Source: Chitinophagales bacterium
GTDB taxonomy: Bacteria > Bacteroidota > Bacteroidia > Chitinophagales > LD1
NCBI GenBank assembly: GCA_025057415.1
Contig: JANWXI010000002.1
Span: 3,497 to 67,496, forward strand
Direction: 5' to 3'
Length of the DNA stretch: 64,000 bases
Below, piece after piece: positions 1 to 64,000 of the stretch (the first letter of the stretch is position 1; the number at the start of each line of letters is the position of its first letter). The notes under the pieces are model-generated. The model was not told where the DNA came from. It saw only the letters and a program-made list of their open reading frames with translations, and did not search any database. The translations under genes were made by a program, and so were the position numbers.

Positions 1-605
1 ACATCCAAAACCTCGTATTCGAAAATCAGTTAGACAACTTCGGTTGGAATACTTCGCTCTCCAATGGTGAAACCAACTTTAACAACCGCGCTATCTTTTA
101 CCCCGATGTGAACATTGGCGTATTGTGGACACACGCGGCTTCTGATATGGCACGTTATTACGTTGGTTTTGCTATGAACCACCTGTCGCGCCCGCGCGAG
201 TCGTTTCTGGGTGACGAGACCAATCGCATGAACTACCGTTACAACATACATGCCGGAGGCGAATTTTTTCTGGATCAGAACTATAACTTCAGTTTATCGC
301 CCACCTTTTTGTTTATGCTGCAAGCCAACGCGCAGCAGTATAATTTTGGTTTAGGGCTTAACTACTGGCTTAGCGACAACATGGCCATATTCGGTGGGGG
401 CTGGTACCGCGTAAAGGATGCGGTGATTTTAAATGTTGGGGTAGAGTTTTTCAATACCCGTATCGGTCTCAGCTACGATATCAATCACTCTGACCTGCGC
501 ACAGCTTCGCGCGCCCAGGGAGCGCTCGAGGCATCGGTAATTTACGTTTTCAAAAAAGAGCGCCCCATGTCCATACAATACGAAAAATACTGCCCGAATT
601 TCTAA
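1..605 (+). CDS. PorP/SprF-family type IX secretion membrane protein (5' end outside window)
   Basis: Frame 3 is open from the window edge (IQNLVFENQLDNFGWNTSLSNGETNFNN...), so the listed Met at 108 is internal. The C-terminal beta-strand-like sequence GLGLNYWLSDNMAIFGGGWYR...IGLSYDIN...ALEASVIYVF matches my recollection of PorP/SprF proteins. Not checked by search. Confidence 0.75.
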   Translation, partial: IQNLVFENQLDNFGWNTSLSNGETNFNNRAIFYPDVNIGVLWTHAASDMARYYVGFAMNHLSRPRESFLGDETNRMNYRYNIHAGGEFFLDQNYNFSLSPTFLFMLQANAQQYNFGLGLNYWLSDNMAIFGGGWYRVKDAVILNVGVEFFNTRIGLSYDINHSDLRTASRAQGALEASVIYVFKKERPMSIQYEKYCPNF

Positions 606-641
606 TAACAAGCCGCTACTTTATCAGGGGTTTACTTCGCG

Positions 642-1340
642 TTATCCCAACAAAAACATACAGTACTGTTTATTCAAATTGGTACTTTCATTTTTCCAAG
701 CGGCTACCGTTGTGGTAAATACATACTGCCCGGGCAGTGTAAGATTTGCGGCTACACACAGGCGCGTGTCGGGTTTAAGAGTGCGCAGCAGTTCCTCAAA
801 TATTTTTTGAGCGCGGTAAGGTGTTTCCATGAAAATCTGTGTGGTACCGTTGCGTGCTGCCGATTCGATCTCCCGGATTTTACGGCTCCGCTCCGGCTCT
901 TTAATAGGCAGGTAACCGGCAAAGCAAAACGACTGTCCGTTTAATCCGGAGGCCATCAGCGCTAGCAACACCGCACTCGGCCCTATAAGCGGAACCACCT
1001 CAATCCGATGGCGGTGTGCATACGCTACTAACTCAGCGCCGGGGTCTGCAACACAGGGGCACCCTGCTTCGCTTATCAGACCGGCGCTGTTGCCTCGTTT
1101 TACCAGGGCAAACATTTTATCACAATCGGGCGCACCGTGTTTGTTTAGCTCATACAGGGTAGCCCGGGTATCGAAAGAATGAGGGTAACCGATAGCCCGC
1201 AAAAACCTGCGGGCGCTACGCGCGTCTTCCACCATGAAAATATGCAAATTATTTACAATGTTTTTTGTTTGCTCCGGAATGAGCGAAGGGTCTGGTTCGT
1301 TCAGAAATGAAGGGATGAGGTAAAGTTTACCGGCGCGCAT
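642..1340 (-). CDS. SAM-dependent methyltransferase, tetrapyrrole-methylase (RsmI-like) fold
   Basis: 232-aa ORF. The N-terminus GKLYLIPSFLNEP and the block GLISEAGCPCVADPG resemble the small RsmI-related methylase family common in Bacteroidota. Its start codon shares one base (1340) with the stop codon of the PBP gene. Confidence 0.6.
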   Translation of the reverse strand: MRAGKLYLIPSFLNEPDPSLIPEQTKNIVNNLHIFMVEDARSARRFLRAIGYPHSFDTRATLYELNKHGAPDCDKMFALVKRGNSAGLISEAGCPCVADPGAELVAYAHRHRIEVVPLIGPSAVLLALMASGLNGQSFCFAGYLPIKEPERSRKIREIESAARNGTTQIFMETPYRAQKIFEELLRTLKPDTRLCVAANLTLPGQYVFTTTVAAWKNESTNLNKQYCMFLLG

Positions 1341-3562
1341 CAGGGTTGTGTGTTGATTTGCGTAGAGCAGTCCATGTTTATGGTAAACGTGGAGTCATCG
1401 GGAAAAGTAAAATCGGCAGTGGAAAGTTTCAGGAGCTTGTCGTTAAAGCATTTGCGCATAAAAGCGCCAACAATGGGCAATGCGGCAGTGGCCCCGGCGC
1501 CGCTTGCATTAGAAATGAAATGAACGCTGGGTTGCTCAAAGCCCACCCATGCACCGGCTACCAGTTGGGGATTATACCCGATAAACCAGGCATCTGCGTT
1601 GCCTTGTGTAGTCCCTGTTTTACCGGCCAGCGGCATTTTGAGTCCGTACTTAGAGCGCAAACGGGTAGCGGTGCCGTAGTCCACTACACCCTTGAGCATC
1701 TGTGTAAGCGTGTATGCCGTTTGTGGCGCAATGGCTTCTTTTTGTTCCGGCACAAACTGAGCCAGTACGTTGCCGTGCTTATCGGTTATTTTTTCGATAA
1801 AGTAGGGCTTGCTGTAAACCCCCAGATTAGCAAAAGCCGTATATGCGCCAACCATTTCAATGAGCGAAATATCGGCAGTGCCAAGGCATAGCGAAGGTAC
1901 GGCATCCATTGGGCTTTCAATCATCAGCCGGCGGGCAAATTCAACCAACAGCGCCGGGTCCCCTATTTCGCACATGATTCGCGCGGTGATGCGATTATCC
2001 GAAGCCGCCAGCCCGTCTTTCATGGGCACCAGGTCGCCTTCTTTCCATTTGTCGGTTCCATCAGGATTCCAGTTGGCGTCTATGCCCGGGCACTCGGGTT
2101 TAACATAAGGAATTGGGGTGCATGGCTCGTAATTACGCTCTAAAGCAAGCCCGTAAAGGAAGGGTTTCATGGTAGAGCCCACCTGGCGTTTGGTGCTCTT
2201 TTTCACGTGGTCTAACTGAAAATACCGGATATTGGGGCCGCCAATCCAGGCGAGTGTTTTGCCGGAGCGCGCATCTACCGCTATAAAACCCACTTGTATA
2301 ATTTGCAGATAATACCGCAGCGAGTCGAGCGGGGTCATCACTGTGTCAATACTGTAACTTTGGTCTCCATGCCAACTGAAAATGGTCATTTCGGTTTTGG
2401 TGCGAAATGCCTGCTCTATTTCCTTGTCAGATTTTCCGGCGGCTTTCATGTTCTTATACCGTTCGGTTTGCTTTATCATTTTTTCTAATAAGTCAGGGTT
2501 GGCGCGCGAGCCGAATTTCCACGGTTCTTTACCTTTCCATTCTTTAAAGAAAATATCCTGCAGCGCTTTCAGATGTTCGCGCATGGCATCTTCGGCATAT
2601 CGCTGCATGCGCGAGTCAATTGTGGTAAATACGTTCAGGCCATCTTCGTAAATGTTCCATCGGCTGCCGTCGGGTTTAGGGTTTTGTTCGCACCACCGTA
2701 TCAGCTCCTGGCGTATATACTCGCGGATGTATGTGCCGATGCCTTCGCGAAAGTCGGGATTGTGGAAGTTTAACTTAATCGGCAATTTTATCAGTCGCTC
2801 ATATTCGGGGCGGGTGATGGCTTTCATCTCGAGCATGCGGCTCAGCACCAGATTTCTGCGTTCCAGCGCGCGCTCGGGATGGCGGCGCGGGTTATAGTAA
2901 GAAGGGCCGTTGAGCATCGCCACCAGCAGGGCAGCTTCTTCGGCTTTCAGTTCAGAGGGTTTCTTGTAAAAATAGGTAAACGACGCGGTTTTGATGCCGT
3001 AAGAATTATAACCAAAGCCGATTGTATTAAAATAAATATTGATAATTTCCTCTTTCGTAAACGTGCGCTCCAGCTTGGCAGCGAGAATCCACTCTTTGAG
3101 TTTTTGCGACATCCGCTTGAGGGGGCCTGCGCTGCTGAAGTCCTGGTGAAAAAGGTTTTTGGCTAATTGCTGGGTAAGGGTAGAGCCGCCCCCGCCTTCG
3201 CGCCCCAGTAAGCCGGTTAAAATAATGGCGCGAAACAGACCTTTCAAATCAATGCCGCTGTGGTTGTAAAAACGTTTGTCTTCAGTGGCAACAAGCGCCT
3301 TCACCAGATAAGGCGAAAGCTCATCGTACGTCACCTCAATGCGGTTCTCGGTAAAATAAGTACCCAGCACTTCACCATCGGCACTCCATACACTGGTAGA
3401 GATACTGCTGCGCGGGTTCTGAATTTTTTCCAAATCGGGCATTTCGCCCAGCATGCCGTAGTTTACCCCGATAAAAAACAACACCACCAGCAATACGCCG
3501 CTCCACAGGACTATCTGTACCCTGCGGAATACACTCCAGAAATCGTTTTTGTGATTGGGCAT
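1340..3562 (-). CDS. Class A penicillin-binding protein (PBP1A-type transglycosylase/transpeptidase)
   Basis: N-terminal TM helix. GT51 motifs EDKRFYNHSGID and GGSTLTQQLAKN. Transpeptidase motifs STMK (SxxK), SDN (SxN) and KTGTT. Confidence 0.92.
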   Translation of the reverse strand: MPNHKNDFWSVFRRVQIVLWSGVLLVVLFFIGVNYGMLGEMPDLEKIQNPRSSISTSVWSADGEVLGTYFTENRIEVTYDELSPYLVKALVATEDKRFYNHSGIDLKGLFRAIILTGLLGREGGGGSTLTQQLAKNLFHQDFSSAGPLKRMSQKLKEWILAAKLERTFTKEEIINIYFNTIGFGYNSYGIKTASFTYFYKKPSELKAEEAALLVAMLNGPSYYNPRRHPERALERRNLVLSRMLEMKAITRPEYERLIKLPIKLNFHNPDFREGIGTYIREYIRQELIRWCEQNPKPDGSRWNIYEDGLNVFTTIDSRMQRYAEDAMREHLKALQDIFFKEWKGKEPWKFGSRANPDLLEKMIKQTERYKNMKAAGKSDKEIEQAFRTKTEMTIFSWHGDQSYSIDTVMTPLDSLRYYLQIIQVGFIAVDARSGKTLAWIGGPNIRYFQLDHVKKSTKRQVGSTMKPFLYGLALERNYEPCTPIPYVKPECPGIDANWNPDGTDKWKEGDLVPMKDGLAASDNRITARIMCEIGDPALLVEFARRLMIESPMDAVPSLCLGTADISLIEMVGAYTAFANLGVYSKPYFIEKITDKHGNVLAQFVPEQKEAIAPQTAYTLTQMLKGVVDYGTATRLRSKYGLKMPLAGKTGTTQGNADAWFIGYNPQLVAGAWVGFEQPSVHFISNASGAGATAALPIVGAFMRKCFNDKLLKLSTADFTFPDDSTFTINMDCSTQINTQP

Positions 3563-3627
3563 TTAGAATTTACACGCGATAAAACTAATACAAGTATAAC
3601 ACAACTGCTCAGCGTATCAAGGCACTG

Positions 3628-4065
3628 TTATACCTGGTTGTTAGTAAACGCGTACCGTAAAAACGCCCATGGTCTCCGGTGTTTGAGATAGTCGGGGCGG
3701 TGTTCGTTGCTATACGCTTCGCGCTCAAATATCACAGCGCGATAGGCGCGGTGATGGCTGCGATAAAGAATGAGGTTGAAGAGGTAATGCAACCCGTACA
3801 AGATATAAAAGGGGAGGATGAGCATTTCTAGCTGCTGTACCAGGTGTATGCGCTCGTGGAGCATGAGGGTGTGGTCATGCACCATATCCCGGCTTTTCAG
3901 CAGCACAAACGGGAAAATCGCCATACCGGAGTACCGCAACACAGGCACTATTATCACCGGCGGGTTTTTCAAATATGCCAGTAGCAGAAGTGTATTCATT
4001 GCGATTAGGCAGAAGAAGGGAAGTTTTTCTATGTAAAAACGGGGAGGTAGTGTAGTAACAAACAA
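3628..4065 (-). CDS. Small membrane protein with HExxH motif (putative metalloprotease-like, function unknown)
   Basis: 145-aa ORF with hydrophobic N-terminal segments. Contains HERIH (HExxH) followed by FEREAY. The true start may be the internal MNTLLLL. Confidence 0.4.
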   Translation of the reverse strand: MFVTTLPPRFYIEKLPFFCLIAMNTLLLLAYLKNPPVIIVPVLRYSGMAIFPFVLLKSRDMVHDHTLMLHERIHLVQQLEMLILPFYILYGLHYLFNLILYRSHHRAYRAVIFEREAYSNEHRPDYLKHRRPWAFLRYAFTNNQV

Positions 4066-4091
4066 CCTCCCCGAAAAAGTTTTTGATAATG

Positions 4092-4511
4092 TTAGATGGC
4101 AGTAAGGTACTGGGTGTAGCAGTAGCCCTCTTCACCATCGTCAGTTTTGATGTACCACCACTGGTCGTTTTCTTTGCGCACGAGGGTCACAATTTCATTG
4201 CGGGCAGCTTTGCCGATGATGTCGTAATTGGTACCGGGGCCTTTGCGGATATTCAGGTTGGTGCTTACGGTGGTAACGCGCAGTTTGGCGCCCTCGGGCA
4301 CTCCGGCGGTACTGTTGATGTTCAACACCAGGTCGCCCGATACGTAATCGGGGTCTATTTTATCGTACAAGTCCCACAGTTGTTGTTTTACGGCAGCGCT
4401 GGCTTCCCCGTCAATGTACAAAACACCGTCCTGCTCGCGCACCTGCAAATTGCGTACCTGCCCGTTTTGGGCGGCATCAATCAGGGGTTTGTATTTAGCA
4501 GATAAGCTCAT
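4092..4511 (-). CDS. SH3b-domain protein
   Basis: The C-terminal half LNIRKGPGTNYDIIGKAARNEIVTLVRKENDQWWYIKTDDGEEGYCYTQYL is a typical bacterial SH3_3 pattern. The N-terminal half resembles the N-terminus of BON/LysM-type stress proteins. Confidence 0.6.
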   Translation of the reverse strand: MSLSAKYKPLIDAAQNGQVRNLQVREQDGVLYIDGEASAAVKQQLWDLYDKIDPDYVSGDLVLNINSTAGVPEGAKLRVTTVSTNLNIRKGPGTNYDIIGKAARNEIVTLVRKENDQWWYIKTDDGEEGYCYTQYLTAI

Positions 4512-4541
4512 AGTAAGTTATTTTTATATTATGAAAATATT

Positions 4542-5030
4542 TTATTTGTTTTTAAGCCCTGACGGGTCAATTTTTTTGGGCTTCAGGGCGCTAAGCGCCA
4601 TCATCAGTTTTTGCCGGTCGGCTTTGGCAATGGTGCCTGTGAGGGTAATTACCCCGTTTTCAACCACGGCAGTCACATCCGGATAGGAGGCAATGGCATC
4701 CTTTACGGCTTGTTTCAGCGGGTCGTCAGGGGTGATTTGTACCGGAGCAGGAGGCGCTACGGTAATGTTGTTGACGACTTCTTTAACGCCGGCAATAGCT
4801 TTTACCAGGTCGGCTGTGCGCACTTTACATGCTTCGTCTTTACATTGGCCGGTGAGGGTGGCTATACCTTTTTCAACGGTAACACCCAACCCGGTGAGGT
4901 CAGGATGGGAAGCAAGCGCTTTTTCAATGGCAGATTTGATGTCGGCATCTTTGGGTTTACTATTGCAGGAAAACAGCATTAGCGATCCACAAAGCGATGC
5001 TAAAGCGGCAAGGAGAAAAAGTTTTTTCAT
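4542..5030 (-). CDS. BON-domain lipoprotein
   Basis: The internal Met gives a lipoprotein signal MKKLFLLAALASLCGSLMLFSC. Two BON-like repeats follow (...VTVEKGIATLTGQCKDE...AGVKEVVNNITV; ...VVENGVITLTGTIAK...). The upstream 26 codons of the listed ORF are probably not translated. Confidence 0.75.
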   Translation of the reverse strand: MKKLFLLAALASLCGSLMLFSCNSKPKDADIKSAIEKALASHPDLTGLGVTVEKGIATLTGQCKDEACKVRTADLVKAIAGVKEVVNNITVAPPAPVQITPDDPLKQAVKDAIASYPDVTAVVENGVITLTGTIAKADRQKLMMALSALKPKKIDPSGLKNK

Positions 5031-5262
5031 GTGGTTAAATTTTAGTTGGTGATGATTTAAGCAGATAAAGTAATGCAATTTACTTGCCAGATTATGTTTA
5101 AGCGGCAATAAAAGAGTATTCAGGTACTAAAACTTCAAACAAAAACAACCTAAAATTAACCCGCAGGTTTTCCGGTTAAGAGAGGAAGTGCCTATATCAA
5201 GCTCCCCTTTCTACATAACTGCATCAAACTGTTGTATATAAAATACTTTTAATATAATTACG

Positions 5263-5281
5263 TGCGCGGCAGCACCGCGCA
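5263..5281 (-). terminator. Possible stem-loop terminator downstream of the T9SS cargo gene
   Basis: TGCGCGG-CAGCA-CCGCGCA inverted repeat about 20 nt after the stop codon at 5299. It is followed on the minus strand by an A/T-rich stretch rather than a clean U-run. Confidence 0.3.
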
Positions 5282-5298
5282 TGCATGTAAAAGCATTG

Positions 5299-8200
5299 TT
5301 ATTTTATAAATCGGGCGGCCGCTAAGCCGGCTTTAATGGTGTAAACACCTGATTGGAGAGCAGATACATCAAGGATATGCACAAAGGACGGTTCAGCGGT
5401 AAACTCAATTACTTTTCTACCTGCGATGTCCCATAATTCAATTTTATCGGTTTTTTCGGTTGTTTCAACTGTTAACCACCCTTGTGCCGGATTGGGGTAA
5501 ACGCGCATCGCTTCAGCCGTTATTTGTAAAGTTCCAAGACAGATATCTACAAAAAATGCATCCGTAGCCGAGGCGGTACAGTTGTTGGCATCGGTATATG
5601 TGTAAGTGATGGGGATGTTCCCTGTTAACCCTGCCGGGTTGAAAGTTCCTCCGCTCACGCCTGTACCACTGTAAGTGCCTCCCGCGGGGTCGCCTCCTGC
5701 AAGATTGATGGGGGAAGCGTTCTGGCATATTGTATCAACAGGTAAAGAGAGCGATACATTTGGCAGGGGGTTCACGGTAACGGTTATGGCATTAGAAGCC
5801 ACCGTGCATCCGGAGGAAGGGTCAGTAGAAGTTACATTGTAGTTGCCGGAGGTGCTAACAGTTATAGAGGTGGTATTGGCGCCGTTGCTCCAGGCGTAGT
5901 TGTCACCACCGGAAGCGGTTAATTGTACACTGCCTCCTGCACAAAAGGTGGTGCTGCCGTTGGCGCTTACATTCACGGAAGGTGCATACACCGATAGGTT
6001 ATAGCTGCCAGAGGCAGTGCATCCGTTGTTATCAGTAATGGTTACGGTATAGTTGCCCGCCGTGGTGGCTGTGATACTGGATGTAATATGTGAAGTATTC
6101 CACAGATATGCGGCTGCGGGAGACGCCTGCAAGGTTACGCTGCCTCCGCCCACACACAGTTTATCGGGGCCAACCGGTGAGATATTGGCAGCAGGCGGAG
6201 GAAACACAGTTACCTGAATAGTATTTGAATTTTTTGTACAGGCGCCATCACTTACCGTAGCAAAGTAGTTGCCGGTGGTATTGACCGTAATGGACTGGCC
6301 GGTTGCTCCGGTGTTCCATGTGTAGCTGAGACCGGGAACTCCACTCAATTGCACACTTTGCCCTTGACAAAAGCTCGTAGGACCATTTGCGGAAATAAGG
6401 TTACTGTCAATAAACGAGAGGTTAACGAAGATGGAAGAATCAGCGCTGCAACCGCCAGCCCCGGTGACGGTTACGGAATAAGTACCGGTAGCGCTCACAG
6501 CTACAGTTTGCCCGGTACTGCCGGTGCTCCACAAGTACGTATAACCGGGGGCTGCAGTCAGCACGGCCGTAATGTTGCACAAATCGTAGTTAGAGAAGCT
6601 CAGTGAAGAGTCGGGGGCGGGATGAACAGTAACGGTAATCGTGTTGGAGGATGCCGGGCAACCGTTTACGGTTACGCTTACCGTATAAGATCCCGATGTG
6701 CTAACGGTAATGTTTTGTGTGGAAGCGTTGTTACTCCACTGGTAGGAGTCGGCTATGGGAGCATTTAATGTAACTGTATTACCGCTGCAGAAAGTGGTAG
6801 GGCCGGAGGGTGTGATGGTGACTCCGCCCAGCGGGCCAATTTGTATGGCACGCGAAAAGTTACTTGTATCAGCGGGCGCAGTGGATATAACGCGCAGGCG
6901 ATAACCGCTTCCGCTGGGCACACTAAAGGGTATGATGACACTGATTGAGTCATTGCCGGGCAGTGCAGAGTTTTTTACACCAATGTTAATGGCATTATTA
7001 AAGTTGCCTGCGGAGTCAGATAACTGGACAATCATGTTGTTGAATGCGGCAAAGGCGATAGGTTTGTGGATGTAAATTTTGGTATTAGCGCCCTGGCAAA
7101 GCGAAAGCGGATAGTCGGTCAAATCGAGGTTGGAGGTACGCAAGCTGGCGAAATAATTACGTAAATAACCCTGAACACCCAGAAAACTTCCGGCAAGGAA
7201 GATACGCTGGTGCATGCGGCTGTACAGGTAACTGTTCATATACCCGATTACGCCATCACCGATGTAGAAAGCTCCACTAATGTTGCCATTGAAATCAGTA
7301 AATGCCATTTGGTTATGCGGTATGCCATTTACAGAGGTGAACTCTCCGATAATCAACACCCCGATTGGTAGTATGACAATGTTTCCGACATAACTATTGT
7401 TTACGGCAGCTGTATAAGTGTTATCTAAAGCACCATTTGGCATCAGGCGTGCAATGCGTTGTTTGCTGGTGCCGTTGAAAGACGTGAAAGATCCGCCGGT
7501 ATATATATAACCGTTGTCTGCCACCTCTATGGAATAGATAATACCATTGGCTGCTGTACCCGGAGTGAAAGTATTGTCAAGTGTTCCGTTATTGTTGATG
7601 CGTGCAATGCGGTTTATGCCTGTGGTGCCGTTGTAACTCGTAAAGGCACCACCGATGAGCACTTTTAGGTTGCTTACCGGTTTGATGGTCCAAACTGTAC
7701 CGTTAAATCCCGTACCGAAATTGAAGGTGTTGTCAATGCTGCCGTTGGGGTTGAGGCGTACGATGCGGTTACAGTTATTGCCGTTGTATTGTGTAAACGC
7801 GCCACCTACATAAATTTTACCCAAGCTATCAATGGCAATTTTGTTGATGGCGCCATTGAACCCGGTACCTACGTTGAAAGTGGTGTCAAGCGAGCCATCG
7901 GCATTCAAGCGGGCCAGGCGATTGCGCGCAACGCCATGAATAGTAGTGAAGTTACCGCCAATCACAATTTTATCATCTGTCTGTATCGCTATGGCAGTAA
8001 TCTGATCGTTGGCGCCCGAGCCGGCAGGGAAAGAGAGGTCTAAGGTTCCATCGTGGTTGTAGCGTATGATACGGGCTTTAGTGATATCGTGGTATTTGAA
8101 GAATGCCCCGGCTACAATCAGACGGCCATCGCTTTGCATATCCACCACGTTGGTAAAGGCGCTGAAATGCGACTCGCGGTTAAAGGTCTGGTCCACTTTG

Positions 8201-9360
8201 CCATCAGGTAACAGACGCACAAATCGAATGCGTGCGAACGAGTCGGCTATTGTGAAGGTGCCGCCTACATAGATACGGTCGTCATGTGCCATAAACACGG
8301 AGTTGCAGCTTAAGTTGAGCCCACCGCCCGGTTGAAAACTCAAGTCGCGCGTACCATCGTTATTAATACGCACGATTCGGTTTATGGCGCTACCGGCATA
8401 AGACGTAAAGTTGCCTGTTGCCAATACTTTTCCATCAGGTTGAATGCAGATTTCGTTTACATTATTGTTGAAACCCGTTCCGACATTGAAAGTGGCGTCC
8501 AGCGAACCATCGGAATTAAGCCGTGCGATGCGATTGCTGGGCGAGCCATCGTAATTGTTGAAAAAACCGCCAATCACTACTTTGTTCCCTACGGTTACAT
8601 AAGCCGAAGTAATGATGTTGTCTGCGCCACCATTGAGGGTCTTGAATGTAGTGTCACGGGTACCGTTAGGGTGCAAACGCAGGATTCGCCCTACCGTATC
8701 GCCATTGAATATGGTAAAGTGTCCTGCCACAATGATTCTGCCATCCGGAAGTTCGTCAACATCGTACACGTTGTTATTAGCAGCACTGCCGATCAAAAAT
8801 GTAGTATCTCGCGTGCCGTCTGGGTTTAATCGTACTAAACCATTTACAAGGTCACCATTATAGTGAGTGAACCCTCCCGCCACCAGTATTTTCCCGGTGC
8901 TGAGCACTTTAATGTCATACACAGAGAAAGAGAAACCGCTGCCGGTATTGAATGAATTATCCAGGGAACCATCGGGATTAAGGCGGGCAATTCTGTTTTT
9001 CAGCACACCGTTGAACATGACAAAGTCACCGCCAATGATTAGTTTACCATCGGGCTGGCGCGCCACTACGTTTACGTGCTCATCGGCTCCAGTGCCGGTA
9101 TTGAACGCAGGGTCTATGGTGCCATCGGGAAAAACCCTGGCAATGCCGGCAATTTTTTGATTGTTTGCAAAGAAAAACCGCCCTATCACAATTACGCTGC
9201 TATCGGGCAGCACCAAACCACCGGTACACTTGAAATCATACCCGCGGCTTTTGTAAAAAGAAGTGTCTAAGGTGCCGATTTGCGCGCTAAGCATAATAGG
9301 CAAGCAGTTGTAAGCAAATAGAAGCGCAGCTAAAAAGGTGCGTAGAAAATTCATATTCAT
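5299..9360 (-). CDS. Large secreted T9SS cargo: delta-60-type repeats + Cys-containing Ig-like modules + T9SS C-terminal sorting domain
   Basis: Signal peptide starts at the internal Met (MNMNFLRTFLAALLFAYNCLPIMLSAQ). About 12-13 repeats of the LNPDGSLDxxFNxGxGFN type follow. Next come about 5-6 modules of the type GPTxFCxGxSVxLxA...YxWSxG...ITVxxxGxYxVTVTDxxGCxxxS. The C-terminus RVYPNPAQGWLTVE...LWDIAGRKV...LQSGVYTIK is typical of T9SS sorting domains. Confidence 0.85.
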   Translation of the reverse strand: MNMNFLRTFLAALLFAYNCLPIMLSAQIGTLDTSFYKSRGYDFKCTGGLVLPDSSVIVIGRFFFANNQKIAGIARVFPDGTIDPAFNTGTGADEHVNVVARQPDGKLIIGGDFVMFNGVLKNRIARLNPDGSLDNSFNTGSGFSFSVYDIKVLSTGKILVAGGFTHYNGDLVNGLVRLNPDGTRDTTFLIGSAANNNVYDVDELPDGRIIVAGHFTIFNGDTVGRILRLHPNGTRDTTFKTLNGGADNIITSAYVTVGNKVVIGGFFNNYDGSPSNRIARLNSDGSLDATFNVGTGFNNNVNEICIQPDGKVLATGNFTSYAGSAINRIVRINNDGTRDLSFQPGGGLNLSCNSVFMAHDDRIYVGGTFTIADSFARIRFVRLLPDGKVDQTFNRESHFSAFTNVVDMQSDGRLIVAGAFFKYHDITKARIIRYNHDGTLDLSFPAGSGANDQITAIAIQTDDKIVIGGNFTTIHGVARNRLARLNADGSLDTTFNVGTGFNGAINKIAIDSLGKIYVGGAFTQYNGNNCNRIVRLNPNGSIDNTFNFGTGFNGTVWTIKPVSNLKVLIGGAFTSYNGTTGINRIARINNNGTLDNTFTPGTAANGIIYSIEVADNGYIYTGGSFTSFNGTSKQRIARLMPNGALDNTYTAAVNNSYVGNIVILPIGVLIIGEFTSVNGIPHNQMAFTDFNGNISGAFYIGDGVIGYMNSYLYSRMHQRIFLAGSFLGVQGYLRNYFASLRTSNLDLTDYPLSLCQGANTKIYIHKPIAFAAFNNMIVQLSDSAGNFNNAINIGVKNSALPGNDSISVIIPFSVPSGSGYRLRVISTAPADTSNFSRAIQIGPLGGVTITPSGPTTFCSGNTVTLNAPIADSYQWSNNASTQNITVSTSGSYTVSVTVNGCPASSNTITVTVHPAPDSSLSFSNYDLCNITAVLTAAPGYTYLWSTGSTGQTVAVSATGTYSVTVTGAGGCSADSSIFVNLSFIDSNLISANGPTSFCQGQSVQLSGVPGLSYTWNTGATGQSITVNTTGNYFATVSDGACTKNSNTIQVTVFPPPAANISPVGPDKLCVGGGSVTLQASPAAAYLWNTSHITSSITATTAGNYTVTITDNNGCTASGSYNLSVYAPSVNVSANGSTTFCAGGSVQLTASGGDNYAWSNGANTTSITVSTSGNYNVTSTDPSSGCTVASNAITVTVNPLPNVSLSLPVDTICQNASPINLAGGDPAGGTYSGTGVSGGTFNPAGLTGNIPITYTYTDANNCTASATDAFFVDICLGTLQITAEAMRVYPNPAQGWLTVETTEKTDKIELWDIAGRKVIEFTAEPSFVHILDVSALQSGVYTIKAGLAAARFIK

Positions 9361-9409
9361 ACCGCAAAATTTGGTGTTAATATACTCAGGAAAAATTAAA
9401 TGTTCTAAA

Positions 9410-10540
9410 TTACGGAAAAAATATTTGCCCGTTTGTAGCCACTTCTTCGCCTGCAACTACCTTGGTTTGATGGCGAATGCTTTCGTTGTGAATTTGCTGA
9501 AACAATTTAAGGATGAACTCTTCGGTAAGTCCCCCGGTTTTGCCTTTCTGCAGGGCGCGGGCTACTATTTGTGCCCAGCGTTCTTTTTGGTGTATAGCTA
9601 ACTGGTGTTCTTTTTTCACCTTGCCAATTTGCTCAGAGATACCCATGCGCTCAGCGAGCAGTTCAATGATATAATCGTCAATACGGTCCACGCGGGCGCG
9701 CAGGTCGTGCAGCGCTTGTAAGCTGCTGTTTTCGGGCAGGGTGGGTTTGCGCACTATCAGCCCTTGCAGAATTTCAGCGAGTCGCTGCGGGGTAATTTGC
9801 TGAGCGGCATCGCTCCATGCTTTGTCGGGATGGGGATGTGTTTCTATCATCAGTCCGTCAAAACCCATGTCTAATCCCTGCTGCGCCAGTGTGGCAATCA
9901 GGTGGCGCTTACCGCCCATGTGGCTGGGGTCAACGAGTATGGGTATTTCGGGGAAACGCCTGCGCAATTCAATGGGAATCTCCCACATGGGTGGGTTGCG
10001 GTAAACAGATTTTTCATAGGATGAAAACCCGCGGTGAATGACGCCCAGCTTTCGGATACCTGCTCCGTGGAGGCGCTCCAATGCGCCAATCCAAAGTTCC
10101 AGGTCGGGATTGATGGGGTTTTTGACCAGTACCGGTACATCTACACCGCGGAGGGCTTCGGCTATTTCCTGCACGGCAAATGGTGAAACGGTGGTGCGTG
10201 CCCCTATCCATAGCACGTCAATCCCGTGACGCAAGGCGGCTTCTACGTGCTCGGGGTTTGCCACCTCTACAGTAACGGGCATGCCTACTTCGTTACCGGC
10301 ATTTTTCAACCAGGGCAGGCCTATTTCGCCCACTCCTTCAAAGGTGTTGGGGCGTGTGCGCGGTTTCCAGATGCCGGCGCGCAGCAGGTGCACCCTGCCC
10401 GCAGCGTGCTTAGCAATGAGGTGAGCCGAGAGCATTACCTGCTCTTCGCCTTCAGCGCTGCAGGGTCCGGCAATTACCACCGGTGCTTCGGCAGCAGGCA
10501 GCCATGTTTGTATGGGGGAGATTTGGAATTTACTTGCCAT
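9410..10540 (-). CDS. Bifunctional 3-deoxy-7-phosphoheptulonate (DAHP) synthase / chorismate mutase type II
   Basis: N-terminal KDO8P/DAHP-synthase-like barrel (VIAGPCSAEGEEQ, LRAGIWKPRTRP, ILVDPSHMGGKR). C-terminal chorismate-mutase helices (LRARVDRIDDYIIELLAERMGISEQIGKVKKE). This fusion is common in Bacteroidota. Confidence 0.9.
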   Translation of the reverse strand: MASKFQISPIQTWLPAAEAPVVIAGPCSAEGEEQVMLSAHLIAKHAAGRVHLLRAGIWKPRTRPNTFEGVGEIGLPWLKNAGNEVGMPVTVEVANPEHVEAALRHGIDVLWIGARTTVSPFAVQEIAEALRGVDVPVLVKNPINPDLELWIGALERLHGAGIRKLGVIHRGFSSYEKSVYRNPPMWEIPIELRRRFPEIPILVDPSHMGGKRHLIATLAQQGLDMGFDGLMIETHPHPDKAWSDAAQQITPQRLAEILQGLIVRKPTLPENSSLQALHDLRARVDRIDDYIIELLAERMGISEQIGKVKKEHQLAIHQKERWAQIVARALQKGKTGGLTEEFILKLFQQIHNESIRHQTKVVAGEEVATNGQIFFP

Positions 10541-10582
10541 AACTTTTGGGGTGTAAGTTTTTTATATGGATACTTGCTTTTG

Positions 10583-11773
10583 ATGAAACGTTTAATGCCG
10601 GCGTGGTGCCTTGTTGCAATATTAGCGCAAACAGTTGGTGCACAAAGTAGTTTATCTATTAACACTTTTAACCATGCGCCGGATGCTTTCAGGTATCTTT
10701 TACTTCCCAATACAGCTATTGCACACAACGATACAGTACACGAAATCATAACAGATTTGGCAGAGCCGATGCTGGCGGACTCTGTGATAGAGAAAAGAAA
10801 GCAGCATCACCGTGTGTTTTTAATCGGCTGGCTGTTACATGCGTTTGGCGGGTATAACTGGCGGGCGCTTAGTATGCACAAACAGAAATTTGTAGGTACT
10901 GTGGTACGGCACACGCGCAGCCGTGAAGAGGAATATACGGAGTACGACATTAACTTTGATATTAACTTTCATCTCAAAAAGTATCTGTGGAAGATTTTTG
11001 GCGCTTATGACCGCCAGCGCGAGTTACGGAGGCAAGATTACCGCAGGTCGCACCACCGCAATTATGACAGTATCCCTTTTGTGCGCGACACGAATTGCAT
11101 CGATATTCGCAATTACCGGTTGCATTGTGAATTAACGCCCCCGCGCGCCTACCGCCATCTGCTCAATTATGTATTTTATCCTACACTGCCCGAAGCGGGA
11201 GATTTGGCGAAGCATCCCAGTTTTGGAACTAACCGCCCGGTGATGGGGTTTTACGGTACGTATTGTTTGGATTGTAACCACAGTTGTCATCCGGAGCTGC
11301 ACCCATACGAATGGGTTTGGTGGCTGAAGACACTGCCGGGCGACAGCACGCGCAGCAAAACATGGTTTTTCGGCTTGATGCACGAAAGCAGTAACCGGAT
11401 GAAGAACTGGAGCAGAGAGCCACTTTGCGGCAGTATTAAAATTCCGTTTGCTAAAGATTGCAGTAAAGCGGGCGACACTGTGTTGCGCATTTATGTAGAG
11501 CATTTGGTGTTTGGCACATTTGCCGGTATGGGGGAGGTATTGCTAGCAGACAACGCAGTGAAGTTATCGGGGGCTGAGAACAGCGTAATACAGCTTGAGG
11601 GTTTGCCCGGCAAATTTATGATGGTTGTTTTTTCGCACCCGATAAAGTCGGATGATTACCGAATTGGTTTCAGTGAAATGAATTACGACAGAGGACTTGA
11701 TGTTTTAACGGGGTATTTTCATATTGCGACAAATATTAATGCGTTATATACGGCGCGCGTTACATTCGATTAG
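10583..11773 (+). CDS. Hypothetical secreted protein
   Basis: The internal Met gives a signal peptide MKRLMPAWCLVAILAQTVGAQS. The listed ORF's first 119 codons overlap the aro gene antisense and are rejected. No family recognised. Confidence 0.5.
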   Translation: MKRLMPAWCLVAILAQTVGAQSSLSINTFNHAPDAFRYLLLPNTAIAHNDTVHEIITDLAEPMLADSVIEKRKQHHRVFLIGWLLHAFGGYNWRALSMHKQKFVGTVVRHTRSREEEYTEYDINFDINFHLKKYLWKIFGAYDRQRELRRQDYRRSHHRNYDSIPFVRDTNCIDIRNYRLHCELTPPRAYRHLLNYVFYPTLPEAGDLAKHPSFGTNRPVMGFYGTYCLDCNHSCHPELHPYEWVWWLKTLPGDSTRSKTWFFGLMHESSNRMKNWSREPLCGSIKIPFAKDCSKAGDTVLRIYVEHLVFGTFAGMGEVLLADNAVKLSGAENSVIQLEGLPGKFMMVVFSHPIKSDDYRIGFSEMNYDRGLDVLTGYFHIATNINALYTARVTFD

Positions 11774-11869
11774 TGATGGTAGTACATTTAAAACGTGTGC
11801 GCCTGAGCAGCGTAGTTTGTTGAACTTAACGTTGCGCAGCTGCGTAGTTGTGCTTTGAGCGTGCGCCAG

Positions 11870-12021
11870 CCGGGTGAGGGATGCGTAGGGCGCGAGCGCA
11901 GCGAAGCGGCCGCGCCCGTACCATTGATAAAAAAAATTTACGGGCGCGGCGGGAGCGGCAGCGTACCCCGCAGCAAGCCCGACCCCGCTGCCTTGCATGG
12001 CTTGGCAGCGGGGGCACCCCC
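11870..12021 (+). repeat. GC-rich double-hairpin intergenic repeat, copy 1
   Basis: CCGGGTGAGGGATGCG...GGCAGCGGGGGCACCCC aligns by eye along its length with 41315-41440 (same orientation) and 62715-62868 (inverted). It contains a 12-bp central stem (GCCGCGCCCGTA / TACGGGCGCGGC) and a 10-bp terminal stem (CCCCGCTGCC / GGCAGCGGGG). Confidence 0.85.
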
Positions 12022-12083
12022 TAAAAGCAAAAAAATGCATGTACCAGATGTGTATGATTGTATTAAACGTGTATTTTTGGAAT

Positions 12084-13472
12084 ATGAGCATGCTCAGTGA
12101 TTTTTTACGAACGCTCAAGCCCGATGAACTGGCGATAGTACGCCAAATGCCTGCATCGGAGCGCGAGAAACAGGTGCTGCTGAACACGCTGGTGCATTTG
12201 CAGGATAAGGAGTTTGATGATGAGCTGGTGCAATATGAATTGAAACTGAGTAAGTCACATTTTGATAAGATAAATTCTGTGTTGCTTGATAAGTGTTACC
12301 ATGTGCTGACCGATGGCAGCAACCGGGAGGTTCTTTACTTGCTTTGGCAGAAGGGACTGAAGACACTGCTGCTGCACGAGGCGAAGATACGGGAGCGCAA
12401 GTTGCTCAAGGGCAACAAGAAGAAGTTAGCTGAGTTGTACAAGATAATGTTTGACATTTCGGTGCGACTGCCGGTGCTGAACGGAAAGATTGCCTTGGCG
12501 GAAGAGTACGGAAGAAAATACCTTGCCACTTTAGGTAAGCCCGCTGAGGAACAACGCAGCGAAATATGGCTGAATTATTTGTTCGGTACGGTGTTTTACT
12601 ACGCAGCGAACGGGAAAATGGCGGAGTATGAAGCGTGGACGAAGGCAGAGTTAAAGAAGTGGGCGCGCAAATTGGAGGGGAAGGATTACCCGGTTTGTCA
12701 ATTCTACTATCATTTGTGCTGGTCGGCATATTATGAACATTACTCCAGCGACTGGGACAATCTGATGAAGAGTTTGCATGCTGCTTTAGAGGCACTCGGC
12801 CGGTGCGAAGAGCGGGTGGGAAGCAATTATCGCATTTATGTGGAAACCACCATAGCTAAGGCGTATGCTCACAACAGTAATTACCGCGAGGCATACGAGC
12901 GGTACAGCGCCTGTTTTGATAAGTTTGCAAAGCAGTTGGTTCGCAACCGGTATCACCCGTTGATGTACGCTGTGATAGCGATACTGCATCAGCAATATGA
13001 TGTGGCAGAGAGCATTATGGAGAAATACATGAAGTTTTACTTAGAAAACACACCGCACGATACGTTTAATTTTGACATAGAGCGGATATATGCGCTTTTA
13101 TATATGTATAAAAAAGATTATACGAAAGCAGCCTATTACCTGCAGCGTGGCCAGCAATGGGATAAAACAAAATTTACCTTTTTGGGTGACATTCTGCAGC
13201 GCATTACACAAAACATTTACTTTATCCTGCAGCGCGATTTTGAAATGGCGCTTACTCTGTTGCGCAGCAATAAACGGTTTTTGCAATCGAAACAACCCGA
13301 TGAGATGACCCGCGAGTACGGTGTGATGTTTGATTTGATAAACGATGTTATTCGTCTGCAAACAGGTAAAGAGCCCTCTAAAAATTTTTTGCAAAACCTG
13401 GAGCAGAGCCGCCGGGGTATCATGCGGTTGTATGCCGGACTGCTCGATGAGTTTATACCGCAGCGTTCATAG
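12084..13472 (+). CDS. Hypothetical protein (helical, TPR-like; function unknown)
   Basis: Long ORF. The start is moved to ATG 12084 (MSMLSDFLRTL...) because the listed start lies inside the GC-rich repeat. Helix-rich and Tyr/Leu-rich sequence with no catalytic motif recognised. Confidence 0.5.
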   Translation: MSMLSDFLRTLKPDELAIVRQMPASEREKQVLLNTLVHLQDKEFDDELVQYELKLSKSHFDKINSVLLDKCYHVLTDGSNREVLYLLWQKGLKTLLLHEAKIRERKLLKGNKKKLAELYKIMFDISVRLPVLNGKIALAEEYGRKYLATLGKPAEEQRSEIWLNYLFGTVFYYAANGKMAEYEAWTKAELKKWARKLEGKDYPVCQFYYHLCWSAYYEHYSSDWDNLMKSLHAALEALGRCEERVGSNYRIYVETTIAKAYAHNSNYREAYERYSACFDKFAKQLVRNRYHPLMYAVIAILHQQYDVAESIMEKYMKFYLENTPHDTFNFDIERIYALLYMYKKDYTKAAYYLQRGQQWDKTKFTFLGDILQRITQNIYFILQRDFEMALTLLRSNKRFLQSKQPDEMTREYGVMFDLINDVIRLQTGKEPSKNFLQNLEQSRRGIMRLYAGLLDEFIPQRS

Positions 13473-14828
13473 AATGTTTCTCGCTTTTATTTCGAGATAT
13501 TTGTTGATGACGTTGACGGTTAGCTGCTGGGGGGCTGTGAGTAAACTCATAATGCCGTGTTGGCGCAGTTGTTTTTCCACGAGGCGTTTTTCGTAGAGCA
13601 TTTTGCCGGCAATGGTTTTGATGTAAATCTCCTGAAGGTCGCTGGCGGGTCGGGTAAAAACGTTTTTCACTTCGGTGTTTTCAAAAAATACTACCAGCAA
13701 CAGATGATGCCTTGCCATTGCTTTCAGGTAGGGGAGTTGGCGCTCCATGCTGTAGGGGGTTTCAAAATTGGTGAATAGCACCAACAAGCTACGCTGTTTG
13801 ATACGGCGGCGTACCTGGGCATGCAGGCGGTCGAAGTTGCTTTCGAGAAATGTTGTGTTCAGGTTGTATAAACTTTCCATAATGCGCGCGAGTTGAGTGG
13901 AATGATGCGCTGCGGGTAAAAACGTATCGGACTGATGAGCGAAGGTGATGAGGCCCGCCTTGTCGTACCGCATAAGGGCAGTGTGGCTGAGCACGAGAGA
14001 GGTGTTGATGGCATAATCCAGCAGGGTCATTTTCTCAAAAGGCATTTTCATGCTGCGACCCATGTCAATCACACAATACAACGGTTGGCTTTTTTCATCG
14101 GTGTAGGTGTTGACCATCAGGTTGTTTCTGCGCGCGGTGGCTTTCCAGTTTATGGTGCGGTAATCATCGCCCGGTACGTACTCTTTTATTTGTTCAAATT
14201 CCAAACTGTGTCCAACTCTACGAACCCGCTTTACGCCCAGTTCGTTCAACCGGTCGTTAAATGCCAGCAGTTGGTACTTGTTCATCTGCACATAGGAGGG
14301 ATATACCGGTACTGTGGTCTCCTGCGCTAATGCGTACCTGCGGGTTACCATTTGCAGGGGCCCGTTTACGAATATCAGCAAGCGCCCGAAATGATACTCA
14401 CCGCGGCTTACGGGACGCAACGTGTATTGCAGATGATGATGGCCATTTGCCGGAATAGTGGCGGGCAGGTAAAAGTTGCGTTTCTGAAATTGCACGGGAA
14501 TTTCATCAATTACCCTGATGCGCACGGGAAAACCGTAATTGTTTTGAACGGAAATATGAACGGGATTTTCGTCACCATTGCTGAGGCGGTTGCCGGGTAT
14601 ATGCCGAACAGCTTCGATACCGTTGCGGTTAAAGTAAAGCGCCATGGCATCAGCCAGAACGGTTACGGATAAAATTACGCATAACGACTTGGCTATGCTC
14701 ATCAGCAACGGGACGAAATACGAGAGTGCAAAAATCACCCCGATGCCAAACAGCGCCAGATAAAAATACCGGTGCAGGTAAAATGACAGATACCAGCGGG
14801 TGATTGCATTGCGCACCTTGCTGAACAT
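13467..14828 (-). CDS. DUF58-family protein (MoxR-associated, vWA-like)
   Basis: Two N-terminal TM helices. Hallmark block HSLEFEQIKEYVPGDDYRTINWKATARRNNLMVNTY. Lies immediately downstream of MoxR. Confidence 0.8.
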   Translation of the reverse strand: MFSKVRNAITRWYLSFYLHRYFYLALFGIGVIFALSYFVPLLMSIAKSLCVILSVTVLADAMALYFNRNGIEAVRHIPGNRLSNGDENPVHISVQNNYGFPVRIRVIDEIPVQFQKRNFYLPATIPANGHHHLQYTLRPVSRGEYHFGRLLIFVNGPLQMVTRRYALAQETTVPVYPSYVQMNKYQLLAFNDRLNELGVKRVRRVGHSLEFEQIKEYVPGDDYRTINWKATARRNNLMVNTYTDEKSQPLYCVIDMGRSMKMPFEKMTLLDYAINTSLVLSHTALMRYDKAGLITFAHQSDTFLPAAHHSTQLARIMESLYNLNTTFLESNFDRLHAQVRRRIKQRSLLVLFTNFETPYSMERQLPYLKAMARHHLLLVVFFENTEVKNVFTRPASDLQEIYIKTIAGKMLYEKRLVEKQLRQHGIMSLLTAPQQLTVNVINKYLEIKARNIL

Positions 14829-14831
14829 ACG

Positions 14832-15809
14832 CTAGCGGGGAATGTCAATGGATTGGATAATCTGACTAATTACATCATCGGGGGAGACACCCTCCATTTC
14901 TTTTTCGGGCGAGAGAATGATGCGGTGACGCAATACGGGTTTTGCCACATAGAGGATGTCATCGGGGATTACGAAATCGCGTCCGCTCATGGCGGCAATG
15001 GCTTTGGAAGCATTGAGCAAAGCCAGCGAGGCGCGTGGTGAAGCGCCCAGAAAGAGCGACTGATGGTTGCGCGTAGCTGTAATGAGGCGCGCGATGAAGT
15101 GCATCAGCTTTTCGTCCACCACGAGATTTACCACTAATTTACGCAAACGCTCTATCTGCACGGTATCCAGCACGGGTTGCAGGGTGTTTACGGGTTTTTC
15201 GTTCCCTAACGCATTAAATTTTTCCAATATCTTTACTTCTTCCTGTTCGCTCGGATAGGGCACGATGATTTTAAAGAGGAAACGGTCTAACTGGGCTTCG
15301 GGTAACCGATATGTGCCTTCGTGCTCGATGGGGTTTTGCGTAGCCAATACCATAAAGGGGAATGGCATATTATACGTTACTCCATCGGCTGTAATCTGCC
15401 GTTCTTCCATCACTTCAAAGAGTGCCGACTGTGTTTTGGCGGGTGCGCGGTTTACTTCGTCAATTAAAATGATATTGCTGAATATGGGGCCATTTTTAAA
15501 CTGAAATTCTCCGAGCTTTGCGTTATAGACCGATGTGCCGATGATATCGCTCGGCATGAGGTCGGGTGTAAACTGAATGCGCGAAAAACCGGTGTTGATA
15601 CAACGCGCCAGTAACTTTGCCGTGAGGGTTTTAGCCACGCCGGGCACACCTTCGATGAGTACGTGACCATCCGAAAGCATGGAGGCAATGAGCAGTTGTA
15701 CCATTTCTTGTTGCCCTACCACGATTTTACCTATCTCGCGCTGTATGGCATGCACCGCGTTACTTAGCTCAGTAAGGTCGGTGCGTTGCTGAAATTGTAA
15801 TTCTTCCAT
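14832..15809 (-). CDS. MoxR-family AAA+ ATPase
   Basis: Walker A GVPGVAKT and Walker B ILIDEVNRAPAKTQSALFEVMEE. The 325-aa size is typical of MoxR. Confidence 0.9.
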   Translation of the reverse strand: MEELQFQQRTDLTELSNAVHAIQREIGKIVVGQQEMVQLLIASMLSDGHVLIEGVPGVAKTLTAKLLARCINTGFSRIQFTPDLMPSDIIGTSVYNAKLGEFQFKNGPIFSNIILIDEVNRAPAKTQSALFEVMEERQITADGVTYNMPFPFMVLATQNPIEHEGTYRLPEAQLDRFLFKIIVPYPSEQEEVKILEKFNALGNEKPVNTLQPVLDTVQIERLRKLVVNLVVDEKLMHFIARLITATRNHQSLFLGASPRASLALLNASKAIAAMSGRDFVIPDDILYVAKPVLRHRIILSPEKEMEGVSPDDVISQIIQSIDIPR

Positions 15810-15814
15810 GGTGT

Positions 15815-17026
15815 TTATTGGGTTAGTTGGTAATATTTTTCCAATTGGCTGTGGTAATCTTTTAACTCTTCAGCCGAGAACTGCCGGGCAGATTTTATAT
15901 GCGCGGTAAATTTTACGAGAGAGAGAGCATCGTTTACATTCATGCCGCTGCGGGCAGCCAGCTTGTGGGCAAAAACATCGTCTAAGGCAGAGGTTGACAG
16001 GCGAAAACGCTGGCGCACATGCTCTAAGAAGTATGTTACCATTTTGTGCGCCAGGTTGAGGTGGTTCCCCTGTTCGTAATACAATTTACCGATGGTGGGC
16101 ACATAATCCAGTGAATCGTTTTTGGGGCTTTGTATCACCGGAACGACCCTCTGCTGGCGTTTGATGTAAATAAAGGTATATAGCGCTACCAGCGCCAGAA
16201 ATACGTAAATCGCATAGCGAAAAGCAGGAACCTCCATTAAAATGCGAAAGGGGGAATTACCGGCGCTGTTGTAGGTCAGATAGGGCTCTGTAAGGTGGTA
16301 CTCATCCCATATCACCTCATCATATTTTTTATCCATTAAGCTGAACACTTTCTCAGCATAGCTGAGGTTATTGCGGTGCATCAGAAAGTAATTTGTGAAG
16401 CAATATGGCTGGGTGTGCACAAACACATTGCCCCCTTGCGTTTTGAGCCGGATAAAATTGCAGATGTTGTTTTGGTTGTAGCCGAGAGGTTCGGTGGAAG
16501 AGATTTCGTAAGTCGTAATACTGCTTGCAGCAAAACGTCCGGGGTAAGTGTAAACCTCTTCGGGAAAGTACTTGTTACTCAGCGAAACAGTTCCGGAGTC
16601 CGTAGTGTTATAGTTTTGTACTATTGGAAGGTCTGTGGAAGACATTTCGATGTTAAGCGCATCGGTGAGCTCTGCATCCATTTCGGTTGCACACAGAAAA
16701 ACATCGTGACCTTCGTTGGCAAGGTGCAGGATGTGGGTGAGGTCGCCTGATGCGTTGCGGAAACGTTTGCAAATAGATATGTAAACAATGCGCTTTGCAG
16801 AGTCGAGAGGAATGTCGGTGGCGGGTTTATCGTTTACTGTGATTTTTGCCCCCGGGAACAAATCGCTGAGAGAGTTGTACAGCACGTAAGTGCCGTAAGG
16901 AATTTTGTCGTTTTTGCGCAAGGTGAAACGCTCGTCTAATTCGGTGGAACTGCTGAAGTACCATACCATACCGAAAAGCAGCAGTACTATTGCCAATATA
17001 CCCAGTAATGTTTTAATGTTTTTCAT
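15815..17026 (-). CDS. DUF4350-like membrane protein of the MoxR operon
   Basis: N-terminal TM helix, a second TM helix (AIYVFLALVALYTFIYI) and a position between the DUF4129-like gene and MoxR match the conserved operon as I recall it. Confidence 0.55.
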   Translation of the reverse strand: MKNIKTLLGILAIVLLLFGMVWYFSSSTELDERFTLRKNDKIPYGTYVLYNSLSDLFPGAKITVNDKPATDIPLDSAKRIVYISICKRFRNASGDLTHILHLANEGHDVFLCATEMDAELTDALNIEMSSTDLPIVQNYNTTDSGTVSLSNKYFPEEVYTYPGRFAASSITTYEISSTEPLGYNQNNICNFIRLKTQGGNVFVHTQPYCFTNYFLMHRNNLSYAEKVFSLMDKKYDEVIWDEYHLTEPYLTYNSAGNSPFRILMEVPAFRYAIYVFLALVALYTFIYIKRQQRVVPVIQSPKNDSLDYVPTIGKLYYEQGNHLNLAHKMVTYFLEHVRQRFRLSTSALDDVFAHKLAARSGMNVNDALSLVKFTAHIKSARQFSAEELKDYHSQLEKYYQLTQ

Positions 17027-17850
17027 GCTGCGTTGTCGGTAAAGTGTTGTAAGTGGGGTTTAAGACGAGCAAAATCATCGGGCGAAATATGAAACTTGCC
17101 GTACCAAACGTAGTCAAAAGCCCTGGCTAACTGAACAAAGTGCGGATAATGGGGAGTTCCGTGAAGCTCGACCGCATATTCGTTGTTGGTTTTATCTTCG
17201 CGATACACAATCGCCTTACTATCCATCAGGGTTTTAAGCGCAATCAAAAACATATATCGCACGGCCTGCCGCAGGTCGTTTTGCCGGATGGCTTCTTCCA
17301 GGGAACCATTCAGGTCGGTATTTAATAAATGTGTATGTGTATGCAGATTATTGGATGAAGTATCTTTTTTATTCTTGCGCAGGAGGATGTTGTAGTCCAG
17401 GCCGGCTAACCAATAAACTATATATACAGTCAGCAGCGCTACCAATGTCCATAAGAGTAGTTTAAGCACAGCGCTATTAAAAACGCTTAATAGCATGTCA
17501 ATTATTCTTTCCAGCAAATTCCATCGAATTGCCGGATACAAGTCATCAGCTTTTTCTTTTTTGTTTTTTACATAGTGTAATTTTTTGTCATTTAAAAATT
17601 TTTTTCGGGAAGCTGCGCCTACTTTACGTGTGACGGGCTGCAGGCGGTTTTTATCGTTTAGTTCCTCAAATGTAATCAGCGCATTTTCGGGCTCCTCCAA
17701 TTCGCCTTCGTTGTCAATAATTTCTTCTTCTTCTGAGAGGGCATCCTCATCGGTGATTTCTAAAGGAGTGTTTTCGTCATTGTATTCTTCATGGGCATAC
17801 GAAGTACAGCAGATGAAAAGAGACAGTAACACCAACAGCAACTTGGTCAT
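17023..17850 (-). CDS. DUF4129-like protein of the MoxR operon
   Basis: Signal peptide, acidic low-complexity region and a TM helix. The C-terminal ...LARAFDYVWYGKFHIS... resembles the DUF4129 signature. Overlaps the next gene by 4 nt. Confidence 0.55.
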   Translation of the reverse strand: MTKLLLVLLSLFICCTSYAHEEYNDENTPLEITDEDALSEEEEIIDNEGELEEPENALITFEELNDKNRLQPVTRKVGAASRKKFLNDKKLHYVKNKKEKADDLYPAIRWNLLERIIDMLLSVFNSAVLKLLLWTLVALLTVYIVYWLAGLDYNILLRKNKKDTSSNNLHTHTHLLNTDLNGSLEEAIRQNDLRQAVRYMFLIALKTLMDSKAIVYREDKTNNEYAVELHGTPHYPHFVQLARAFDYVWYGKFHISPDDFARLKPHLQHFTDNAA

Positions 17851-17853
17851 GAC

Positions 17854-18867
17854 TCAGGTTTGCGGATGTTTCTTTTGTTTTTGATGTACGGAAACCGGAT
17901 AAATACCGAAATACCCGATAACATACGCTGCGGAAAGTAACAGGATAATCCACTTGAGCGCCACAGGCATATCGGCATAGCGGGTGATGAACCCTTCAAA
18001 AAAAGCAGCCATGCAAAATACGGGTATCAGGCCGATGATAACGCGCACCCCGTCGGTAGCCGCGCTGCGGAACGAGCGCATACGCGAGTAGGTACCCGGG
18101 AATAAAAAGGCAAGCCCCATCCCCAGGCCGGCGCCTCCGGCAAGCACAATGGCCGATAACTCCAGCGTGCCGTGAATCATTACAGTCAATACTGCTTCAA
18201 GCCCCAGCCCGTGGTGATAAAACATGTACTCAAATGCCCCGAGGCGCATACCCTCGTGTATCAGGTTAAAAGGCCCGTACAAACCCAGTACACCGAATAT
18301 TTGCGTGCCTGTTAACACATCCAGAAAAAAAGGCAACCCCACAAAAAGCGATCCTGCAAAATACACAAACGACACTTTGATATTATTAAAAAAAATGCCA
18401 AGCCACATCCAAATTTCATCCCCTGAGGCATAAACGCCAAATGGTTGCCCTTTGGAAATGTTTTCTTCGGTCATCATCACATAATCTGCGCCCAGCACCT
18501 CTTTGACAAAATCGCTGTCGGTGCGCGCGCTGTAAAACCCCGCAGCAGTGAAGATTACAAATGTTACGAGCGTAAATAACATGCTGTACCGAAAACGATA
18601 CACCGCCAGCGGTAAGTCCACAGTAAAGAATCTTGACAGATGCGAAGCTTCGTGTTTTGTATTGCGGTATATGCGCAGATAGTAGCGCGCTGCTATGGAA
18701 TTAATATAGCGGGTGGTGGCGCTTTTCGGATAGAAGGTTCGTGCATAAGAGAGGTCTTCAATCATTTGAGTGAAGTAGGATGACATCGTATCCACATCAG
18801 TAGTTTCTGACTGGCGTATTTTTTCCCAGCGGTCTTTATTTTTTTTGATGAAGAGGGCCTCGCGCAT
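17854..18867 (-). CDS. SpoIIM-like (DUF95) integral membrane protein
   Basis: Soluble N-terminal ~90 aa followed by about 6 hydrophobic helices (…HGTLELSAIVLAGGAGLGMG…). This is typical of the stage II sporulation protein M family found at the head of this operon. Confidence 0.6.
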   Translation of the reverse strand: MREALFIKKNKDRWEKIRQSETTDVDTMSSYFTQMIEDLSYARTFYPKSATTRYINSIAARYYLRIYRNTKHEASHLSRFFTVDLPLAVYRFRYSMLFTLVTFVIFTAAGFYSARTDSDFVKEVLGADYVMMTEENISKGQPFGVYASGDEIWMWLGIFFNNIKVSFVYFAGSLFVGLPFFLDVLTGTQIFGVLGLYGPFNLIHEGMRLGAFEYMFYHHGLGLEAVLTVMIHGTLELSAIVLAGGAGLGMGLAFLFPGTYSRMRSFRSAATDGVRVIIGLIPVFCMAAFFEGFITRYADMPVALKWIILLLSAAYVIGYFGIYPVSVHQKQKKHPQT

Positions 18868-18877
18868 AGGGCTGTAC

Positions 18878-20491
18878 TTATGCTCTGATTGTTTCAGCTG
18901 GTTTCTGCTCTATGACCGGTTGATAGGGTTGAGCAAATGAAACGTCCTCGATGACACGCGAGGCAGGGGCGGCCTTAAGCCCGATTTTTTTCAGGAAAAA
19001 TCTTTTCAGGTGATAGAGGTTGTGCAGTGCATAAGCGATAAACTCAGGATTGCGTTGTTTAAAACCGGTGATGATGTCAGCCATCATGGAAAGGGGGCGC
19101 ACCAAAAAAGCAGGTATTAAAGAAGCTTTTTGCAGCGTGAGGTGAATTTTCCAGGAATCGGGTAATGCTGGCATGAGACGGAAAATGACTTCGTAGAGTT
19201 TGTACTGGTGCATTTTGTGTTTGTCTTTAACGTTTTCGGTGTTGCGGAAAAAGTAGAACTCTTCTCCCTCGTTGATTTTTCGCACCTGCTCGGGGGTCAG
19301 GTCGCCACGCTCTTCGGCCTCGCGCATCAGTTGGGTTCCGGGCAGGTAACACGTCCAGAAGGTTTGTACGCGCTTAGGGTGTGTTTTGGCGTAGAGTACA
19401 CGTGCATTTTCCTGTGCCTCCATTGGTTCGTTGGGCAGCCCGAACATGTGATCTACCTTGGCCAGCAAACCGTACTTACGCATCAGGTTAAGGGCATTCT
19501 CTACGTCTTCCGATCTTTCATAACGGAGTAAACTTTCTTTTTTAAAGCTTTCATCCATGCTTTGTACCCCCATCTGTATCCATTCGCATCCGCTTTCCTT
19601 TAGCCAGCGTGCGGTGTCTTCGTCCATATAGCGCGGATGGGTGAGAATGTTGTACGGGATATTGATTTCTTTTTTGTACTTCCAGGCAAATTCCTCCAGC
19701 CATTTTTTGCTGGTGGCGAAAACATCATCCTGAAAGTCCACTTTGTAAATTTTATATCTGCGCTTGGCGATTTTTAACTCAGCAATTACGTGATCGACAC
19801 TGCGCAGACGCACATACTTACCGCTTTTTTCTTCGGGCAACTTGGCAAAGAAGTTATTGAAACAGAAAGTGCAGCGATAGGGGCAACCCCGCGAGGCCAT
19901 GGTGAGGTAAAGGTCACCCAGACGCACGTAATCTTCCCACAACTCCTTGTCGTAAAACGGCAATGTGTCCAGATGTTGCAGAAAACCTTTCTGCATGCCA
20001 CTGATTACCTGTCCCTCTTTGTTTTTGAAGCTGGTATTAAAAATAGGGCGGGAGTAATCATCATTAGCTATGGTTTTAAGTATAGCCGGGAAGGCCTCAT
20101 CGCCTTCACCAACCACCACAAAATCGACCTGAGGGCGGGCAATTACCAGATGCGGCACGGCAGAGGGGTGTACTCCGCCAAATACGGTCTTGATGCGGGG
20201 GTTAATTTCTTTGGCTGTTTGTGCCACTTGCAGCATCCACTGATAAGTGGAAGTAAGGGCGCCAAATGCCAATACATCGGGCTGTTGGTCTTTTATGGCT
20301 TGTATAACATCGTGTGTATCATCAAAAAACGGTGCGATGGCGGGAAACTCAAGATTAAAACGGTCATGAAACAGGGAAGCGCTAAATGCCAAGCCCACCT
20401 TGTGTCCTTCGCGACGGGCAATGGCGCTGAGCTGGCTGATGCCGAGCTGCTCGGTGCCGAGGCCAACAAATGTTACTTTAAGCGGGCGCAT
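18878..20491 (-). CDS. B12-binding-domain radical SAM enzyme (class B)
   Basis: N-terminal Rossmann-like region (KVTFVGLG...DVLAFGALTS...VFGGVHPS...VVVGEGDEAF). Radical SAM cluster motif ASRGCPYRCTFC. Confidence 0.85.
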   Translation of the reverse strand: MRPLKVTFVGLGTEQLGISQLSAIARREGHKVGLAFSASLFHDRFNLEFPAIAPFFDDTHDVIQAIKDQQPDVLAFGALTSTYQWMLQVAQTAKEINPRIKTVFGGVHPSAVPHLVIARPQVDFVVVGEGDEAFPAILKTIANDDYSRPIFNTSFKNKEGQVISGMQKGFLQHLDTLPFYDKELWEDYVRLGDLYLTMASRGCPYRCTFCFNNFFAKLPEEKSGKYVRLRSVDHVIAELKIAKRRYKIYKVDFQDDVFATSKKWLEEFAWKYKKEINIPYNILTHPRYMDEDTARWLKESGCEWIQMGVQSMDESFKKESLLRYERSEDVENALNLMRKYGLLAKVDHMFGLPNEPMEAQENARVLYAKTHPKRVQTFWTCYLPGTQLMREAEERGDLTPEQVRKINEGEEFYFFRNTENVKDKHKMHQYKLYEVIFRLMPALPDSWKIHLTLQKASLIPAFLVRPLSMMADIITGFKQRNPEFIAYALHNLYHLKRFFLKKIGLKAAPASRVIEDVSFAQPYQPVIEQKPAETIRA

Positions 20492-20533
20492 GATTTTTCA
20501 GAAACACAAATTAAACATAAAAAGCGAAAAGCG

Positions 20534-20541
20534 TAAGTTTG
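20534..20541 (+). promoter_or_regulatory. Candidate Bacteroidota -7 promoter element (TAnnTTTG)
   Basis: TAAGTTTG lies 20 nt upstream of the ATG at 20561, in the 69-bp divergent intergenic region. Confidence 0.3.
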
Positions 20542-20560
20542 AGCTACGAATATAACCGGA

Positions 20561-21331
20561 ATGTTGCCCGAAAGAGTGTCCGGACTTTCTGTTAAGGAAT
20601 TTTATACCTCATATTTACAAAAGTCCATACCGGTAATAATTACCGATGTAGTGACCGGTTGGCATTCCTATCGGGAATGGAGTATAGATTCATTTGCCAA
20701 AAAATATGGTCATAAAGCGGCCGGAGTAATGCGCATTAAAAACGGATTATCTGACGCAGATACCTACAACGAGCGCAATTCGGCATTGGTGCCTGTACAA
20801 CGGATTATTGAGTCGGTCAGCAAAGGGCTACACGGTGCAGACATTGTGTTGGCATCTCCCATTGATGCGTTGAAACCGGAGATAGATTACGATGTAGCAG
20901 TGCCGGAGTATTGTCGCCACGGAAAATTTTTTCGCAGCCGCATTTATGTGGGGCCAGGCGGTTTAGTAACCTCCCTGCATCAGGACCTGCCCGAAAATTT
21001 TTATGCCCTCATCAGGGGGCGTAAACACATTACGCTGTTTAAGCCCGCTGACCGAAAATACCTGTATCCAAACCCGGTGTGGAGCCGCCACCCCAATTTT
21101 GCGCGTTACAATCCCGATAAACCCGATAATATTGCTTTTCAGAGGGCGCGCTTTGCGCAACCTGTGGAGGTTTATCTGCAGGAGGGAGAAATGTTGTATA
21201 TCCCCTCATTGTGGTGGCACCACATCCGTAATCTGGAACCATCCATAGCGGTGAACTTTTGGTGGAGCGTGGGGTGGAAGGTAGTACCGGCCTGGGGATT
21301 GGCAAAGTTAAAGCAAATACTCAATGGCTGA
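20561..21331 (+). CDS. JmjC/cupin_8-type Fe(II)/2OG oxygenase
   Basis: FYTSYLQKSIPVIITDV...W...FAKKYG N-terminus. HxD in SLHQDLP. Distal His in LYIPSLWWHHIRN. Confidence 0.75.
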   Translation: MLPERVSGLSVKEFYTSYLQKSIPVIITDVVTGWHSYREWSIDSFAKKYGHKAAGVMRIKNGLSDADTYNERNSALVPVQRIIESVSKGLHGADIVLASPIDALKPEIDYDVAVPEYCRHGKFFRSRIYVGPGGLVTSLHQDLPENFYALIRGRKHITLFKPADRKYLYPNPVWSRHPNFARYNPDKPDNIAFQRARFAQPVEVYLQEGEMLYIPSLWWHHIRNLEPSIAVNFWWSVGWKVVPAWGLAKLKQILNG

Positions 21332-22481
21332 TGGGGATGTGGGTCGTATAAAGCGGGTACATCAGCGAGTCGTGCAACCAATATTGTTGTTTTTTGAAAA
21401 GTTCGAGCTTTAAAATGGCGGGTGTTTTTTTGTTTGTAGGTTTAATTTTTTCTGAATGGTTGAATGCTTTACCCGGTTGAAAGAAAGCACCCCCTTCAAC
21501 ACCGCCCAATTTGTTTTTATTGTAGTAATCGTACATTAAAGAGTCAAACTCAGCTTTGCGATTAAAGCGAATAAGGTAAGAGGTTATCGCTGTGGAATCA
21601 TTCGCAAGCGCCGTGCATTGAAGCAGTAGCTCTGTACATTGAGCTGTTACATGAGGCATTTCAAAAGAGGATGTAAGGCGCAGGGTAGCATGAGATACAT
21701 CATAAGTTGCAATCATGTTTTTAAATATCCCGTTATAAAGGTGGTGTGTCAACGCGGGCGGGTCTTTGTACCAAATGTAACGGTGTGGTTGTTTTTGGTT
21801 CGTCAAAGTGTGGCATGTGTTGCAACGGCGGAAATTATAGTTGCTGCCATAAAACTTGTAAGCGCTCTTGGCGGCATCTGTATGACAAGGCAAACAGGTA
21901 ATGTCAGTTTTAGCGAATAGTTCTGAGTATTTTGGATTACAAGGAGCAGAGTAAAAAGTACTCGTATATTTTTTATTGCTGCTCATTACACCCTGACCAT
22001 CAAAGTGGCAACTCAAGCAATCTACGCCGGTAGTTTTGTCTTTGTCTGTTTTTTTCCACGGGATGGGCTGATGGGGATAGTCCTTTTGCATCAACCACCC
22101 TAAGAGAGAGTCCGTGGCATGATGATGCTGAAACACACTTTGAAACATATTATCAGGAGCATGGCAACGCATACATTCTGTTTCGGAATTTTTCAATACG
22201 TGATTTTCATAAAAACTGCACTCGTACTTCGGCTGGCTTACATATTGTACGTGCTCCTGAATAGAGTAATAGGCGTGAGCGTGAGGGCCATTTAATTCCT
22301 GTTCGTAAATCTCCTGATGACATTTGCCACATTCCTTGTTTTGCTCTGAGCGGGTTAATTTGAAAAACTCTTCATTAAACATCGTGTCAATACGGTTACG
22401 ACATCTACTTATGGATAAAAACATGGCTACCGTGTATGAGAATGTTAACATAAACAACAAAAGATTTCGCACAGGGAGCAT
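21321..22481 (-). CDS. Membrane-anchored pentaheme c-type cytochrome
   Basis: N-terminal hydrophobic helix. Five CxxCH motifs read directly: CGKCH, CMRCH, CLSCH, CLPCH, CNTCH. Confidence 0.75.
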   Translation of the reverse strand: MLPVRNLLLFMLTFSYTVAMFLSISRCRNRIDTMFNEEFFKLTRSEQNKECGKCHQEIYEQELNGPHAHAYYSIQEHVQYVSQPKYECSFYENHVLKNSETECMRCHAPDNMFQSVFQHHHATDSLLGWLMQKDYPHQPIPWKKTDKDKTTGVDCLSCHFDGQGVMSSNKKYTSTFYSAPCNPKYSELFAKTDITCLPCHTDAAKSAYKFYGSNYNFRRCNTCHTLTNQKQPHRYIWYKDPPALTHHLYNGIFKNMIATYDVSHATLRLTSSFEMPHVTAQCTELLLQCTALANDSTAITSYLIRFNRKAEFDSLMYDYYNKNKLGGVEGGAFFQPGKAFNHSEKIKPTNKKTPAILKLELFKKQQYWLHDSLMYPLYTTHIPISH

Positions 22482-22512
22482 GTATATCGGGTTTTGGCGC
22501 CTGAATAATATT

Positions 22513-23934
22513 TCAGTTATTACTTCTGCAAAATTGTATGAATTTTTCCAGCAATTTAGTGAAAATACTCTTGCGGTATTTTACGGAGAGCAGTTTTTTA
22601 AAAAAAATTTCTTCGTTTTGCGGTATTTGCAGAAGCCCGCATTTCAGCCACTCTCTGTAAACGGATGAGTATAACCATACAAACCCGAATAGTTCCAGCT
22701 TAGTCCAAAAAGATAGATTTTTTTGCGGGAAAATACGTTTTGCCAACGATGCTGGTGAGTAAAATTGCCTGATAAAGTATTTTGCTCCCTCCATGATCAG
22801 TTCTTCATTTACACCATGGGGCAGGTAGCTGAGGTGAATACCATCGTATAGCGAATAATCATTACCTATATATGTACCTTTTTTAGCCATGTATTGGTGA
22901 GCTTTTGAGCCGGGGTTGTAAGTGAGGAATGTTAATTTTACGTAGAGCAATTTGTTGCGCTGGAAAAACGCCAAAGTATTTCGGAAAGTATCTAACGTTG
23001 TGTTCTCCAGTCCCAGTATAAAACCCGCGCCAATCTGAATGCCGTATGATTGCGTTTTACGGATTATCCGTTCATAGTTATCAATAATGTTAGTGTGCAT
23101 TTTATGTATGGAGCGCAATGCACTATCATCAATGGTTTCCAGACCGCAGTAAATGATTTTGCAATTGCTTTCGCGTAATGCATATAGTATCTCATCATCA
23201 TCCAGAAATTCAATACACATTTCAGCCATCCAGCCCGCAACGCGGTTTTTGCGCAGAAGCGATGCCACACGCAGCACATGCTCTTTACTTACTCCGAAAT
23301 TATAATCTATAATATTCACAAAACGTCCCGTGTAGTACTTTAGCTCACTATCCAACATACCATAATCTTTTAGGGCGTACGGTTTTTGCTGCATGATGTG
23401 TACCATGCAAAAAGAGCACTTTTCGGTGCAGCCGCGCGAAGTTTCCAATGGCATACCCATCACAGAACTGTATGCGTGGTAGTTATGCAATAATTCCCAT
23501 TTGGGGCTATTGAATACATGTAATACATCTCTGCCCGAACTATAAATCTTTTTTAGGTTGCCTGCTTGCCAATCTGTCATAAATTCGCTGGCGATATTTT
23601 CTATGAGACCACATATTGTGATATCTGCATGTTTACTGGCTTCCATGGGTAACATTGTAGGAAACTCACCGCCCCAAAGTACTTTGGCGTTAGGGTTGTA
23701 TCTACGAACTTTATGGGTGATTGCTACAGCAAAGCGGTAATTCTGTGCGGATACTTTAATGCCAACGCAAGCGTAATTTTCCCATGATATTTTGTCATCG
23801 TCTTCCAGATTAAGGTCAATAATCTCCGGTTCAAATATTTTTTCTAAACAAGATGCAACTACATAAAGCGAAAGTGACAGAATACCTTTGGGGTAAACCG
23901 GTAGGTCAATCAGCAGTAGTGGAGGTTTGTTCAT
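22513..23934 (-). CDS. B12-binding-domain radical SAM enzyme
   Basis: N-terminal Rossmann-like region (LLLIDLP...VGIKVSAQN...VLWGGEFPT). Motif SRGCTEKCSFC. Confidence 0.8.
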   Translation of the reverse strand: MNKPPLLLIDLPVYPKGILSLSLYVVASCLEKIFEPEIIDLNLEDDDKISWENYACVGIKVSAQNYRFAVAITHKVRRYNPNAKVLWGGEFPTMLPMEASKHADITICGLIENIASEFMTDWQAGNLKKIYSSGRDVLHVFNSPKWELLHNYHAYSSVMGMPLETSRGCTEKCSFCMVHIMQQKPYALKDYGMLDSELKYYTGRFVNIIDYNFGVSKEHVLRVASLLRKNRVAGWMAEMCIEFLDDDEILYALRESNCKIIYCGLETIDDSALRSIHKMHTNIIDNYERIIRKTQSYGIQIGAGFILGLENTTLDTFRNTLAFFQRNKLLYVKLTFLTYNPGSKAHQYMAKKGTYIGNDYSLYDGIHLSYLPHGVNEELIMEGAKYFIRQFYSPASLAKRIFPQKNLSFWTKLELFGFVWLYSSVYREWLKCGLLQIPQNEEIFFKKLLSVKYRKSIFTKLLEKFIQFCRSNN

Positions 23935-23955
23935 TATGGATCATTCAACATAAAT

Positions 23956-25497
23956 TTAACGAACCTGTTCGGCCGTAATCACTTTTGTTTTGGTTCGTTT
24001 GAGTAATTCTGCCAGCGCCCACTCAGCCCTTGATTCAAACCTGCGCAGGAGTAAGTTGCGCATGGTTCGTATTAGTCGCACCGGGCGAAAAAGATAATTG
24101 GTGAAGTAAAATACAAACAGATATACCAACGCATAGATGCGTAAAAGCGAAGGGTTTACCTTCTCATTATAGAAATGTATATTCCACAACGAGTCGGCCT
24201 GAATTATCTTCATAAAATACTCATCGTCTTCAATATTGATTTTTCCTTCGTCCACGAGGCGCTGAAACAGCGCACTACCGGGGTAAGGAGTAAAAATAGC
24301 GGGAGCCATGTCATTTACCCCTGCCCAGCTTGCCCTGATTAAAAACCAGATAGATTGCCATATATGACGGTGCCCTTCATCCGGAAAACCAATCATGAAG
24401 TTGATTTTAATGTTCATCTTTTCTTCACTGGAGTGGCGTATGGATTGCAGCATGCGGTCGAGTGAAACCTTCTTTTTAATGGTTTGCAGTATTTCCGGGC
24501 TGCCACTTTCGGGAGCATACGTGATATTACGACAACCCGAGCGATAAAGCCAGTAAGCCACTTCGCGGTCAATGGCCTCGCTACGCGTGCCGGCCGGTAT
24601 TTGCCAAACGATGTCTAAACGCCGTTGAACAATTTCTTTTGCAAATTCTATAATCCATCTTTTATTTATGACAGCGGTTAAATCGTAAAAGTCAAAATTA
24701 CACACACCGTATTTTCCCACATATAGTTCTATTTCATCAGCTACATCTGAAGCCGGCCGCATACTGTATTTGGTGCCCCACATCTGCGGACTACTACAAA
24801 ACGTACATTCATAAGGACAACCCCGTGTAGCCATCAAAGGCAATGCAAAGGAATTTTGAAGTTCTACACCAAAACTGATGCCATGCGATGTGTATTTTTG
24901 AAAAGGGAATATATCCCAATATGGCCGGGGGATTTGTGCTACTTCACGAATTCTTTTTCTTGGGGCAGTTCTTTGAGGTTGAGAATATTCATTTCTAAAA
25001 ACAATGCCGGGGACATTCTCTAAGGGAGAATTTTCAGCAAGGGCTTTTACCAGGTCTATTACAGTTTCTTCGCCTTCACCTAATACACAAGCAGTTAAGC
25101 ACTGTGTTTGCCTGATACAAAACTCCGGTACCGCAGTGGCATGCTCTCCGCCGGCAATGATGGGGACACCGGGAAAAGCATTCCCGATTTCATCAATCAG
25201 TTCCCTTTGATGTAACCAGTTGATACTGAACATCATGGTAATGCCGATTAGCTCAGTATCCGGGTGAATTAGCTGAATTATCTGACGTGACAACAGACCG
25301 TGAATAACTATGTCTTTTCTGCCTTTAAAAGCCACATACTGGTCGGGAGCTTCAGCAATGGCATCTATTATGTACACATCGTGCCCATCCGCCTTAAGGG
25401 CGCCGGCAATGTATGCTAATCCCAATGGTGGTGAGGGGCGCATGGATGCGCTCATAAGTTTCATCAGCCGTGACGGGTTTATCAAACAAACCTTCAT
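23956..25497 (-). CDS. B12-binding-domain radical SAM enzyme, family A paralog 1 (513 aa)
   Basis: MKVCLINPSRLMK...PPLGLAYIAGAL...IDAIAEAP...AGGEHAT...VLGEGEET. Motif ATRGCPYECTFCSSPQMWG. Block QIPAGTRSEAI. Aligns end to end with the ORFs at 41558, 44327 and 49317. Confidence 0.85.
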   Translation of the reverse strand: MKVCLINPSRLMKLMSASMRPSPPLGLAYIAGALKADGHDVYIIDAIAEAPDQYVAFKGRKDIVIHGLLSRQIIQLIHPDTELIGITMMFSINWLHQRELIDEIGNAFPGVPIIAGGEHATAVPEFCIRQTQCLTACVLGEGEETVIDLVKALAENSPLENVPGIVFRNEYSQPQRTAPRKRIREVAQIPRPYWDIFPFQKYTSHGISFGVELQNSFALPLMATRGCPYECTFCSSPQMWGTKYSMRPASDVADEIELYVGKYGVCNFDFYDLTAVINKRWIIEFAKEIVQRRLDIVWQIPAGTRSEAIDREVAYWLYRSGCRNITYAPESGSPEILQTIKKKVSLDRMLQSIRHSSEEKMNIKINFMIGFPDEGHRHIWQSIWFLIRASWAGVNDMAPAIFTPYPGSALFQRLVDEGKINIEDDEYFMKIIQADSLWNIHFYNEKVNPSLLRIYALVYLFVFYFTNYLFRPVRLIRTMRNLLLRRFESRAEWALAELLKRTKTKVITAEQVR

Positions 25498-25513
25498 ACA
25501 GTTTCACATGAAA

Positions 25514-26248
25514 TTAGTTTCCACGAATTTTCAAATATATATAAAGTAAACAAGCCGCCGGTAATGCCATCGCTTTTCGTATTCCGATGGGGGTTTTTTC
25601 GTATATACCTAAACGGCTAAGCAGATAGCGCATGGCTTCTATGCCTAAGCATCGGGCGCACACCCATGTGCGCAGGTGAGCAAATTCTGGTCTGATAATA
25701 TCAAACACCAGCACATAGCGGTATTCGTCCGTATTGTTCCATGCCTCATGCTGATAGGCATCGTTAAATGCAAATACTTTTCCCTCCTCCCACTCAAGCA
25801 AGGTGTCTTTCACACGCATCCCAATTTCGGGGAGTTTGCCCGGTACCTTTAAACCCAGATGACAACGGATGATAGCATTGGTTTCACCACAGTGCATTTT
25901 GAGGCGGCTCTTTGGCGCTAAAGTGGTGATGCCGGCCAACGTAATATGCGGGTGGGCGTCTATTATCGCGGAGGTTTTGGGAAAATACTTTGGTCCTAAA
26001 GGGTAACGTAACAGGTAGTTTTTAAAATAAATATTTTTCCAGCTATCGGGGTAGGTCATCTCCGGAGCGCTGGGATTGCGGTACGGAATGTCAAACTTTC
26101 GATGGATGTAATCATGCACCTCATCCTTGATGATTTGATAATGTTTTAAAACGTGTTGTATAGCCGGATATGCCGCCGGTTCATAAACCGTCGGTTCACT
26201 TTCTTCATGCAACGCATAATCACTGTATAAATAGACAACTCTTGACAT
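25514..26248 (-). CDS. Aspartyl/asparaginyl beta-hydroxylase (LpxO/AspH-like) family oxygenase
   Basis: HCGETNAIIRCHLGLKVP block, AYQHEAWN distal His and a hydrophobic C-terminal tail (ALPAACLLYIYL). Confidence 0.8.
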   Translation of the reverse strand: MSRVVYLYSDYALHEESEPTVYEPAAYPAIQHVLKHYQIIKDEVHDYIHRKFDIPYRNPSAPEMTYPDSWKNIYFKNYLLRYPLGPKYFPKTSAIIDAHPHITLAGITTLAPKSRLKMHCGETNAIIRCHLGLKVPGKLPEIGMRVKDTLLEWEEGKVFAFNDAYQHEAWNNTDEYRYVLVFDIIRPEFAHLRTWVCARCLGIEAMRYLLSRLGIYEKTPIGIRKAMALPAACLLYIYLKIRGN

Positions 26249-27277
26249 TTAACTAAAGCCACTATCGGGCGTGTAAAATAACACATTTCTCTCTTTAAAT
26301 AAAACGATAACACCTGCTGTTACCTGTGGTATAAAGTATGATAAGTGTAGATAAATCGTATAAGCGGCCGCCTCAGAAGTTAACTCAACATTAACCGGTA
26401 AAGATTTAAACGAAGCGATTTGCAATAGTACATAATAAATACCGCCATGTACTACCCCGGCACTGCCGGGGGCGGCAGGAATCAGAAATACAATAATCAT
26501 CGAAACTGAGACCATATAAGCCACATCCCAACTACGCATCGCTGCCGGTAAAGAAGTCATTTGAAGAAGCAGGTAGTATTGTAATATATTAATGATAAAA
26601 ATTATGAGACCTATCACAAAATAACGAAGGTATTGGTCAAGTGTCATACTTTTCAGATAGAGTTTTAGTTGTTCATGCAGTGAAAAAAGCCACATGCCCT
26701 TGTTTTCGAAAAGAGACAAGAAACGCAGCATAATGCGCTCTGTTTGCCGATGATGTATTATTAACAGATATAGTATGAAAATAAACAGTACAATAATTGT
26801 TACAGGCATGAAAAGCCGTCTGTAAACAGCCAATGAACCAAATATCAAACCAAGTATAGCCGCATACAAAATATAGTTTAAGGCATCAATATATTTCTCA
26901 AGCCCAACCAACGACAGACCATGTTTATATGAAATTTTATTCTTTTTACTAAAATGCCATGCACGAATCAATTCGCCTATGTTGCCGGGTAATAAGCTAT
27001 TGTAAAGCAACCCGAGTAACAAGGACTTTATGCTATCTGTGGTTTTAACCACCTTTAATCCTTCTGTGGGGATGATGAACCTTTTGGCTTGAAGGCATAT
27101 CACCAAAATTAAAAGCAATACAGTGGTAAAGAATAAGATTGCTTCGGTTTTTCCAATTCTCAAGTCGCTCCAACGCAGGTTGCTGTCTGATATTGTATAT
27201 ATGAGCAATACGATACTCGCCAGCGTGAATATGGCGGCCTTAATTTTTTGTGTGCGCTGCAGCCAACTGATAGACAT
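26249..27277 (-). CDS. Flippase-like membrane protein (lysyl-PG synthase TM-region / UPF0104 family)
   Basis: About 8 hydrophobic helices. The LLPGNIGELIRAWHFSK motif is characteristic of the family as I recall it. Confidence 0.55.
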   Translation of the reverse strand: MSISWLQRTQKIKAAIFTLASIVLLIYTISDSNLRWSDLRIGKTEAILFFTTVLLLILVICLQAKRFIIPTEGLKVVKTTDSIKSLLLGLLYNSLLPGNIGELIRAWHFSKKNKISYKHGLSLVGLEKYIDALNYILYAAILGLIFGSLAVYRRLFMPVTIIVLFIFILYLLIIHHRQTERIMLRFLSLFENKGMWLFSLHEQLKLYLKSMTLDQYLRYFVIGLIIFIINILQYYLLLQMTSLPAAMRSWDVAYMVSVSMIIVFLIPAAPGSAGVVHGGIYYVLLQIASFKSLPVNVELTSEAAAYTIYLHLSYFIPQVTAGVIVLFKERNVLFYTPDSGFS

Positions 27278-28932
27278 TATATTTTATATGCTTTAACCCG
27301 ATATATATCAGCTTCACAAAAGTGTATGTCCGAAACTTTTGTGAAATCTAATTTAACTTTGTACAAGTGCAGGAAATAGAAACTAATCAGTTGAATTCTA
27401 TCTTTGGTAATATATGCAAGAACACCTTCTTTGGAGTTAGTCAACAACTCTGTGTGCTTGCGAAAATCACCGGGATGGTATCCAAAAAGTTTTGTGAATC
27501 TTTCTACACAATAACTGTAGTAAGTCAGATAACCCCCATCGAATGTTGCAAAGTTTTGATAGAGAGTTTCAGGGGTCCGGTAAAACGGATCGTTTGTTAA
27601 CGGTATTTCGGCATTAGAAAAAAAAAGTGTGCGTTCACCGGTAGTTTGTTTTACAAGGTCTTTGGAGTTTTTTAAAAACGCCTCATGTACCTGCGATAGT
27701 TGTACGTGAAGCGGATGATAATATATTACTTGTCTGACCCCGAAAATAGCAATGGCTATTAGAACAAGTATAGGTAAACTAATACGTACAAATTTTGGTA
27801 AAGGCCTCTCTTCGAAAACTACTAAATATTTTAGAAGTAACAACCAGCTTAATATTCCTATATAAGAATTAAAAAAGCGCTCTTTGAGTTCATTGGTCAA
27901 TAATAAAATCAGCCCTGCGGGTACCAGAAACATCACCCATGTAAATAGCAATGATTCCTTTGCATGACCTGGCGAGGTACACACAAATAAGCACAACAAA
28001 ATAACAATCGAAATCAAAAGATAGGACGTGTCTCTCCATCGTTTAGAGATATCCTGTTTGATAGCCGATATATTGTAAGGGTCGAACACAAACGACAATG
28101 TGGGTTGTATGCGAACAAACTGATGGAAATATTCACGTGTATATTGAGCCGTATCGGTGAAAAAGAATGACTTTAAGCCAAGATACCTAGCTGTATCTGC
28201 ACTTTTACTTGCCGATGTTAAAGGTGCAATATGCGGTTTTTCCAGTATTGGATACTCAAAATGTGCTTCAATATACCTGCCCATATTACTTGTGAACTTA
28301 CCATTTAACTGATACAATCCCAGCAGCATCAGCGTAAAGGCAAACATTACTTTGTATTTACCGAATGTATATCCCAGCGGTTTTCTGAGTACATCATATG
28401 CGATAAATGCAAAAAGTATTAGGGCTGCGGCATGAATTCTGGTTATAACTGCAAAAAAAAACAATAAAAGCGGTGTGGCGCGTAACCTGTTATTGTTATC
28501 ATACTCCAAACTGTGCAGATAGAGAGCAGCAAACGACAGCAACACACTCTGTCTGATACAATGCAACTGAAATAATGAATCATAAAGAAATACACACGCA
28601 GCGACCACCAGAATCATAATATACATAACCTTATTCGCAAAGGTTCGTATGGCTATCACGGTAATAGCCCAGAAAACCGTAAACTGTGTTAATAACTTAA
28701 AAATGCCAAAAACAGGGATAGTTGGCAGATTTTTGCTTAGATGAAATAAGGGTGGAAATAGGAATACAAGAGAGTCAGACCAGTATTGTTCATTCCCCAT
28801 TTCACCTAATACTCCATAATTTATAGCCGCCACAATAGTTTCATTATCCTCCAGGTAGATACCTGAAATTGTGAATAATAGTACAACTGTAAAGGATACA
28901 AGGGCAGACCACAAGCCGGTTGACAGTTTCAA
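27277..28932 (-). CDS. Polytopic membrane protein with soluble C-terminal domain (unknown family; paralog of 46737..48440)
   Basis: 551 aa with many hydrophobic helices, a central loop and a ~150-aa C-terminal domain. The C-terminal ITKDRIQLISFYFLHLYKVKLDFTKV aligns by eye with VSTAQRVQLINLLTTEFYQMRLLFTAV of the 567-aa protein. Confidence 0.5.
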   Translation of the reverse strand: MKLSTGLWSALVSFTVVLLFTISGIYLEDNETIVAAINYGVLGEMGNEQYWSDSLVFLFPPLFHLSKNLPTIPVFGIFKLLTQFTVFWAITVIAIRTFANKVMYIMILVVAACVFLYDSLFQLHCIRQSVLLSFAALYLHSLEYDNNNRLRATPLLLFFFAVITRIHAAALILFAFIAYDVLRKPLGYTFGKYKVMFAFTLMLLGLYQLNGKFTSNMGRYIEAHFEYPILEKPHIAPLTSASKSADTARYLGLKSFFFTDTAQYTREYFHQFVRIQPTLSFVFDPYNISAIKQDISKRWRDTSYLLISIVILLCLFVCTSPGHAKESLLFTWVMFLVPAGLILLLTNELKERFFNSYIGILSWLLLLKYLVVFEERPLPKFVRISLPILVLIAIAIFGVRQVIYYHPLHVQLSQVHEAFLKNSKDLVKQTTGERTLFFSNAEIPLTNDPFYRTPETLYQNFATFDGGYLTYYSYCVERFTKLFGYHPGDFRKHTELLTNSKEGVLAYITKDRIQLISFYFLHLYKVKLDFTKVSDIHFCEADIYRVKAYKI

Positions 28933-29020
28933 TAGAGTATATTTTGCAAACGAATATAGACAAAGCTATTTTATATCACTCGTAAGTATTTTTAATTTTA
29001 TGCCGTAATAAGAGAGCAAG

Positions 29021-29857
29021 ATGCAAAAAATTGATAATGCCATCATACACCCTTACGAATGGCCCGAAGGAGAGGAAATAATATATGTACGTCCGCCGGT
29101 GGAGGAATACCATGGCAAACTCCATAACTTTTATAGCACCGAAAGTTTTCCCGAGCTAAAACCTTTATTAGATAATTGGGAAAAAATCAGGGATGAGGTA
29201 TTGGCTGTAGAGGCGCGGGATGGTCTCTTGACAAAGCAAAACTCCCTTTCTCCTGCCAAAGTGGAGGGTGAGGGCAGTTGGAGTTTAACTTATCTGGTAA
29301 GTTTTAACTGGCTTTTTCACGAAAATATTAAGCGTTTTCCTGTAACCTGGAGCATTGTACAACAGATCCCGAACTGCGTATTTGCCGGTATAAGTATTTT
29401 GCCGCCTAAAACAGAAATCAAGCCACATTATGGCGATACAAACGGGATTGTGCGTGCTCATCTGGCTTTGGTAGTACCGGAGCCATATCCCACTATCGGG
29501 ATTCATGTGAATGGGGAAGAGCGCGGCTGGAAAGTGGGCGAAATAATGGCTTTCATCAATGTACAGAAACATCACGTGTGGAACCACAGCGACAAAAGAA
29601 GGTATGTGCTGATGTTTGATTTTGTACCCAAACCTCTGTTACCTCGCCTGAATGAGATTTGTACTAACGCGCTGGGGAATCAGAGCTTCGTATTTTTTTA
29701 CAGGCGCAGCGCAATTGTACGCAAAATGCCCGACTGGATGCATCGGCTAATGATTAAAATTTTTGCATTTATCTGGAAATGCTATTTACCCGTTCAGCGG
29801 CGGTTTAGTTGGGCCACCATTAAATCAGGTGATGTTCAGGATGTTCGCTATCGATGA
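29021..29857 (+). CDS. Aspartyl/asparaginyl beta-hydroxylase (LpxO/AspH-like) family oxygenase
   Basis: HYGDTNGIVRAHLALVVP, VQKHHVWN and a hydrophobic C-terminal segment (MIKIFAFIWKCYLP). Confidence 0.8.
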   Translation: MQKIDNAIIHPYEWPEGEEIIYVRPPVEEYHGKLHNFYSTESFPELKPLLDNWEKIRDEVLAVEARDGLLTKQNSLSPAKVEGEGSWSLTYLVSFNWLFHENIKRFPVTWSIVQQIPNCVFAGISILPPKTEIKPHYGDTNGIVRAHLALVVPEPYPTIGIHVNGEERGWKVGEIMAFINVQKHHVWNHSDKRRYVLMFDFVPKPLLPRLNEICTNALGNQSFVFFYRRSAIVRKMPDWMHRLMIKIFAFIWKCYLPVQRRFSWATIKSGDVQDVRYR

Positions 29858-30820
29858 TATTGGTTTTTGAAATAATAAATTGAATTCCAGCATAGGACCC
29901 ACGATACATTCTGTACACGGAGTTTTGCAGTTGAAAGATTTTTCCCAGTCATCCTCCAGAAGGTTTATACCGGGGGTTTTCCCTTTTGTATAAGCGCAAG
30001 GGTATGCGGTACCGGAGGCATCTATAAAGATATATCCTCTGCCGGCAGCACATCGGCTGCCAGTCACGTAGCGGGCGCTTTGCCGGTAATCTTTCCAGGA
30101 TATGATGTATTGAAGGTATGACTCGGAGCTGGCAATGGGAGCTCCTGATTGCTTTTGTTTAAGGATGTATTTCCAAAAGCGGCGGGCTTTTTCTTGCGGG
30201 AAATCCTCTTTGGCAGAACGCATCACTATTTCTGTATCGAAACATTCGGGTTGGAAATGCACGGTGAAGCGCTCTTCACGCGCTAATGCCAGCAGATATT
30301 CAGCATCTTCTGTTTCAAAATCGGTAATCACACAAATTGCGGTAAGAGGTTTACCTTGCCCGCGTATATCGCGTATAGCGGTGAGGACCTTCTCGTAGTC
30401 CTGCTTTCCACGATTTTTGATATGTCTGTCAGGAGGACCATCTAAACTAGTGAAAAAGTAATCGGCATCACGGAGTGTATCGGCATGCTTTTCGTATAAC
30501 AATAAATTACTGTTAACCGATACAAAGAAACCCTTCCTTTTAGCCATGCTTAAAATTTCAGGAAAATCCCTTCTGTATAGCGGTTCTCCGCCCAGTAATC
30601 CCAGGCGAATAACCCCCATTCGTTTTAATTTTGTAAATACGGTTTCAATTTGCTCAAGTGTCATTTCCGGCTCTTTGAGCAAGGGGAAATTACAGTAGGC
30701 ACAACGAATATTACAGCGATTCGTGACCACCATAGAAGCGCTGAATGGGCGGGGGGATGCACCCGACCTAATAGCTGCTAAACTTAACACATAACTCAGT
30801 ATCAACCGATGTTGTATCAC
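29825..30820 (-). CDS. Radical SAM enzyme with C-terminal Cys-rich SPASM/twitch-like domain
   Basis: VTNRCNIRCAYCNF cluster motif. C-terminal CAAGRGYIFIDASGTAYPCAY...CKTPCTEC. GTG start overlaps the upstream stop codon (GTGA). Confidence 0.75.
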   Translation of the reverse strand: MIQHRLILSYVLSLAAIRSGASPRPFSASMVVTNRCNIRCAYCNFPLLKEPEMTLEQIETVFTKLKRMGVIRLGLLGGEPLYRRDFPEILSMAKRKGFFVSVNSNLLLYEKHADTLRDADYFFTSLDGPPDRHIKNRGKQDYEKVLTAIRDIRGQGKPLTAICVITDFETEDAEYLLALAREERFTVHFQPECFDTEIVMRSAKEDFPQEKARRFWKYILKQKQSGAPIASSESYLQYIISWKDYRQSARYVTGSRCAAGRGYIFIDASGTAYPCAYTKGKTPGINLLEDDWEKSFNCKTPCTECIVGPMLEFNLLFQKPISSIANILNIT

Positions 30821-31986
30821 TTTATCGTTATTATTTTTTTTTCTTTCAGATAATTTACTACGTTGTTTGCCACAAATTTGCCTTTTATTGAGTCACCGGT
30901 TTCGTCTAAATGGCAATCGTCAATCCAATGTTTAGAAGGTATATCAGTATAGTTGTAATTGATGATGCCTACATTATACTTCATAGCTAATTTTTTTAGT
31001 GCATTGTTTAAGCCATCCAAGTTCTTAATATAATATGGTCGCTTGATACATTCTTCAGATAATTTGTTTACGGCAAAAGTCATCAGCATTATGTGTGATG
31101 AATCATAAAGCGCTTCTCTTATCAACGTAGAAATATTAGTTATTGCAGGAGATTTCATATAATCATTTGAAATTTCTTTTCGTACTATGTCAGGATACCA
31201 GTTACAAAAATAATAGTTGGTATTACTCATATTAGGCTGATCATGGTTTAATTTCTTCAATAAATCGTAACGTATTACCAAATAACTTATGAAATATGAC
31301 CTAAAAAAAATACGAGGGATAGGATATCTATAAACTAAATATGTCTCCGTTAGTCGGAAATTAACTTCATCAGGTGTATAGGAGAAAGAGTTGTTAAAAT
31401 CTATTTCAGCATCGTTACCGACAGAATGTAAGATAATTAAATTGGGTTTATAATATCTGAATTTGTGAAGATAAGCATTTAATTCATCACAAGATCTGCC
31501 GCCTTCTAAACCGGCATTAATCCCTTCAAAACCATTAAAATCTTTCATTTGAATCATGCCAGAATCTAAAAGTTGATTCAGAAATTTTATTGTTTGGGCA
31601 GGATATGTTTTATTAGGATTTAACACGCCACTTGAATATGTAGTAGATCCTCCTAAAAATAATATTCGATACTTATTGCCATGTAACATATTTACTTTCT
31701 CCCCTCTATATCCGTCTGAATTGTGTTGTAGAAAGTTACTTATCTGATAATTTGGAGTGGGCATAAAATTTAAATTAACAGCACCTACATATCTGGGTAA
31801 TACATTTTTAGATCCCTTCAATACCTCTCTTAGACGAAGAATTCTATCGGGGAATATATCCCTAAGATTGTCTGATTTATTTAAGTTGTGCAGTGCGAGG
31901 TAACCGATGCATTCCACAATAAATGACGTAACAATTAATATGACAGCAACGAATATACTATAGTATAATTTTTGTTTCATAAACAT
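30817..31986 (-). CDS. Membrane-anchored SGNH/GDSL-like hydrolase or acyltransferase
   Basis: N-terminal TM helix. Block I ILFLGGSTTYS, block III HSVGNDA, block V DDCHLDETG. Confidence 0.6.
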   Translation of the reverse strand: MFMKQKLYYSIFVAVILIVTSFIVECIGYLALHNLNKSDNLRDIFPDRILRLREVLKGSKNVLPRYVGAVNLNFMPTPNYQISNFLQHNSDGYRGEKVNMLHGNKYRILFLGGSTTYSSGVLNPNKTYPAQTIKFLNQLLDSGMIQMKDFNGFEGINAGLEGGRSCDELNAYLHKFRYYKPNLIILHSVGNDAEIDFNNSFSYTPDEVNFRLTETYLVYRYPIPRIFFRSYFISYLVIRYDLLKKLNHDQPNMSNTNYYFCNWYPDIVRKEISNDYMKSPAITNISTLIREALYDSSHIMLMTFAVNKLSEECIKRPYYIKNLDGLNNALKKLAMKYNVGIINYNYTDIPSKHWIDDCHLDETGDSIKGKFVANNVVNYLKEKKIITIK

Positions 31987-32785
31987 GGATTAATATATAT
32001 ATCCATGAAATTAAGAAATATATTCTCCAAATATACCATTTGATTAAAATATTTTGATTAGAAAAGCCAATACTTATTGGTATTAAAATCATAAATGCCA
32101 TTAATAAACTACGGCTACTTAGCCATACTGAATAACCTGTACATAAACCTAATGTATTTTTCATGTATAATGTAAATTTTCTCAGTTTGACTGCTGATGT
32201 ATTCACGTTGGTTATTCGATCAATTTCAATGTCATGCTCTATCTGATGTATGTGTGCTATGGAAGTCATGAGTCCTGATATTACACAAAGAGAAAGGTTT
32301 ACTCTAGGAGCTAAAACAGTTAACAATCCTCCCCAAATACCTACGATAATAATGTCTAATACCGGTAATGATTTAAAAAATGATGAGTAGGCGAAATTTA
32401 CTATATATAAAAGAAATAGTCCCCACGATTGCTTGTATTTCCAAAATAACAACCCATATGTTATTGATAAAATTGTTAAGAAGATAATTACTATCAGAAA
32501 AATCTGTTGATTATTGTTTATTTCTTCCACAAACGGTTGAAATTTTTTTGGGTTAAGGCGGTCGTTATAACGATCGGCATAATCGTTATAACCGTACAAG
32601 GCACATAACGTCAGAATGCTGTGCAAACCGGTGGCGATTGCCCACATAACATCATGGGTAGAGAAGTATGCGTGTAACACATTGAAAATCCAAATACCTC
32701 CTTCGCCCAGCTTCCAGCGCAGCCACAGCGGATAAAAAGCAAAACGCAGGAGCTGGGATAAATTGATGTTTGTACCGGTACGCAA
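31958..32785 (-). CDS. UbiA-family prenyltransferase / polyprenyl-phosphate transferase
   Basis: Polytopic 275-aa protein. First Asp-rich motif NDYADRYND (NDxxDxxxD) and second motif DIEID (DxxxD). Confidence 0.6.
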   Translation of the reverse strand: MRTGTNINLSQLLRFAFYPLWLRWKLGEGGIWIFNVLHAYFSTHDVMWAIATGLHSILTLCALYGYNDYADRYNDRLNPKKFQPFVEEINNNQQIFLIVIIFLTILSITYGLLFWKYKQSWGLFLLYIVNFAYSSFFKSLPVLDIIIVGIWGGLLTVLAPRVNLSLCVISGLMTSIAHIHQIEHDIEIDRITNVNTSAVKLRKFTLYMKNTLGLCTGYSVWLSSRSLLMAFMILIPISIGFSNQNILIKWYIWRIYFLISWIYILIHVYETKIIL

Positions 32786-32806
32786 GCGTTACAATTTAAT
32801 TTAATT

Positions 32807-34198
32807 TTAGCAAAAATACTTGTGGATGTAATACCTAACCCCCCTGATTATTACAGAGGCGTTTGCGGCATCGGCAGTTTGTGCAAAACGCTCGTCTCCG
32901 TAAAAACACACGATAGCCAACCATGCAATGGATATAATCGATAAAATCGCCCATGAGCTTAAGATGTTTTTTTTAGAAAAAAATACAGGTATAAAAAAGA
33001 GTGCTACGTATAGTAAAAGCGATTTAGCGCTGAAAGCGTTCAATACTTTAGCAATCATTAAACGGAAAAATAACCATGGGTGTTCCCGGTAGAAGTGAAG
33101 CAATTTGCAATGTTTATTCATTTCTTTCGGCAGTTGATTAAAAAAAGAAGTTTTGATAATTCGCCACTCGGGGTGAAAATCCCCATCGGTACAGAATTCA
33201 TTGTGCACATTCAAAATGTTGTATTCGCCCAGTTGGTTAGTGATAAGGATGAAGTCATTTTCGCGCGCATGCTGATACTGATGAAACTTCAGAATGTCTT
33301 CTATAACATCCTCACGTATTTTACCTTGACGATTAAAAATCTCCCGATGATGCTGAAGCATCAGGCGGGGAGATGTTGCCTCCAATCTATTACTGAAGCG
33401 CAACCGGTTTGGAATGTCTTTTTGTATGACTGAATTTATAAACACTATCCATGGGAGCCAAATTACCAACACACCCATCAAGTAGTATAATATATACTTT
33501 CCGAAAGTAATCGTCCTGAGCTTTTTCAAGCCATAAATGTACCCTGCAGCAATGAATACCACAACAGGCAAAAAGTAACCTTTCGATAACAGCAAAAGAG
33601 CGGTAACAACTCCTGCCAAAACATGAAAAAACGCCTTGCGGTACTTGGCGGCTATAACTAACAATAAACAAGTACAACCAACCAGGCAGGCAGTCAGTAA
33701 TTCTGCATCATAATTGAATATTTCCCCATTCCGCAACAAATACACTACTGTTGCCGCGATGATTGAAAACATCCACCCGCCATTCATCAAATAAACGCTA
33801 GCTGCCACTGAAAAACACAATACCATCAAACACAACACATTGAATTGTACGGCAGTTTGCGGTTTAAATCCAAACCAACTATACGTCATGCCGATTAGCA
33901 GTGAATACAGGGGGGGTTTACTGGAGAAAAACATCGTACCGGCATAGTATGTGTCGCGGTAATATTTCACACTGTCGGGATGAGCGCAAAGTTTGTAATC
34001 GTTTATATGACTTAAAAAACCATATACGGGGAAGCGATGATGCAGAGCCAAATTTGCCGCAGGAAGATGGTACTCAAAAAAGTCGGGGTTGAAACCATTC
34101 GGAGAAAAATACTCCGATGTTGCTGTTTTATTGCATATAAATATACACATGCAAAGCCATGCTAATCCTGCCACAAAAATTAGTCGTTTAATTACCAT
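32807..34198 (-). CDS. GT-C fold glycosyltransferase (ArnT/PMT, GT39/GT83-like)
   Basis: 463-aa polytopic protein. SKPPLYSLLIGMTYSWFG resembles the conserved first-loop motif of ArnT/PMT_2-type enzymes. Confidence 0.55.
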   Translation of the reverse strand: MVIKRLIFVAGLAWLCMCIFICNKTATSEYFSPNGFNPDFFEYHLPAANLALHHRFPVYGFLSHINDYKLCAHPDSVKYYRDTYYAGTMFFSSKPPLYSLLIGMTYSWFGFKPQTAVQFNVLCLMVLCFSVAASVYLMNGGWMFSIIAATVVYLLRNGEIFNYDAELLTACLVGCTCLLLVIAAKYRKAFFHVLAGVVTALLLLSKGYFLPVVVFIAAGYIYGLKKLRTITFGKYILYYLMGVLVIWLPWIVFINSVIQKDIPNRLRFSNRLEATSPRLMLQHHREIFNRQGKIREDVIEDILKFHQYQHARENDFILITNQLGEYNILNVHNEFCTDGDFHPEWRIIKTSFFNQLPKEMNKHCKLLHFYREHPWLFFRLMIAKVLNAFSAKSLLLYVALFFIPVFFSKKNILSSWAILSIISIAWLAIVCFYGDERFAQTADAANASVIIRGVRYYIHKYFC

Positions 34199-34270
34199 TA
34201 CACTGGTACTCAGCGTTTCAGATTTTACAATAAGAATTTACATTGAACAGAACCCTAAATTAAAATAAAA

Positions 34271-35386
34271 TCATTTCTGCTTGCATTTCATGCTGTCGGA
34301 AATCTTTATGCCTGGGCGATTCGTTATCAAATTAAATATATGGTAGGCAACAACTTGCTGAAAAGGGGGATGTAAGTGACAATCGTCCGTAAATACGGGT
34401 TCTGTTTCCTGGTCGAATATATTTTTCATATCCACTAAAAAATCAGGATGCCTCAAACACTCCTGAGCCAGAAGAGGATAATAGGATTTGTACTGGCTTA
34501 TCATGTCAATTACGTAACCATCCTGGTTAATCTGTCTGTAGCTACTTACGCCCTGCACCGGCTGTAAAATTCCGATGAATCTGTAACCGTAGTGTTCGGC
34601 AAGCGCCTGCATTGTATTCATGTTTGCAGCCCAAAATCGAAAAACTTGCTCAGCATAATTACTATTGTAGTTTTTATTGTAGTAATTATCCCGTATTTCT
34701 TTGTAATAGTCATTTATTTTAGCGTGTTCCCGAGCATCTTTAAGATAAAATAAATGTTGCAGAGCAATCCACAGGTTTGGAACATAGCGCGGAGGTACGG
34801 GCTTATTGCAATTAATGTAAAAATCTTGTTCAAATATTGATATGAAACGGGGTTCTATTTCGTTTGCACCTGAGTAGGATAGATGTATATCCGGGATAAA
34901 GTTTCTTAAATCAGTACTCAATAATTTCAGCAGTTCTTGACCTGAGTTGTAACCCCCCACGGCTCCAATAATTATTTTTGCACAAATCCCTGCTGAGTCA
35001 AATAGCTTTGTAAGCAGAGTGGGCCAGTTTTGGGGAATGACAGCGGGATCCGTTGTACTTCCTCCTGATAGGTATATTACGAGTGTGTCAGCACAATTAC
35101 AATTCCCATGAAAGACGATATTACCAAATTCTGTTTTAAAACCTTTCTTGCATAGGATAGAGTCGCTCATCCTCCATCCGAGGAGAGGATCAATAATATC
35201 AAACTCTATGGCTTGAAGCGACTCAAAGCCGCCTGCAGGATAAGTGTTAAACTCTTTGTTATATAATATCGGCTTGCGCTCGTTTTCAGGCAAAGAGAAA
35301 TATGCGATTAATTCAAAAATTGTGATAAAAACAATACAACATATAACTAGTATTATTATTCCGTAAAATTTATTAATGTAAGCCAT
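34271..35386 (-). CDS. Membrane-anchored SGNH-like protein (divergent)
   Basis: N-terminal TM helix. YLSGGSTTDP (block I), SGANE (degenerate block III), DDCHLHPP (block V). Confidence 0.5.
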   Translation of the reverse strand: MAYINKFYGIIILVICCIVFITIFELIAYFSLPENERKPILYNKEFNTYPAGGFESLQAIEFDIIDPLLGWRMSDSILCKKGFKTEFGNIVFHGNCNCADTLVIYLSGGSTTDPAVIPQNWPTLLTKLFDSAGICAKIIIGAVGGYNSGQELLKLLSTDLRNFIPDIHLSYSGANEIEPRFISIFEQDFYINCNKPVPPRYVPNLWIALQHLFYLKDAREHAKINDYYKEIRDNYYNKNYNSNYAEQVFRFWAANMNTMQALAEHYGYRFIGILQPVQGVSSYRQINQDGYVIDMISQYKSYYPLLAQECLRHPDFLVDMKNIFDQETEPVFTDDCHLHPPFQQVVAYHIFNLITNRPGIKISDSMKCKQK

Positions 35387-36500
35387 TTGCTACTGGTTTA
35401 TGTAAAATTTGATGCAAGTACGGTTCAATTAAATCTGCCTTGACTTTCTCCCCAATTTCATTCACGTGTATCCCGTCATTAGGAATGAATAAGCTATCAG
35501 GAAAGGAAGATTTAGGGAGTATGCAAACCGGAACAGATCTCTCATTGCCCACCCGGATAGTGTATTCATTATTTATCAAAATGCCTTCATACAACAGATT
35601 TTTGAATGTTGCCGGCATTTGTATTGTATCCACTACTTCTGTCACAAGAAGTATTTTACACCCGTGGCTTTGTAAGATTTTTACCAGTTCAGTTAAGTTG
35701 TTGTAATAACCGTTGGCAGTGGGCTTAAATTTTTCTTCATTGCCACCCGGGTACCACACGTGATCATCGTGATATGAGAAAAATGGATTTTCCGTAAAAC
35801 TGTTATTAAGATACTCTTTGTAGCGGGTCTTAGTTAGCATAAAAGTAAGGATATTGCTGTATGAAAAAATCCGACTCGTATTGTTAACGGGCAAAGGGTT
35901 TTTAAAAACTACTTTGGCAGTGTGGTAGTCCGGCTGGTAAATGTATCCGGGTAATGATACTGTAGTGAAAGCATCGTTAATACCGGCATGAATTACTACA
36001 ACATCGGGGTGGAGATATTTGTACTTAAGCAGATAGTGTACAAGTAATTCTGCACTGGTTGCAGCTCCTAGTCCGGCATTAATACACTCAATGTTTCTGT
36101 TGTGTTTGTTAGGATTGCGAACTGTGTCGTTAAAACGTCTCTCCAATAAGAACGGAAACGTGTGTTCCGTTTTTTCAACTTCGCCAAATGTCGTACTACC
36201 CCCCAGGAACAAAACACGAGTTACGTTCGGTGGTTTGGGAATTATTATATCTCTGGGGTGACGCAGCCCCCATGTGTTAATTTGATGATGACCTGAATTA
36301 TCGGTATAAGCCGGGTTATTGATGTAATTGAGGAAGGGCTGAGAGATGTAGAGCGGTTGAGGGTTGGAAGAGCGTAGGTATTGTTGTACATACCTGTAAG
36401 GTTTATCTTCCGTAAACATTACAATACCAAATGTTAAATCAGCCAGCAAAAGCATCAAAATCAAAAAGCATAACAGAAAAAATATTTTGATATACCTCAT
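35373..36500 (-). CDS. Membrane-anchored SGNH/GDSL-like hydrolase or acyltransferase
   Basis: N-terminal TM helix. FLGGSTTFGE, HAGINDA, NDGIHVNEIGEK. Close paralog of 39983..41101. Confidence 0.65.
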   Translation of the reverse strand: MRYIKIFFLLCFLILMLLLADLTFGIVMFTEDKPYRYVQQYLRSSNPQPLYISQPFLNYINNPAYTDNSGHHQINTWGLRHPRDIIIPKPPNVTRVLFLGGSTTFGEVEKTEHTFPFLLERRFNDTVRNPNKHNRNIECINAGLGAATSAELLVHYLLKYKYLHPDVVVIHAGINDAFTTVSLPGYIYQPDYHTAKVVFKNPLPVNNTSRIFSYSNILTFMLTKTRYKEYLNNSFTENPFFSYHDDHVWYPGGNEEKFKPTANGYYNNLTELVKILQSHGCKILLVTEVVDTIQMPATFKNLLYEGILINNEYTIRVGNERSVPVCILPKSSFPDSLFIPNDGIHVNEIGEKVKADLIEPYLHQILHKPVANGLH

Positions 36501-36542
36501 AATGTATATCAGTTAGGGTTATATGCGATTATATTCAATTTA

Positions 36543-37316
36543 TTAACTAACCATATCAACCAGATGCCAAAGTACTCGCTGAAGTGGCAAATAAATATAC
36601 CATACTATCGCCAACAATCGGGAAAGCAGCAGGGCGATCGGTTCGGGTATTTTTTTTAATAACCATAGCCGGTTTTCTATAAACACCCAACTTTGCGCAC
36701 CTAATACACGCGCACAAATCCACCACCTGCGTTTTTCCCAATTTGGATGGATGATATCCACGCAAAAGATATACCTGCGCTCATTACTGTAATTCCATAC
36801 AGTATGCAGATGCGCCTCACTGAATAGCAATAACTTACCCTCTTCCCACCCGCGCTCTTCATCTGCCACCCGGATGCCACACACGGGGTGAGGCGCCGGA
36901 ATTTTTAAACCCAAATGACAGCGAATTACGGCATTGGTATCACCGTAATGCGGCGTTAGAGTGCCGCCCGGATTGAGTGCTGCAAAAGCCGCAAAAGTGA
37001 GCCCGGGGATTTTATCAATGATGGCACACGTTTTGGGAAAGTATTTTCTGTTTTTGTAGTAACGCCATAGGAAATTTTCCAGATATAGATTGCTCCAGGG
37101 GCTGTCGTTTGAAGTACCGGGAGGGGAATAAGTACTCAAACCCTGTAAAGGTCCATGTTTTTGTTCGTAGGCAATTAGTTCATCGCGTATTTCCTGCCAG
37201 TGATCGCTCAAAACTTTTAAATCAGGGAATTGCTCCGGAGTATAAAATGCGGGCAATTTCCCGTTATAGTAATTATTACGAAGGTGGATTATCAATGGTT
37301 CGGTGCTGTTTGACAT
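36543..37316 (-). CDS. Aspartyl/asparaginyl beta-hydroxylase (LpxO/AspH-like) family oxygenase
   Basis: HYGDTNAVIRCHLGLKIP, EAHLHTVWN and a hydrophobic C-terminal segment (LLLSRLLAIVWYIYLP). Confidence 0.8.
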   Translation of the reverse strand: MSNSTEPLIIHLRNNYYNGKLPAFYTPEQFPDLKVLSDHWQEIRDELIAYEQKHGPLQGLSTYSPPGTSNDSPWSNLYLENFLWRYYKNRKYFPKTCAIIDKIPGLTFAAFAALNPGGTLTPHYGDTNAVIRCHLGLKIPAPHPVCGIRVADEERGWEEGKLLLFSEAHLHTVWNYSNERRYIFCVDIIHPNWEKRRWWICARVLGAQSWVFIENRLWLLKKIPEPIALLLSRLLAIVWYIYLPLQRVLWHLVDMVS

Positions 37317-37346
37317 AGCTATATATTCAGTAACTTCATAATATGT

Positions 37347-38597
37347 TTAATTATCAGTAGCGTTTGTTGCATACAATTCATCAAACAAGCACTTGGCTAT
37401 AACAGAATATCCTTGCGGGGTACAGTGACCATCCACCGGCCAGTATAGAGAGTAAATTTGTTTATCATTTGTCAAATAATATTCATACATACATGGCAAT
37501 AATGATATGACTTTAATGTCTGGTATTTCTAACAATTTTTTATGTAAATTTTCAATATTAGAACGAAATGACTGAATATCAGTAGCGAAAGGGATTAACA
37601 CCACCGTCAGTTGTATTCCCTTTTCACGGGCAAAACGCACATAGTGTTCTTTGATAATATTAACTAATATATCTTCACTTTTCTTGATTTCATTATTGAA
37701 TTCTATGCTTTTTTTCAGAAAATAGTTGTAATGAAAAACATCATGAACAACTAGTCTGATTATGTAAAAACCTGCATAGAATATCTCCCACCATGGCGCT
37801 GAAGAAAATTGTAATACACAATCTTTATGAAAACGCTCAATGCCCCCCCGCATACATATATCATTTAAATCAGATTCATTAATTGCCAATATAACTTGTT
37901 TAATCTGGTACTGGCTACAAAGATATTTTAGCACAAACCACTCCATAACCGGATCGCTGCCCGATATGCCTCCGTTTATTAAATTATAGTTTTGTTTGAA
38001 GTGGTGATTAAAAAAACTGGCATATAAAAAAGGCCATGTACTGTCGCAAGGAGTACCTATCCCTTCGGTAAAGGAGTCGCCTAAAGTCAGGATAATATCT
38101 CCTGTGTTCTTATCGGGCAAATCGCCTCTTAAACCCAAAGCGTTATACGCATGTTCATAGCAATATTCACCCATGCTACAGAAATTTTCCCGGGTAAGGG
38201 GATTTTGAACTATTTTCCAATAATTATCCGCGTTGCACCCTAGATACTTTTTTAATACACATACGTAATCAGGCCGCTCATAAGGCGAAGCGTAAAAAAA
38301 ATTACCTTTTCTCTCGTTATAGCTCTGGTGGCGTTTCAAACAATACCGTAAGTATAACTCTGCCATCAGTATGGAAAGTATTAAACTAACGGTTGTCAAC
38401 AGTAAATTTGCGTGCATGGAGGATGGAAATAAACGTAAAACCAGCGCCCTTACCATAGTATAAAATAATAACAACAGACTAACTGTTAGCAGTATGCTAC
38501 CTGCCCCGGCAAGAAAATAGATCAGTATGTTAAAGCTGATAAAACAAATTATTAAAATGTTGAATGCACCTTGGAAAATTGTTAGATATTTAATCAT
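37347..38597 (-). CDS. Membrane-anchored SGNH/GDSL-like hydrolase
   Basis: Three N-terminal hydrophobic helices. LGDSFTEGIG (classic GDS block I), GGISGSDP (block II-like), VDGHCTPQGY (block V). Confidence 0.6.
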   Translation of the reverse strand: MIKYLTIFQGAFNILIICFISFNILIYFLAGAGSILLTVSLLLLFYTMVRALVLRLFPSSMHANLLLTTVSLILSILMAELYLRYCLKRHQSYNERKGNFFYASPYERPDYVCVLKKYLGCNADNYWKIVQNPLTRENFCSMGEYCYEHAYNALGLRGDLPDKNTGDIILTLGDSFTEGIGTPCDSTWPFLYASFFNHHFKQNYNLINGGISGSDPVMEWFVLKYLCSQYQIKQVILAINESDLNDICMRGGIERFHKDCVLQFSSAPWWEIFYAGFYIIRLVVHDVFHYNYFLKKSIEFNNEIKKSEDILVNIIKEHYVRFAREKGIQLTVVLIPFATDIQSFRSNIENLHKKLLEIPDIKVISLLPCMYEYYLTNDKQIYSLYWPVDGHCTPQGYSVIAKCLFDELYATNATDN

Positions 38598-38598
38598 G

Positions 38599-39993
38599 TT
38601 ACATCGTCACTTTGCGAGAAACCATTTTGAATACATAAGGTATCGTATCTTTTATAGAGGCGTCTGTATATATGCTCAGTGGGAAATTGAATAACTGAGC
38701 AGGCCTAAAATAAAACTTACGGTAAATGTATTTTCTGTGTTTAGTGGCTTTTTGAGTAAGGAGAGGGTCGGTGAATTCATTTTTATAGGGCATTAAGCTA
38801 AAGTGTAATAAATGCTTGTAACGGTTATGCAGGGGGGTGCCGGGGTAAATTTTCAGAGTATCTACAATCGCAAAATGGCAAAGCTCCTTTGCCATTTTCA
38901 ATGTGTAATGAATGTCCTCTACTGTTTCTTCCGGAATACCCGTTAGAAAAAAACCGAGTATTTCAAATCCCATCTTTCGGGCTTTTTTGACGTGTGGGAT
39001 ACATTTTTCTATTTCATATCCTTTCTCCAATATATCGAGTATTCGCTGGCTTCCGCTTTCAAAACCGATGTTGAGCCGAATGCAGCCGGCTTTGCGCATC
39101 CACAGGAGCATTTCTTCGTCATACAAGGTGTCGGCACGGCTCAGGCAGGTCCATGGAAGGTTTACTTTGTGTTCAATCATTAAACGACACAGCTTAATGA
39201 CCCGCGAGGGTACAGCAGTAAAAGTATCGTCAATAAAGCGCAGGGAGCGAACGCCTAAGTGTTTTTTCATAAACAGGATGTGCTCCAACGTATTTTCCGG
39301 GGTGAGTACGGTGAGTTTGGTGCCGAAAGAGTGTACGCAATAATTACAAAAGTAAGGGCAGCCCCTGGCGCTCTGGATAACCCCTACCGGATTGGGCATG
39401 AAGGGTTCTTTATAGTGTTTTGGGATAATTAAATCATAAGCAGGCATGGGCAGCAGGTTAGGGTTCGGTACGCGCCGGTCGGGTTCGTTTGCCAGAATAT
39501 CACCGGTACTTTTTCTCACTACCGTACCGGTTATGTGTTCCGGTAAATTGCGGGGCGAAAAATATTTTAGAACATTTTCAAATACGTGGTCCGGTTCACC
39601 CAGCATTACCATGTCTGCACCTGTAAGCGCTAATGTTTCATGAGGAAATTCGGTAGGGTAATAACCGATTAGGATATATGGGACATCAGGCATAGATTGT
39701 TTGAGCATTTTCACGGCACTTACATCCTTATCAAAAAGCTCAAAACTCATGATGCTTACCACCAAATCGGGGCGTATGGTTTCGCTGAGGCGGATGACCT
39801 GCTGTATGCCGATGCATTCGGCAACAGCATCGGTAAATACCACCCGGTGGCCAGCTGCCCTGGCAACCGCAGCTAACGCGAGCAGGTCGTGGGGCGGGAA
39901 TAAATACCGCTCGGCAAAGCTGCTGCACATGTAGCGCCTCACTACCGGTATTGCAGCGGGAAGATTAAGAAACCATATCGTGCTACTGTTCAT
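38599..39993 (-). CDS. B12-binding-domain radical SAM enzyme
   Basis: The N-terminal region has AARAAGHRVVFTDAV...DLVVSIMS...MLGEPDHVF. Motif ARGCPYFCNYC. Confidence 0.85.
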   Translation of the reverse strand: MNSSTIWFLNLPAAIPVVRRYMCSSFAERYLFPPHDLLALAAVARAAGHRVVFTDAVAECIGIQQVIRLSETIRPDLVVSIMSFELFDKDVSAVKMLKQSMPDVPYILIGYYPTEFPHETLALTGADMVMLGEPDHVFENVLKYFSPRNLPEHITGTVVRKSTGDILANEPDRRVPNPNLLPMPAYDLIIPKHYKEPFMPNPVGVIQSARGCPYFCNYCVHSFGTKLTVLTPENTLEHILFMKKHLGVRSLRFIDDTFTAVPSRVIKLCRLMIEHKVNLPWTCLSRADTLYDEEMLLWMRKAGCIRLNIGFESGSQRILDILEKGYEIEKCIPHVKKARKMGFEILGFFLTGIPEETVEDIHYTLKMAKELCHFAIVDTLKIYPGTPLHNRYKHLLHFSLMPYKNEFTDPLLTQKATKHRKYIYRKFYFRPAQLFNFPLSIYTDASIKDTIPYVFKMVSRKVTM

Positions 39994-41101
39994 CTGAGCA
40001 AATTATTGCTTTAATAAAATCTGCTATATAATGTGCTTTCAGTTTTTCGCCCTGTGCATTTACGTGTATGCCGTCTTCTTCTAAAAACAGGTTCGGTGTA
40101 AAGATGCTATCGGGCAGCAGGCGGCAGCGGATATAATGATTAACGGCCAATTGTTGCATCATGGCACGGTGCAGCATTAATCCGCGCAACAACGGTAAAC
40201 GTAAGTGAGCAGGCATTTTGGTAGTGTCGCACACTTCGGGTACAAACAATACAACCGAGCCGCGCGAGGCAGCTACATGCGTTAAAGTTTTCATGTTTTG
40301 AAAGAAAGCATTGTAGGTGGTATCGCGGTGAAGTTCCGGATTATCCGGGAACCACAGGTATTGGCCTGTGTAATGGAAAAAGGCGTTGTCCTCCAGGGAT
40401 GTTTTGAGATAATCGCGAAGCCGTAGGTTGACCAGCAGGTAAACAGCCGTGCGGCTCCATAGCATTTTTCTTTCCCAAGGTTTTAATTCCAACACATCGC
40501 GAAATACTCTCCTGCTATTGTGGTAATCGGGTTGGTACGGCGCCTGGTTGATACGGGCATACATAAATGCATCATTGAAGCCGGTGTGCAGCACAACGAT
40601 ATCGGGCTGCAGGTATTGGTATTTGTATTGAAAATGCGCCAGTAGTTCAGCGCTCGTAAGCCCGTGTACACCCCCGTTTAAACACTCTATGCTGCGAAAC
40701 TTTTTCATTACGCAGGGCTCTTGTGGCAGGGCTTTTTCAATTAAGGCAGGGAACATTTCGAATGTATCGTCCACATCGCCAAAGGTGGTGGAGCCGCCCA
40801 AAAAGAGTATCCTGCAGGTTCCGCTGTCTTTTTGCAGAGGTACTTCGCGGCTGTATCGCAAGCCCATGGAATTGATTTCGGTATTACCGCGGCTATCGCG
40901 GTAACCGGGCCGGTTGATGTAGTTTAAATAGGGTTGCGAAATGTATCCTACCTGGTTGCCGGGTTGTTGAAGCGCTTCGTAAATCTGTTGATATACGGTG
41001 CCATGACGGAATAGGGTGAACTTGAATGTAATTTCTATCAGCAAAAAGAGTACTGCAAATGCCAAAACAGACACGATAAGTCCGAATAAAATCTTTTTCA
41101 T
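39983..41101 (-). CDS. Membrane-anchored SGNH/GDSL-like hydrolase or acyltransferase
   Basis: FLGGSTTFGD, HTGFNDA, EDGIHVNAQGEK. The start is moved to the internal Met (MKKILFGLIVSVLAFAVLF) because all four paralogs begin directly with the TM helix. The 62-codon upstream extension to 41287 is doubtful. Confidence 0.65.
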   Translation of the reverse strand: MKKILFGLIVSVLAFAVLFLLIEITFKFTLFRHGTVYQQIYEALQQPGNQVGYISQPYLNYINRPGYRDSRGNTEINSMGLRYSREVPLQKDSGTCRILFLGGSTTFGDVDDTFEMFPALIEKALPQEPCVMKKFRSIECLNGGVHGLTSAELLAHFQYKYQYLQPDIVVLHTGFNDAFMYARINQAPYQPDYHNSRRVFRDVLELKPWERKMLWSRTAVYLLVNLRLRDYLKTSLEDNAFFHYTGQYLWFPDNPELHRDTTYNAFFQNMKTLTHVAASRGSVVLFVPEVCDTTKMPAHLRLPLLRGLMLHRAMMQQLAVNHYIRCRLLPDSIFTPNLFLEEDGIHVNAQGEKLKAHYIADFIKAIICSDEQ

Positions 41102-41314
41102 GCCGACAGAATAACAAACATACAGGTTCTGTATGAATTTTTCGTACCCAAAAAATGTGTTGCGGGTTTGTATTGTGAAAGAAAAGGCGGATGTGGCTGC
41201 AGCGTGGGGAGCCATTACCGCATACATAACGCTACAGGCGAATACAAGGGTGTGAAGTAGCAAATGCTGGTGGGATTTATGTTGCATAGGTGAAGTAAAG
41301 TAGTAGCGTATAAG

Positions 41315-41440
41315 CCGGGTGAGGGATGCGAGCGGAAAGCCCGCAGCCGCGCCCGCGCTTATAGCGCGGGCGCGGCGAGGACTTGAAGCGGGTCAGCCCG
41401 ACCCCGCCGCCTTGCAGCGCTTGGCGGCGGGGGCACCCCC
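41315..41440 (+). repeat. GC-rich double-hairpin intergenic repeat, copy 2
   Basis: Same element as 11870-12021, shorter. Central perfect 13-bp stem GCCGCGCCCGCGC-TTATA-GCGCGGGCGCGGC. Terminal stem CCCCGCCGCC / GGCGGCGGGG. Lies in the divergent intergenic region between the two halves of the cluster. Confidence 0.85.
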
Positions 41441-41557
41441 AAAAAAATATTAACCAGATTTACTTTGTGTTGCGTACAAAGGTTCAAGGGATAATTAGGA
41501 TGGGGAGTTTCTGATAGCGATAATTGATGAATAAGGATTATAGCGTATCTTTACCGC

Positions 41558-43099
41558 ATGAACATTTGCCTGGTGCGGCCGCCCAAGTTGATGAAGTTGC
41601 TGGGCGGCTCTATGAATCCGGTGCCTCCGCTGGGGTTGGCTTTTGTGGCAGCATCGCTGCGCGAGGCGGGGCATCGGGTAACGGTGATTGATGCCATAGG
41701 GGAGGCGCCGTTGCAGGTAGTTCCGTATCGTTTGCAGGGCACATACACTAACGGATTGAGTTACGATGAGATATACCGGCGCATACCTTCAAATACCGAT
41801 GCCGTGGGGTTTAGTATGATGTTTACCGAGAACTGGCTGAGCGACCGCGACCTGATACATTACCTTGGCAGCCGTATGCCGGGGGTAACTTTTTTTGCAG
41901 GAGGCGAGCACATCAGCGCGTATCCGGAGATGTGGTTGAAACAGGCAGAGCACTTGCATGTTTGTGTAGTGGGTGAAGGGGAAGAAACGGCTGTGGAACT
42001 TGCCCGGGCGCTTGAGAGTGGCACTCCTTTAGAGGATGTACACGGGATAGTTTTTAAAAACCATCGAGGTACAATCATCACAAACCTCCGCCGGGGGCGT
42101 ATTCGGAAAATAGAGGATATACCGTTGCCGGCGTGGGAGCTTTTTCCGATAGAAACGTACAACGATTTGAAGTTGCAATGGGGTGTTTACCGGGGCAAAT
42201 CGTTGCCGATACTCGCTACGCGCGGCTGCCCCTATACCTGTACTTTTTGCAGCAGTCCGCAGATGTGGACTACGAAATACTCCATGCGCAGCCCGATGCA
42301 CGTGGCGGATGAAATGGAGATGTATTACCGGAAATACGGTATTACGAATTTTGATTTTTACGACCTTACGGCAATCATCCGCAAGGAGTGGATTATTGAT
42401 TTGTCGAAAGAGATTATCCGCCGCGGTTTGCAAATAACCTGGCAGATACCGGGCGGTACCCGGTCAGAAGCCATCAACCGCGAAGTAGCGCATTGGTTAT
42501 ACCGCTCCGGATGCAGAAACATTACCTACGCCCCCGAAAGCGGCAGCCCGGAAACCCTACATTACATCCGTAAGAAAATCAGTATTTCGAAAATGCTCAC
42601 CTCTATCGGGCACAGTAACCGCGAGGGGATGAACATTAAGTTGAATATTATGATAGGTTTTCCGGAAGAGCGACACAAACACTTATGGCAAACGATATGG
42701 TTTCTGATGCGCGCGGCAGCATACGGGGCGCATGATGCGGTGCCTTCTATTTTTTCGCCATATCCCGGCAGCGCACTTTTTGAGCAGTTGGTACGCGAGG
42801 GGCAGATACGCCCCGATACAGACGAGTACTACGAGGGTATATTGGATACCAATGATTATACGGGTACAAAATTTTACAACAAGCATTTAAGTAAAGGATG
42901 GTTAAGGTTTTATTTTTATATGTATTTGGTTGCTTTTTTTGGCACGCAATATCTTGTTCGTCCCTGGAGGTTAATCCGCACATTACGCAATTTAGTGCTC
43001 AGAAAACAGGAATCGAGAGGTGAAGCTGCCTTACTGGAAATGCTGGGGAGGAGGAAATTTGTGTTAAGAACCGAAATGACAGAGGTTGCACATGCATGA
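41558..43099 (+). CDS. B12-binding-domain radical SAM enzyme, family A paralog 2 (513 aa)
   Basis: MNICLVRPPKLMK...PPLGLAFVAASL...IDAIGEAP...VVGEGEET. ATRGCPYTCTFCSSPQMW. QIPGGTRSEAI. Confidence 0.85.
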   Translation: MNICLVRPPKLMKLLGGSMNPVPPLGLAFVAASLREAGHRVTVIDAIGEAPLQVVPYRLQGTYTNGLSYDEIYRRIPSNTDAVGFSMMFTENWLSDRDLIHYLGSRMPGVTFFAGGEHISAYPEMWLKQAEHLHVCVVGEGEETAVELARALESGTPLEDVHGIVFKNHRGTIITNLRRGRIRKIEDIPLPAWELFPIETYNDLKLQWGVYRGKSLPILATRGCPYTCTFCSSPQMWTTKYSMRSPMHVADEMEMYYRKYGITNFDFYDLTAIIRKEWIIDLSKEIIRRGLQITWQIPGGTRSEAINREVAHWLYRSGCRNITYAPESGSPETLHYIRKKISISKMLTSIGHSNREGMNIKLNIMIGFPEERHKHLWQTIWFLMRAAAYGAHDAVPSIFSPYPGSALFEQLVREGQIRPDTDEYYEGILDTNDYTGTKFYNKHLSKGWLRFYFYMYLVAFFGTQYLVRPWRLIRTLRNLVLRKQESRGEAALLEMLGRRKFVLRTEMTEVAHA

Positions 43100-44303
43100 T
43101 ATTGCCATACGGCTTACCGATGTATCAAAAACATACCGGGGTAATACCGGGCTTATCCGTGCAGTGCATAACGTTACAGCCACCATCAAACGCGGAGAGG
43201 CACTCGGGATTGTAGGCCGCAACGGGTGTGGCAAGAGTACATTGATGAAGATGATTGGCGGCATCATTAAGCCCAGCTCCGGCAAAATAGAAGTACAAGG
43301 GAATATTCTGCCCATTGTGGAGGTGGGGGCGGCTTTTCATCCGGAGTTGACCGGAGAGGAAAATATTTTATTAAACGGGTATTTGCTCGGCTGGAGCAAA
43401 AGCGAAATAAAACGCATATTGCCACAGGTGCTGGAGTTTGGTGAGTTAGGGAAGTTTATTCATGAGCCGGTAAAAAATTACTCGCAGGGGATGTTTTTGC
43501 GCCTGGCATTTTCACTGATGGCTCATTTGCCTTACGATATTGTTTTATTAGATGAAGTACTTTCGGTAGGAGACAGTAAGTTTCGCCATAAGTGTTATGA
43601 AAAAATACAAGAATTTAAACAGGACGGTAAGACCCTGCTGATCGTATCGCACATTTACGATGAAATCGCATCGTTGTGCGATTTATGTATGGTTTTACAC
43701 AACGGAACATGTGTTGCCCTGGGCACCCCTGCCGATACATTTAATATTTATCAGGAGTCGCTCATAGATGATGGCATGCAATCAATTATTGGTTTGGAAG
43801 ATCGTTTTGAATATATTCATGTAGGATATATGCGCATACGTGATGTGCATATTTATAATCTTAACGATAAAAATGCTCCGATAGTTTTTTCAGAACCGAT
43901 TGTCATTGAAGTAGAATGGGAAAAGCTGACACCTGAAGGGGGTATATATTTTGACATTCAATGTATGGATATCTTCAACAGACCTGTGTGGCATACCTCA
44001 AACTATTTTGGAAAAAAAATTGATCTTGATCCCGCACCAAACACTATGCAAACCGGCATTTTTACTGTCAGGTGTGTAATTCCTGCCTGTTTCATGAATT
44101 TTGGTAGTTATTACATAATAATTCAAGCATCACAATATATAGATAAGGAGAATAACTATACTATATTAAAGACAACACACCCCATACAATTATTTATTTC
44201 AAACAACTATCAGGAGGAACAAGAAAATAAGTGGACACATAGTCAATCTCATATTCGTACAAATATTTTTAATTGGGAAGAAACTGAAATATTATTAACT
44301 TAG
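43086..44303 (+). CDS. Wzt/TagH-like polysaccharide-export ABC transporter ATP-binding protein with C-terminal extension
   Basis: Walker A GRNGCGKST, signature-like YSQGMFLRLAF and Walker B IVLLDEVLSVGD, followed by a ~160-aa extra C-terminal domain. Overlaps the upstream rSAM gene by 14 nt. Confidence 0.8.
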   Translation: MHMHDIAIRLTDVSKTYRGNTGLIRAVHNVTATIKRGEALGIVGRNGCGKSTLMKMIGGIIKPSSGKIEVQGNILPIVEVGAAFHPELTGEENILLNGYLLGWSKSEIKRILPQVLEFGELGKFIHEPVKNYSQGMFLRLAFSLMAHLPYDIVLLDEVLSVGDSKFRHKCYEKIQEFKQDGKTLLIVSHIYDEIASLCDLCMVLHNGTCVALGTPADTFNIYQESLIDDGMQSIIGLEDRFEYIHVGYMRIRDVHIYNLNDKNAPIVFSEPIVIEVEWEKLTPEGGIYFDIQCMDIFNRPVWHTSNYFGKKIDLDPAPNTMQTGIFTVRCVIPACFMNFGSYYIIIQASQYIDKENNYTILKTTHPIQLFISNNYQEEQENKWTHSQSHIRTNIFNWEETEILLT

Positions 44304-44326
44304 CATTACTTTATTAGGTATTTGAG

Positions 44327-45862
44327 ATGAAAGTTGTGCTTATCAGACCGCCCAAATTCATGATAGAAGGTAGTCAGCCAATACCTATTATTCCCCCGTT
44401 GGGCATAGCGTTAATTGCCGGATCTCTTAAAGCGGCAGGGCATCAAGTAAATGTAATTGATGCTATTGCCGAAGCCCCTAACCAGTTTAATAAAAACGAG
44501 CCAATACCCGTTTACAGCAATCGCGTAAAAAAAGGTTATCGGCTGATCAGCATGGGCTTAAGCTTTGAGGAAATTGCATCCCGCATACCTCTCGATGTTG
44601 ATGTGATTGGCTTAAGTTGCATGTTTAGTATTAACTGGCCGTTAGATCGCGCTTTGATAAAATACCTCGCTGGAAAATTTCCGCTTGCCAAAATGATTGC
44701 CGGCGGGGAGAGTATCACCGGCATGGCGGAAACCTGTTTGCAACAAGCGCCCCAACTCATTGCGTGTGTTATGGGAGAAGGAGAAGAAACGTCCATTGAA
44801 TTATTAAGTGCTTTTGAAAAAAATCTGCCACTTAGCAATGTTCCGGGTATCATGTGTCGTTTGCCGGATGGCACTATCTATAAAACTAAACCCCGGCAAC
44901 GCATCCGTAAGTTAGATGAGGTGCCTTTTCCCGATTGGAGCACTATGCCGATCTACAACTATCAGCGCCATGCAGTGTATCCTGGCGAAACACCCCGCAT
45001 TACACTGGGTATTATGGCCACGCGGGGGTGCCCATATGAATGTACTTTCTGTACCAGCCCCGATATGTGGGGAACCCGCTATTTTATGCGCTCACCCGAC
45101 AATGTGATAGCCGAAATAGAATATATGAAAAATATTTATGGGGCTACTAATTTTGAATTTTTTGACCTCACAGCCATTATTCAAAAGCGTTGGATTATAG
45201 AATTTGCCCAAAAATTGGTGGAAAAGAAACTAAACATCACCTGGAAAATACCAGCCGGTACGCGCAGTGAAGCTATTGATGAAGAAGTGGCTTATTGGCT
45301 TAAAAAATCAGGATGTTTTTTTATTACATACGCTCCGGAAAGCGGCTCGCAACGTTTGCTAAATATCATCAAGAAAAAAGTTTCATTGGATAACATTTTA
45401 CAGTCTATAAAATACTCCAAAAAGCAGGGTATGATAGTCTATATTAATATGATTATGGGGCTACCTGACGAAACACACCTTGATGTATGGAAAACATTTT
45501 TATTTTTATTTAAGTGCAAACTAAACGGAGTTGATGAAATGCCCTTAGCTGTTTTCAGACCATACCCAGGCAGTTCGCTTTTTGATAGGCTTTTAAAAGA
45601 GGGTAAAATTGAATCATCCAGCGATGATTACGTAATTGACTCTCTTTTTATTATTGAAACGATTACTGAACATCAGTATTATAATGATAATATTTCGGCT
45701 TTTTGGTATAAAATATATATGTGGCTTGCCTATTTCTTTTTCTATGGTTTGGATTACATAAAAAATCCGACAAGCATATTGCGAACCATTCGAAATATAA
45801 GCGAAAAGAATTATCAAAATGAATTAGAACGTAAACTAGCCTACAGATATCAATCGCCTTAG
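44327..45862 (+). CDS. B12-binding-domain radical SAM enzyme, family A paralog 3 (511 aa)
   Basis: MKVVLIRPPKFM...PPLGIALIAGSL...IDAIAEAP...VMGEGEET. ATRGCPYECTFCTSPDMWG. KIPAGTRSEAI. Confidence 0.85.
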   Translation: MKVVLIRPPKFMIEGSQPIPIIPPLGIALIAGSLKAAGHQVNVIDAIAEAPNQFNKNEPIPVYSNRVKKGYRLISMGLSFEEIASRIPLDVDVIGLSCMFSINWPLDRALIKYLAGKFPLAKMIAGGESITGMAETCLQQAPQLIACVMGEGEETSIELLSAFEKNLPLSNVPGIMCRLPDGTIYKTKPRQRIRKLDEVPFPDWSTMPIYNYQRHAVYPGETPRITLGIMATRGCPYECTFCTSPDMWGTRYFMRSPDNVIAEIEYMKNIYGATNFEFFDLTAIIQKRWIIEFAQKLVEKKLNITWKIPAGTRSEAIDEEVAYWLKKSGCFFITYAPESGSQRLLNIIKKKVSLDNILQSIKYSKKQGMIVYINMIMGLPDETHLDVWKTFLFLFKCKLNGVDEMPLAVFRPYPGSSLFDRLLKEGKIESSSDDYVIDSLFIIETITEHQYYNDNISAFWYKIYMWLAYFFFYGLDYIKNPTSILRTIRNISEKNYQNELERKLAYRYQSP

Positions 45863-45868
45863 CCAAAT

Positions 45869-46729
45869 ATGTTTTTTAAAAATAAAGCCCTTCAACTAAA
45901 ATTTAAACAATTAGGTTACTGTGTTTTTCCTCTAGTAAAGGACCGAGTAGTGCTCAAAAATTTGCACAATTTATTGAATGATAAATTGTCCGAGCATTTA
46001 AAGTGCCCTGATAAATTTAAAGGTACCGGCTGGATAGATGATGCGGAGTTAAGAATCCAAATCAGCAAACAAATTTCCGATATATTGAGCGGACAAATTG
46101 AAGTGCATTTTCAATTATTTCAGGTGTTGGGTTATAATTTTTTACTAAAAGAATCGGATATTGACTCGCGCGTTCCTCCGCATCAGGATTGGACTTATGT
46201 AGATGAAAGTAAATATTATTCTTTCAATCTTTGGTTAGCGTTGGAAGATATACTGCCCGAGGACGGGGCTATTCAAGTATTGCCGTTTTCGCATCGGATT
46301 TTTTCCGGCTATTTGCGACCATCACCTGCATATCCCATACCGTTTGCAGCTTATCGCGATAAACTACTCCCCTTTATGAAGACCATACCGATGAGGGCAG
46401 GTGACTGTATATGCTTTAGCAATGCTGTGGTACATGCATCATTACCTAACACCGGAAGAGGACTCCGTCCGGTAGTAGTATGCACAATATACCCGAAAGA
46501 AGCCACTTTATTACATCATTATGTACATAATATTTCTACTCCCAACGAGGTGGTAGAATATCATATTTCTTCTGAGCAATTCCTTAAAATCAATCGCGGG
46601 CAACCGCCCCAATGTTACATCAATAAGCATTTTCGCCACACCCGTTATCCTGACATTACGTACCAGAAGTTTGTATTAATTTGGTATGCACAACTTTATA
46701 TGTATAAATTAAACAAAGTTTTTGTGTAA
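45869..46729 (+). CDS. PhyH-family Fe(II)/2OG dioxygenase
   Basis: HxD in RVPPHQDWTYVDE and distal His in NAVVHASLPN. Confidence 0.75.
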   Translation: MFFKNKALQLKFKQLGYCVFPLVKDRVVLKNLHNLLNDKLSEHLKCPDKFKGTGWIDDAELRIQISKQISDILSGQIEVHFQLFQVLGYNFLLKESDIDSRVPPHQDWTYVDESKYYSFNLWLALEDILPEDGAIQVLPFSHRIFSGYLRPSPAYPIPFAAYRDKLLPFMKTIPMRAGDCICFSNAVVHASLPNTGRGLRPVVVCTIYPKEATLLHHYVHNISTPNEVVEYHISSEQFLKINRGQPPQCYINKHFRHTRYPDITYQKFVLIWYAQLYMYKLNKVFV

Positions 46730-46736
46730 TATCTGA

Positions 46737-48440
46737 ATGATTATACCCTTTACATTTCGTCTATTTACCAAGTGGTTCATTTTCGGCATCATCATCAATA
46801 TTGTTATATGTAATCTTTTACCACCGGTATATGGCGACTACGATTATCTCGGGGCCGCCATTATGAGCGGACAATTGTCTGATGGTTTAGTATTAAAAAC
46901 GTATCACCTGGGATTGTTTCCTGCATCCTGGATGATCGGTATGCTGCATTATTTGGTCCCAACTTGGCCATGGACAGGTATTATTATTCTACTACAATGG
47001 ACTGTGATTTTGGCAAGTATTGCTTGCATGTTGCCGATAGACGAAACCATTGATAAGTACAATACAACTTTGCGAATTCTGCTGTATGTCATTTCATGGT
47101 TAATACTGGCATTAGGATGTTTAATAATTCCATTTCAAGAGTTTTCTGTGACTGGTGTAGGAGTGGTGAGCAGTGCGGTAGGCGCATGGGGCATATACCT
47201 CCATATCACCCGTACTAGTGGGGTAAAAAATATCTGTACGATATTGTTCTTTACACTGCTATGCTTTGGCGGTTATATGTGGCGATGGGAAGCAGGGCTG
47301 GGCGGTACAATACTTTTTGCGATATATGTCTTTTGGTTCGATGATCTTAAAAATGTACTGAAAGGGCTTTTAATACCGGGAATTATTGCTGTAATATTAT
47401 TTATCGGCATACTGGTCCAGTTGCGCGATCATTATTTTTTTAAGGTAATAGAACCGATGATATTTTATGTTACTGATGCAAGAACACCACCGCCCATTGA
47501 TAGTACCTCTTACAGAAAAATGCTTGCGCAAAGTATCATACGGGCCTCGTTTATATCGGATACTACCATCGTTAACTATAATCATGTTTATGAATTATAT
47601 GTGCGCAAGAAGATGCAAGAAATTAATCAATTAAAAGAGCCATTTAAAACAATTCGACAATCGCTAATAAATATGTCCGGTACCGTAAAAAAATGTAGCG
47701 GCATTAGCTTCGCTTACCTGTATGTTTTTGCTGCAGGTATGATGATTTTAGCGATGTCTGGGAGAAAAAGCGAAGTAATCCGGGTTGTACTGTTCAATCT
47801 GACTGTATGGCTAGTGATTATTCTTACTGCGTATGTGATGAAAATGGAGCCATGGCACTATACACCTATTTTGCAAACTACATTATTGTTTAATCTGGTT
47901 AACGTAATTTTCCCAATAAGCAACAGCGGTAATATTGCGATAATACTAGTACCGGCATTCTTATCTGTAATTAACTTCGGTAATTTCTATCATATGTGGA
48001 AAAAAGAACAACAGGAAATATTAACCAAAAAAGTCGCCAGGAGCAAATTTATTAGACCATCTGTTCCGTATGTATTTATAGATGTAGATACGAAAGATAT
48101 TCTGGATGATAGAGTGTTTACTCCTATGAAGTTACCTGCCAACATATATTTTTATGATTTAGGTCAACTGACCCATTTGACTCCTTTTAAAAATAAACTT
48201 TCGAAAGCTTGTAATTGCAATTTTTATCACGCAGATGAATTTTTCCGGTTTGTGGACAGTAAATCGGACTCAATCCTATATGTTTCTACTGCCCAAAGAG
48301 TACAACTTATCAATTTACTTACGACTGAGTTTTATCAGATGCGCTTGCTTTTCACTGCCGTTGACTCTGCTAATGTTACAGTTGGCACGCAGGAAATACC
48401 TGTAATTTATGCATTCAAAGTCAAGGTGATTTCTTCATAA
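46737..48440 (+). CDS. Polytopic membrane protein with soluble C-terminal domain (unknown family; paralog of 27277..28932)
   Basis: 567 aa with the same helix/loop/C-terminal-domain layout as the 551-aa protein. Blocks in the central loop (SFISDTTIVNY vs SFFFTDTAQY) and at the C-terminus align by eye. Confidence 0.5.
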   Translation: MIIPFTFRLFTKWFIFGIIINIVICNLLPPVYGDYDYLGAAIMSGQLSDGLVLKTYHLGLFPASWMIGMLHYLVPTWPWTGIIILLQWTVILASIACMLPIDETIDKYNTTLRILLYVISWLILALGCLIIPFQEFSVTGVGVVSSAVGAWGIYLHITRTSGVKNICTILFFTLLCFGGYMWRWEAGLGGTILFAIYVFWFDDLKNVLKGLLIPGIIAVILFIGILVQLRDHYFFKVIEPMIFYVTDARTPPPIDSTSYRKMLAQSIIRASFISDTTIVNYNHVYELYVRKKMQEINQLKEPFKTIRQSLINMSGTVKKCSGISFAYLYVFAAGMMILAMSGRKSEVIRVVLFNLTVWLVIILTAYVMKMEPWHYTPILQTTLLFNLVNVIFPISNSGNIAIILVPAFLSVINFGNFYHMWKKEQQEILTKKVARSKFIRPSVPYVFIDVDTKDILDDRVFTPMKLPANIYFYDLGQLTHLTPFKNKLSKACNCNFYHADEFFRFVDSKSDSILYVSTAQRVQLINLLTTEFYQMRLLFTAVDSANVTVGTQEIPVIYAFKVKVISS

Positions 48441-49278
48441 CCTCCTCGCGATGCTTCAAATATGCATCTTCTGAGAAACTCAAGGGTAAATGGGGAAGAT
48501 ACTTTACAAATATAGAGTCATCGGGCGGCACAGATAGGCGAAATTCCCCTGAGAGAAAGATATTTCGCTTGTGTTCGTATAGCGCCGCCTGTTTACCCGG
48601 AGGATTATCTTTAAAATAGTAAACTGTCACCAACGGAGCACTTTTGTCAATTATTTTTGATACTACAGCTACGCGCAACTTTGTTGACAGGTTTCTCTCT
48701 GTACAATGTAATATTCGGTTGTCAAACAAAAGAGCTTCACCGGATTTCATAGGAAAACACACGCTGTGTTTACGTATGGTTTCTTCATAACCTGCAAACG
48801 GACAAGGCATCGTAAAGGTGTAATAATCTACCATGTTTCGAGTAGCTAGGTCTAAACACAGCATTCCGGTATGTTCATCAATGTCACATAATGGTATCCA
48901 TAACGCCATGTTGTTCAGGTGTCTGTACGTCATGGTCGGGTCGATATGGAAATTAAGATAACTGTCATTTCCCGGTTTTTTTATAATAAATATGGAGCAA
49001 ACAATTTCGAAGTTCTCCAAAGCATTTGACAATGGTTCACCTATTACTGATAGTATCTCCTGGTTGATTTTTTTAATATGATGGGCTGGTTCGGTAGCAA
49101 TTGTATCATACAGTAGGGGCAAATTGTCCGGATTAAAATTTGTATAGAATATTCTCAGAAGTTTACCTATTTGTTCCTCGTTGAGTAAGGGGATAATAGT
49201 TGCGCCCGAAGAGAAATATTGATGATTGTTACCGATGTTTTTTATGCGTATGCCGGATTGTAAATAAATTAATGACAC
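48421..49278 (-). CDS. PhyH-like Fe(II)/2OG dioxygenase
   Basis: HxD in LNFHIDPTMTY and distal His in DNRILHCTERN. Confidence 0.6.
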   Translation of the reverse strand: MSLIYLQSGIRIKNIGNNHQYFSSGATIIPLLNEEQIGKLLRIFYTNFNPDNLPLLYDTIATEPAHHIKKINQEILSVIGEPLSNALENFEIVCSIFIIKKPGNDSYLNFHIDPTMTYRHLNNMALWIPLCDIDEHTGMLCLDLATRNMVDYYTFTMPCPFAGYEETIRKHSVCFPMKSGEALLFDNRILHCTERNLSTKLRVAVVSKIIDKSAPLVTVYYFKDNPPGKQAALYEHKRNIFLSGEFRLSVPPDDSIFVKYLPHLPLSFSEDAYLKHREEVMKKSP

Positions 49279-49316
49279 AGTATGGTTTGAGTAATTAGGA
49301 TAATTATATTTGGTAT

Positions 49317-50864
49317 GTGAATATTGTTCTCATACGCCCCCCAAAGTTAATGATTCGCGGCACACTTACTATGAAGCCGGTCGCGCCGCTGGGGCTTGCT
49401 TACATAGCTGCTGCAGCCGAGTCGGCAGGGCACAATGTTCGCGTAATTGATGCTATTGCCAATAATATTTGTGAATTCCATCCTACTGAATTAGGCAATG
49501 ATATTATCATTCAGGGAATGCGCCCCGAAGTTGTTGCAGAGTTAGTTCCTTGCGGCTCCAAAGTTATCGGTTTGAGTTGCATGTTCTCTAACAACTGGCT
49601 ATTGGATAGGCGGTTGATCAAAGTTTTGCGTAGTCGGTTTCCTGAAGCAGTGTTAATAGCAGGTGGAGAAAGCATTTCGGGGATGCCGGAATACGCACTG
49701 AAAGACAGTGAGTTAGACATTTGCGTGGTGGGTGAAGGAGAAGAAACATTTAAGGAAGTTTTATCGGCTATAGAAAATCAAATACCACTGGTTACAGTCA
49801 AAGGGATTGTATTCAAAAAAGATGGGAAAATCGTATTAAATCCGCGCAGGGAGCGTATTCGTCAATTAAATGATATACCCTACCCAGCGTGGCATTTTTT
49901 TCCTGTCAATGCTTATTTTGATAATCAAATTACATTGACACCTACCGAACGAAAAAGTTTGCCTACTTTAGCCACCCGGGGGTGTCCCTATACATGCACT
50001 TTCTGCAGCAGTCCTAACATGTGGACTACCAAATATAGCTTACGTAGTCCCGATAACATTCTTCAGGAAATGATTTATATGTATGAAAAATACGGTGTAA
50101 CTAATTTTGAATTGTTTGACCTCACGGCCATTATAAACCGACAATGGATACTGGAATTTTGCCGCTTACTGCAAAATTACCCGGTACATTTTACATGGCA
50201 AATGCCCGCAGGCACACGAAGTGAGGCCCTGTCTGAGGAAGTGATAAGGGAAATGGCTAAAGCAGGATGCACCAATATTACCTTCGCTCCTGAAAGCGGA
50301 AGTAAAAAAGTGTTACAACTTATTCAGAAAAAAGCCGACCCGGACAAGATGCTACCTGCAATGAAGTTGGCTTCACAACTTGGAATGTACGTTTACGTTA
50401 ACTCGATTATAGGTCTTCCAGGAGAAACCCACCGCGATATTTGGAAAAGTATGCTTTATCTTGCAAAAACGGCATTTGCCGGAGCACAAGATACGGGTAT
50501 GGCTGTTTTTATGCCATACCCGGGATCTGAGTTATTCAAACAATTTGAACAATATGGTCAATTATCGCTCTCCGACTCGTTTTTTTATGATATACTTTAC
50601 ACTGATTCTATCACAAAAAGTCAATTTTACAATAATAACATCCCTTCATTTATTTATCGTATTTATAACATTCTTTTATTAACTGTTTTTTATATAGTTT
50701 CTTACAGTAGTCATCCGTCAAGAATATACAAAAGTTTACGGAATGTAATCAAAAGACGGTATGTTACTCGTGGTGAAAGAGCTATCGGCTATCTAATGGA
50801 ACAATACTTTTCATTAAAAAAATCACCTGTCCATTCATTACACCAACCAGTATCTCACGTTTGA
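49317..50864 (+). CDS. B12-binding-domain radical SAM enzyme, family A paralog 4 (515 aa)
   Basis: GTG start. NIVLIRPPKLM...APLGLAYIAAAA...IDAIANN...VVGEGEET. ATRGCPYTCTFCSSPNMW. QMPAGTRSEAL. Confidence 0.85.
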   Translation: MNIVLIRPPKLMIRGTLTMKPVAPLGLAYIAAAAESAGHNVRVIDAIANNICEFHPTELGNDIIIQGMRPEVVAELVPCGSKVIGLSCMFSNNWLLDRRLIKVLRSRFPEAVLIAGGESISGMPEYALKDSELDICVVGEGEETFKEVLSAIENQIPLVTVKGIVFKKDGKIVLNPRRERIRQLNDIPYPAWHFFPVNAYFDNQITLTPTERKSLPTLATRGCPYTCTFCSSPNMWTTKYSLRSPDNILQEMIYMYEKYGVTNFELFDLTAIINRQWILEFCRLLQNYPVHFTWQMPAGTRSEALSEEVIREMAKAGCTNITFAPESGSKKVLQLIQKKADPDKMLPAMKLASQLGMYVYVNSIIGLPGETHRDIWKSMLYLAKTAFAGAQDTGMAVFMPYPGSELFKQFEQYGQLSLSDSFFYDILYTDSITKSQFYNNNIPSFIYRIYNILLLTVFYIVSYSSHPSRIYKSLRNVIKRRYVTRGERAIGYLMEQYFSLKKSPVHSLHQPVSHV

Positions 50865-51247
50865 ATATGCTTGAAAAATACCTTTGGATAATATACATAT
50901 CAATATCTTTATTAATCGGTGAATTTCACCCGTTTTCACTGTACAAGATGTATAACGCTTTTCCTGACAATGCCACAATCATTGTAGTAAAAAATGCCGA
51001 ATCGCATTTTATTCCCATAAGGGAACATTTACGTTGTCGTTCGGCTGATCTTACGCACAAATACTATGCGTATCGAAAACATTACGGTCAATCGGACTCA
51101 GCAGCTTTAGAATATTTATGCAAACAGCTACACACATATCGTATCTCTGCAATGCAAAGTGATTTACGATTGTGTCTCTTGAATCTTTATAAAATTCCAA
51201 ATCAGATTACTACAGAAACATTTTGCCGGCATGAAGCATGTCGCTGA
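50861..51247 (+). CDS. Hypothetical small protein with one N-terminal hydrophobic helix
   Basis: 128-aa ORF that overlaps the upstream rSAM gene by 4 nt and the downstream membrane-protein gene by 17 nt. No family recognised. Confidence 0.45.
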   Translation: MNMLEKYLWIIYISISLLIGEFHPFSLYKMYNAFPDNATIIVVKNAESHFIPIREHLRCRSADLTHKYYAYRKHYGQSDSAALEYLCKQLHTYRISAMQSDLRLCLLNLYKIPNQITTETFCRHEACR

Positions 51248-52094
51248 TTTATCAGATAGTGAAATAACGCTTTTTTGGTTCACTATTCGTTTATCATGGA
51301 GTGTAATACTTTGTGCTACATTAACCATATTTCTATTTCAGAGTAATCAGAATTTTTACCCCGAAGGTATTTTCCGATTTGTACCGATGAGTTTTTCGCT
51401 GCCGGTTTGGATGAAGGTATTAGCATCTATAATTATAAACGGTTGCGGGGTTGTGTATGTGTTGAACCGCAACATGAAATTGGTTGTGACTGTCTTAGCC
51501 GTATTGTCCTTTTTTGTTGTTTCATATCATGAGGCCAACGGCATTTATGCCCGCGCCACCATTCTGACAGCAATATGTATCGGACAAGCCATAGCTTTTT
51601 ATCAGAATGAGCGTAACTACCCGAATTCTGTAGCTTATAAAGCTATTAATTACTCAGTACAAATGATTGCTGCCGGCTACGTTTTGGCGGGCATTTCCAA
51701 GATTTATGAGTCAGGTTTAGGTTGGTTTTTAGATGTTGAGGGCTTTTGCCTGCAAATAATGAAAAATTTTTACTTTTTATATGCTGACACAGGGAATTCG
51801 GAATACCTGAATTACGCACAATCTATATATAACATTTTCTCCAATTATCCGTGGGTACCTGCTGCGATGTTGTTTGCTGCACTGCTGCTGGAGTTATTTT
51901 GTTTTGTGGTGGTTTATATGCCAAAACTTACCGTATGGTGGGGCATCGGTTTGCTGCTGATGCACCTGGGGATAGCTGTTCTGATGGGGATCGGTATTAG
52001 TGTGATCGCATTTCCGATGGTAATATTTTTTATTAACCCCGTGTATTATATCATTAGAGGGATTAAGAAACTTTCGGAGTGTAATGTCGTATAA
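51231..52094 (+). CDS. Polytopic membrane protein (unknown; possibly HTTM/DoxX-like)
   Basis: 287 aa with about 7 hydrophobic helices. The family assignment is only an impression. Confidence 0.45.
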   Translation: MKHVADLSDSEITLFWFTIRLSWSVILCATLTIFLFQSNQNFYPEGIFRFVPMSFSLPVWMKVLASIIINGCGVVYVLNRNMKLVVTVLAVLSFFVVSYHEANGIYARATILTAICIGQAIAFYQNERNYPNSVAYKAINYSVQMIAAGYVLAGISKIYESGLGWFLDVEGFCLQIMKNFYFLYADTGNSEYLNYAQSIYNIFSNYPWVPAAMLFAALLLELFCFVVVYMPKLTVWWGIGLLLMHLGIAVLMGIGISVIAFPMVIFFINPVYYIIRGIKKLSECNVV

Positions 52095-53019
52095 GTTCAA
52101 GCATTTCTTTTTCTGAGTAATCAAAGTATTTGTATGGCACTATCTCTTTTCTCCATAAAGTTTCATCCGGTTTGGAAATAAAATCATACGTGTAATAAAA
52201 CTCTTCCGTCACATAATATTTTTCGATTTGGTCAAGAGGCAGTTCCGGGTTACGGAAATAATACACCAACTGGTAGTTCTTACGTAGTACCGTCATGGTA
52301 ATGGCGTGACGGATTTCTGTACCGAGGTTGGGAGCGCTGGCATGGATACAAGCCGGGTCAAAAACAATCACATCACCCTTTTTGACGGTAACGGGGTGAG
52401 CATGCTTATAAAGTATAGGTATATAATTTTTGAACTGCCAGGGAACACCTAAGCTGCGTTGGGTATTACCCCACAGATGGCTGCCACTTACAAAAGATAC
52501 AACACCGTTTTCCATAGTTACATCGCAAAAGGGTATCCATACAAACAGGCAATAGTCGCTCTCTTCATCTATTACAGTAGAGTCCTGATGTATCAATAAG
52601 TCGCTGTTGGGATGAGGGGGTTTTACCTGAAAGGCGCCCCCGGTGTGTGTATCGGTTTTTTGCATATCAAACAAACGGGGCAGAATTACCGGGGCTAATT
52701 CATTGATTACCTGCTGTACTTTTTTCCGTATTTCAGGATTAAAAAGCCGTCCGCTGTTGAGCAAATGCTTATCTAATTCAAATCCGTCCAACTTTGAAAT
52801 TTCATCAAATGTTTGCATAAATCTGTCTATTTCATCCTGGCGGATTACCTGCTCAATTTTCACCCAACCGTACTGCAAGTATTTTGCGTGATGGTCGTCA
52901 TTGATAAAAAAACTATCCATGCGGATACGGTAATATTTATTCTCCTGCAAGGTTGGCAGACGGAGAGATGGTTTAAATATTTTTGTAATATAATTGATCA
53001 TTTTTGTAATTAACTCCAA
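52063..53019 (-). CDS. PhyH-family Fe(II)/2OG dioxygenase
   Basis: HxD in DLLIHQDSTVIDE and distal His in DPACIHASAPN. Confidence 0.75.
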   Translation of the reverse strand: MELITKMINYITKIFKPSLRLPTLQENKYYRIRMDSFFINDDHHAKYLQYGWVKIEQVIRQDEIDRFMQTFDEISKLDGFELDKHLLNSGRLFNPEIRKKVQQVINELAPVILPRLFDMQKTDTHTGGAFQVKPPHPNSDLLIHQDSTVIDEESDYCLFVWIPFCDVTMENGVVSFVSGSHLWGNTQRSLGVPWQFKNYIPILYKHAHPVTVKKGDVIVFDPACIHASAPNLGTEIRHAITMTVLRKNYQLVYYFRNPELPLDQIEKYYVTEEFYYTYDFISKPDETLWRKEIVPYKYFDYSEKEMLELIRHYTPKVS

Positions 53020-53837
53020 AAATATATACTTTTTTCATCTGTTGACAATGCTGCGAAACCACCCAATGTCACCCGCTCAGTGTCATGTGCTGCCGGTGGA
53101 ATAACTTTATGCCAATAGGTGCCTCCTTTAAACATCAATAAGCTGCCTGCCGGAGTTTCCACTACTTCATGTTTCATGGCTTCTTCAGCTATAATATTGC
53201 CGTTCGGGTCTTTTATGGTAAACTGACCTTCTTTAATGCAATTATCATAAATGCTGTCAGCCACCCATAGCTCACCCCCCTTGGACGGATTCCGCAAAGT
53301 GAAGTACCAGCTCAACATCGTATCTGGTAATATGTGTTGCCCTATCAAATTTCCCACTTCTTCGTGTATATAGGGCAACAGTTTACCGTCCTGATGCAAG
53401 TATAACCCTCCCTTGCCGGGTAACACTACCCGAAAACTATATGGCAAGAAACCTTGTAGAGGTCTTAGCTCAAAGGGTTTAAAATACATATAAATTTTAT
53501 TGACAATCCAACGGGTTACATCCGTGTTGCCCGCTTCATCTGCAGCATTCAGGAACGGTATTATGGTGTTAAAATAACGTTGTACTTCCTCCTTGGGTTT
53601 TGACCGATAAACAGAACCAAAAAGATAAGGAACAGAGTATCCATTGCCGTAATTGAGGTCAGCTATAAAATTTTCAGATGTGCGGTTCAGTATATTGAAT
53701 AAAAAATCAATATCATCAACCGATAATATATCCTCAACCACATAACCCGTAACTTCACATTGGATAATATGCCTTACATTGAATGGTGCATTACCATTCC
53801 GATGCGTGAATCGTTCAAAACGCAACATGTGATACAA
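53010..53837 (-). CDS. 2OG-Fe(II) oxygenase (prolyl-4-hydroxylase-like)
   Basis: HxD in GLYLHQDGK, distal His in GGTYWHKVIP and a downstream RVTLGGF (2OG-binding Arg context). Confidence 0.6.
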   Translation of the reverse strand: MYHMLRFERFTHRNGNAPFNVRHIIQCEVTGYVVEDILSVDDIDFLFNILNRTSENFIADLNYGNGYSVPYLFGSVYRSKPKEEVQRYFNTIIPFLNAADEAGNTDVTRWIVNKIYMYFKPFELRPLQGFLPYSFRVVLPGKGGLYLHQDGKLLPYIHEEVGNLIGQHILPDTMLSWYFTLRNPSKGGELWVADSIYDNCIKEGQFTIKDPNGNIIAEEAMKHEVVETPAGSLLMFKGGTYWHKVIPPAAHDTERVTLGGFAALSTDEKSIYFWS

Positions 53838-55500
53838 ATGTTGGTATATTACTGTTTAAGTGCCGTATTATTTCTTCATCGGTAATATCCAAAACTCTTT
53901 TAGGGACTTTGCGAATAACGTTTCCGAGTGGCTTACTCCCCGCCGCCAGGTCATCTAATCTGCCGAAGAGGTCATCCTCTGTTAATACATACTCATATAT
54001 GTGACTGTTTTCATGGTGATAATATACAGTTGGCGCTTCTTTGTGGCAAATGGCTGCCACAACAGCTACCCGTTCCTGATGACTGTGGTTCACACCCGAT
54101 CCGTGAAACAAGGCAGGGTGATACAGGACTACATCTCCGGGTTCGGCAGTGATTTCAATTACCCGATCACGTAATGGTTCAAAGGGGACAAAGCGAATAG
54201 GACAAGTACCTGAGCGATAGTTATGAAAAACTAAATGGGAACGCGGTATAACCGCGAGTGTGCCATTATGAGGCGAAACAGCTTGCAAAGGTATCCAGCA
54301 ATGAATGACCCCATATAACTCTTCCGGCACTATACTCCAGTCCTGATGCAAATTGAACAGACCGTCCGCTCCTGGCGTCTTGGCCGCATAATGACCTATG
54401 AGGGGTCTTATATTAACAAAATAGTTCTGTAAAAGGGGCTTGATGCAACTAAAAATCATTTCGCTGTGGCGCTTGTTAGTTTGAACATTTCGCTCATAAT
54501 GATGCGTTACAAACATGCCAGGTCCGGTAGTAAAATGACGATGGTAATTTTCTTTTAACTGTTCTATGATACTTGTGTCAAGCGCTCCACGAATATGTAC
54601 GTAACCCTCCAATTGAAATGTACGATGTGGCTCATCACTGCACAGAAGCCGATGAGTAAAACGATTTGAACGCCATGCCGCTTTTACTTCTGATACTTCG
54701 GGTGACATTTCCTCATGTGCGAATGTTTCTACGAGTTTCGATTCCTGTGGCAAGTGTGTATGGTATGTTCTGCTTAACATATCGCGAAAAGCCGCGGGTG
54801 TAAGTTGATATGCTCTGATTTCGTTGTCAAATCGTATGTAGTGATATATGGGGGATTTCTGATGTTTTAATATCAAGCGGAGCGCTGTAAAATCTACATT
54901 GGCCTGGTTAAGTTTTAAACAGTGAAATATTGCCTGGTGATAAGCCAGACACTGACCCGCCTCCATCGGCAGGTCGGTTCGCATTTCTTTTGGAATTTGC
55001 TCAAAAGGAATTCTGATTGTTTCCGAATTAGAAGAACGTATGCTCTCAATACCCTGATGTGTTCCTTCCAATAAAGCCATACAACCGTTCCCTTTGCATG
55101 TATCATTAAGCGGAATAAAACAGGTGATAAACGCATGTTCTTTCTCGTTGGTGTAACTCCATTCCTGGCGATAGGCATATTCCTCTAAAGTGTCTGCCTG
55201 ATGGATTAAATGCGCACTGTCAATTATTTCAAATTTTTCAAAATGTAACTCAAGGGCTGCACGAATAATTTCGATTGTTTCGTTTTCCAGATTTATTGGT
55301 CGGAATGCATCCGAAGCTACAGCATTATCGTTCAATACGTTAAAGTTGTGTGTTCTAATACTCACCTCTTTATGAAATGAGCTGAAAACTTCGCGTAATT
55401 TGGTCAACTGCAGGTCGTTCAACAGAGGTAGTAACACATATCCTTTTCCCAGAAATTCACATTCGGTCTTTTTATTTTTGAAAGGAGTTAACATAATCAA
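53815..55500 (-). CDS. Tandem di-domain PhyH-like protein (N-terminal domain with degenerate metal triad)
   Basis: 561 aa made of two PhyH-like halves. The C-terminal half has NLHQDWSIVPEE and LFHGSGVN. At the equivalent position the N-terminal half has YRQEWSYTNEKE (H->R, D->E), with IFHCLKLN retained. Confidence 0.65.
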   Translation of the reverse strand: MIMLTPFKNKKTECEFLGKGYVLLPLLNDLQLTKLREVFSSFHKEVSIRTHNFNVLNDNAVASDAFRPINLENETIEIIRAALELHFEKFEIIDSAHLIHQADTLEEYAYRQEWSYTNEKEHAFITCFIPLNDTCKGNGCMALLEGTHQGIESIRSSNSETIRIPFEQIPKEMRTDLPMEAGQCLAYHQAIFHCLKLNQANVDFTALRLILKHQKSPIYHYIRFDNEIRAYQLTPAAFRDMLSRTYHTHLPQESKLVETFAHEEMSPEVSEVKAAWRSNRFTHRLLCSDEPHRTFQLEGYVHIRGALDTSIIEQLKENYHRHFTTGPGMFVTHHYERNVQTNKRHSEMIFSCIKPLLQNYFVNIRPLIGHYAAKTPGADGLFNLHQDWSIVPEELYGVIHCWIPLQAVSPHNGTLAVIPRSHLVFHNYRSGTCPIRFVPFEPLRDRVIEITAEPGDVVLYHPALFHGSGVNHSHQERVAVVAAICHKEAPTVYYHHENSHIYEYVLTEDDLFGRLDDLAAGSKPLGNVIRKVPKRVLDITDEEIIRHLNSNIPTFVSHVAF

Positions 55501-56324
55501 ACGAATGGTTTTTGAATATCTGAAAGTGATAAATCTTCGGGGCGAATTGGTTGGAAGATAAAATCACTAATCGTATGTATGGGGGTATGAGTTTCAAAAA
55601 AGCTGCTGCTCTCAAAACGGAGCATTTCCTCTATAGAATCTATGACAAACTCGTAAAATGTCTTATCTCCCTCGTTCTTAGCAATAAAAATCTTTACTTT
55701 CTGGTGGTTTGGCACCATTATCAAAGTAGCTGCAATGCGCGGTGATGCCGAAGCATTAGCAGAGGATAAATGCAGTAAACGATGGTCATATACGATGGCC
55801 TCTCCGGCTTTTAATGGTACATATTGTACAAATCGGTCAGCAATTTCCCGTGCATACTTTCGATAAGTATCGGTAATGTTAATTCCCCGTATTTGATTGA
55901 CTACCCGGTGTGAACCCGGCACAAGTCCCAAAGTTGAGTTTTGCTGATCCGTGTCAGATAACGGCGCCCAGATGTTAAGTGATATATCTGTCTCCTCGTT
56001 CACATATCGCCAATCGGCATGTAGCGGCATCTCCGGCTCTCCGGGTGGTTTTGTAAAAAAATTACCCCAGAAGGGAATATGATATCGAAATAAATTTTCA
56101 ATAGCGGGTCGAAAAATTTCTTTGATGCCCTCATCCACTTTTTTGCGGTAAGTATAATCTTGGCGCATGAATGTGGTAAAAGGAGCTTTTGTAGAACTAT
56201 GAATCTCTGCGTAAAGATTTTTCAGCCGTTTAATATGTGGTTCCGGTAATAAACGGATTTTTACATAACCGAGTTCTGACAATGCGGTGTTTAGCTTGTC
56301 ATCGAAAAAAACATTGTGTATCAT
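55497..56324 (-). CDS. PhyH-family Fe(II)/2OG dioxygenase
   Basis: HxD in PLHADWRYVNEE and distal His in RLLHLSSAN. Confidence 0.75.
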   Translation of the reverse strand: MIHNVFFDDKLNTALSELGYVKIRLLPEPHIKRLKNLYAEIHSSTKAPFTTFMRQDYTYRKKVDEGIKEIFRPAIENLFRYHIPFWGNFFTKPPGEPEMPLHADWRYVNEETDISLNIWAPLSDTDQQNSTLGLVPGSHRVVNQIRGINITDTYRKYAREIADRFVQYVPLKAGEAIVYDHRLLHLSSANASASPRIAATLIMVPNHQKVKIFIAKNEGDKTFYEFVIDSIEEMLRFESSSFFETHTPIHTISDFIFQPIRPEDLSLSDIQKPFV

Positions 56325-57172
56325 AAAACAGGGTGCAATTCACTTTTGTGCACTTCCTTTTCTAACCATTGTATAATTTGCTGTTGTGTCAGCAGCGGAG
56401 GCGAGTAAGAGAACTTTTTGTATATGGGGAAACGGTGATCCTGATTACCCCATGCGTTTTCAAAAAAGAAAGTATAGGGAACTTCATATACCGTTACCAT
56501 GTTATCCGAAGGGCTATGGTAGTAGTAATACAGTTTCGCTTCCGGGTGTAACAATCCAAAATGTACTACGGGTCTGGGGTGTTTTGACCGGTTATCAGGA
56601 GAACCATGTAGTACTTTGTCGCCATAAACCACTAAATCCCCTGCTTTGGCATCTATAACATCGCAATATTTCAGTAGCATCGGCTCATATTCCAGATATG
56701 GCCAAACAGTATTGTGGGGCAACGGGTAATCAAAAAACTTATGACTTTTTCTTAAAACGTAAAGTTGCCCGTTTTCAGGTGTAGTATCAACTATCGGTAA
56801 CCAGATGTTTTGATAGGAAAACTCCGGTTCATCTTGCACACTGAAATCGCGGTGTAAGGTCACAGTGCTTTTTTCATTTGGGTTTTTGACTAGAAAAGTC
56901 GCAGCAGGGCACACATAGTTGGTAATATGCTCATCTAAGCGGGGCTTAACGATTTTAAGTATCTGGTCGCTGAGGTTAGCTGAAACATCATGGGGGATGT
57001 CGCATAAACTGTTCCACATGGTGGACGGCCAACCCTCACGAGGGTAATGTTGCTCAAATAACAAGCGAAGTTGCGTGATTTCGTCCCTGTTGAGCACGTT
57101 GCGGAGTAATACATATCCGTTTTCTTCATAACTTTCCTGTACGGCGGGGTCAATAAAGCGGGCAGTTTTCAT
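56321..57172 (-). CDS. PhyH-family Fe(II)/2OG dioxygenase
   Basis: HxD in TLHRDFSVQDE and distal His in DKVLHGSPDN. Confidence 0.75.
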   Translation of the reverse strand: MKTARFIDPAVQESYEENGYVLLRNVLNRDEITQLRLLFEQHYPREGWPSTMWNSLCDIPHDVSANLSDQILKIVKPRLDEHITNYVCPAATFLVKNPNEKSTVTLHRDFSVQDEPEFSYQNIWLPIVDTTPENGQLYVLRKSHKFFDYPLPHNTVWPYLEYEPMLLKYCDVIDAKAGDLVVYGDKVLHGSPDNRSKHPRPVVHFGLLHPEAKLYYYYHSPSDNMVTVYEVPYTFFFENAWGNQDHRFPIYKKFSYSPPLLTQQQIIQWLEKEVHKSELHPVL

Positions 57173-57267
57173 ATATTCATATTTTTATCAATGTAATTTT
57201 ACGATAAAATTATCGCTACCGCTAATATAGCAATTTGATTTTTATTTTTCTATTTGCATTAGATGAT

Positions 57268-58287
57268 ATGCGTCATTCCATTAATATGCACGTATGTTTG
57301 GCCGGTTACGGTTACTGGGGGAAAAACCTCCTCCGCAACCTCATTGAAACCCTTAGCGCTGACCGTATCAGTGTTGCAGAAATTATGCCCGAAAAGCGCG
57401 CTCAACTTAAACGACAATACCCTAATATTACCTGTTACGACTCTTTTGAAGATGCATTAGCTCAAAACCACAGCGCTGCCTTTGTAATCGCAACCGAAAC
57501 ACGCTACCATTATGACCATGCCCGCAAAGCGCTCCTCGCCGGCAAACACGTACTGGTAGAAAAACCCCTTACTACTTCCGTGGCGCAGGCAAAAGAGCTG
57601 TGCCGCATTGCAAAAGAGCGTGGGCTTATCTTAATGGTTGACCACATTTTCCGTTATCATCCGGTAGTGTGGAAAATGAAGGAATACTTCCGGGAAGATT
57701 ATCTCGGCCCCATTCATTATATGGATGCCACACGGGTAAACCTGGGTATTTATCAGGAAGATGTCAACGTACTTTGGGATCTTGCCTGTCACGACCTGAG
57801 TATTATCCAGTTTTTAGTTAATGAAAAACCTACATCGGTGAGAGCCATCGGCCGCATCAACCCTGAGCACGGCTCTGAAGACGTTGCTTACCTGTTTCTT
57901 TATTATCCATCCGGCATGCTGGTACAAATAAATTCTTCCTGGGCAAGTCCGGTAAAAATCCGCAAGATGATAGTGGGCGGTGAAAAACGCATGATGATTT
58001 ATGACGATATAGAGCCCACCAACAAACTCACCATTTATGAGTACGAGCCAAACATCCAACGCGATGAAAACAAAACCAAACTTACGGACTATCGCCTCGG
58101 AAATATCATTATCCCGAAAATTGAGCAGGGCGAAGCTCTGCGAAATGTAATCGTTGAGTTTTTGGAGTGTATTCAATGTGCGAAACAACCCGCTTCAGAC
58201 GGTTACAACGCCCTGGAAATCATCAATATTTTAGAAAAAGCACAACAATCTTTATCATTGGACGGAGCTATTGTCCCTTTACCTTGA
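57268..58287 (+). CDS. Gfo/Idh/MocA-family NAD(P)-dependent sugar oxidoreductase
   Basis: Rossmann N-terminus HVCLAGYGYWGKNLLRNL, plus the HVLVEKPL and FRYHP blocks typical of the family. Start uncertain: ATG 57268 or 57286 rather than the listed TTG 57235. Confidence 0.8.
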   Translation: MRHSINMHVCLAGYGYWGKNLLRNLIETLSADRISVAEIMPEKRAQLKRQYPNITCYDSFEDALAQNHSAAFVIATETRYHYDHARKALLAGKHVLVEKPLTTSVAQAKELCRIAKERGLILMVDHIFRYHPVVWKMKEYFREDYLGPIHYMDATRVNLGIYQEDVNVLWDLACHDLSIIQFLVNEKPTSVRAIGRINPEHGSEDVAYLFLYYPSGMLVQINSSWASPVKIRKMIVGGEKRMMIYDDIEPTNKLTIYEYEPNIQRDENKTKLTDYRLGNIIIPKIEQGEALRNVIVEFLECIQCAKQPASDGYNALEIINILEKAQQSLSLDGAIVPLP

Positions 58288-58979
58288 ACTACTCGTTTAT
58301 TATCTTTTGTTACAATGAAGAACACAACCTTATCCGTGTATATGAGCGGTTGAAAGCATTTTGCTCTCGTAGTCATTCAGAGCACGAAATCATTATTGTG
58401 GATGACGGTAGCACGGATGGTACTCCGGACATATGTAAAAAGTTAAAAGAAGAAAACCCGGGTATAATAGTGATTACTCATGCCGTTAATGCTGGTATAG
58501 GATTGGCATTGCGGAGTGGTTACGAAGCTGCTACACGCGAATACGTATGCGCCATTCCGGGCGATGGACAATTCGATATTGAGGAGTTGAATGCCGTACG
58601 TCCCTTTACAAAAGAAACATTCTACTCCTTCTACCGCCCGCAAACTAATTACAACTCATATCGCAAACTACTCACCTGGTTGAATCGTCTTTTTAATCAA
58701 CATATTCTTGGGCTTTACCTTCGCGATGTGAACTGGGTAAAAGTTTACCGCCGCGAGCATTTGATGATAACAGCGCCTGTGTTAAGAAGTTCTCTGATTG
58801 AAAGTGAAATATGTGCCAAGCTAAATCGAATGGGCATCATGCCCATAGAAATTCCATCGGTATATCATCCCCGCCAATCCGGCAAAGCAAAAGGGGGCAG
58901 CTGGAATACGCTTCGCAAAGCCCTTGCCGAAACGCTCAAATTATGGTGGTTAGTAGTTACATTTAAACCCCGAAAATGA
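58284..58979 (+). CDS. Family 2 glycosyltransferase (polyprenyl-phosphate sugar synthase-like)
   Basis: YSFIIFCYNEEHNL...IIIVDDGSTDGT...IPGDGQFD. The start is proposed at TTG 58284, which overlaps the upstream TGA (TTGA). The listed upstream 39 codons overlap the oxidoreductase gene. Confidence 0.75.
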   Translation: MNYSFIIFCYNEEHNLIRVYERLKAFCSRSHSEHEIIIVDDGSTDGTPDICKKLKEENPGIIVITHAVNAGIGLALRSGYEAATREYVCAIPGDGQFDIEELNAVRPFTKETFYSFYRPQTNYNSYRKLLTWLNRLFNQHILGLYLRDVNWVKVYRREHLMITAPVLRSSLIESEICAKLNRMGIMPIEIPSVYHPRQSGKAKGGSWNTLRKALAETLKLWWLVVTFKPRK

Positions 58980-59803
58980 AACTCGCCCTCGCCCAACTCC
59001 TTGTGGAAGGAACTGAGCCCGAGCGCAACTTTGAGCGTGCCGAAAAGCTTATCGCCCGCGCAGCTTCTGCCGCCTGCCAGCTCACCCTGCTGCCCGAAAC
59101 AATCGACTTCGCCTGGACACACCCCGATGGCATCCGCCACGCAAAACCCATCCCCGGTGAATACAGCGACCACTTTTGTCTGTTGGCAAAAAAATATAAT
59201 ATGTGGATTTGCGTGGGGTTGACTGAAAAAACTTCGCATGGCAACTACAATACAGCCGTATTAATTGACAACAACGGCAACCTTGTCGGTCTGCACCGAA
59301 AAATCAATCTCCTTACGGTAGAGTTTCCGTACTACCTCGTGGGCCAGAAGTTAGAGGTTTACGATACTCCATTTGGGAAAATAGGCATGAATATTTGTGC
59401 CGATAATTATCTGGATGCCTTAGATATAGGCCATGTGCTTGCGCGCATGGGCGCGCAGCTCATCCTCTCTCCGTCTTCATGGACAGTCAACCACTCGGTA
59501 ACTGAAGCTGAAGACCCCTATCGCGATAAATGGATAAAACCCTTCAGCGTGCTCGCCAGGGCACACGGGCTGGTGATAGCCAGCGCCACGAGCGTGGGAT
59601 ACATCGTGGGCGGCCCGTACGAAGGAAAGAAAATGGTGGGTTGTTCCCTGTGTGTAGGCCCGCAAGGGATAATCGCACAAGGCATGTTCAACGAGTTTGC
59701 CGGTGATTTAGCCATTGCCGAATTCGACATGCCACAGCGCCCGCTCAAAGGCACCCAAATCGGTGAAGCATTGCGCAGTCAGGGCTTTAAGTTCTATAAT
59801 TGA
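58976..59803 (+). CDS. Carbon-nitrogen hydrolase (nitrilase superfamily)
   Basis: Glu-Lys-Cys triad contexts: LTLLPET, GLHRKINL and GMNICADN. Confidence 0.8.
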   Translation: MKLALAQLLVEGTEPERNFERAEKLIARAASAACQLTLLPETIDFAWTHPDGIRHAKPIPGEYSDHFCLLAKKYNMWICVGLTEKTSHGNYNTAVLIDNNGNLVGLHRKINLLTVEFPYYLVGQKLEVYDTPFGKIGMNICADNYLDALDIGHVLARMGAQLILSPSSWTVNHSVTEAEDPYRDKWIKPFSVLARAHGLVIASATSVGYIVGGPYEGKKMVGCSLCVGPQGIIAQGMFNEFAGDLAIAEFDMPQRPLKGTQIGEALRSQGFKFYN

Positions 59804-59806
59804 CGC

Positions 59807-61003
59807 ATGAGTGAGGGGGTTATTGTTAATGGCATACTTAAGAAAATCCCGTACCGGCGCTGTGTGCGCTGCATCAGCGACACTACTTGTCCCGGCATCA
59901 CCTTCGATAATAACGGAGTGTGCAACTTTTGCCACCTGCACGACAAGTGGTGTCGCATGTATCCGAATGACGAGCGCGGGCAGCAAATCTGGAACAACAC
60001 GCTAAAGAAAATTAAGCGCGATGGGCGTGGCAAAAAATACGATTGCATCGTGGGCATCAGCGGGGGCCGCGATAGTTCGTATGTGCTTCACCTTGCGGTT
60101 ACCAAATACCAACTGCGCCCCCTGGCTGTTCACTTCAACGATGGCTTCGACAACCCCGTGGCGGGCGAAAATATGGTAAACATCACCCGCAAACTGGGCG
60201 TGGACCTGCGCACCATCACCAGCGACTGGCGCGAAGCCAAAGACCTGAAAATCTCTTTCCTGAAAGCGAGCGTGCCCGACCTTAACCAGGGCACCGATGT
60301 AGGCATTGCAGCCGCCTGTTACGGAGTGGCATGCAAAGAAGGTTTAAAACACATCATCTACGGGCAATCGTTCCGCACCGAAGGTATAAAACCCATAAGC
60401 TGGGCGTATATGGTGGGCGATTACCTCAACGATGTGCAAAATAAATTCGGAACCGTAAAGCTGCGCCCCTGGAAGCCCGAAGACCCCAACTATCATTTCG
60501 GGTGGAAACAACTCTTCTATTACAGTTTCATAAAAGGCATTCGCGCATACTCTCCGTTGTATTACGAGAAATACATCCGCCGCGAGGCAGAAGAAATTTT
60601 AAAGCGCGAGTACAATTGGGTGTATCCGGGTGCGCATTACTACGATGATTTATACTGGTCGCTGATTACCTATGTTCACCGCGTAAAATTCAACATTGAC
60701 TTTCGCCTCAACGCATACAGCGCTCTTATTCGCGATGGACAAATGGACCGCGACTGGGCGCTGGAGGCCGTCAAAAAACCCTATGTGATGGAAGACCCGC
60801 GCATCATAGACCTTTGCCTGAAACGCCTTGCCGTTTCGCGCGAGGATTTTGAAGCATGGCTGCGCCTGCCCCCTAAAACCTTCCGCGATTACAACACCGG
60901 CTATTCACTGATGTGGCGCCTGCGCCCGCTCATCAAGCTCATCAGCAAGCTGGGCTTTTTCCCCGAAATTGTTTACGACAAATACTTTTTGTGTGGCGAA
61001 TGA
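59807..61003 (+). CDS. N-acetyl-sugar amidotransferase (WbpG-like PP-loop ATPase)
   Basis: N-terminal Cys pairs CVRCISDTT...GVCNFCHLHD. PP-loop CIVGISGGRDSSY. The overall length is typical of the LPS-biosynthesis WbpG family as I recall it. Confidence 0.75.
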   Translation: MSEGVIVNGILKKIPYRRCVRCISDTTCPGITFDNNGVCNFCHLHDKWCRMYPNDERGQQIWNNTLKKIKRDGRGKKYDCIVGISGGRDSSYVLHLAVTKYQLRPLAVHFNDGFDNPVAGENMVNITRKLGVDLRTITSDWREAKDLKISFLKASVPDLNQGTDVGIAAACYGVACKEGLKHIIYGQSFRTEGIKPISWAYMVGDYLNDVQNKFGTVKLRPWKPEDPNYHFGWKQLFYYSFIKGIRAYSPLYYEKYIRREAEEILKREYNWVYPGAHYYDDLYWSLITYVHRVKFNIDFRLNAYSALIRDGQMDRDWALEAVKKPYVMEDPRIIDLCLKRLAVSREDFEAWLRLPPKTFRDYNTGYSLMWRLRPLIKLISKLGFFPEIVYDKYFLCGE

Positions 61004-62630
61004 AAAATACATCTTAGGCATCAACGGAGGCGTGCGCCCCGGTTATCAGGACGTATCGGCTGTGCTCTTGCGCGGCGGCAGCATCGTAGCCGCTGTGGAG
61101 GAAGAGCGCCTCAACCGCATCAAGCACGCCCCGGGCCAATTGCCCATACTCGCTGTAAAAGAAGTGTTACGCATTGCGGGCATACATATCACCGATGTTT
61201 CTACACTCGCATTTCACGGCAGCACCTGGCAGCCGGCTATTGAAGACATATTAAAAAATCATTTCACAAGTTATTTCGGCCATTGTCCCCCCATCCGGCG
61301 CTTTCATCATCACGATTGCCACGCGGCATCGGCTTACTACGCCTCGGGTTTTGACGAAGCCCTCATCCTCACCGTTGACGGCTCCGGTGACGGCATCAGT
61401 ACCCAGGTAGCTGTTGGCAGGCACGGTACGCTGCAAGTGCTCGAACGCTACGCCCGCCCGCAGAGTTTGGGTTTGTTTTATTCTATGATAACACAGATCT
61501 GCGGCTTCACACGTGATATGGACGAGTACAAACTCATGGGCTTAGCCGCCTTTGGTAAACCAACTCCCGAACGGCTGGAGGCGCTGCTGCAAATCACCGA
61601 TAGCGGCTATCGCCTCAACGAAGCATACCTCGTACCTATCCTTCCCGGCCAACCCGGTCCCTCGCGCTACGAAATGCTCTACACTGAAAAATTGCTCCAA
61701 CTCACAGGCACAAAACGCAGAACCGATACACACATCACAGATGAATACAAAAACCTGGCCGCCTCGGCACAATTCTTACTGGAGCAGGCGCTGTGTGCCA
61801 TTGTAAAAAAATATGTGCGCGAAACCGGCATCCGAAAAATCTGTATGGCAGGAGGCGTAGCGCTCAATTGCCTCGCCAACATGAAAATTGAACAACTACA
61901 CGAAGTAGATGAACTGTTCATTCAGCCCGCCGCAAGCGATGCGGGCATATCGCTCGGGGCAGCGTACCTTGCCGCGGCAGAGCAGGGCATCACACAGTTT
62001 GAAAAACAAACCCACGTGTTTTACGGCAGCGAATACAGCGATGATGAAATTGCCCGTGTGCTGCAAAGCTGCGCCTGCAAAGCCCAACGCGAACCCGACA
62101 TCACCGATGCTGCTGCCCGGGCGCTCGCGCAAAAAAAAGTCATCGGATGGTTCCAGGGGCGCATGGAGTTTGGTCCCCGCGCCCTCGGCAACCGCAGCAT
62201 CCTGGCAGACCCGGCAACACCCGACATACAATCTATCGTCAACCAAAAAATCAAATTCCGCGAGAGCTTCCGCCCCTTTGGCGCAAGCGTCCTGCAGGAC
62301 GACTTCCACCGCTACTTCATCGCCAGATGCACCGAAGCGCCATACATGACAAAAGTTTTTCATGTAAAAGAACCATACCGCGCGCTCCTGCGCGGCGTGA
62401 CCCATGCCGATGGCACCTGCCGCGTCCAAACCGTCACCGACAGCCAAAATCCCCTCTACGCCCGCCTGCTGCGCGCCTTCAAATCCCTCACCGGCCACAG
62501 CGTACTCCTCAACACCAGCTACAACCTCAGCCACGAACCCATCGTCTGCACCCCGCGCCACGCCATCGCATCCTTCTGCGCCAGCGGCTTAGACGAACTC
62601 TTCCTTGGCACATACCGCCTCACAAAATAA
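60993..62630 (+). CDS. NodU/CmcH-family carbamoyltransferase
   Basis: ILGINGG...DVSAVLL...VAAVEEERLNRIKH N-terminus, HHHDCHAASAYY, and C-terminal MEFGPRALGNRSILADP and NTSYNL blocks. Start is either GTG 60993 or TTG 60969. Confidence 0.85.
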   Translation: MANEKYILGINGGVRPGYQDVSAVLLRGGSIVAAVEEERLNRIKHAPGQLPILAVKEVLRIAGIHITDVSTLAFHGSTWQPAIEDILKNHFTSYFGHCPPIRRFHHHDCHAASAYYASGFDEALILTVDGSGDGISTQVAVGRHGTLQVLERYARPQSLGLFYSMITQICGFTRDMDEYKLMGLAAFGKPTPERLEALLQITDSGYRLNEAYLVPILPGQPGPSRYEMLYTEKLLQLTGTKRRTDTHITDEYKNLAASAQFLLEQALCAIVKKYVRETGIRKICMAGGVALNCLANMKIEQLHEVDELFIQPAASDAGISLGAAYLAAAEQGITQFEKQTHVFYGSEYSDDEIARVLQSCACKAQREPDITDAAARALAQKKVIGWFQGRMEFGPRALGNRSILADPATPDIQSIVNQKIKFRESFRPFGASVLQDDFHRYFIARCTEAPYMTKVFHVKEPYRALLRGVTHADGTCRVQTVTDSQNPLYARLLRAFKSLTGHSVLLNTSYNLSHEPIVCTPRHAIASFCASGLDELFLGTYRLTK

Positions 62631-62714
62631 CCCCGCCCTAACCCCATAGCGCGCCCGCAGCGCACCATCATCCCTCGCTAAGCTCTCAGCTCTTCCTCTT
62701 TTCATTTTTATTAT

Positions 62715-62868
62715 GGGGTGCCCCCGCTGCCAAGCGATGCAAGGCAGCGGGGTCGGGCTGGCTACGGGGTGCGCTGTCGCTCCCGCCCCGCCCGCAATTG
62801 GTTTGTTTTTTCAGCGGTACGGGCGGGGCCGCTTCGCTGCGCTCGCGCCCTGCGCATCCCTCACCCGG
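62715..62868 (-). repeat. GC-rich double-hairpin intergenic repeat, copy 3 (inverted)
   Basis: Its reverse complement aligns with 11870-12021 over its full length. Central stem GCCCCGCCCG / CGGGCGGGGC and terminal stem CCCCGCTGCC / GGCAGCGGGG. It sits at the junction between the GC-rich end of the cluster and the AT-rich RT segment. Confidence 0.85.
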
Positions 62869-62968
62869 GTATCAGCAAGCGACCAGACATCCAGAATTGC
62901 GGCTCTTATCCGCCCGACCCATTATTTTAGGATTTAGTTACGCATCCATCTAGATACTAAAATGTAAG

Positions 62969-62976
62969 TATGTTTG
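62969..62976 (+). promoter_or_regulatory. Candidate Bacteroidota -7 promoter element (TAnnTTTG) upstream of the RT gene
   Basis: TATGTTTG lies 178 nt upstream of the RT ATG, which implies a long untranslated leader. Confidence 0.3.
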
Positions 62977-63153
62977 GGTTTACAAGATATGAGTAAAATC
63001 TTCCTTAATTGCTATATGTATGTATAAAGGCGGTTTATAGGGTTTTTCTGGAGTTTTTACGCAACTAAGGTTGATGATTTATGGTTATTGCCTAGATTTG
63101 GGTGTTATAGGCAAGCTTAAAAGACTACATCCGATAACATTTAACAATAACGA

Positions 63154-64000
63154 ATGACAAGAATTTTAGACCTTAATCATACAGACGTAAGACAATTTTT
63201 TCTTAAAGCAGAAAGCTATTTCAACTTTGATCTTCCAAAATATTTTGTGTTTGAAAATTTATTGCAAGCTGTTTCCAATTATATCAGTGGACAAGAACTT
63301 TCAACTTTTTATTCTACATACACTAACAGTCAAGGACAAACCAAAAGACATTCTCCAGCAACCTTTGAAGATGTTAACTATAAATTCTTAAATAATAAAG
63401 ATGGAAAATTTGCTTGGCGACTATTACAACTAATACACCCAGCACTGTATATTTCACTAGTAAACAAAATCACTGAACAAGCTAATTGGAATTTAATTGT
63501 GAATCGGTTTGCTCAGTTTCAAGATAATCCAAAAATAAGATGTTACAGCATTCCATTACGTTCGGATGATCAACAGTCTGATAAAGCGACCTCAATTAGT
63601 CAATGGTGGCATGAAATTGAACAACAGTCATTGGAACTAGCATTGAAATACGAATATGTTTTACATACAGACATTTCAGACTGTTATGGCTCAATTTACA
63701 CACACTCAATACCTTGGGCCATTCATACAAAATCCGTAGCAAAAGCACATAGAAGAGACCAAAATCTCATTGGAAACATTATTGATAAACATTTGCAAGA
63801 AATGGCTTTTGGTCAAACAAATGGAATACCACAGGGAAGTGTTTTAATGGATTTTATAGCAGAAATTGTTCTTGGATATGCAGACTTAAAGTTATCACGC
63901 AGAATAGAGCAACACAACTTGCAGGACTATGAAATAATCAGATATAGAGATGATTATAGAATTTTTTCAAACAATCCCCAAACGGTCGAACATATTGCCA
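63154..64000 (+). CDS. Reverse transcriptase, Abi/UG-type (defence-associated-like), 3' end outside window
   Basis: Not in the supplied ORF track because there is no stop codon in the window. From ATG 63154 I translated 282 codons without a stop. N-terminal KAESYFNFDLPKYF and KDGKFAWRLLQLIHP. Motif A-like HTDISDCYGSIYTHSI, motif B-like NGIPQGSVLMDFIAEIVL and motif C IIRYRDDYRIF (YxDD). Confidence 0.85.
   Translation, partial: MTRILDLNHTDVRQFFLKAESYFNFDLPKYFVFENLLQAVSNYISGQELSTFYSTYTNSQGQTKRHSPATFEDVNYKFLNNKDGKFAWRLLQLIHPALYISLVNKITEQANWNLIVNRFAQFQDNPKIRCYSIPLRSDDQQSDKATSISQWWHEIEQQSLELALKYEYVLHTDISDCYGSIYTHSIPWAIHTKSVAKAHRRDQNLIGNIIDKHLQEMAFGQTNGIPQGSVLMDFIAEIVLGYADLKLSRRIEQHNLQDYEIIRYRDDYRIFSNNPQTVEHIA

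Follow-up and report, generated by a model that had tools for sequence, protein, structure and literature searches.

The window, that is, the whole stretch of 64,000 nucleotides of a Chitinophagales contig analysed here, carries four genes for B12-binding radical-SAM (rSAM) proteins of 511-515 aa, named after their positions p23956, p41558, p44327 and p49317 (Table 1). An earlier note, made by reading the sequence, had singled out these ORFs for their shared length and motif blocks, and all of them exist as described. In the Pfam analysis, each contains PF02310 (B12-binding) and PF04055 (Radical_SAM); their pairwise identities are 40-54%, and the blocks PLG, IDAI, GEGEET, ATRGCPY(E/T)CTFC(S/T)SPxMW, P(A/G)GTRSEA and (Y/F)APESGS vary little or not at all, and CxxxCxxC is invariant. 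More distant B12-rSAM genes are located at 18878, 22513 and 38599, and a plain rSAM gene at 29825. The surrounding island also contains four to five SGNH genes, genes for a UbiA-family protein, a flippase-like protein, three large polytopic proteins and a Wzt-type ATPase, and GFO/IDH and GT2 genes.

Table 1. Features of the locus, in window coordinates.
Feature	Position	Strand	Characteristics
SpoIIM-family gene, conserved left flank	17854-18867	-	67% identical in G008, directly adjoining the G008 island
Low-GC tailoring island, hypervariable	18878-58979	mixed	7 B12-rSAM, 1 plain rSAM, 3 AspH-like, 1 Cupin_8, 7 PhyH, 1 WelO5-like
p23956	23956-25497	-	B12-binding rSAM paralog, 513 aa, GC3 0.436
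Block collinear with SKYGB_h_bin9 L047	24199-31058	-	75.9% nt, 69-92% aa; p23956, AspH, flippase-like, 551-aa polytopic, AspH, rSAM-331
551-aa polytopic protein	27277-28932	-	same loose family as the 567-aa protein (family alignment)
SGNH paralog	35373-36500	-	GC3 0.404
GC-richer or host-like block, 4.5 kb	38599-43099	mixed	464-aa B12-rSAM (-), 434-aa SGNH (-), 270-bp divergent intergenic region, p41558 (+)
SGNH paralog, inside GC-normal block	39983-41287	-	GC3 0.520
p41558	41558-43099	+	B12-binding rSAM paralog, 513 aa, GC3 0.568
Wzt/TagH-like ABC ATPase with extra C-terminal domain	43086-44303	+	14-nt overlap with p41558
p44327	44327-45862	+	B12-binding rSAM paralog, 511 aa, GC3 0.391
567-aa polytopic membrane protein (unk567), candidate GT-C-like (ArnT-like) fold	46737-48440	+	AF2 pLDDT 83, pTM 0.85
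p49317	49317-50864	+	B12-binding rSAM paralog, 515 aa, GTG start, GC3 0.362
287-aa protein	51231-52094	+	about 6 TM segments predicted; L106 has an orthologue (52%) in the equivalent position
GT2 glycosyltransferase	58167-58979	+	candidate polyprenyl-phosphate sugar synthase
Conserved right edge: CN-hydrolase, 398-aa protein, carbamoyltransferase	58976-62630	+	GC3 0.59-0.64

The only solved relatives of the paralogs were class B rSAMs (E 1e-22 to 1e-11). Like TokK, CysS, TsrM, OxsB and AprD4, the paralogs have an N-terminal B12-binding domain followed by an rSAM core with CxxxCxxC; none of the characterised class B enzymes, however, matches their conserved C-terminal 130 residues or their context of GT2, GT-C and Wzt genes. 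The best NCBIfam models were Sden_1168, BchE, ApyD and HpnJ, and all curated models scored far below cut-off (139-193 bits vs 481-750). The HpnJ model in particular gave no membership: its cut-off is 578 bits, and the scores were 113-133 on the four paralogs and at most 156 on the neighbouring 464-aa B12-rSAM. BchE, HpnJ and the Sden_1168 P-methyltransferase family presumably belong with the class B rSAMs, going by their annotation.

Computation of GC3 for each paralog gave non-uniform values (Table 1), and the contrast described in the earlier note between a GC-rich p41558 and AT-rich p44327 and p49317 stands; what does not stand is p41558 as the odd member. Because the genome mean is 0.521 (SD 0.064; 1538 ORFs, each 250 aa or longer), p41558, at the 78th percentile, is host-typical and not aberrantly GC-rich, and the outliers are the AT-rich paralogs (p23956, 8.6th; p44327, 3.2nd; p49317, 1.5th). 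The SGNH pair, 38% identical to each other, shows the same contrast, as had been claimed. Among co-resident members of the family, GC3 spans 0.21 here vs 0-0.10 in the 17 other genomes that have two or more of them, and the contrast remained in a same-residue control over 128 invariant degenerate residues (0.54, 0.48, 0.44 and 0.41). The amino-acid make-up of p41558 is also of the GC type, with GARP 0.269 and R/(R+K) 0.66, as compared with 0.242 and 0.48 in the genome and about 0.23 and 0.46 in its orthologues. Based on Karlin B, a distance of whole codon usage, the discordance is moderate, since only p49317 lies near the genome tail (94th percentile; the other three, 35th-74th). Along the island, composition changes in blocks: 18.9-21.3 kb is host-like, 21.3-38.6 kb AT-rich, 38.6-43.1 kb host-like or GC-richer and 43.1-58.9 kb AT-rich, followed by a GC-rich stretch at 59-62.6 kb. 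GC3 is 0.49-0.57 within the block at 38599-43099 and 0.35 and 0.40 in its flanking genes, and the drop in GC occurs within the Wzt/TagH-like gene.

A careful IQ-TREE phylogeny of 81 rows, including 16 sequences from 10 non-Bacteroidota phyla, placed the Bacteroidota sequences in a clade (100/100) separate from the other ten phyla, and all relatives of the four paralogs fall within this one Bacteroidota-specific clade. The four paralogs fall into four different orthologous groups, and each is joined with 100/100 support to a sister sequence of a different organism. The sister of p41558 is SKYGB L026_1_1257 (75% identity, 100/100), that of p23956 is SKYGB L047 (90% aa identity, 100/100), and p44327 groups with SKYGB L026_2838 and G021/L089 (71% each); the nearest relatives of p49317 are P0152 on L106 (66%) and P0001 (63%). 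Monophyly of the four was rejected by the AU test (delta lnL 919, p 2.4e-86). In a tree of 143 rows that included the best 50%-identity cluster representatives for this family, drawn from 1.8 billion proteins, the four paralogs fell together in one 20-row clade that held only five database representatives. The earlier proposal that these genes are not recent in-situ duplicates thus agrees with their identities, with their closer relatives elsewhere and with the AU test: judged by their sequences, the four genes are old paralogs, which represent four separate orthologous groups in a Bacteroidota-specific radiation of one uncharacterised cobalamin-dependent (class B) rSAM family.

Pieces of the gene order SGNH, B12-rSAM, SGNH, then divergently p41558, Wzt, p44327, PhyH and p49317 are found again in four further lineages, with less variable GC3 than here. 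SKYGB L026 carries orthologues of p41558-Wzt-p44327 (75, 41 and 71%), and L106 the order p41558-Wzt-p44327-PhyH-p49317, a possible Wzm gene, WelO5, three PhyH, GFO and GT2, with identities of 73, 42, 71, 43 and 66% for the first five. In L107, SGNH, the 464-aa B12-rSAM and the 434-aa SGNH stand divergently to p41558-Wzt; the order of the block at 38599-43099 is thereby repeated with its three genes at GC3 0.38-0.43, and the orthologue of the SGNH gene at 39983 is 57% identical. Since this order has been kept in SKYGB, L106 and L107 at about equal divergence, p41558, p44327 and p49317 must have been neighbours before these lineages split, and at least these three paralogs, together with the Wzt gene between the first two and the upstream SGNH and B12-rSAM genes, constitute a long-standing array.

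The earlier note had read the paralogs as xenologs accreted from donors of different composition, so that each paralog, with its neighbours, would have been captured separately and inserted side by side. The GC3 spread, twice the largest in the 17 other genomes, agrees with such a history, as do the different nearest relative of each paralog and an island that is missing or different in the closest congener. Nevertheless, the conserved order around three of the four paralogs largely refutes it, their relatives all lie in the one Bacteroidota clade, and no insertion scars were found at the locus. The syntenic contigs could have been recent recipients of the window's array only if their DNA were near-identical, and it is only 69-76% identical. 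A search of 5.8 billion proteins with p41558 and p49317 found no donor lineage, the nearest relatives being 73-75% and 66% identical, respectively, and searches of the locus for repeats and Pfam domains revealed no tRNA, flanking repeats or integrase. We consider separate capture quite unlikely; of the earlier proposal, horizontal exchange stands, and one-by-one accretion does not.

Evidence for exchange comes from p23956. This gene is 90% identical to its counterpart in SKYGB_h_bin9, vs 64% for PBP1 and 66% for DAHP synthase, a comparison based on a handful of housekeeping genes and a fragmented MAG; in the genus-mates the relation is reversed (p23956, 60-63%; PBP1, 70-85%). The whole block at 23956-30820 is 69-92% identical in amino acids and 76% in nucleotides to that MAG, whose housekeeping proteins are at 55-78%. 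This incongruence is real evidence of horizontal exchange. Apart from the 90% for p23956, no orthologue of the four exceeds 75% identity; with synonymous sites thereby saturated, neither the direction nor the timing of exchange is legible.

It is also unlikely that no transfer took place, with a vertically inherited island and a composition set gene by gene, depending on how strongly each gene is expressed, how close it lies to the divergent promoter, how its amino acids are constrained or how mutation is locally biased. The unexceptional Karlin B values of three of the four paralogs fit this possibility, as do the weaker contrast at invariant residues (0.54 vs 0.41) and the AT-richness of surface-glycan islands in relatives too; the L106 array is itself partly heterogeneous (GC3 0.43-0.54), which leaves room for some gene-specific variation. 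On the other hand, the SKYGB (0.29-0.33) and L107 (0.32-0.43) arrays are uniformly AT-rich and their p41558 orthologues are not GC-enriched, GC3 of family members follows the local GC of the host (r = 0.96, n = 88, residual SD 0.055), the p23956 tree is clearly incongruent with housekeeping genes, and the island content is almost wholly different in the nearest congener.

The genome is a 196-contig MAG, and composition shifts in or close to conserved domains, the ATPase half of Wzt among them, which would fit a chimera in which assembly or binning had fused related populations at conserved genes. This is extremely unlikely, given that an independent Logan contig, L105, matches 41317-43741 at 100% identity and so spans the p41558/Wzt junction, where the frames are intact and the two genes overlap by 14 nt. 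In addition, a recorded contig of 164,869 bp encodes exactly the p41558 and p49317 proteins, P0169 (511 aa; matched to p44327 by length only) is listed on a contig of that length, and the gene order recurs in four other lineages.

O-antigen and capsule loci are hypervariable, of low GC, and evolve through recombination-driven mosaic replacement of alleles between conserved flanks. The island resembles them. In G008, the closest congener (PBP1 85%), the same flanks enclose a different island of 33.5 kb, with only one island gene above 40% identity to the window; the right-edge trio is 66-84% identical and adjoins islands in G008, G017 and G021, and the family occurs in 8 of 25 congeners, with one to three copies each. 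The island's GC below that of the genome, patchy occurrence in the genus, fast-evolving C-terminal half of Wzt and incongruent gene trees are further points of likeness. Unlike in those loci, the variable genes are mostly B12-rSAMs and Fe/2OG oxygenases and not Leloir glycosyltransferases. We therefore consider segmental exchange among Chitinophagales of different GC, within a hypervariable envelope-glycan tailoring locus, the probable though by no means certain explanation. The island that holds the array occupies a site kept in the chromosome, with SpoIIM on one side and the CN-hydrolase, 398-aa and carbamoyltransferase genes on the other; it would behave as a surface-antigen locus, whose whole blocks are swapped for homologous alleles or different modules from other Chitinophagales. 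If the island evolves by block replacement, the GC3 patchwork most likely reflects different recent histories of its blocks, and neither separate capture of paralogs nor recent duplication; replacement of 38.6-43.1 kb relative to the rest, among related lineages, explains the mosaic better than paralog-wise accretion. Evolution of this kind is nothing unusual in loci for surface glycans. Paralogy, phylogeny, synteny, composition, the incongruent block at 23956-30820 and the variable island content are shown by the data; how and in which direction exchange occurred, like all the biochemistry proposed below, we infer.

Cobalamin rSAMs acting on sugars, lipid-anchored ones included, have precedents in GenK/GenD1 (gentamicin), MoeK5 (the phosphoglycolipid moenomycin) and HpnJ (glucosaminyl-hopanoid), although these pathways yield secondary metabolites or hopanoids and not a Wzt-exported envelope glycan. 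We propose that each B12-rSAM, in the cytoplasm and with adjacent Fe(II)/2OG oxygenases, might tailor a polyprenyl-phosphate-borne sugar through C-methylation or similar radical chemistry. The carrier-linked sugar would be made by the GT2 enzyme, flipped by the flippase-like protein and moved by the GT-C (ArnT-like) enzyme onto an envelope glycan, for which Wzt and a putative Wzm would be the exporter. The candidate Wzm-type permease is the 287-aa protein, which had no Pfam match. The modelled fold of unk567 is a candidate GT-C (ArnT-like) fold, with ArnT (5ezm/5f15), STT3 and Pmt4 as top PDB folds and AftB at rank 16, at low TM-scores of 0.33-0.40.

This arrangement recalls three-component extracytoplasmic glycosylation, in which a polyprenyl-P-sugar synthase, a flippase and a GT-C enzyme cooperate, as in GtrABC, ArnC/ArnEF/ArnT and the pentofuranose systems of Kelly et al. 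2024 (PMC11127046). Judging from genes and models, its candidate counterparts in the island are the GT2 gene, a UbiA-family transferase (31958), a flippase-like LPG_synthase_TM protein (26249) and the ArnT-like polytopic proteins at 27277, 46737 and possibly 32807. In contrast to those systems, for which interspersed B12-rSAM and 2OG enzymes are not described, the island has such enzymes among its components, and its flippase candidate belongs to neither the MATE nor the GtrA type. It is very unlikely that the paralogs are instead iterative C-methyltransferases of a ribosomal peptide (proteusin-like RiPP) or a membrane lipid. The weak NCBIfam similarity to a RiPP rSAM methyltransferase (ApyD, TIGR03975) and to rSAMs of lipids or hopanoids (HpnJ, HpnR and a ladderane-type family), all far below cut-off, points that way, and peptides or lipids can serve as hydroxylation substrates of AspH, JmjC and PhyH enzymes (PMC2938197); yet the intergenic gaps of 62-366 bp leave no room for a precursor gene, and the island yielded no genes for a protease, leader binding or lanthionine formation. 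The association of glycosylation components is, moreover, kept across phyla: a GT2 cluster, the most widely conserved partner, occurs in 36 of 74 family loci, a large polytopic protein lies at most three genes away from about half of the family members, and the other partner clusters are PMT_2 GT-C, LPG_synthase_TM flippase-like, Wzt-type ABC ATPase and NAD-dependent sugar epimerase/dehydratase.

The four B12-binding radical-SAM (B12-rSAM) paralogs, p23956, p41558, p44327 and p49317 (named by start coordinate; see table), lie in a MAG of 3.22 Mb (196 contigs, 47.0% GC; window C119:3497-67496). All four ORFs named in the earlier note exist and contain every motif quoted there. Each encodes an N-terminal B12-binding (Rossmann-like) domain (PF02310, 55-63 bits, cut-off 32) and a radical-SAM core (PF04055, 49-83 bits), and residues C224, C228 and C231 of the CxxxCxxC [4Fe-4S] motif are invariant across 15 sequences. 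By domain and motif, the four proteins are therefore assigned to the cobalamin-dependent (class B) radical-SAM superfamily; cobalamin use, SAM use and methyl transfer are predicted. Their relatives of solved structure are remote class B enzymes only (AprD4, TokK, CysS, TsrM and OxsB). None of the curated NCBIfam models claims them, the best scores being 113-193 bits against cut-offs of 481-750; accordingly, membership was rejected for the equivalogs of the Sden_1168 P-methyltransferase (NF038361; 147-193 bits, cut-off 575), BchE (TIGR02026; 139-152 bits, cut-off 481), HpnJ (TIGR03471; 113-133 bits, cut-off 578) and ApyD (NF050148; 124-152 bits, cut-off 750). When 1.84 billion cluster representatives were searched with a family profile, 13,911 proteins were retrieved at E <= 1e-30, a count that also includes other B12-rSAM families. 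At the Bacteroidota loci examined, the paralogs' own family usually occurs in several copies, and its linkage to genes for GT2, GT-C and flippase-like proteins is consistent.

Features of the window discussed in the text
Feature	Position	Strand	Remarks
515-aa ORF	10226-11773	+	no Pfam match; overlaps 3' part of opposite-strand DAHP synthase/chorismate mutase gene; probably not a true gene
Multihaem c-type cytochrome-like ORF	21321-22481	-	N-terminal anchor; weak Pfam matches to Cytochrome_C554, C7, NrfB
B12-rSAM paralog p23956	23956-25497	-	ORF confirmed
Candidate flippase (LPG_synthase_TM)	26249-27277		PF03706
GC-richer block	38599-43099		464-aa B12-rSAM, 434-aa SGNH gene, divergent intergenic region, p41558
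B12-rSAM paralog p41558	41558-43099	+	ORF confirmed
Wzt-like ATPase	43086-44303	+	GC ~0.50 in ATPase half, 0.30-0.34 in C-terminal half
B12-rSAM paralog p44327	44327-45862	+	ORF confirmed
B12-rSAM paralog p49317	49317-50864	+	ORF confirmed
Candidate Wzm-type permease	51231-52094		~6 TM segments; no Pfam match
CN-hydrolase / 398-aa / carbamoyltransferase trio	58976-62630	+	GC3 0.59-0.64
Partial reverse-transcriptase gene	63154-63999	+	33% GC; at window edge
Radical-SAM set	18.9-59 kb		seven B12-rSAM, one plain rSAM
Oxygenase set	18.9-59 kb		three AspH-like, one Cupin_8/JmjC, seven PhyH, one WelO5-like
SGNH proteins	18.9-59 kb		four or five, membrane-anchored
Glycan-type set	18.9-59 kb		UbiA-family transferase, flippase-like LPG_synthase_TM protein, three large polytopic proteins, GFO/IDH oxidoreductase, GT2
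Export candidates	18.9-59 kb		Wzt/TagH-like ATPase, 6-TM candidate permease

Based on differences in base composition, the earlier note had proposed that the cluster accreted from different donors and that the paralogs are not recent local duplicates. The latter part was borne out. Pairwise identity among the four proteins is 40-54%. A FastTree analysis of the best family representatives and genus homologues placed all four in one small clade. The main tree (IQ-TREE, LG+C20 PMSF, 81 sequences, including loci from a GTDB-wide scan) recovered the Bacteroidota sequences as a 100/100 clade, with the 16 sequences from ten further phyla falling outside, and inside this clade each window paralog has its own 100/100 sister in another organism. 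The sisters of p23956 and p41558 belong to the MAG SKYGB_h_bin9 (SKYGB; 90% and 75% amino acid identity, respectively), p44327 groups with SKYGB and the genus-mate G021 (71% each), and p49317 groups with metagenomic proteins (63-66%). The paralogs are thus not each other's closest relatives among database homologs, and forcing the four genes into a monophyletic group cost 919 log-likelihood units (AU p 2.4e-86), so that recent in-situ (tandem) duplication is ruled out by the identities, the four separate sister pairs and the constraint test. Donors from distant phyla are likewise ruled out, since all four paralogs fall inside the Bacteroidota clade. Two placements in the tree may reflect either cross-phylum transfer or mis-binning: a gene (L039:9992-11575, GC3 0.94) from an 'uncultured bacterium' locus of 73% GC is nested in the Bacteroidota p23956 group, and another gene (L094:10001-11527), whose bin carries the label Myxococcota, adjoins the copy of the congener G017.

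The contrast in base composition is real, although its direction differs from that first described. GC3 values are 0.568 for p41558, 0.436 for p23956, 0.391 for p44327 and 0.362 for p49317. Because the genome mean is 0.521 (SD 0.064; 1538 long ORFs), the supposedly GC-rich p41558 is ordinary (78th percentile) and the AT-rich paralogs are the outliers (8.6th, 3.2nd and 1.5th percentiles, respectively). By whole-codon-usage distance (Karlin B), p49317 alone nears the genome tail, at the 94th percentile. The GC3 contrast persists (0.54 to 0.41) when just the 128 invariant degenerate residues are counted. Over 88 family members at 74 loci, GC3 is tightly correlated with local GC (r = 0.96, residual SD 0.055). 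Seventeen other genomes have at least two members, and there the spread among co-resident members is 0-0.10, against 0.21 in the window genome. Uniform GC3, named beforehand as one outcome that would overturn the proposal, was therefore not found, and the discordance is unusual for the family.

This discordance goes by block and not by gene. A 4.5-kb block that ends with p41558 has GC3 values of 0.49-0.57 and is bordered by AT-rich stretches on both sides. The contrast reported for the SGNH pair 39983/35373 (GC3 0.520 versus 0.404, 38% identity) was also confirmed, and it is part of the same block-wise pattern. The amino acid composition of p41558 in the window is of the GC type as well, with a GARP fraction of 0.269 (genome 0.242, orthologues ~0.23) and R/(R+K) of 0.66 (genome 0.48, orthologues ~0.46). 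Array GC3 is more uniform elsewhere, i.e., 0.29-0.33 in SKYGB, 0.32-0.43 in the Logan contig L107 and 0.43-0.54 in the JGI contig L106; relative to these arrays, the p41558 block is compositionally distinct in the window only.

Gene order argues against separate capture of the paralogs. The SKYGB contig L026 carries the p41558-Wzt-p44327 orthologues in the order of the window. L106 reads p41558-Wzt-p44327-PhyH-p49317, Wzm-like, WelO5, three PhyH, GFO/IDH and GT2, paralleling window 41.5-59 kb, and L107 reads SGNH / B12-rSAM-464 / SGNH-434 <> p41558 / Wzt. The window, SKYGB and L106 are approximately equidistant (p41558 73-77%, p44327 66-71%, Wzt 35-42%), while the L107 orthologues are 73% (p41558) and 46% (Wzt) identical to those of the window. 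Because the same order recurs at about equal divergence in SKYGB, L106 and L107, paralogs of the p41558, p44327 and p49317 types were already adjacent before these lineages split. With the array conserved in four other lineages and all members in one Bacteroidota clade, separate capture from distant or disparate donors is not supported; the four paralogs are ancient, co-travelling members of a Bacteroidota-specific radiation. The Wzt-like ATPase is 50% identical to its SKYGB and L106 orthologues in the N-terminal half and 33-36% in the C-terminal half, which would fit a fast-evolving glycan-recognition domain in the latter.

Horizontal exchange, nevertheless, has taken place. On a handful of housekeeping genes, SKYGB is more distant from the window genome than the genus-mates are (PBP1 64% versus 70-85%; DAHP synthase 66% versus 72-78%), with other housekeeping proteins at 55-78%. 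Window 24199-31058, however, is collinear with the SKYGB contig L047 at 76% nucleotide and 69-92% amino acid identity, including p23956 (90%), two AspH proteins (87% and 92%) and rSAM-331 (84%). Because p23956 is 90% identical to the distant SKYGB copy and only 60-63% identical to its orthologues in the closer genus-mates, the gene tree is clearly at odds with organismal relatedness, and p23956 and its block are xenologs. For p41558, p44327 and p49317, the comparison of 71-75% with housekeeping values of 55-78% is suggestive of incongruence. The xenolog claim thus stands for the p23956 block, in the form of exchange and not of captures from far-off donors; a donor search of 5.8 billion proteins found closest matches of 73-75% for p41558 and 66% for p49317.

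Close family members occur in 8 of 25 congeners, at 1-3 copies each. The closest congener, G008 (PBP1 85%), shares both flanks of the variable island, namely SpoIIM and, at the opposite end, the trio of CN-hydrolase, 398-aa protein and carbamoyltransferase. Between them lies a 33.5-kb island (G008:C49:57800-91300; L102, L103) with at least four other B12-rSAM genes and one radical-SAM gene without a B12-domain match, and it shares a single gene at >40% identity with the window island, the PhyH gene of window 52063-53019 (77%). The G008 island also contains DUF1800/DUF1501 genes and a lipase-maturation-factor-like gene. The trio, 66-84% identical, adjoins rSAM islands in G008, G017 and G021; instead of simply flanking the locus, it may form part of it as a conserved core. 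A genomic island borne by a mobile element was considered and rejected: no tRNA gene and no flanking repeats were found at the island, the Pfam matches in the window include no integrase or transposase, and beyond the right edge there is only a reverse-transcriptase gene. Homologous recombination via the conserved genes would be the likeliest route of exchange.

A chimeric contig is an unlikely source of the mosaic. Window 41317-43741, which includes the p41558/Wzt junction, is matched at 100% identity by a Logan contig (run SRR15826902), and a 164,869-bp contig is on record with proteins identical to p41558 and p49317; P0169, matched to p44327 by protein length alone, is likewise on a contig of 164,869 bp.

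Replacement of blocks between related lineages, and not accretion from disparate donors, is the most likely origin of the patchy composition. Surface-glycan or surface-antigen loci ordinarily combine old paralogs with a mosaic composition and with blocks exchanged inside conserved flanks; this evolutionary pattern was to be expected, and the interest lies in the island content and its enzymology, with an uncharacterised class B radical-SAM family.

Recurrent partners of the family over 74 loci are GT2 (36 loci, several phyla), PMT_2-type GT-C, a flippase-like protein, NAD-dependent sugar epimerase/dehydratases and ABC ATPases, and a large polytopic protein lies within three genes of about half of all family members. 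Candidates for a polyprenyl-P-sugar synthase are present at the domain level only, as GT2 (PF00535, 58167-58979) and UbiA (PF01040, 31958-32785). The 567-aa product of 46737-48440 had no Pfam match; its AF2 model (pLDDT 83) retrieved ArnT, STT3 and Pmt4 as top Foldseek hits (probability 0.97-1.0), yet with modest TM-scores of 0.33-0.40, and AftB at rank 16 (probability 0.60). Alignment of the 550-aa membrane family to PMT_2 clusters with hhalign was a weak test, two PMT_2 clusters scoring just 2% against each other. The candidate flippase recurs in 15 Bacteroidota loci. For a putative ABC-transporter-dependent (Wzm/Wzt) glycan exporter, the Wzt/TagH-like ATPase falls below curated cut-offs (152-187 bits against 320-538), and the permease partner is the 6-TM candidate. 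The cytochrome-like ORF sits within the minus-strand radical-SAM/oxygenase operon; its product may act as a redox partner in the periplasm or may have nothing to do with the operon.

Three-component extracytoplasmic glycosylation systems (PMC11127046) offer a comparison for this gene content. The island resembles them, whereas its radical-SAM and oxygenase tailoring would be an addition on the cytoplasmic side. The Arn and Gtr systems are comparable in the same way. That the island encodes three-component-type glycosylation plus such tailoring is, from its context, a possibility to which we give slightly less than even chances. A RiPP reading was rejected, as a precursor gene would have no space in the island and the surrounding genes are of glycan type. 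Literature searches on B12-rSAM with polysaccharide, GT-C or Bacteroidetes returned no description of this island type.

More tentatively, and with the balance of probability against it, Chitinophagales and some other phyla might keep a serotype-like, module-swapping locus. B12-rSAM and Fe/2OG oxygenase arrays would work directly on sugars bound to polyprenyl phosphate, giving products with multiple C-methyl or hydroxyl groups, and ArnT-like GT-C enzymes would move these onto an envelope glycan destined for export. Each of the four paralogs would then be a tailoring enzyme specific to a step or module, and the mosaic of GC blocks would be the trace of recent antigen switching, brought about by recombination between species that differ in GC. 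If these enzymes do tailor lipid-linked sugars, they would be an unexplored source of glycan chemistry and of antigenic diversity among environmental Bacteroidota, and the orthologous groups defined here are a rational target set for biochemistry. Five giant proteins of 1820-2331 aa (P0041, P0085, P0132, P0138 and P0144) carry two to four stretches of the B12-rSAM family per chain and are fused multi-rSAM enzymes.

Follow-up and report, generated by a model that had tools for sequence, protein, structure and literature searches.

Two gene blocks in a 64,000-nucleotide stretch of a Chitinophagales genome (contig JANWXI010000002.1; hereafter the window) each combine a cobalamin-type radical SAM enzyme (rSAM-A), an Fe(II)/2OG oxygenase and a large polytopic membrane protein (M1 or M2), and cassettes of this type recur in other genomes. 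The two membrane proteins belong to one rare family, for which structural models predict the GT-C fold of lipid-linked-sugar glycosyltransferases. The reading that fits best, and in which we place about even confidence, is that of a "tailor and transfer" cassette with M as a periplasmic-face GT-C transferase. The presence of this family together with B12-dependent radical SAM enzymes and iron oxygenases in a very large cluster of surface-sugar genes points to an unusual, undescribed sugar chemistry.

All genes named in a preliminary description of this DNA, including the members of the two blocks (rSAM-A3, PhyH and the 567-aa protein; the 551-aa protein, the flippase-like protein, AspH and rSAM-A1), were found where it had placed them (Table 1), and the gene order is indeed reversed between the blocks relative to transcription. 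Genes inside both blocks are spaced by -1 to 16 bp and, therefore, each block looks like an operon.

Table 1. Genes of the two cassettes and of their surroundings in the window.
Feature	Coordinates	Strand	Support
rSAM-A3, cobalamin-type (class B) radical SAM, 511 aa	44327..45862	+	Pfam B12-binding 55 bits, Radical_SAM 71 bits
PhyH-family Fe(II)/2OG oxygenase, 286 aa	45869..46729	+	Pfam PhyH 59 bits
M2, polytopic, 567 aa	46737..48440	+	no Pfam or NCBIfam match; GT-C fold predicted by AlphaFold/Foldseek
M1, polytopic, 551 aa, paralog of M2	27277..28932	-	no Pfam match; hhalign against M2 subfamily
LPG_synthase_TM / flippase-like membrane protein, 342 aa	26249..27277	-	Pfam PF03706 67.8 bits
AspH/LpxO/OlsC-like Fe(II)/2OG hydroxylase, 244 aa	25514..26248	-	Pfam Asp_Arg_Hydrox 128 bits
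rSAM-A1, 513 aa	23956..25497	-	Pfam B12-binding and Radical_SAM
rSAM-A2, 513 aa, no adjoining M	41558..43099	+	
Wzt/TagH-like polysaccharide-export ABC ATPase, 405 aa	43086..44303	+	Pfam ABC_tran
PhyH oxygenase, convergent with M2	48421..49278	-	Pfam PhyH 37 bits
rSAM-A4, 515 aa; in place of M, the next genes encode a 128-aa protein and a membrane protein of 287 aa	49317..50864	+	
Small radical SAM without B12 domain, 331 aa	29825..30820	-	Pfam Radical_SAM 92.6 bits
UbiA-family prenyl/phosphoribosyl transferase, 275 aa; candidate polyprenyl-phosphate sugar synthase	31958..32785	-	Pfam UbiA 45.7 bits
Mem463, 463-aa polytopic membrane protein beside UbiA, family unassigned	32807..34198	-	~10 TM helices
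GT2 glycosyltransferase, 270 aa; candidate polyprenyl-phosphate sugar synthase	58167..58979	+	Pfam Glycos_transf_2 84.8 bits

The four family-A rSAM paralogs of the window share 40-54% pairwise identity and an invariant CxxxCxxC motif (C235/C239/C242 in rSAM-A3). Those of the two blocks can be aligned end to end, as had been noted (A1 and A3, 46% identity over 507 residues, E 4e-158); A1 is 54% identical to A2. At cutoff, no NCBIfam equivalog was found for rSAM-A3, its best match being the Sden_1168 P-methyltransferase family (169 bits, cutoff 575). HpnJ is among the best matches of several window rSAMs (70-133 bits against a cutoff of 578), and weak matches to HpnR and the ladderane lipid rSAM were likewise far below cutoffs. 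The hydroxylase slot is filled by different 2OG families, again as described, with AspH in the M1 block and PhyH in the M2 block. The PhyH protein adjoining rSAM-A3 keeps H105-x-D107...H189 and R200 across 44 homologs, and H119-x-G121 and H167 are conserved in the AspH-like protein, which in NCBIfam scored best with OlsC at 114 bits and LpxO at 67 bits, both far under their cutoffs. This likeness to lipid hydroxylases speaks against a sugar donor as the substrate. Neither a signal peptide nor a TM helix was found in the rSAM and 2OG enzymes. The LPG_synthase_TM-like protein scored just below the cutoff of the TIGR00374 flippase-like domain (39.9 bits, cutoff 43.2).

The proposed relationship of the two membrane proteins was borderline in BLASTP, where the C-terminal 234 residues aligned at 21% identity with E 0.016, but clear when their subfamilies were compared with hhalign (probability 98.4%, E 4.8e-15, 498 columns aligned end to end) and when iterated HMM searches, seeded independently with M1 and with M2, reached the same 28 sequences. 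By these profile comparisons M1 and M2 are homologous, diverged copies in one family, M1 being a paralog of M2 from a separate, old subfamily. The two stretches that had been aligned by eye both fall on nearly invariant family columns: the SFFFTDTAQY/SFISDTTIVNY block holds D260/D275 and the RIQLIS.../RVQLIN... block holds R512/R521. Conserved residues of M2 are D34/D36, R183, E185, E239, D275, K369, D474, C492, C494 and R521, and an acidic motif after TM1 is present in all family members. The family, with 56 representatives among 1.84 billion, is rare and previously unrecognised, GT136 having been compared by its published description. It had no Pfam or NCBIfam match; one member matched DUF6056 (4.8e-5), which counts in favour of the GT-C fold. 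No known GT-C family could be linked to it by sequence or by profile: when PDB sequences were searched with a profile, ArnT came out at E 0.62, and hhalign against the PMT_2 proteins that adjoin rSAM-A in other loci gave a probability of 0.2%.

As suggested in the preliminary description, AlphaFold models of both proteins (M2, pLDDT 90.8 and pTM 0.91; M1, 82.2 and 0.87) were compared with known folds by Foldseek. The top matches of M2 were PglB, STT3, ArnT, AftA and Pmt4, while M1 matched ArnT first (E 9e-5, probability 1.0) and then Pmt4, ALG9, ALG12 and EmbA/B. High-probability matches were GT-C glycosyltransferases only, and no transporter, flippase, Wzy or WaaL reached a high probability with either model. 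Both M1 and M2 are thus predicted by their models to have the GT-C fold. The GT-C matches had TM-scores of 0.37-0.44 and E-values of 1e-4 to 1e-2, so the resemblance is at the level of the fold only. Loop K+R counts over 44 family members point to a topology of 11 TM helices in which the positively charged loops lie on one side and the acidic EL1, R183/E185, E239/D275, K369 and the C-terminal domain on the opposite one. All conserved polar residues would then map to the periplasmic side, where M would have a helical insert after TM1, starting with the acidic motif, and a C-terminal alpha/beta domain; the cytoplasmic loops would be only ~5-10 residues long. In GT-C enzymes, the catalytic Asp sits where M has its acidic motif, after TM1 (PMC11127046).

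The co-occurrence of the three families, for which the preliminary description had proposed a survey, extends to other genomes. Loci centred on rSAM-A contained 23 full-length M genes; an rSAM-A is at most two genes away from 19 of them, and a 2OG oxygenase gene from 15. The association was also found on contigs retrieved by M homologs alone, with no use of the rSAM. The gene order is rSAM-A, PhyH, M, PhyH in L076, AspH, rSAM-A, M, PhyH in L078, and rSAM-A, M, PhyH in L079, where stop and start codons overlap by 4 bp at each junction; L080, also found via M homologs, repeats it. In L076 the second PhyH gene has the position and orientation of the one convergent with M2, and the A3 ortholog is 83% identical to that of the window, M only 36%. 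Gene order within the cassette is fluid across genomes. L004 and L006 retain the order Mem463, UbiA, small rSAM, M, and the longer order Mem463, UbiA, small rSAM, M, LPG_TM, rSAM-A is kept at ~30% identity; this block looks like a donor pathway. LPG_synthase_TM adjoins rSAM-A in at least 10 related loci, and small rSAM homologs co-occur with rSAM-A in 22 loci from several phyla. In eight loci of Vicinamibacterales, the gene directly downstream of the rSAM-A homolog is a canonical GT-C gene of the PMT/PMT_2 type, and one such gene lies elsewhere in the Omnitrophica locus L054, a pattern that may reflect replacement of M by a canonical GT-C. Outside Bacteroidota, large polytopic proteins adjoin rSAM-A in 15 of 46 loci against 13% expected, an enrichment of only ~2.5-fold. 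The closest A3 relative in the genome collection (L002, 71% identity) keeps A3 and PhyH but lacks M, and rSAM-A2 and rSAM-A4 stand in the window without M, which speaks against a coupling of these enzymes to M.

The ~44 kb around the cassettes is a Chitinophagales-type surface-glycan locus, probably of the ABC-transporter route. Its members include the Wzt/TagH-like ABC ATPase, WbuX (above its NCBIfam cutoff), GT2, UbiA, a carbamoyltransferase and SGNH proteins. The best NCBIfam matches of the ATPase, under their cutoffs, are TagH and the galactan Wzt/RfbE; its orthologs in L004, L006, L012 and L080 are fused proteins that combine ABC_tran, Wzt_C and PhyH, and L080 carries an ABC2_membrane gene. 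The UbiA protein weakly matched decaprenyl-phosphate phosphoribosyltransferase (46.5 bits, cutoff 234), the GT2 protein has weak similarity to ArnC and PpgS, and Mem463 had no Pfam or NCBIfam match. NAD-dependent epimerase/dehydratase genes are found in 25 rSAM-A loci; DegT aminotransferase and sugar C-methyltransferase genes are present in such loci as well.

In the cassette as we picture it, a lipid-linked sugar would be tailored on the cytoplasmic side, where we infer radical C-methylation or rearrangement by the cobalamin rSAM-A and hydroxylation by the Fe/2OG oxygenase. The flippase-like protein would carry the modified lipid-linked sugar over the membrane, and M, at the periplasmic face, would move the sugar from polyprenyl phosphate onto an acceptor. 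M would use polyprenyl-phosphate sugar donors, and the rSAM and 2OG enzymes would act on this donor and not on the main polymer. Duplicated cassettes with differing oxygenases could give different decorations.

A precedent for the tailoring step is the three-component periplasmic pentofuranosylation of O antigens in Citrobacter youngae, which comprises PPPRS, a MATE flippase and a GT136 GT-C enzyme and where, prior to flipping, an auxiliary enzyme in the cytoplasm changes the sugar carried by undecaprenyl phosphate (Kelly et al. 2024, PMC11127046). That system also decorates an O antigen of the ABC-transporter route, and the window likewise has a UbiA-family gene beside a polytopic protein. 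Compared by description, the GT136 enzyme resembles M in its 11 TM helices, small helical periplasmic domain after TM1, acidic residue by TM1, extra C-terminal periplasmic domain and lack of sequence similarity to older GT families. However, its C-terminal domain is a beta-rich CBM whereas M has an alpha/beta domain with a CxC motif there, its auxiliary enzyme is an epimerase instead of cobalamin radical SAM and Fe/2OG enzymes, and its flippase is a MATE protein instead of the LPG_synthase_TM-like candidate.

The same logic is seen in lipid A aminoarabinosylation by the Arn pathway (ArnC GT2, ArnD deformylase, ArnE/F flippase, ArnT GT-C): a GT2 makes a lipid-linked sugar, which is tailored on the lipid, flipped and transferred by a GT-C enzyme. 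ArnT is the best structural match of M1 and a top match of M2, but M showed no profile similarity to ArnT/PMT_2, the acceptor is lipid A there and only putative here, and tailoring is by a deformylase there and would be radical and oxidative here. The serotype-converting Gtr cassettes (GtrA/GtrB/GtrC) of O-antigen glucosylation in Salmonella and Shigella pair a polytopic transferase that varies greatly with donor-side genes that are better conserved, the same split as in L076. They are not known to tailor their donor or to include rSAM or 2OG enzymes, and neither GtrA-type flippases nor GtrB proteins with TM anchors were identified here. Hopanoid side-chain synthesis uses HpnI (GT2), HpnJ (B12 rSAM), HpnK and HpnL (LPG_synthase_TM), thus the same trio of GT2, B12 radical SAM and LPG_synthase_TM on a lipid-linked sugar; the HpnJ scores of the window rSAMs are nevertheless far below cutoff, neither a squalene-hopene cyclase nor an HpnH equivalog was found in the window, and we know of no GT-C enzyme in that system. 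Sugar-acting precedents for three families of the window come from aminoglycoside tailoring, with the B12-rSAM C-methyltransferases GenK/GenD1, the PhyH-type dioxygenase KanJ and the NodU/TobZ-type carbamoyltransferase TobZ, but these enzymes work on soluble pseudo-oligosaccharides, outside any membrane-linked glycan pathway that is coupled to an exporter and includes GT-C enzymes.

The preliminary description had seen in the triad an iterated functional unit in which M presents or translocates the substrate that the other two enzymes modify. The recurring triad stands, and tight operon linkage and the lack of a detectable sequence match of M to any glycosyltransferase family would suit a role of M as scaffold, flippase or translocase for a membrane-bound substrate. 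The GT-C fold, the tiny cytoplasmic loops and the conserved polar residues and large extramembrane domains placed in the periplasm nonetheless speak against presentation or translocation; transporter matches of the models had Foldseek probabilities of at most 0.3 and TM-scores of ~0.1, MOP/Wzx, MurJ, Wzy and WaaL structures were absent from the top 50 of both, and a separate flippase-like gene exists. We regard this role of M as highly unlikely, since the GT-C fold, the periplasmic polar residues and the cytoplasmic rSAM and 2OG enzymes make a shared lipid-linked sugar or glycan a likelier link than physical presentation. A protein- or peptide-directed system, with M as a PMT-like protein O-glycosyltransferase acting after rSAM and 2OG enzymes have modified a secreted protein or RiPP-like peptide, would agree with the PMT enzymes among the structural matches, with PMT_2 + TPR proteins in related loci, and with the peptide modifiers known in the AspH, JmjC/Cupin_8, PhyH and B12 rSAM families (in part PMC2938197). 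We consider it quite improbable: packing is tight, with a single gap of 270 bp that contains just short unsupported ORFs, clustering of the related loci gave no conserved small ORF family, protease, leader-recognition and cyclase genes are absent, and the context is strongly sugar-related.

Somewhat less improbable, though still unlikely, is a lipid-directed pathway in which an ArnT-like M adds a sugar to lipid A or some other membrane lipid, the AspH-like enzymes act as acyl-chain hydroxylases (cf. LpxO, OlsC), B12 rSAMs methylate or cross-link lipid chains and LPG_synthase_TM flips the modified lipid. The ArnT match of M1, the OlsC and LpxO matches, the MprF-type flippase-like domain, four membrane-anchored SGNH/GDSL proteins in the locus and the weak matches to HpnJ, HpnR and the ladderane lipid rSAM all fit it. 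However, these NCBIfam scores are far under cutoffs, a core set of lipid-synthesis genes is missing from the window (genes for ketoacyl synthase and acyl carrier are found only downstream of the L079 cassette), and enzymes of polysaccharide export and sugar-nucleotide metabolism are present (Wzt-like ATPase, WbuX, carbamoyltransferase, epimerases). More serious, if still unlikely, is a loosely coupled GT-C: rSAM-A and 2OG enzymes would modify the polymer, or the cap at its end, while it is linked to undecaprenyl diphosphate in the cytoplasm and before Wzm/Wzt export, M would independently add a side branch after export, and adjacency would arise only because strain-variable decoration genes are inherited together. 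The fusions that place PhyH at the exporter suggest that some oxygenases act on the exported polymer and not on M's donor; many PhyH, AspH and rSAM genes of the window have no neighbouring M, and the M-less pair of L002 and the fluid gene order also agree with loose coupling. What favours the tailor-and-transfer reading over it is the overlap of stop and start codons between rSAM-A, M and PhyH in L079, a pairing of rSAM-A with polytopic proteins, GT-C or other, that across phyla exceeds the local background, and the Mem463-to-rSAM-A order that persists at low identity.

The two blocks of the triad are present as in the preliminary description. Each has a family-A cobalamin radical SAM protein (rSAM-A), a Fe(II)/2OG oxygenase (2OG) and a polytopic membrane protein: M1 with an AspH-like oxygenase and rSAM-A1, M2 with a PhyH oxygenase and rSAM-A3. 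At the pairwise level, BLASTP relates M1 to M2 only marginally (E 0.016; the alignment covers the C-terminal 234 residues at 21% identity). By comparing profiles with hhalign, we found that the M1 subfamily (4 sequences) and the M2 subfamily (5 sequences) align end to end over 498 columns (probability 98.4%, E 4.8e-15), and iterated HMM searches run separately from M1 and from M2 reached an identical 28-sequence set. Together, these data bear out the homology proposed earlier by eye, and both blocks aligned at that time fall on nearly invariant columns of the family (called M hereafter), namely the D of the F..D block and the R of R.q.I. Since M1-type and M2-type proteins are both found in L004 and L006, two loci from distant Chitinophagales MAGs, the duplication is an old one.

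Word-indexed searches with M2, M1 or a 25-sequence family profile returned practically nothing beyond the query's own cluster. The family was recovered through loci fetched by rSAM-A alignment and through an exhaustive HMMER search. Species-representative genomes hold 399 rSAM-A relatives, and M homologs were found in 17 of the 75 loci that we fetched around rSAM-A homologs from these genomes, all in Bacteroidota. When 1.84 billion cluster representatives were searched exhaustively with phmmer, only 56 M relatives appeared (E <=1e-3), the full-length matches spanning ~500-590 residues collinear with M2. No Pfam or NCBIfam model matches M1 or M2. Also, M2 is annotated in the database (P0001, 525 aa) only from residue 43 onward, which leaves out TM1 and the conserved acidic motif that follows it; the ATG at 46737 is backed by homolog alignments and by the structural model (pLDDT ~93 over window 46737-46862). 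An exact-sequence look-up of P0001 returned no record, and the contigs reached by such look-ups of P0006 and P0007 were too short to inform.

AlphaFold models built from a 44-sequence alignment were confident for M2 (pLDDT 90.8, pTM 0.91) and good for M1 (pLDDT 82.2, pTM 0.87). By using Foldseek against the PDB, we found that the M2 model matches PglB, STT3 and ArnT (probability 0.99-1.0) as well as AftA, Pmt4 and human OST-A (0.89-0.95), and that the M1 model matches ArnT (E 9e-5, probability 1.0), Pmt4, ALG9, ALG12, EmbA/B, AftA and PglB. For both models, all matches at probability >=0.5 are GT-C enzymes, with TM-scores of 0.37-0.48 that indicate a likeness of fold and not a close one; the remaining matches (MFS, LeuT and similar) have probabilities <=0.3 and TM-scores of ~0.1. 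No Wzy, WaaL, Wzx/MOP or MurJ structure is among the top 50 matches of either model, and Pfam gave no O-antigen polymerase, ligase or flippase match for M. Thus, the idea that the membrane protein presents or translocates the substrate modified by the rSAM and the oxygenase is not supported by these matches, which point to a GT-C fold. At the sequence level, we found no membership of M in known GT-C families (PMT, PMT_2, GT87 and others) by sequence or profile. The M profile reached ArnT at E 0.62 among PDB sequences, DUF6056 matched only one of 44 members (4.8e-5), and hhalign of M with the PMT_2 neighbours of rSAM-A gave a probability of 0.2%.

Combining the AlphaFold helices, hydropathy and the K+R distribution over 44 members, we infer that M crosses the membrane with 11 TM helices, has its N-terminus in the cytoplasm and carries at its C-terminus an alpha/beta domain that lies in the periplasm. 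Five short positive loops follow TM2, TM4, TM6, TM9 and TM11 (numbering of the model), and helix 302-319, amphipathic and of low hydropathy, was not counted as TM. The loop after TM1 is net negative and carries short helices (36-44 and 63-73 in M2, between TM1 at 7-27 and TM2 at 79-98; 30-38 and 59-68 in M1). Straight after TM1, an acidic motif (e.g. GDYDY, LEDNE, VDDY, YYED) is found in 25 of 25 aligned members and is a candidate counterpart of the GT-C catalytic acid. With this topology, all conserved polar positions would be periplasmic, that is the acidic motif and, in M2 numbering, R183, E185, E239, D275, K369, D474, C492, C494 and R521. Enzymes of GT136, a family founded in 2024, are described with 11 TM helices and two periplasmic domains, a helical one after TM1 and another at the C-terminus, and need an acidic residue beside TM1 (PMC11127046). 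Compared by description only, the putative architecture of M agrees with this, the acidic motif being a candidate for that residue. M is best described as a new and fast-evolving GT-C-fold family with a predicted transferase role.

An all-against-all BLASTP revealed four family-A paralogs in the window, not two, with 40-54% pairwise identity over their full length. All four score over the Pfam cutoffs for both PF02310 (B12-binding, N-terminal) and PF04055, and the CxxxCxxC motif (C235, C239, C242) is invariant. No class B subfamily (HpnJ, BchE, PhpK, GenK-like and others) could be assigned to the rSAM proteins of the window, their NCBIfam scores being 20-170 bits against cutoffs of 250-775. 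The hopanoid (HpnI/J/K/L) and phosphonate (PhpK/Sden_1168) readings were rejected on such scores, far under the cutoffs, and neither a cyclase nor a PEP mutase is among the annotated genes. A RiPP reading was also rejected, as the cluster has no intergenic room for a precursor peptide beyond 270 bp, which hold unsupported short ORFs. The catalytic motifs of the oxygenases are intact, with HxD...H plus a conserved R in PhyH and the H-x-G...H typical of the family in the AspH-like protein. The WelO5-like protein matches a Pfam family named for a carrier-protein-independent halogenase; its H-Q-D motif, in place of H-x-G, led us to reject that identity and to predict a hydroxylase. Since neither signal peptides nor TM helices were found in the rSAM and oxygenase proteins, they are predicted to be cytoplasmic.

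Of the 23 full-length M genes in the loci centred on rSAM-A, 19 have an rSAM-A no more than two genes away, 16 directly adjoin some B12 rSAM, and 15 have a 2OG oxygenase no more than two genes away. Because this sample is biased toward rSAM-A, we used M homologs alone to retrieve further contigs, and four of them (L076, L078, L079 and L080) carry M with rSAM and oxygenase genes. Thus, the co-occurrence of the three families extends to other genomes as anticipated, and the triad is real and recurrent. Exceptions are the rSAM-A2 and rSAM-A4 genes of the window and L002, the closest A3 relative in the genome collection, where A3 and PhyH occur without M. Between the window and L004/L006, the order Mem463 (a 463-aa polytopic protein), UbiA, small rSAM, M, LPG_TM (the LPG_synthase_TM flippase-like protein), rSAM-A is kept at ~30% identity. 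In a side comparison of the syntenic metagenomic contig L076 with the window (2115-6246 versus 44327-48440), the A3 ortholog is 83% identical and the ABC ATPase 51%, M sharing just 36% identity with M2. This points either to much faster evolution of M than of its partner or to a replacement of M by another family member.

Features of the window and of related loci (positions refer to the sequence named in the second column; L numbers are loci from other genomes or contigs)
Feature	Sequence	Position	Strand	Remarks
515-aa ORF	window	10226-11773	+	no family match; ~315 bp opposite-strand overlap with DAHP synthase/chorismate mutase gene 9410-10540 (-)
Multihaem c-type cytochrome	window	21321-22481	-	N-terminal anchor or signal; between rSAM genes; recurs at L007 2661-3824
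rSAM-A1	window	23956-25497	-	full-length BLASTP to paralogs
M1	window	27277-28932	-	551 aa, polytopic
Mem463 (no family), UbiA-family, (SGNH), small rSAM, M	window	29825-34198	-	
Same genes	L004	2664-8030		
Same genes	L006	2857-8033		
rSAM-A2	window	41558-43099	+	full-length BLASTP to paralogs; no M partner
ABC ATPase	window	43086-44303		Wzt/TagH-like; no PhyH domain
rSAM-A3	window	44327-45862	+	full-length BLASTP to paralogs
M2	window	46737-48440	+	567 aa, polytopic
rSAM-A4	window	49317-50864	+	full-length BLASTP to paralogs; no M partner
128-aa and 287-aa (6-8 TM helices) proteins	window	50861-52094	+	after A4; neither with a family match; pair recurs at L009 19942-21223
WelO5-like protein	window	53010-53837	-	H148-Q-D150
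Tandem PhyH protein	window	53815-55500	-	561 aa, two domains; homologs with two PhyH domains also in L002, L033, L050
GFO/IDH/MocA oxidoreductase, GT2, CN hydrolase, WbuX-type amidotransferase, NodU/TobZ-type carbamoyltransferase	window	57235-62630		block kept also in L002, L019, L036
ABC_tran + Wzt_C + PhyH fusion	L004	15009-16928		
ABC_tran + Wzt_C + PhyH fusion	L006	14900-16924		
ABC_tran + Wzt_C + PhyH fusion	L012	15148-17088		
ABC_tran + Wzt_C + PhyH fusion	L080	13286-15262		
rSAM-A fragment, ABC ATPase, rSAM-A, PhyH, M, PhyH(-), rSAM-A	L076			order as window 41558-50864
LPG_TM, AspH, rSAM-A, M, PhyH	L078			rSAM-A 71% to A1
rSAM-A, M, PhyH	L079			4-bp gene overlap at each junction
M, rSAM, LPG_TM, rSAM, AspH(-), M, PhyH x3, WelO5, ABC+Wzt_C+PhyH	L080			
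Orphan polytopic gene	L017	11518-13452		
Orphan polytopic gene	L048	12032-13768		
Orphan polytopic gene	L055	11526-13139		
Orphan polytopic gene	L067	4433-6280		
Orphan polytopic gene	L074	9188-11059		further such genes in other loci

The window is of Bacteroidota origin, with type IX secretion genes (PorP/SprF; a Por_Secre_tail protein at 5299-9456), and the closest relatives of its genes come from Chitinophagales MAGs. The triads lie in one densely packed locus from ~18.9 kb to ~62.6 kb (~44 kb), where genes are mostly spaced by anything from small overlaps up to 88 bp. The sole larger gap, of 270 bp, lies at a divergent promoter, and a 121-bp overlap at 58167-58287 is probably an over-extended ORF start. 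Eight radical SAM genes (seven B12-binding and one small rSAM) share these ~44 kb with twelve genes for 2OG-type oxygenases, including three AspH-like, six PhyH (one with a double domain), one WelO5-like and one Cupin_8. The locus also holds four membrane-anchored SGNH/GDSL proteins, UbiA-family and LPG_synthase_TM proteins, a multihaem cytochrome c, an ABC ATPase, a GFO/IDH/MocA oxidoreductase, a GT2, a CN hydrolase, a NodU/TobZ-type carbamoyltransferase and a WbuX-type N-acetyl-sugar amidotransferase, which passes its NCBIfam cutoff (215.8 bits against 203.2). It is among the most enzyme-dense tailoring loci that we have met. The CN hydrolase adjoins the PP-loop amidotransferase, which recalls glutamine-dependent NAD synthetase; this pair may supply ammonia for an acetamidino sugar. 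Electron supply or periplasmic redox handling might be the role of the cytochrome, and the pair of proteins behind A4 may represent another kind of membrane partner or a permease like Wzm. Outside the locus, the 515-aa ORF probably starts further downstream or is spurious.

The counterparts of the window ATPase in four other loci are fused to PhyH, with a Wzt_C domain that is weak and under the Pfam cutoff, and L080 has an ABC2_membrane gene. The ATPase, the fusions and this membrane gene therefore argue that a surface glycan is the product of the locus and that it follows the ABC-transporter (Wzm/Wzt) route. Two proteins are candidate polyprenyl-phosphate sugar synthases: the UbiA-family protein matches DPPRS weakly (46.5 bits; cutoff 234), and the GT2 bears a weak likeness to ArnC and PpgS. 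We found no flippase of the GtrA, SMR or MATE families in the locus; the LPG_synthase_TM protein adjoining M1 could be the flippase of the system. The pairing of UbiA with an adjoining polytopic protein recalls the pentofuranosylation systems built on PPPRS + GT-C, which makes Mem463 a possible further GT-C enzyme in hiding.

Arn, Gtr and mycobacterial arabinan systems follow a make-flip-transfer paradigm with a GT-C enzyme. In the periplasmic decoration paradigm, as in the GT136 system, a polyprenyl-phosphate sugar is tailored in the cytoplasm, flipped and then transferred by a GT-C enzyme (PMC11127046). By analogy, the best-supported mechanism for the cassette would be a make-tailor-flip-transfer route, in which a polyprenyl-phosphate sugar would be made in the cytoplasm, tailored there as a lipid-linked sugar by the rSAM and 2OG enzymes, flipped across the membrane and transferred on the periplasmic face by M. 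In the conserved block Mem463/UbiA/small rSAM/M/LPG_TM/rSAM-A, the synthase, the transferase and the tailoring enzymes would be encoded together with the flippase-like protein. The homology of M1 and M2, their fold, the glycan setting and the recurrence of the cassette are shown by the data; we infer which donor is used, that the rSAM and 2OG enzymes are coupled to the donor of M, and the chemistry. In the main rival reading, suggested by the Wzt-PhyH fusions, the polymer itself would be edited by the rSAM and 2OG enzymes, and M would act independently. A system directed at lipids, one directed at proteins, or M serving as a scaffold are less likely readings.

In the make-tailor-flip-transfer route, the radical SAM and oxygenase tailoring would be the new part, periplasmic glycan decoration by GT-C enzymes being known; no description of this cluster type was found in the literature that we searched, whose incomplete coverage makes this weak evidence of absence. 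If true, this reading gives a handle on the product of the locus. It would also add a new GT-C glycosyltransferase family missed by current domain libraries, a candidate CAZy family like GT136, and would tie a widespread uncharacterised clade of cobalamin rSAM enzymes to glycan biosynthesis, rSAM tailoring of surface glycans being little explored. In relatives, the Wzt-PhyH fusions suggest that an oxidative editing step is tied to the export of polysaccharide, of which we found no description in the same incomplete literature. A bolder proposal, which we put forward tentatively and consider rather doubtful, is that cobalamin rSAM and Fe/2OG enzymes act directly on polyprenyl-phosphate monosaccharides to give C-methylated or extra-hydroxylated donors that exist only as lipid-linked forms, each used by its own fast-evolving GT-C enzyme from a new family; this would be a modular radical route diversifying surface glycans, spread over many phyla through rSAM-A and its diverse orphan polytopic partners.

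The rSAM-A clade and its orphan membrane partners do span many phyla. A large polytopic protein adjoins rSAM-A in 15 of 46 non-Bacteroidota loci, against ~13% expected from the local background. In eight Vicinamibacterales loci a canonical PMT/PMT_2 GT-C gene lies just downstream of rSAM-A, and the Omnitrophica locus L054 has one elsewhere in the locus. Ten of the polytopic neighbours had no Pfam match, and distant homology of the orphans to M was rejected, as hmmsearch --max gave nothing below E 0.1. Genes of this kind (450-700 aa) stand behind rSAM-A homologs in Elusimicrobia, Bryobacterales, Omnitrophota and Hyphomicrobiales, and their products make good candidates for GT-C or GT-C-like families that have so far escaped notice. 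The rSAM-A homologs of other phyla are surrounded by sugar-nucleotide enzymes; we observed there NAD-dependent epimerase/dehydratase genes (25 loci), together with genes for DegT aminotransferases, NDP-hexose C-methyltransferases, GT2, SGNH and carbamoyltransferases.

Follow-up and report, generated by a model that had tools for sequence, protein, structure and literature searches.

What could five Fe(II)/2OG oxygenases encoded head to tail be needed for, and on what kind of molecule would they act? A 64,000-nucleotide stretch of a Chitinophagales genome (hereafter the window) raises this question, which we approached through the genes themselves, their orthologues and their neighbourhood.

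Organisation and families of the array

The array comprises five minus-strand ORFs, whose coordinates and strand match exactly those in a preliminary description of the region.

56321-57172, minus strand: O1, PhyH-family Fe/2OG oxygenase of 283 aa, first gene of the operon (PF05721, E 2.7e-17)
55497-56324, minus strand: O2, PhyH-family oxygenase of 275 aa, HAD...H (Pfam, E 1.5e-16)
53815-55500, minus strand: O3, fused double PhyH protein of 561 aa (559 aa from the ATG at 55494), two PhyH stretches by Pfam
about 54646-55500, minus strand: N-domain of O3, degenerate, with R-Q-E for H-x-D and Phe for the 2OG Arg in alignments
about 53815-54645, minus strand: C-domain of O3, intact (HQD385, H466, R477)
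53010-53837, minus strand: O4, WelO5-family Fe/2OG oxygenase of 275 aa, HQD...H (PF22814, E 4.1e-24)
52063-53019, minus strand: O5, PhyH-family oxygenase of 318 aa, HQD144...H, last gene of the operon (Pfam, E 1.6e-22)
57173-57234, intergenic: 62 bp, AT-rich, between O1 and a divergent operon on the plus strand

All five ORFs are intact, and no accessory gene lies between them, as previously described; the only other ORFs in the array are three short embedded ones (82-90 aa). The overlaps of 4-23 nt described earlier are reproduced mechanically (4, 4, 23 and 10 nt), but three of them depend on TTG starts. The ATG of O2 overlaps the stop codon of O1 by 4 nt. Orthologue N-termini and the publicly annotated length of 559 aa make the ATG at 55494 the probable start of O3, leaving a 2-nt gap to O2. 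The start of O4 is probably the ATG at 53828, which makes the O3/O4 overlap 14 nt, a length also found in three other genomes and thus conserved in four, while O5 may start at 53001, 8 nt away from O4. Whichever starts are chosen, neighbours lie within 14 nt of each other, and the five genes, which encode non-redundant enzymes, resemble an operon and are presumably co-transcribed. The 62-bp region upstream of O1 is presumed to serve as a shared promoter region for both divergent operons; a promoter scan of it performed no better than chance. The same divergent arrangement was found in three other loci (L010, L019 and L023).

The proposed placement in the PhyH/2OG cupin superfamily holds for all five proteins by Pfam profiles, by PDB sequence and profile matches (including PhyH, MysH, SnoK, AviO1/EvdO2 and KanJ) and, for O3, by an AF2 model searched with Foldseek. 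The array divides into three single-domain PhyH-family genes, one fused PhyH double and one WelO5-family gene, with Pfam matches above the gathering cut-offs; PF05721 was matched by O1, O2, both domains of O3 and O5 at E 1e-16 to 5e-29. The AF2 model of O3 (pLDDT 85.5, pTM 0.83) retrieved HygX, MysH, SnoN, SnoK and TlxIJ as top Foldseek matches. NCBIfam matches of the oxygenases were all far under their cut-offs. The only ones with a sugar context, for O1, O2, O3 and O5, were weak matches to TIGR04324/TIGR04436 ('sporadic carbohydrate cluster 2OG-Fe(II) oxygenase'), uncharacterised Fe/2OG oxygenases inside carbohydrate biosynthesis clusters. Because these reach 21-27 bits against cut-offs of 150-200, the array proteins are not members; moreover, descriptions of those families speak of sporadic single genes, whereas arrays are found here.

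An HxD...H signature had been reported for every domain. We found it, together with the Arg, in five of the six domains (for instance H107-R-D109, H189 and R200 in O1), but not in the N-domain of O3. The related claim, that the enzymes are of the hydroxylase rather than the halogenase type, stands insofar as HxG/A occurs in none of 77 related domains (71 of which have the H-D-H triad plus Arg) and in no O4 orthologue, but hydroxylation in the strict sense is only one candidate activity. The PF22814 model, that of the carrier-protein-independent halogenases WelO5/AmbO5, aligns with O4 over its whole extent (E 4e-24, residues 18-275 of 275), and O4 also matches WelO5-type structures across its C-terminal half. 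Those halogenases carry H-x-G (HVG), whereas O4 and all its orthologues carry H-x-D, with HQD aligned opposite HVG; O4 is therefore hydroxylase-like rather than halogenase-like. The settings also differ, indole alkaloid biosynthesis for WelO5/AmbO5 and a glycoconjugate cluster for O4.

The preliminary description passed over the degenerate domain, the WelO5-family gene, two further PhyH genes in the window, a second array elsewhere in the genome and the Wzm/Wzt-linked supercluster.

Age of the paralogues and the degenerate half of O3

The paralogues share only 19-30% pairwise identity, and no DNA-level repeats were found among them. When related Chitinophagales MAGs are compared, the orthologues of each array position group in a separate clade with good support. 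Given this divergence and one conserved clade per position, the paralogues are old and have been maintained separately. The single common substrate considered earlier would be only one possibility. Orthologues of O1 are 61-70% identical in six loci (L019, L020, L021, L022, L023 and L024), and the O1 clade (five rows) has 100% support. O4 orthologues always lie directly 3' of O3. The recurrent core is O1-O3-O4, and the order O1-O2-O3-O4 is kept in L010/L021, L023 and L020, with O2 and O5 variable among relatives. O2 orthologues are 41-53% identical and none was found in L024; O5 has a 72% identical orthologue in L020, placed before O1 rather than after O4, and is absent or replaced in L010, L023 and L024.

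One could regard the array as what remains of decaying gene duplications, with the majority of copies either redundant or without function. Loss of catalytic residues and fast evolution are seen in the N-domain of O3, O3 is truncated in one relative (G005/L019), and some relatives lack O2 and O5. Such decay is nevertheless highly improbable in view of the five intact ORFs, the low identity and positional clades just described, the conserved tight packing with its 14-nt overlap, and the retention of every catalytic residue in five of six domains and in their orthologues at 41-72% identity.

The degeneration of the O3 N-half is specific to this genome, as 12 of 13 orthologues retain H109, D111 and R202. 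The half from the window is 29-38% identical to its orthologues, which are 50% identical among themselves, and its terminal branch of 1.72 against a median of about 0.4 corresponds to roughly fourfold faster evolution; the C-half is normal by both measures. By analogy, the N-half is most likely a non-catalytic partner of the C-half, comparable to TlxI in the TlxI/TlxJ heterodimer. In the talaromyolide enzymes TlxI/TlxJ and TlxA/TlxC (PDB 7VBQ), a catalytic PhyH-like subunit is joined by a paralogue such as TlxI that lacks the 2OG-binding Arg and works as an auxiliary subunit (PMC12141560). In the O3 N-half that Arg is missing too, as is the first His, and TlxIJ is among the top structural matches of O3. 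The Tlx enzymes are nonetheless fungal, act on meroterpenoids and are separate polypeptides, whereas the halves of O3 are fused in a single chain, and, unlike the Tlx auxiliary subunit, nearly all O3 orthologues keep both active sites.

The frequent fusion of adjacent PhyH genes suggests hetero-oligomers. O3 and A2 are double-domain proteins, A3 and A4 are fused in G011, and two to four PhyH stretches occur in about two-thirds of the best 150 relatives from a search of 1.84 billion representative proteins. The pTM of the O3 model implies that its two domains pack against each other in a defined way. From these fusions and the single-chain model, the array enzymes probably act as hetero-oligomers of adjacent paralogues.

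Gene neighbourhood and lineage distribution

The array is surrounded by the following genes.

57235-62630, plus strand: divergent sugar-modification operon encoding a GFO/IDH/MocA oxidoreductase, GT2, CN-hydrolase, WbuX and a NodU/CmcH-type carbamoyltransferase (Pfam)
59807-61003, plus strand: WbuX N-acetyl-sugar amidotransferase (NCBIfam TIGR03573, 215.8 bits against a cut-off of 203.2)
51231-52094, plus strand: polytopic membrane protein of 287 aa, convergent with O5 with a 32-nt 3' overlap
50861-51247, plus strand: unk128, convergent with O5 together with the membrane protein gene (50861-52094 for both)
48421-49278, minus strand: P2, further PhyH oxygenase, HID...H (Pfam, E 4.4e-9)
45869-46729, plus strand: P1, further PhyH oxygenase (Pfam)
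43086-44303, plus strand: Wzt/TagH-type ABC ATPase with a C-terminal extension (Pfam ABC_tran)

The divergent operon is co-conserved with the array at 52-83% identity; NCBIfam matches of its genes other than WbuX are under the cut-offs. Pfam gave no family for unk128 or the membrane protein even at E <= 1, and in L020 both genes are co-directional and immediately 3' of the array. P1 is paired with a B12-radical-SAM gene at 44327-45862, and its orthologue in relatives lies immediately after O4 on the opposite strand; P2 has orthologues in L011, L023 and L024. The best NCBIfam matches of the ATPase, TagH and galactan Wzt, are both under cut-off. With Wzt homologues next to arrays in L011, L022, L023 and L024, the ATPase is predicted to be the export component accompanying the oxygenase and radical-SAM genes.

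Other context genes include eight B12-radical-SAM enzymes, UGDH, GT-C/TPR and SGNH proteins. Almost the entire supercluster consists of tailoring enzymes (B12-radical-SAM, PhyH, LpxO/OlsC-like, JmjC-like, SGNH acyl-transfer, UbiA, GT2, GT-C-like, WbuX and carbamoyltransferase). No obvious polymerising glycosyltransferase or other scaffold enzyme was seen in the window or in the 75-kb syntenic supercluster of G021, and therefore the acceptor need not be a classical polysaccharide.

The 3.2-Mb genome encodes 12-13 PhyH domains, all within two loci. The second array, of five genes and six domains, adjoins Wzm on contig C167, and its gene order is conserved in G012, G024 and G021. PhyH domains are absent from 132 of 200 sampled Bacteroidota genomes, and the maximum outside this order is six; the array is not a chance grouping. 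The supercluster is specific to one Chitinophagales genus and a few relatives, and the majority of species in the genus carry it, its modules being shuffled in a serotype-like manner.

Candidate substrates

The context of Wzt, WbuX, carbamoyltransferase, GT2, GT-C-like, SGNH and B12-radical-SAM genes suggests that an envelope glycoconjugate destined for export is tailored here. We consider it somewhat more probable than its negation that the five Fe(II)/2OG oxygenases, non-redundant and of ancient divergence, are encoded as one operon and serve this role within the Wzm/Wzt-linked supercluster, a reading in which we infer both substrate class and reaction outcome.

The nearest characterised parallel is found in orthosomycin biosynthesis, whose HygX, AviO1, EvdO1 and EvdO2 are PhyH-subfamily enzymes that act on oligosaccharides and share fold and subfamily neighbourhood with the array proteins; Foldseek ranks HygX first for O3, and AviO1/EvdO2 were recovered by the array profile. 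Orthosomycin clusters likewise assign several paralogous oxygenases to one carbohydrate pathway, each with its own site (PMC13374393). Sequence identity to the array is only 14-20%, HygX has an HxG...E variant of the triad where O1-O5 have HxD, and nothing seen here implies orthoester chemistry. Orthosomycin clusters encode two or three such enzymes for a free antibiotic in actinomycetes, whereas 5+5+2 genes belong here to a Wzm/Wzt-linked envelope cluster in Bacteroidota. KanJ (kanamycin B dioxygenase) and SnoK/SnoN (nogalamycin), PhyH-family oxidisers of sugar carbons, were found by both sequence and structure searches, but are distant (profile E 1e-3 to 1e-18), single enzymes with free small-molecule substrates. 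They illustrate that the family, when it acts on sugars, yields ketones, epimers or C-C bonds and not new hydroxyls that persist, and the sugar-acting nearest structural relatives as a whole (HygX, SnoN, SnoK and KanJ) catalyse oxidative cyclisation, epimerisation, C-C coupling or deamination (PMC13374393).

These relatives invite the thought that the product is a diffusible oligosaccharide or aminoglycoside-like secondary metabolite, for example an antibiotic, with the five oxygenases as late tailoring enzymes as in orthosomycins, kanamycin and nogalamycin, and Wzt as exporter or self-resistance pump. The closest solved relatives (HygX, AviO1/EvdO2, SnoK/SnoN and KanJ) are indeed natural-product enzymes acting on glycosides (PMC13374393). 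The GC content of the array and its surroundings (0.41-0.42) is lower than that of the genome (0.47). Pathways to aminoglycoside and oligosaccharide antibiotics typically include B12-radical-SAM C-methylases and NodU/CmcH-type carbamoyltransferases. We still regard a diffusible product as quite unlikely: four GT-C-like membrane transferases, five membrane-anchored SGNH proteins, a flippase-like protein and Wzm/Wzt argue for assembly at the outer face of the membrane, the cluster showed neither a cyclitol synthase nor any other scaffold enzyme, and the presence of the cluster in most species, with its module shuffling, speaks against it as well.

Sugars are already oxygenated, and some 18 oxygenases suit a hydrocarbon (lipid, isoprenoid or alkyl) at least equally well.

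The oxygenases might instead modify the lipid portion of a glycolipid or other membrane lipid, be it an isoprenoid, polyprenyl or acyl chain, giving, with the B12-radical-SAM methylases and LpxO/OlsC-like hydroxylases, a poly-methylated, poly-hydroxylated lipid to which the sugar genes only add a head group. OlsC and LpxO are acyl-chain 2-hydroxylases, and they are the best matches of three membrane-tailed Asp_Arg_Hydrox proteins. UbiA prenyltransferases (one in the window, two in G021), a CMAS-like SAM methyltransferase in G021, and the hopanoid/lipid enzymes HpnJ, HpnR and TIGR04072 among the best B12-radical-SAM matches (all under cut-off) point the same way, as do the failure to find scaffold glycosyltransferases and the better fit of an unoxygenated chain than of a sugar to many oxygenases. 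The name PhyH lends no support, because the family is chemically very broad. We hold a lipid substrate to be unlikely, as the cluster has no genes for building fatty-acid, polyketide or isoprenoid chains, the most constant neighbours of the array are Wzt/Wzm and the sugar enzymes GFO, GT2, WbuX and carbamoyltransferase, and the nearest structural relatives of O3 use sugars or small polar molecules.

Hydroxylation of a RiPP precursor, or of large secreted T9SS proteins encoded beside the cluster, with the B12-radical-SAM enzymes as peptide C-methylases as in proteusins, seems very improbable. B12-radical-SAM combinations with Fe/2OG, AspH-like and JmjC/Cupin_8 enzymes are also known from peptide-modifying pathways, RiPP radical-SAM families turn up among NCBIfam matches under the cut-offs, the G021 cluster is flanked by giant T9SS DUF5122 proteins (one lies near the cluster in the window), and the PMT_2/TPR GT-C enzymes resemble protein O-glycosyltransferases. 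Against this, neither a precursor-peptide gene nor a leader-recognition element, leader peptidase or cyclase came to light, unk128 has no recognisable family, the PhyH proteins lack signal peptides although T9SS cargo is modified outside the cytoplasm, and the sugar-specific WbuX, UGDH and GFO would be left unexplained.

Under the favoured reading of glycoconjugate tailoring, the soluble oxygenases would work in the cytoplasm with Fe(II), 2OG and O2, each oxidising a different C-H position on sugar precursors linked to a nucleotide or polyprenyl phosphate, or alternatively N-acyl, C-methyl or lipid substituents of these precursors. The decorated product appears to be a cell-surface sugar polymer or glycolipid, an envelope glycoconjugate that, once exported or flipped, would be attached outside the cytoplasm.

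Layout and catalytic residues of the array

Five intact Fe/2OG oxygenase genes, O1-O5, form an operon-like array on the minus strand of the window. Their frames, at the coordinates proposed in the preliminary description, match a mechanical ORF list exactly, and the absence of accessory genes between the oxygenases was also confirmed, the largest other ORFs being three embedded ones of 82-90 aa.

Oxygenase genes of the window and genes convergent with O5 (O1-O5 as in the ORF list)
O1, 56321-57172, minus strand, 283 aa, PhyH family
O2, 55497-56324, minus strand, 275 aa, PhyH family
O3, 53815-55500, minus strand, 561 aa, fusion of two PhyH domains (N-half and C-half)
O4, 53010-53837, minus strand, 275 aa, WelO5 family
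O5, 52063-53019, minus strand, 318 aa, PhyH family
P1, 45869-46729, plus strand, further PhyH gene
P2, 48421-49278, minus strand, further PhyH gene
memb287, 51231-52094, membrane-protein gene convergent with O5
unk128, 50861-51247, gene convergent with O5

The overlaps of 4 to 23 nt described earlier are reproduced by the mechanical frames (4, 4, 23 and 10 nt), although TTG start codons have to be assumed for three of the four. For O3, the public gene call (559 aa) and the N-termini of orthologues indicate ATG 55494 as the start, which leaves a 2-nt gap. O4 probably starts at ATG 53828, giving a 14-nt overlap with O3 that recurs in three other genomes, and O5 may start at 53001. Whichever starts are chosen, the five genes are packed no more than 14 nt apart. 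Between O1 and a divergent operon lie 62 bp of AT-rich sequence, and the 3' end of O5 overlaps memb287 by 32 nt. Scanning positions 51000-58000 for promoters and terminators gave 16 and 9 hits, respectively, where 19.3 and 6.3 were expected, with a tool that contains no Bacteroidota promoters, and an Rfam scan of 43000-64000 returned no match.

The assignment of these proteins to the PhyH/2OG superfamily was borne out by Pfam profiles and by AF2 modelling with Foldseek, with O4 belonging to the WelO5 family. O1, O2, O3 (in two stretches) and O5 matched PhyH (PF05721) at 64.2, 61.8, 102.6 and 81.3 bits, respectively, against a cut-off of 22. O4 fell outside PhyH and matched the WelO5 family PF22814 at 86 bits (cut-off 27) over nearly its full length, with residues 18-275 aligned to positions 13-277 of a profile of 277. 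As modelled by AF2 (pLDDT 85.5), O3 adopts the cupin, or double-stranded beta-helix, fold; Foldseek gave 399 matches in the PDB at E <= 0.001, and the ones it listed are Fe/2OG oxygenases. None of O1-O5 belongs to a curated NCBIfam equivalog.

An HxD...H signature had been ascribed to each of the six domains. It is present in five; the N-half of O3 reads R-Q-E and keeps only the distal His of the triad. Consistently, an alignment of the seven PhyH domains of the window showed HxD, the distal His, a conserved Asn and the 2OG Arg in all except the O3 N-half. The iron triad H-x-D/E...H is found in O1, O2, the C-domain of O3 and O5, and these four, together with 76 of 77 related domains, carry an Arg approximately 10-11 residues past the distal His. 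In the PhyH family, the Arg at this position binds the C5 carboxylate of 2OG. Of the 77 PhyH domains, which come from the source genome and related ones, 71 have intact catalytic residues. On sequence grounds, five domains of the array are thus firmly classed as active-looking and one as degenerate. A pseudogene array was rejected for five of the six domains, as both the ORFs and the catalytic residues are intact, and we regard decay of the array as highly unlikely, less likely than the lipid or isoprenoid reading considered below.

The enzymes had also been described as hydroxylase-type rather than halogenase-type, and this stands. In Fe/2OG halogenases such as WelO5, SyrB2 and CytC3, the acidic iron ligand is replaced by Gly or Ala (H-x-G/A...H), leaving a halide site. 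By contrast, all intact domains and O4 have H-x-D, none of the 77 PhyH domains has HxG/A, and NCBIfam matches to the 'chlorinating enzyme' model TIGR01762 reached only 24-30 bits against a cut-off of 226; a halogenase reading of O1-O5 was therefore rejected. O4 in particular appears to be hydroxylase-type, because its H-Q-D is aligned opposite the H-V-G of WelO5-type crystal structures and all O4 orthologues have HxD. A second WelO5-family paralogue encoded in one related locus (L024, 15495-16397) and also in L025 carries V-H-C-G-K, that is, the halogenase-type H-x-G, suggesting that some versions of the surrounding supercluster of tailoring genes may halogenate.

Orthology of the array and the N-half of O3

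The paralogues share 19-30% pairwise identity and, at the DNA level, only short chance repeats. A tree of the 77 PhyH domains resolved separate, strongly supported clades for O1, O2, O3N, O3C, O5 and each of A1-A5, the genes of a second array described below. Recent tandem duplication was rejected on these three grounds, and the tree and identities firmly place the paralogues as anciently diverged and orthologous position by position. The array recurs in related loci, all found in MAGs or metagenome contigs.

Gene order of the array in the window and in related loci (X, variable module before O1)
Window, this genome: O1-O2-O3-O4-O5
L010/L021, Chitinophagales MAG JAHCHW01: X-O1-O2-O3-O4 (O1-O4 identity 69/53/45/46%)
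L023, GCA_006365075: X-O1-O2-O3-O4
L020, CALAYL01: O5-O1-O2-O3-O4 (O5 72%), then same-strand orthologues of unk128 and memb287
L024/L025, JGI metagenomes: O1-O3-O4
L019, Chitinophagales MAG JBKJJB01: O1-O2-O3, truncated
L022, Chitinophagaceae MAG CAZYXR01: O1 alone

As judged from these sequences, the array consists of a core, O1-O3-O4, and of the variable modules O2, O5 and X.

The N-half of O3 has Y-R-Q-E-W where the other domains have L-H-x-D-W, and a Phe at the position of the 2OG Arg, amounting to the substitutions H->R, D->E and R->F. Among the 13 O3 orthologues recovered from 5.8 billion proteins, H109, D111 and R202 are kept in 12, and the window copy alone differs. Its N-half is only 29-38% identical to those of its orthologues, against 47-56% for the C-half, whereas the mean identity among the other orthologues is 50% for either half. 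Likewise, the terminal branch of the window copy measures 1.72 for the N-half and 0.38 for the C-half, the medians for the other orthologues being about 0.4 and about 0.5, respectively. Taken from these alignments and branch lengths, the degeneration is a recent, lineage-specific event. In one relative (G005; L019, 10482-11576), the O3 orthologue ends after 364 aa with its C-terminal catalytic domain truncated, the opposite half to that degenerated in the window.

The AF2 model of the 559-residue, two-domain O3 chain, built on the 13 orthologue sequences, has a pTM of 0.83, which would imply a defined packing of both halves. Its best PDB matches in Foldseek were HygX, MysH, SnoN/SnoK, the TlxI/TlxJ heterodimer, EctD and AndA. 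TlxI, which lacks the 2OG Arg, has no catalytic activity of its own and makes TlxJ about 80-fold more efficient (PMC12141560). Like TlxI, the O3 N-half is without the 2OG-binding Arg, and by this analogy it looks like a fused, newly arisen counterpart of a TlxI-type auxiliary subunit.

A second array and the gene neighbourhood

The source genome, a 3.2-Mb MAG in 196 contigs, holds 13 PhyH domains in two places only: the window has seven and contig C167 (locus L001) the other six. Those on C167 form a second array (9868-16442) of five genes, A1-A5, in which A2 is a 653-aa double-domain protein. Genes for a Wzm ABC-2 permease, a 939-aa PMT_2/TPR GT-C protein and UDP-glucose dehydrogenase lie directly upstream. 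The contig ends inside or just after A5, and a search of the genome for its continuation found the GT2 of the window as the sole GT2 homologue. The order Wzm-A1-A2-A3-A4-A5-GT2 is kept in two related genomes (G012 and G024) and partly in a third (G021), at 52-79% identity. In the A1 clade (A1, L001 10770-11693; L013, L014, L015, L016), H-x-D is replaced by H-Q/E-N in five of five, with Asn for the acidic iron ligand and the distal His and Arg retained, an unusual variant of the facial triad.

The PhyH expansion is clearly lineage-restricted. Within the genus, O3 has matches at E <= 1e-5 in 19 of 24 other genomes; they number 3 to 25 per genome and mostly lie in tandem runs. Of 200 evenly sampled Bacteroidota genomes, 132 lacked PhyH and most others had 1-3; the other genomes with 11 all came from one further family of the same order. 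Fusions between neighbours in the arrays recur: in G011 (L015, 13156-14976), A3 and A4 are joined in a single 606-aa gene, and of the 150 best-matching relatives in a library of 1.84 billion representative proteins, approximately two-thirds have two to four PhyH stretches. In that library, P0018, P0021, P0027, P0028 and P0094 have three or four stretches in 790-1226 aa. The GC content is 0.413 in the O-type array, 0.42 in the window cluster (18878-62630), 0.48 in its flank and 0.47 in the genome, whereas the A-type array (L001, 10770-16442) has a native 0.481 and shows stronger conservation within the genus. The O-type array may hence be the more mobile or variable of the two.

The divergent operon beside O1 encodes five proteins, namely a GFO/IDH/MocA oxidoreductase (best match UDP-GlcNAc 3-dehydrogenase, below the cut-off), a small GT2, a CN-hydrolase, the N-acetyl-sugar amidotransferase WbuX (215.8 bits, cut-off 203.2) and a NodU/CmcH-type carbamoyltransferase. 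The called GTG start of the GT2 gene (58167-58979) overlaps the GFO gene by 121 nt; as its orthologues have 230-247 aa, the true start is probably near 58284. The CN-hydrolase gene immediately precedes that for WbuX, a PP-loop protein (58976-61003), and the pair is kept in four loci. Glutamine-dependent NAD synthetase likewise joins a CN-hydrolase domain to a PP-loop synthetase, and in other O-antigen clusters ammonia is supplied by the HisH/HisF-like WbuY/WbuZ. By analogy, the CN-hydrolase may supply ammonia to WbuX for acetamidino-sugar formation.

The rest of the 44-kb cluster encodes eight B12-radical-SAM enzymes, with the B12-binding domain above the Pfam cut-off in seven and just below it in one, and a further radical-SAM protein. 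It also encodes three LpxO/OlsC-like hydroxylases, a Cupin_8 protein, five SGNH proteins, UbiA, putative GT-C-like membrane proteins, a flippase-like protein, a multihaem cytochrome and a Wzt-type ATPase (43086-44303). With Wzm directly upstream of the second array, a permease and an ATPase are thus encoded with biosynthesis genes as in Wzm/Wzt systems, both NCBIfam matches being below the equivalog cut-offs. The constant association of the arrays with Wzt/Wzm, B12-radical-SAM enzymes and sugar-modifying genes is well established. B12-radical-SAM and PhyH genes even form pairs or triplets, 0-10 nt apart or overlapping (window 44327-46729; L011 2867-6189; L023 13353-18625). This tight, conserved pairing suggests coupled methylation and oxidation steps, and one may speculate that a carbon is C-methylated and the new carbon then oxidised.

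The only glycosyltransferases of the window are the small GT2 and the GT-C-like proteins. Neither polymerising glycosyltransferases nor an initiating phosphoglycosyl transferase were found in the window or in the syntenic supercluster of G021 (~75 kb), though other parts of the genome could encode them. A scaffold search of the G021 supercluster, from 130 to 243 kb on its contig, detected no PKS, NRPS or polymerising glycosyltransferase. It found only extra radical-SAM/SPASM enzymes, a second UbiA, a SAM methyltransferase and a PLP enzyme, indicating that the cluster is all tailoring. Four giant T9SS-type proteins of 1493-2546 aa are encoded at the borders of the G021 supercluster (L012 15437-19918; L028 1-17997). 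Three of them match a DUF5122 beta-propeller protein of the window, where a 1385-aa relative with a Por_Secre_tail (5299-9456) lies about 10 kb from the cluster. Such proteins are possible acceptors for the PMT_2/TPR GT-C enzymes.

Proposed role and significance

The oxygenases have no signal peptides and depend on 2OG, and so would act in the cytoplasm, where each may oxidise a C-H site of its own in the precursors from which an exported envelope glycoconjugate is made. That the outcome is hydroxylation is not assured, because the nearest relatives do other chemistry on sugars: HygX forms orthoesters, SnoN epimers, SnoK C-C bonds and KanJ ketones by deamination (PMC13374393). Given that sugars already carry oxygen and that the cluster shows no scaffold, a lipid or isoprenoid substrate is a serious rival, although we judge it unlikely. 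O1-O5 belong to the Pfam families PhyH and WelO5, and their closest functional analogues are orthosomycin multi-oxygenase pathways and TlxI/J-type heterodimers. A free oligosaccharide antibiotic as the product seems improbable to us, more so than a lipid or isoprenoid. Modification of a peptide or protein is very unlikely and likewise ranks below the lipid reading: we found no RiPP precursor or leader-processing genes, and unk128 and memb287 had no Pfam match even at E <= 1, leaving a RiPP reading unsupported.

Returning to the envelope glycoconjugate, it is attractive to speculate, in a scheme that we consider doubtful as a whole, that the PhyH arrays encode modular hetero-oligomeric assemblies in which neighbouring paralogues dock, some of them fused or reduced to auxiliary subunits. 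Together with the paired B12-radical-SAM enzymes, they would turn ordinary polyprenyl-phosphate-linked sugar precursors into a previously unseen class of sugars that are branched, keto or bridged through heavy C-methylation and oxidation. Attachment of these to the surface would fall to GT-C-like transferases, and surface diversity would arise as modules are shuffled from species to species.

Fe/2OG oxygenases are well known in the tailoring of small natural products and, to our knowledge, almost unknown in bacterial surface-glycan or glycolipid pathways. Our literature search for PhyH or 2OG oxygenases in O-antigen clusters, Wzt clusters or polysaccharide clusters of Bacteroidetes yielded no relevant report. 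What is new here is the scale (5+5+2 PhyH genes in a single genome), the envelope-glycoconjugate setting in Bacteroidota, the positional conservation with module shuffling, the recurrent neighbour fusions and the one freshly degenerated domain. The envelope-associated cluster combines 13 PhyH domains, a WelO5-type enzyme, four other oxygenases and eight cobalamin radical-SAM enzymes; such a concentration with no visible scaffold makes it likely that the chemistry of the product is undescribed for bacterial envelopes. In practical terms, all carriers found so far are uncultured MAGs. The position-by-position conservation across a Chitinophagales genus would offer a set of naturally diversified, regiospecific oxygenases, and the repeated fusions of neighbours, together with the freshly degenerated domain, provide a natural series for the origin of catalytic/auxiliary pairs of 2OG oxygenases.
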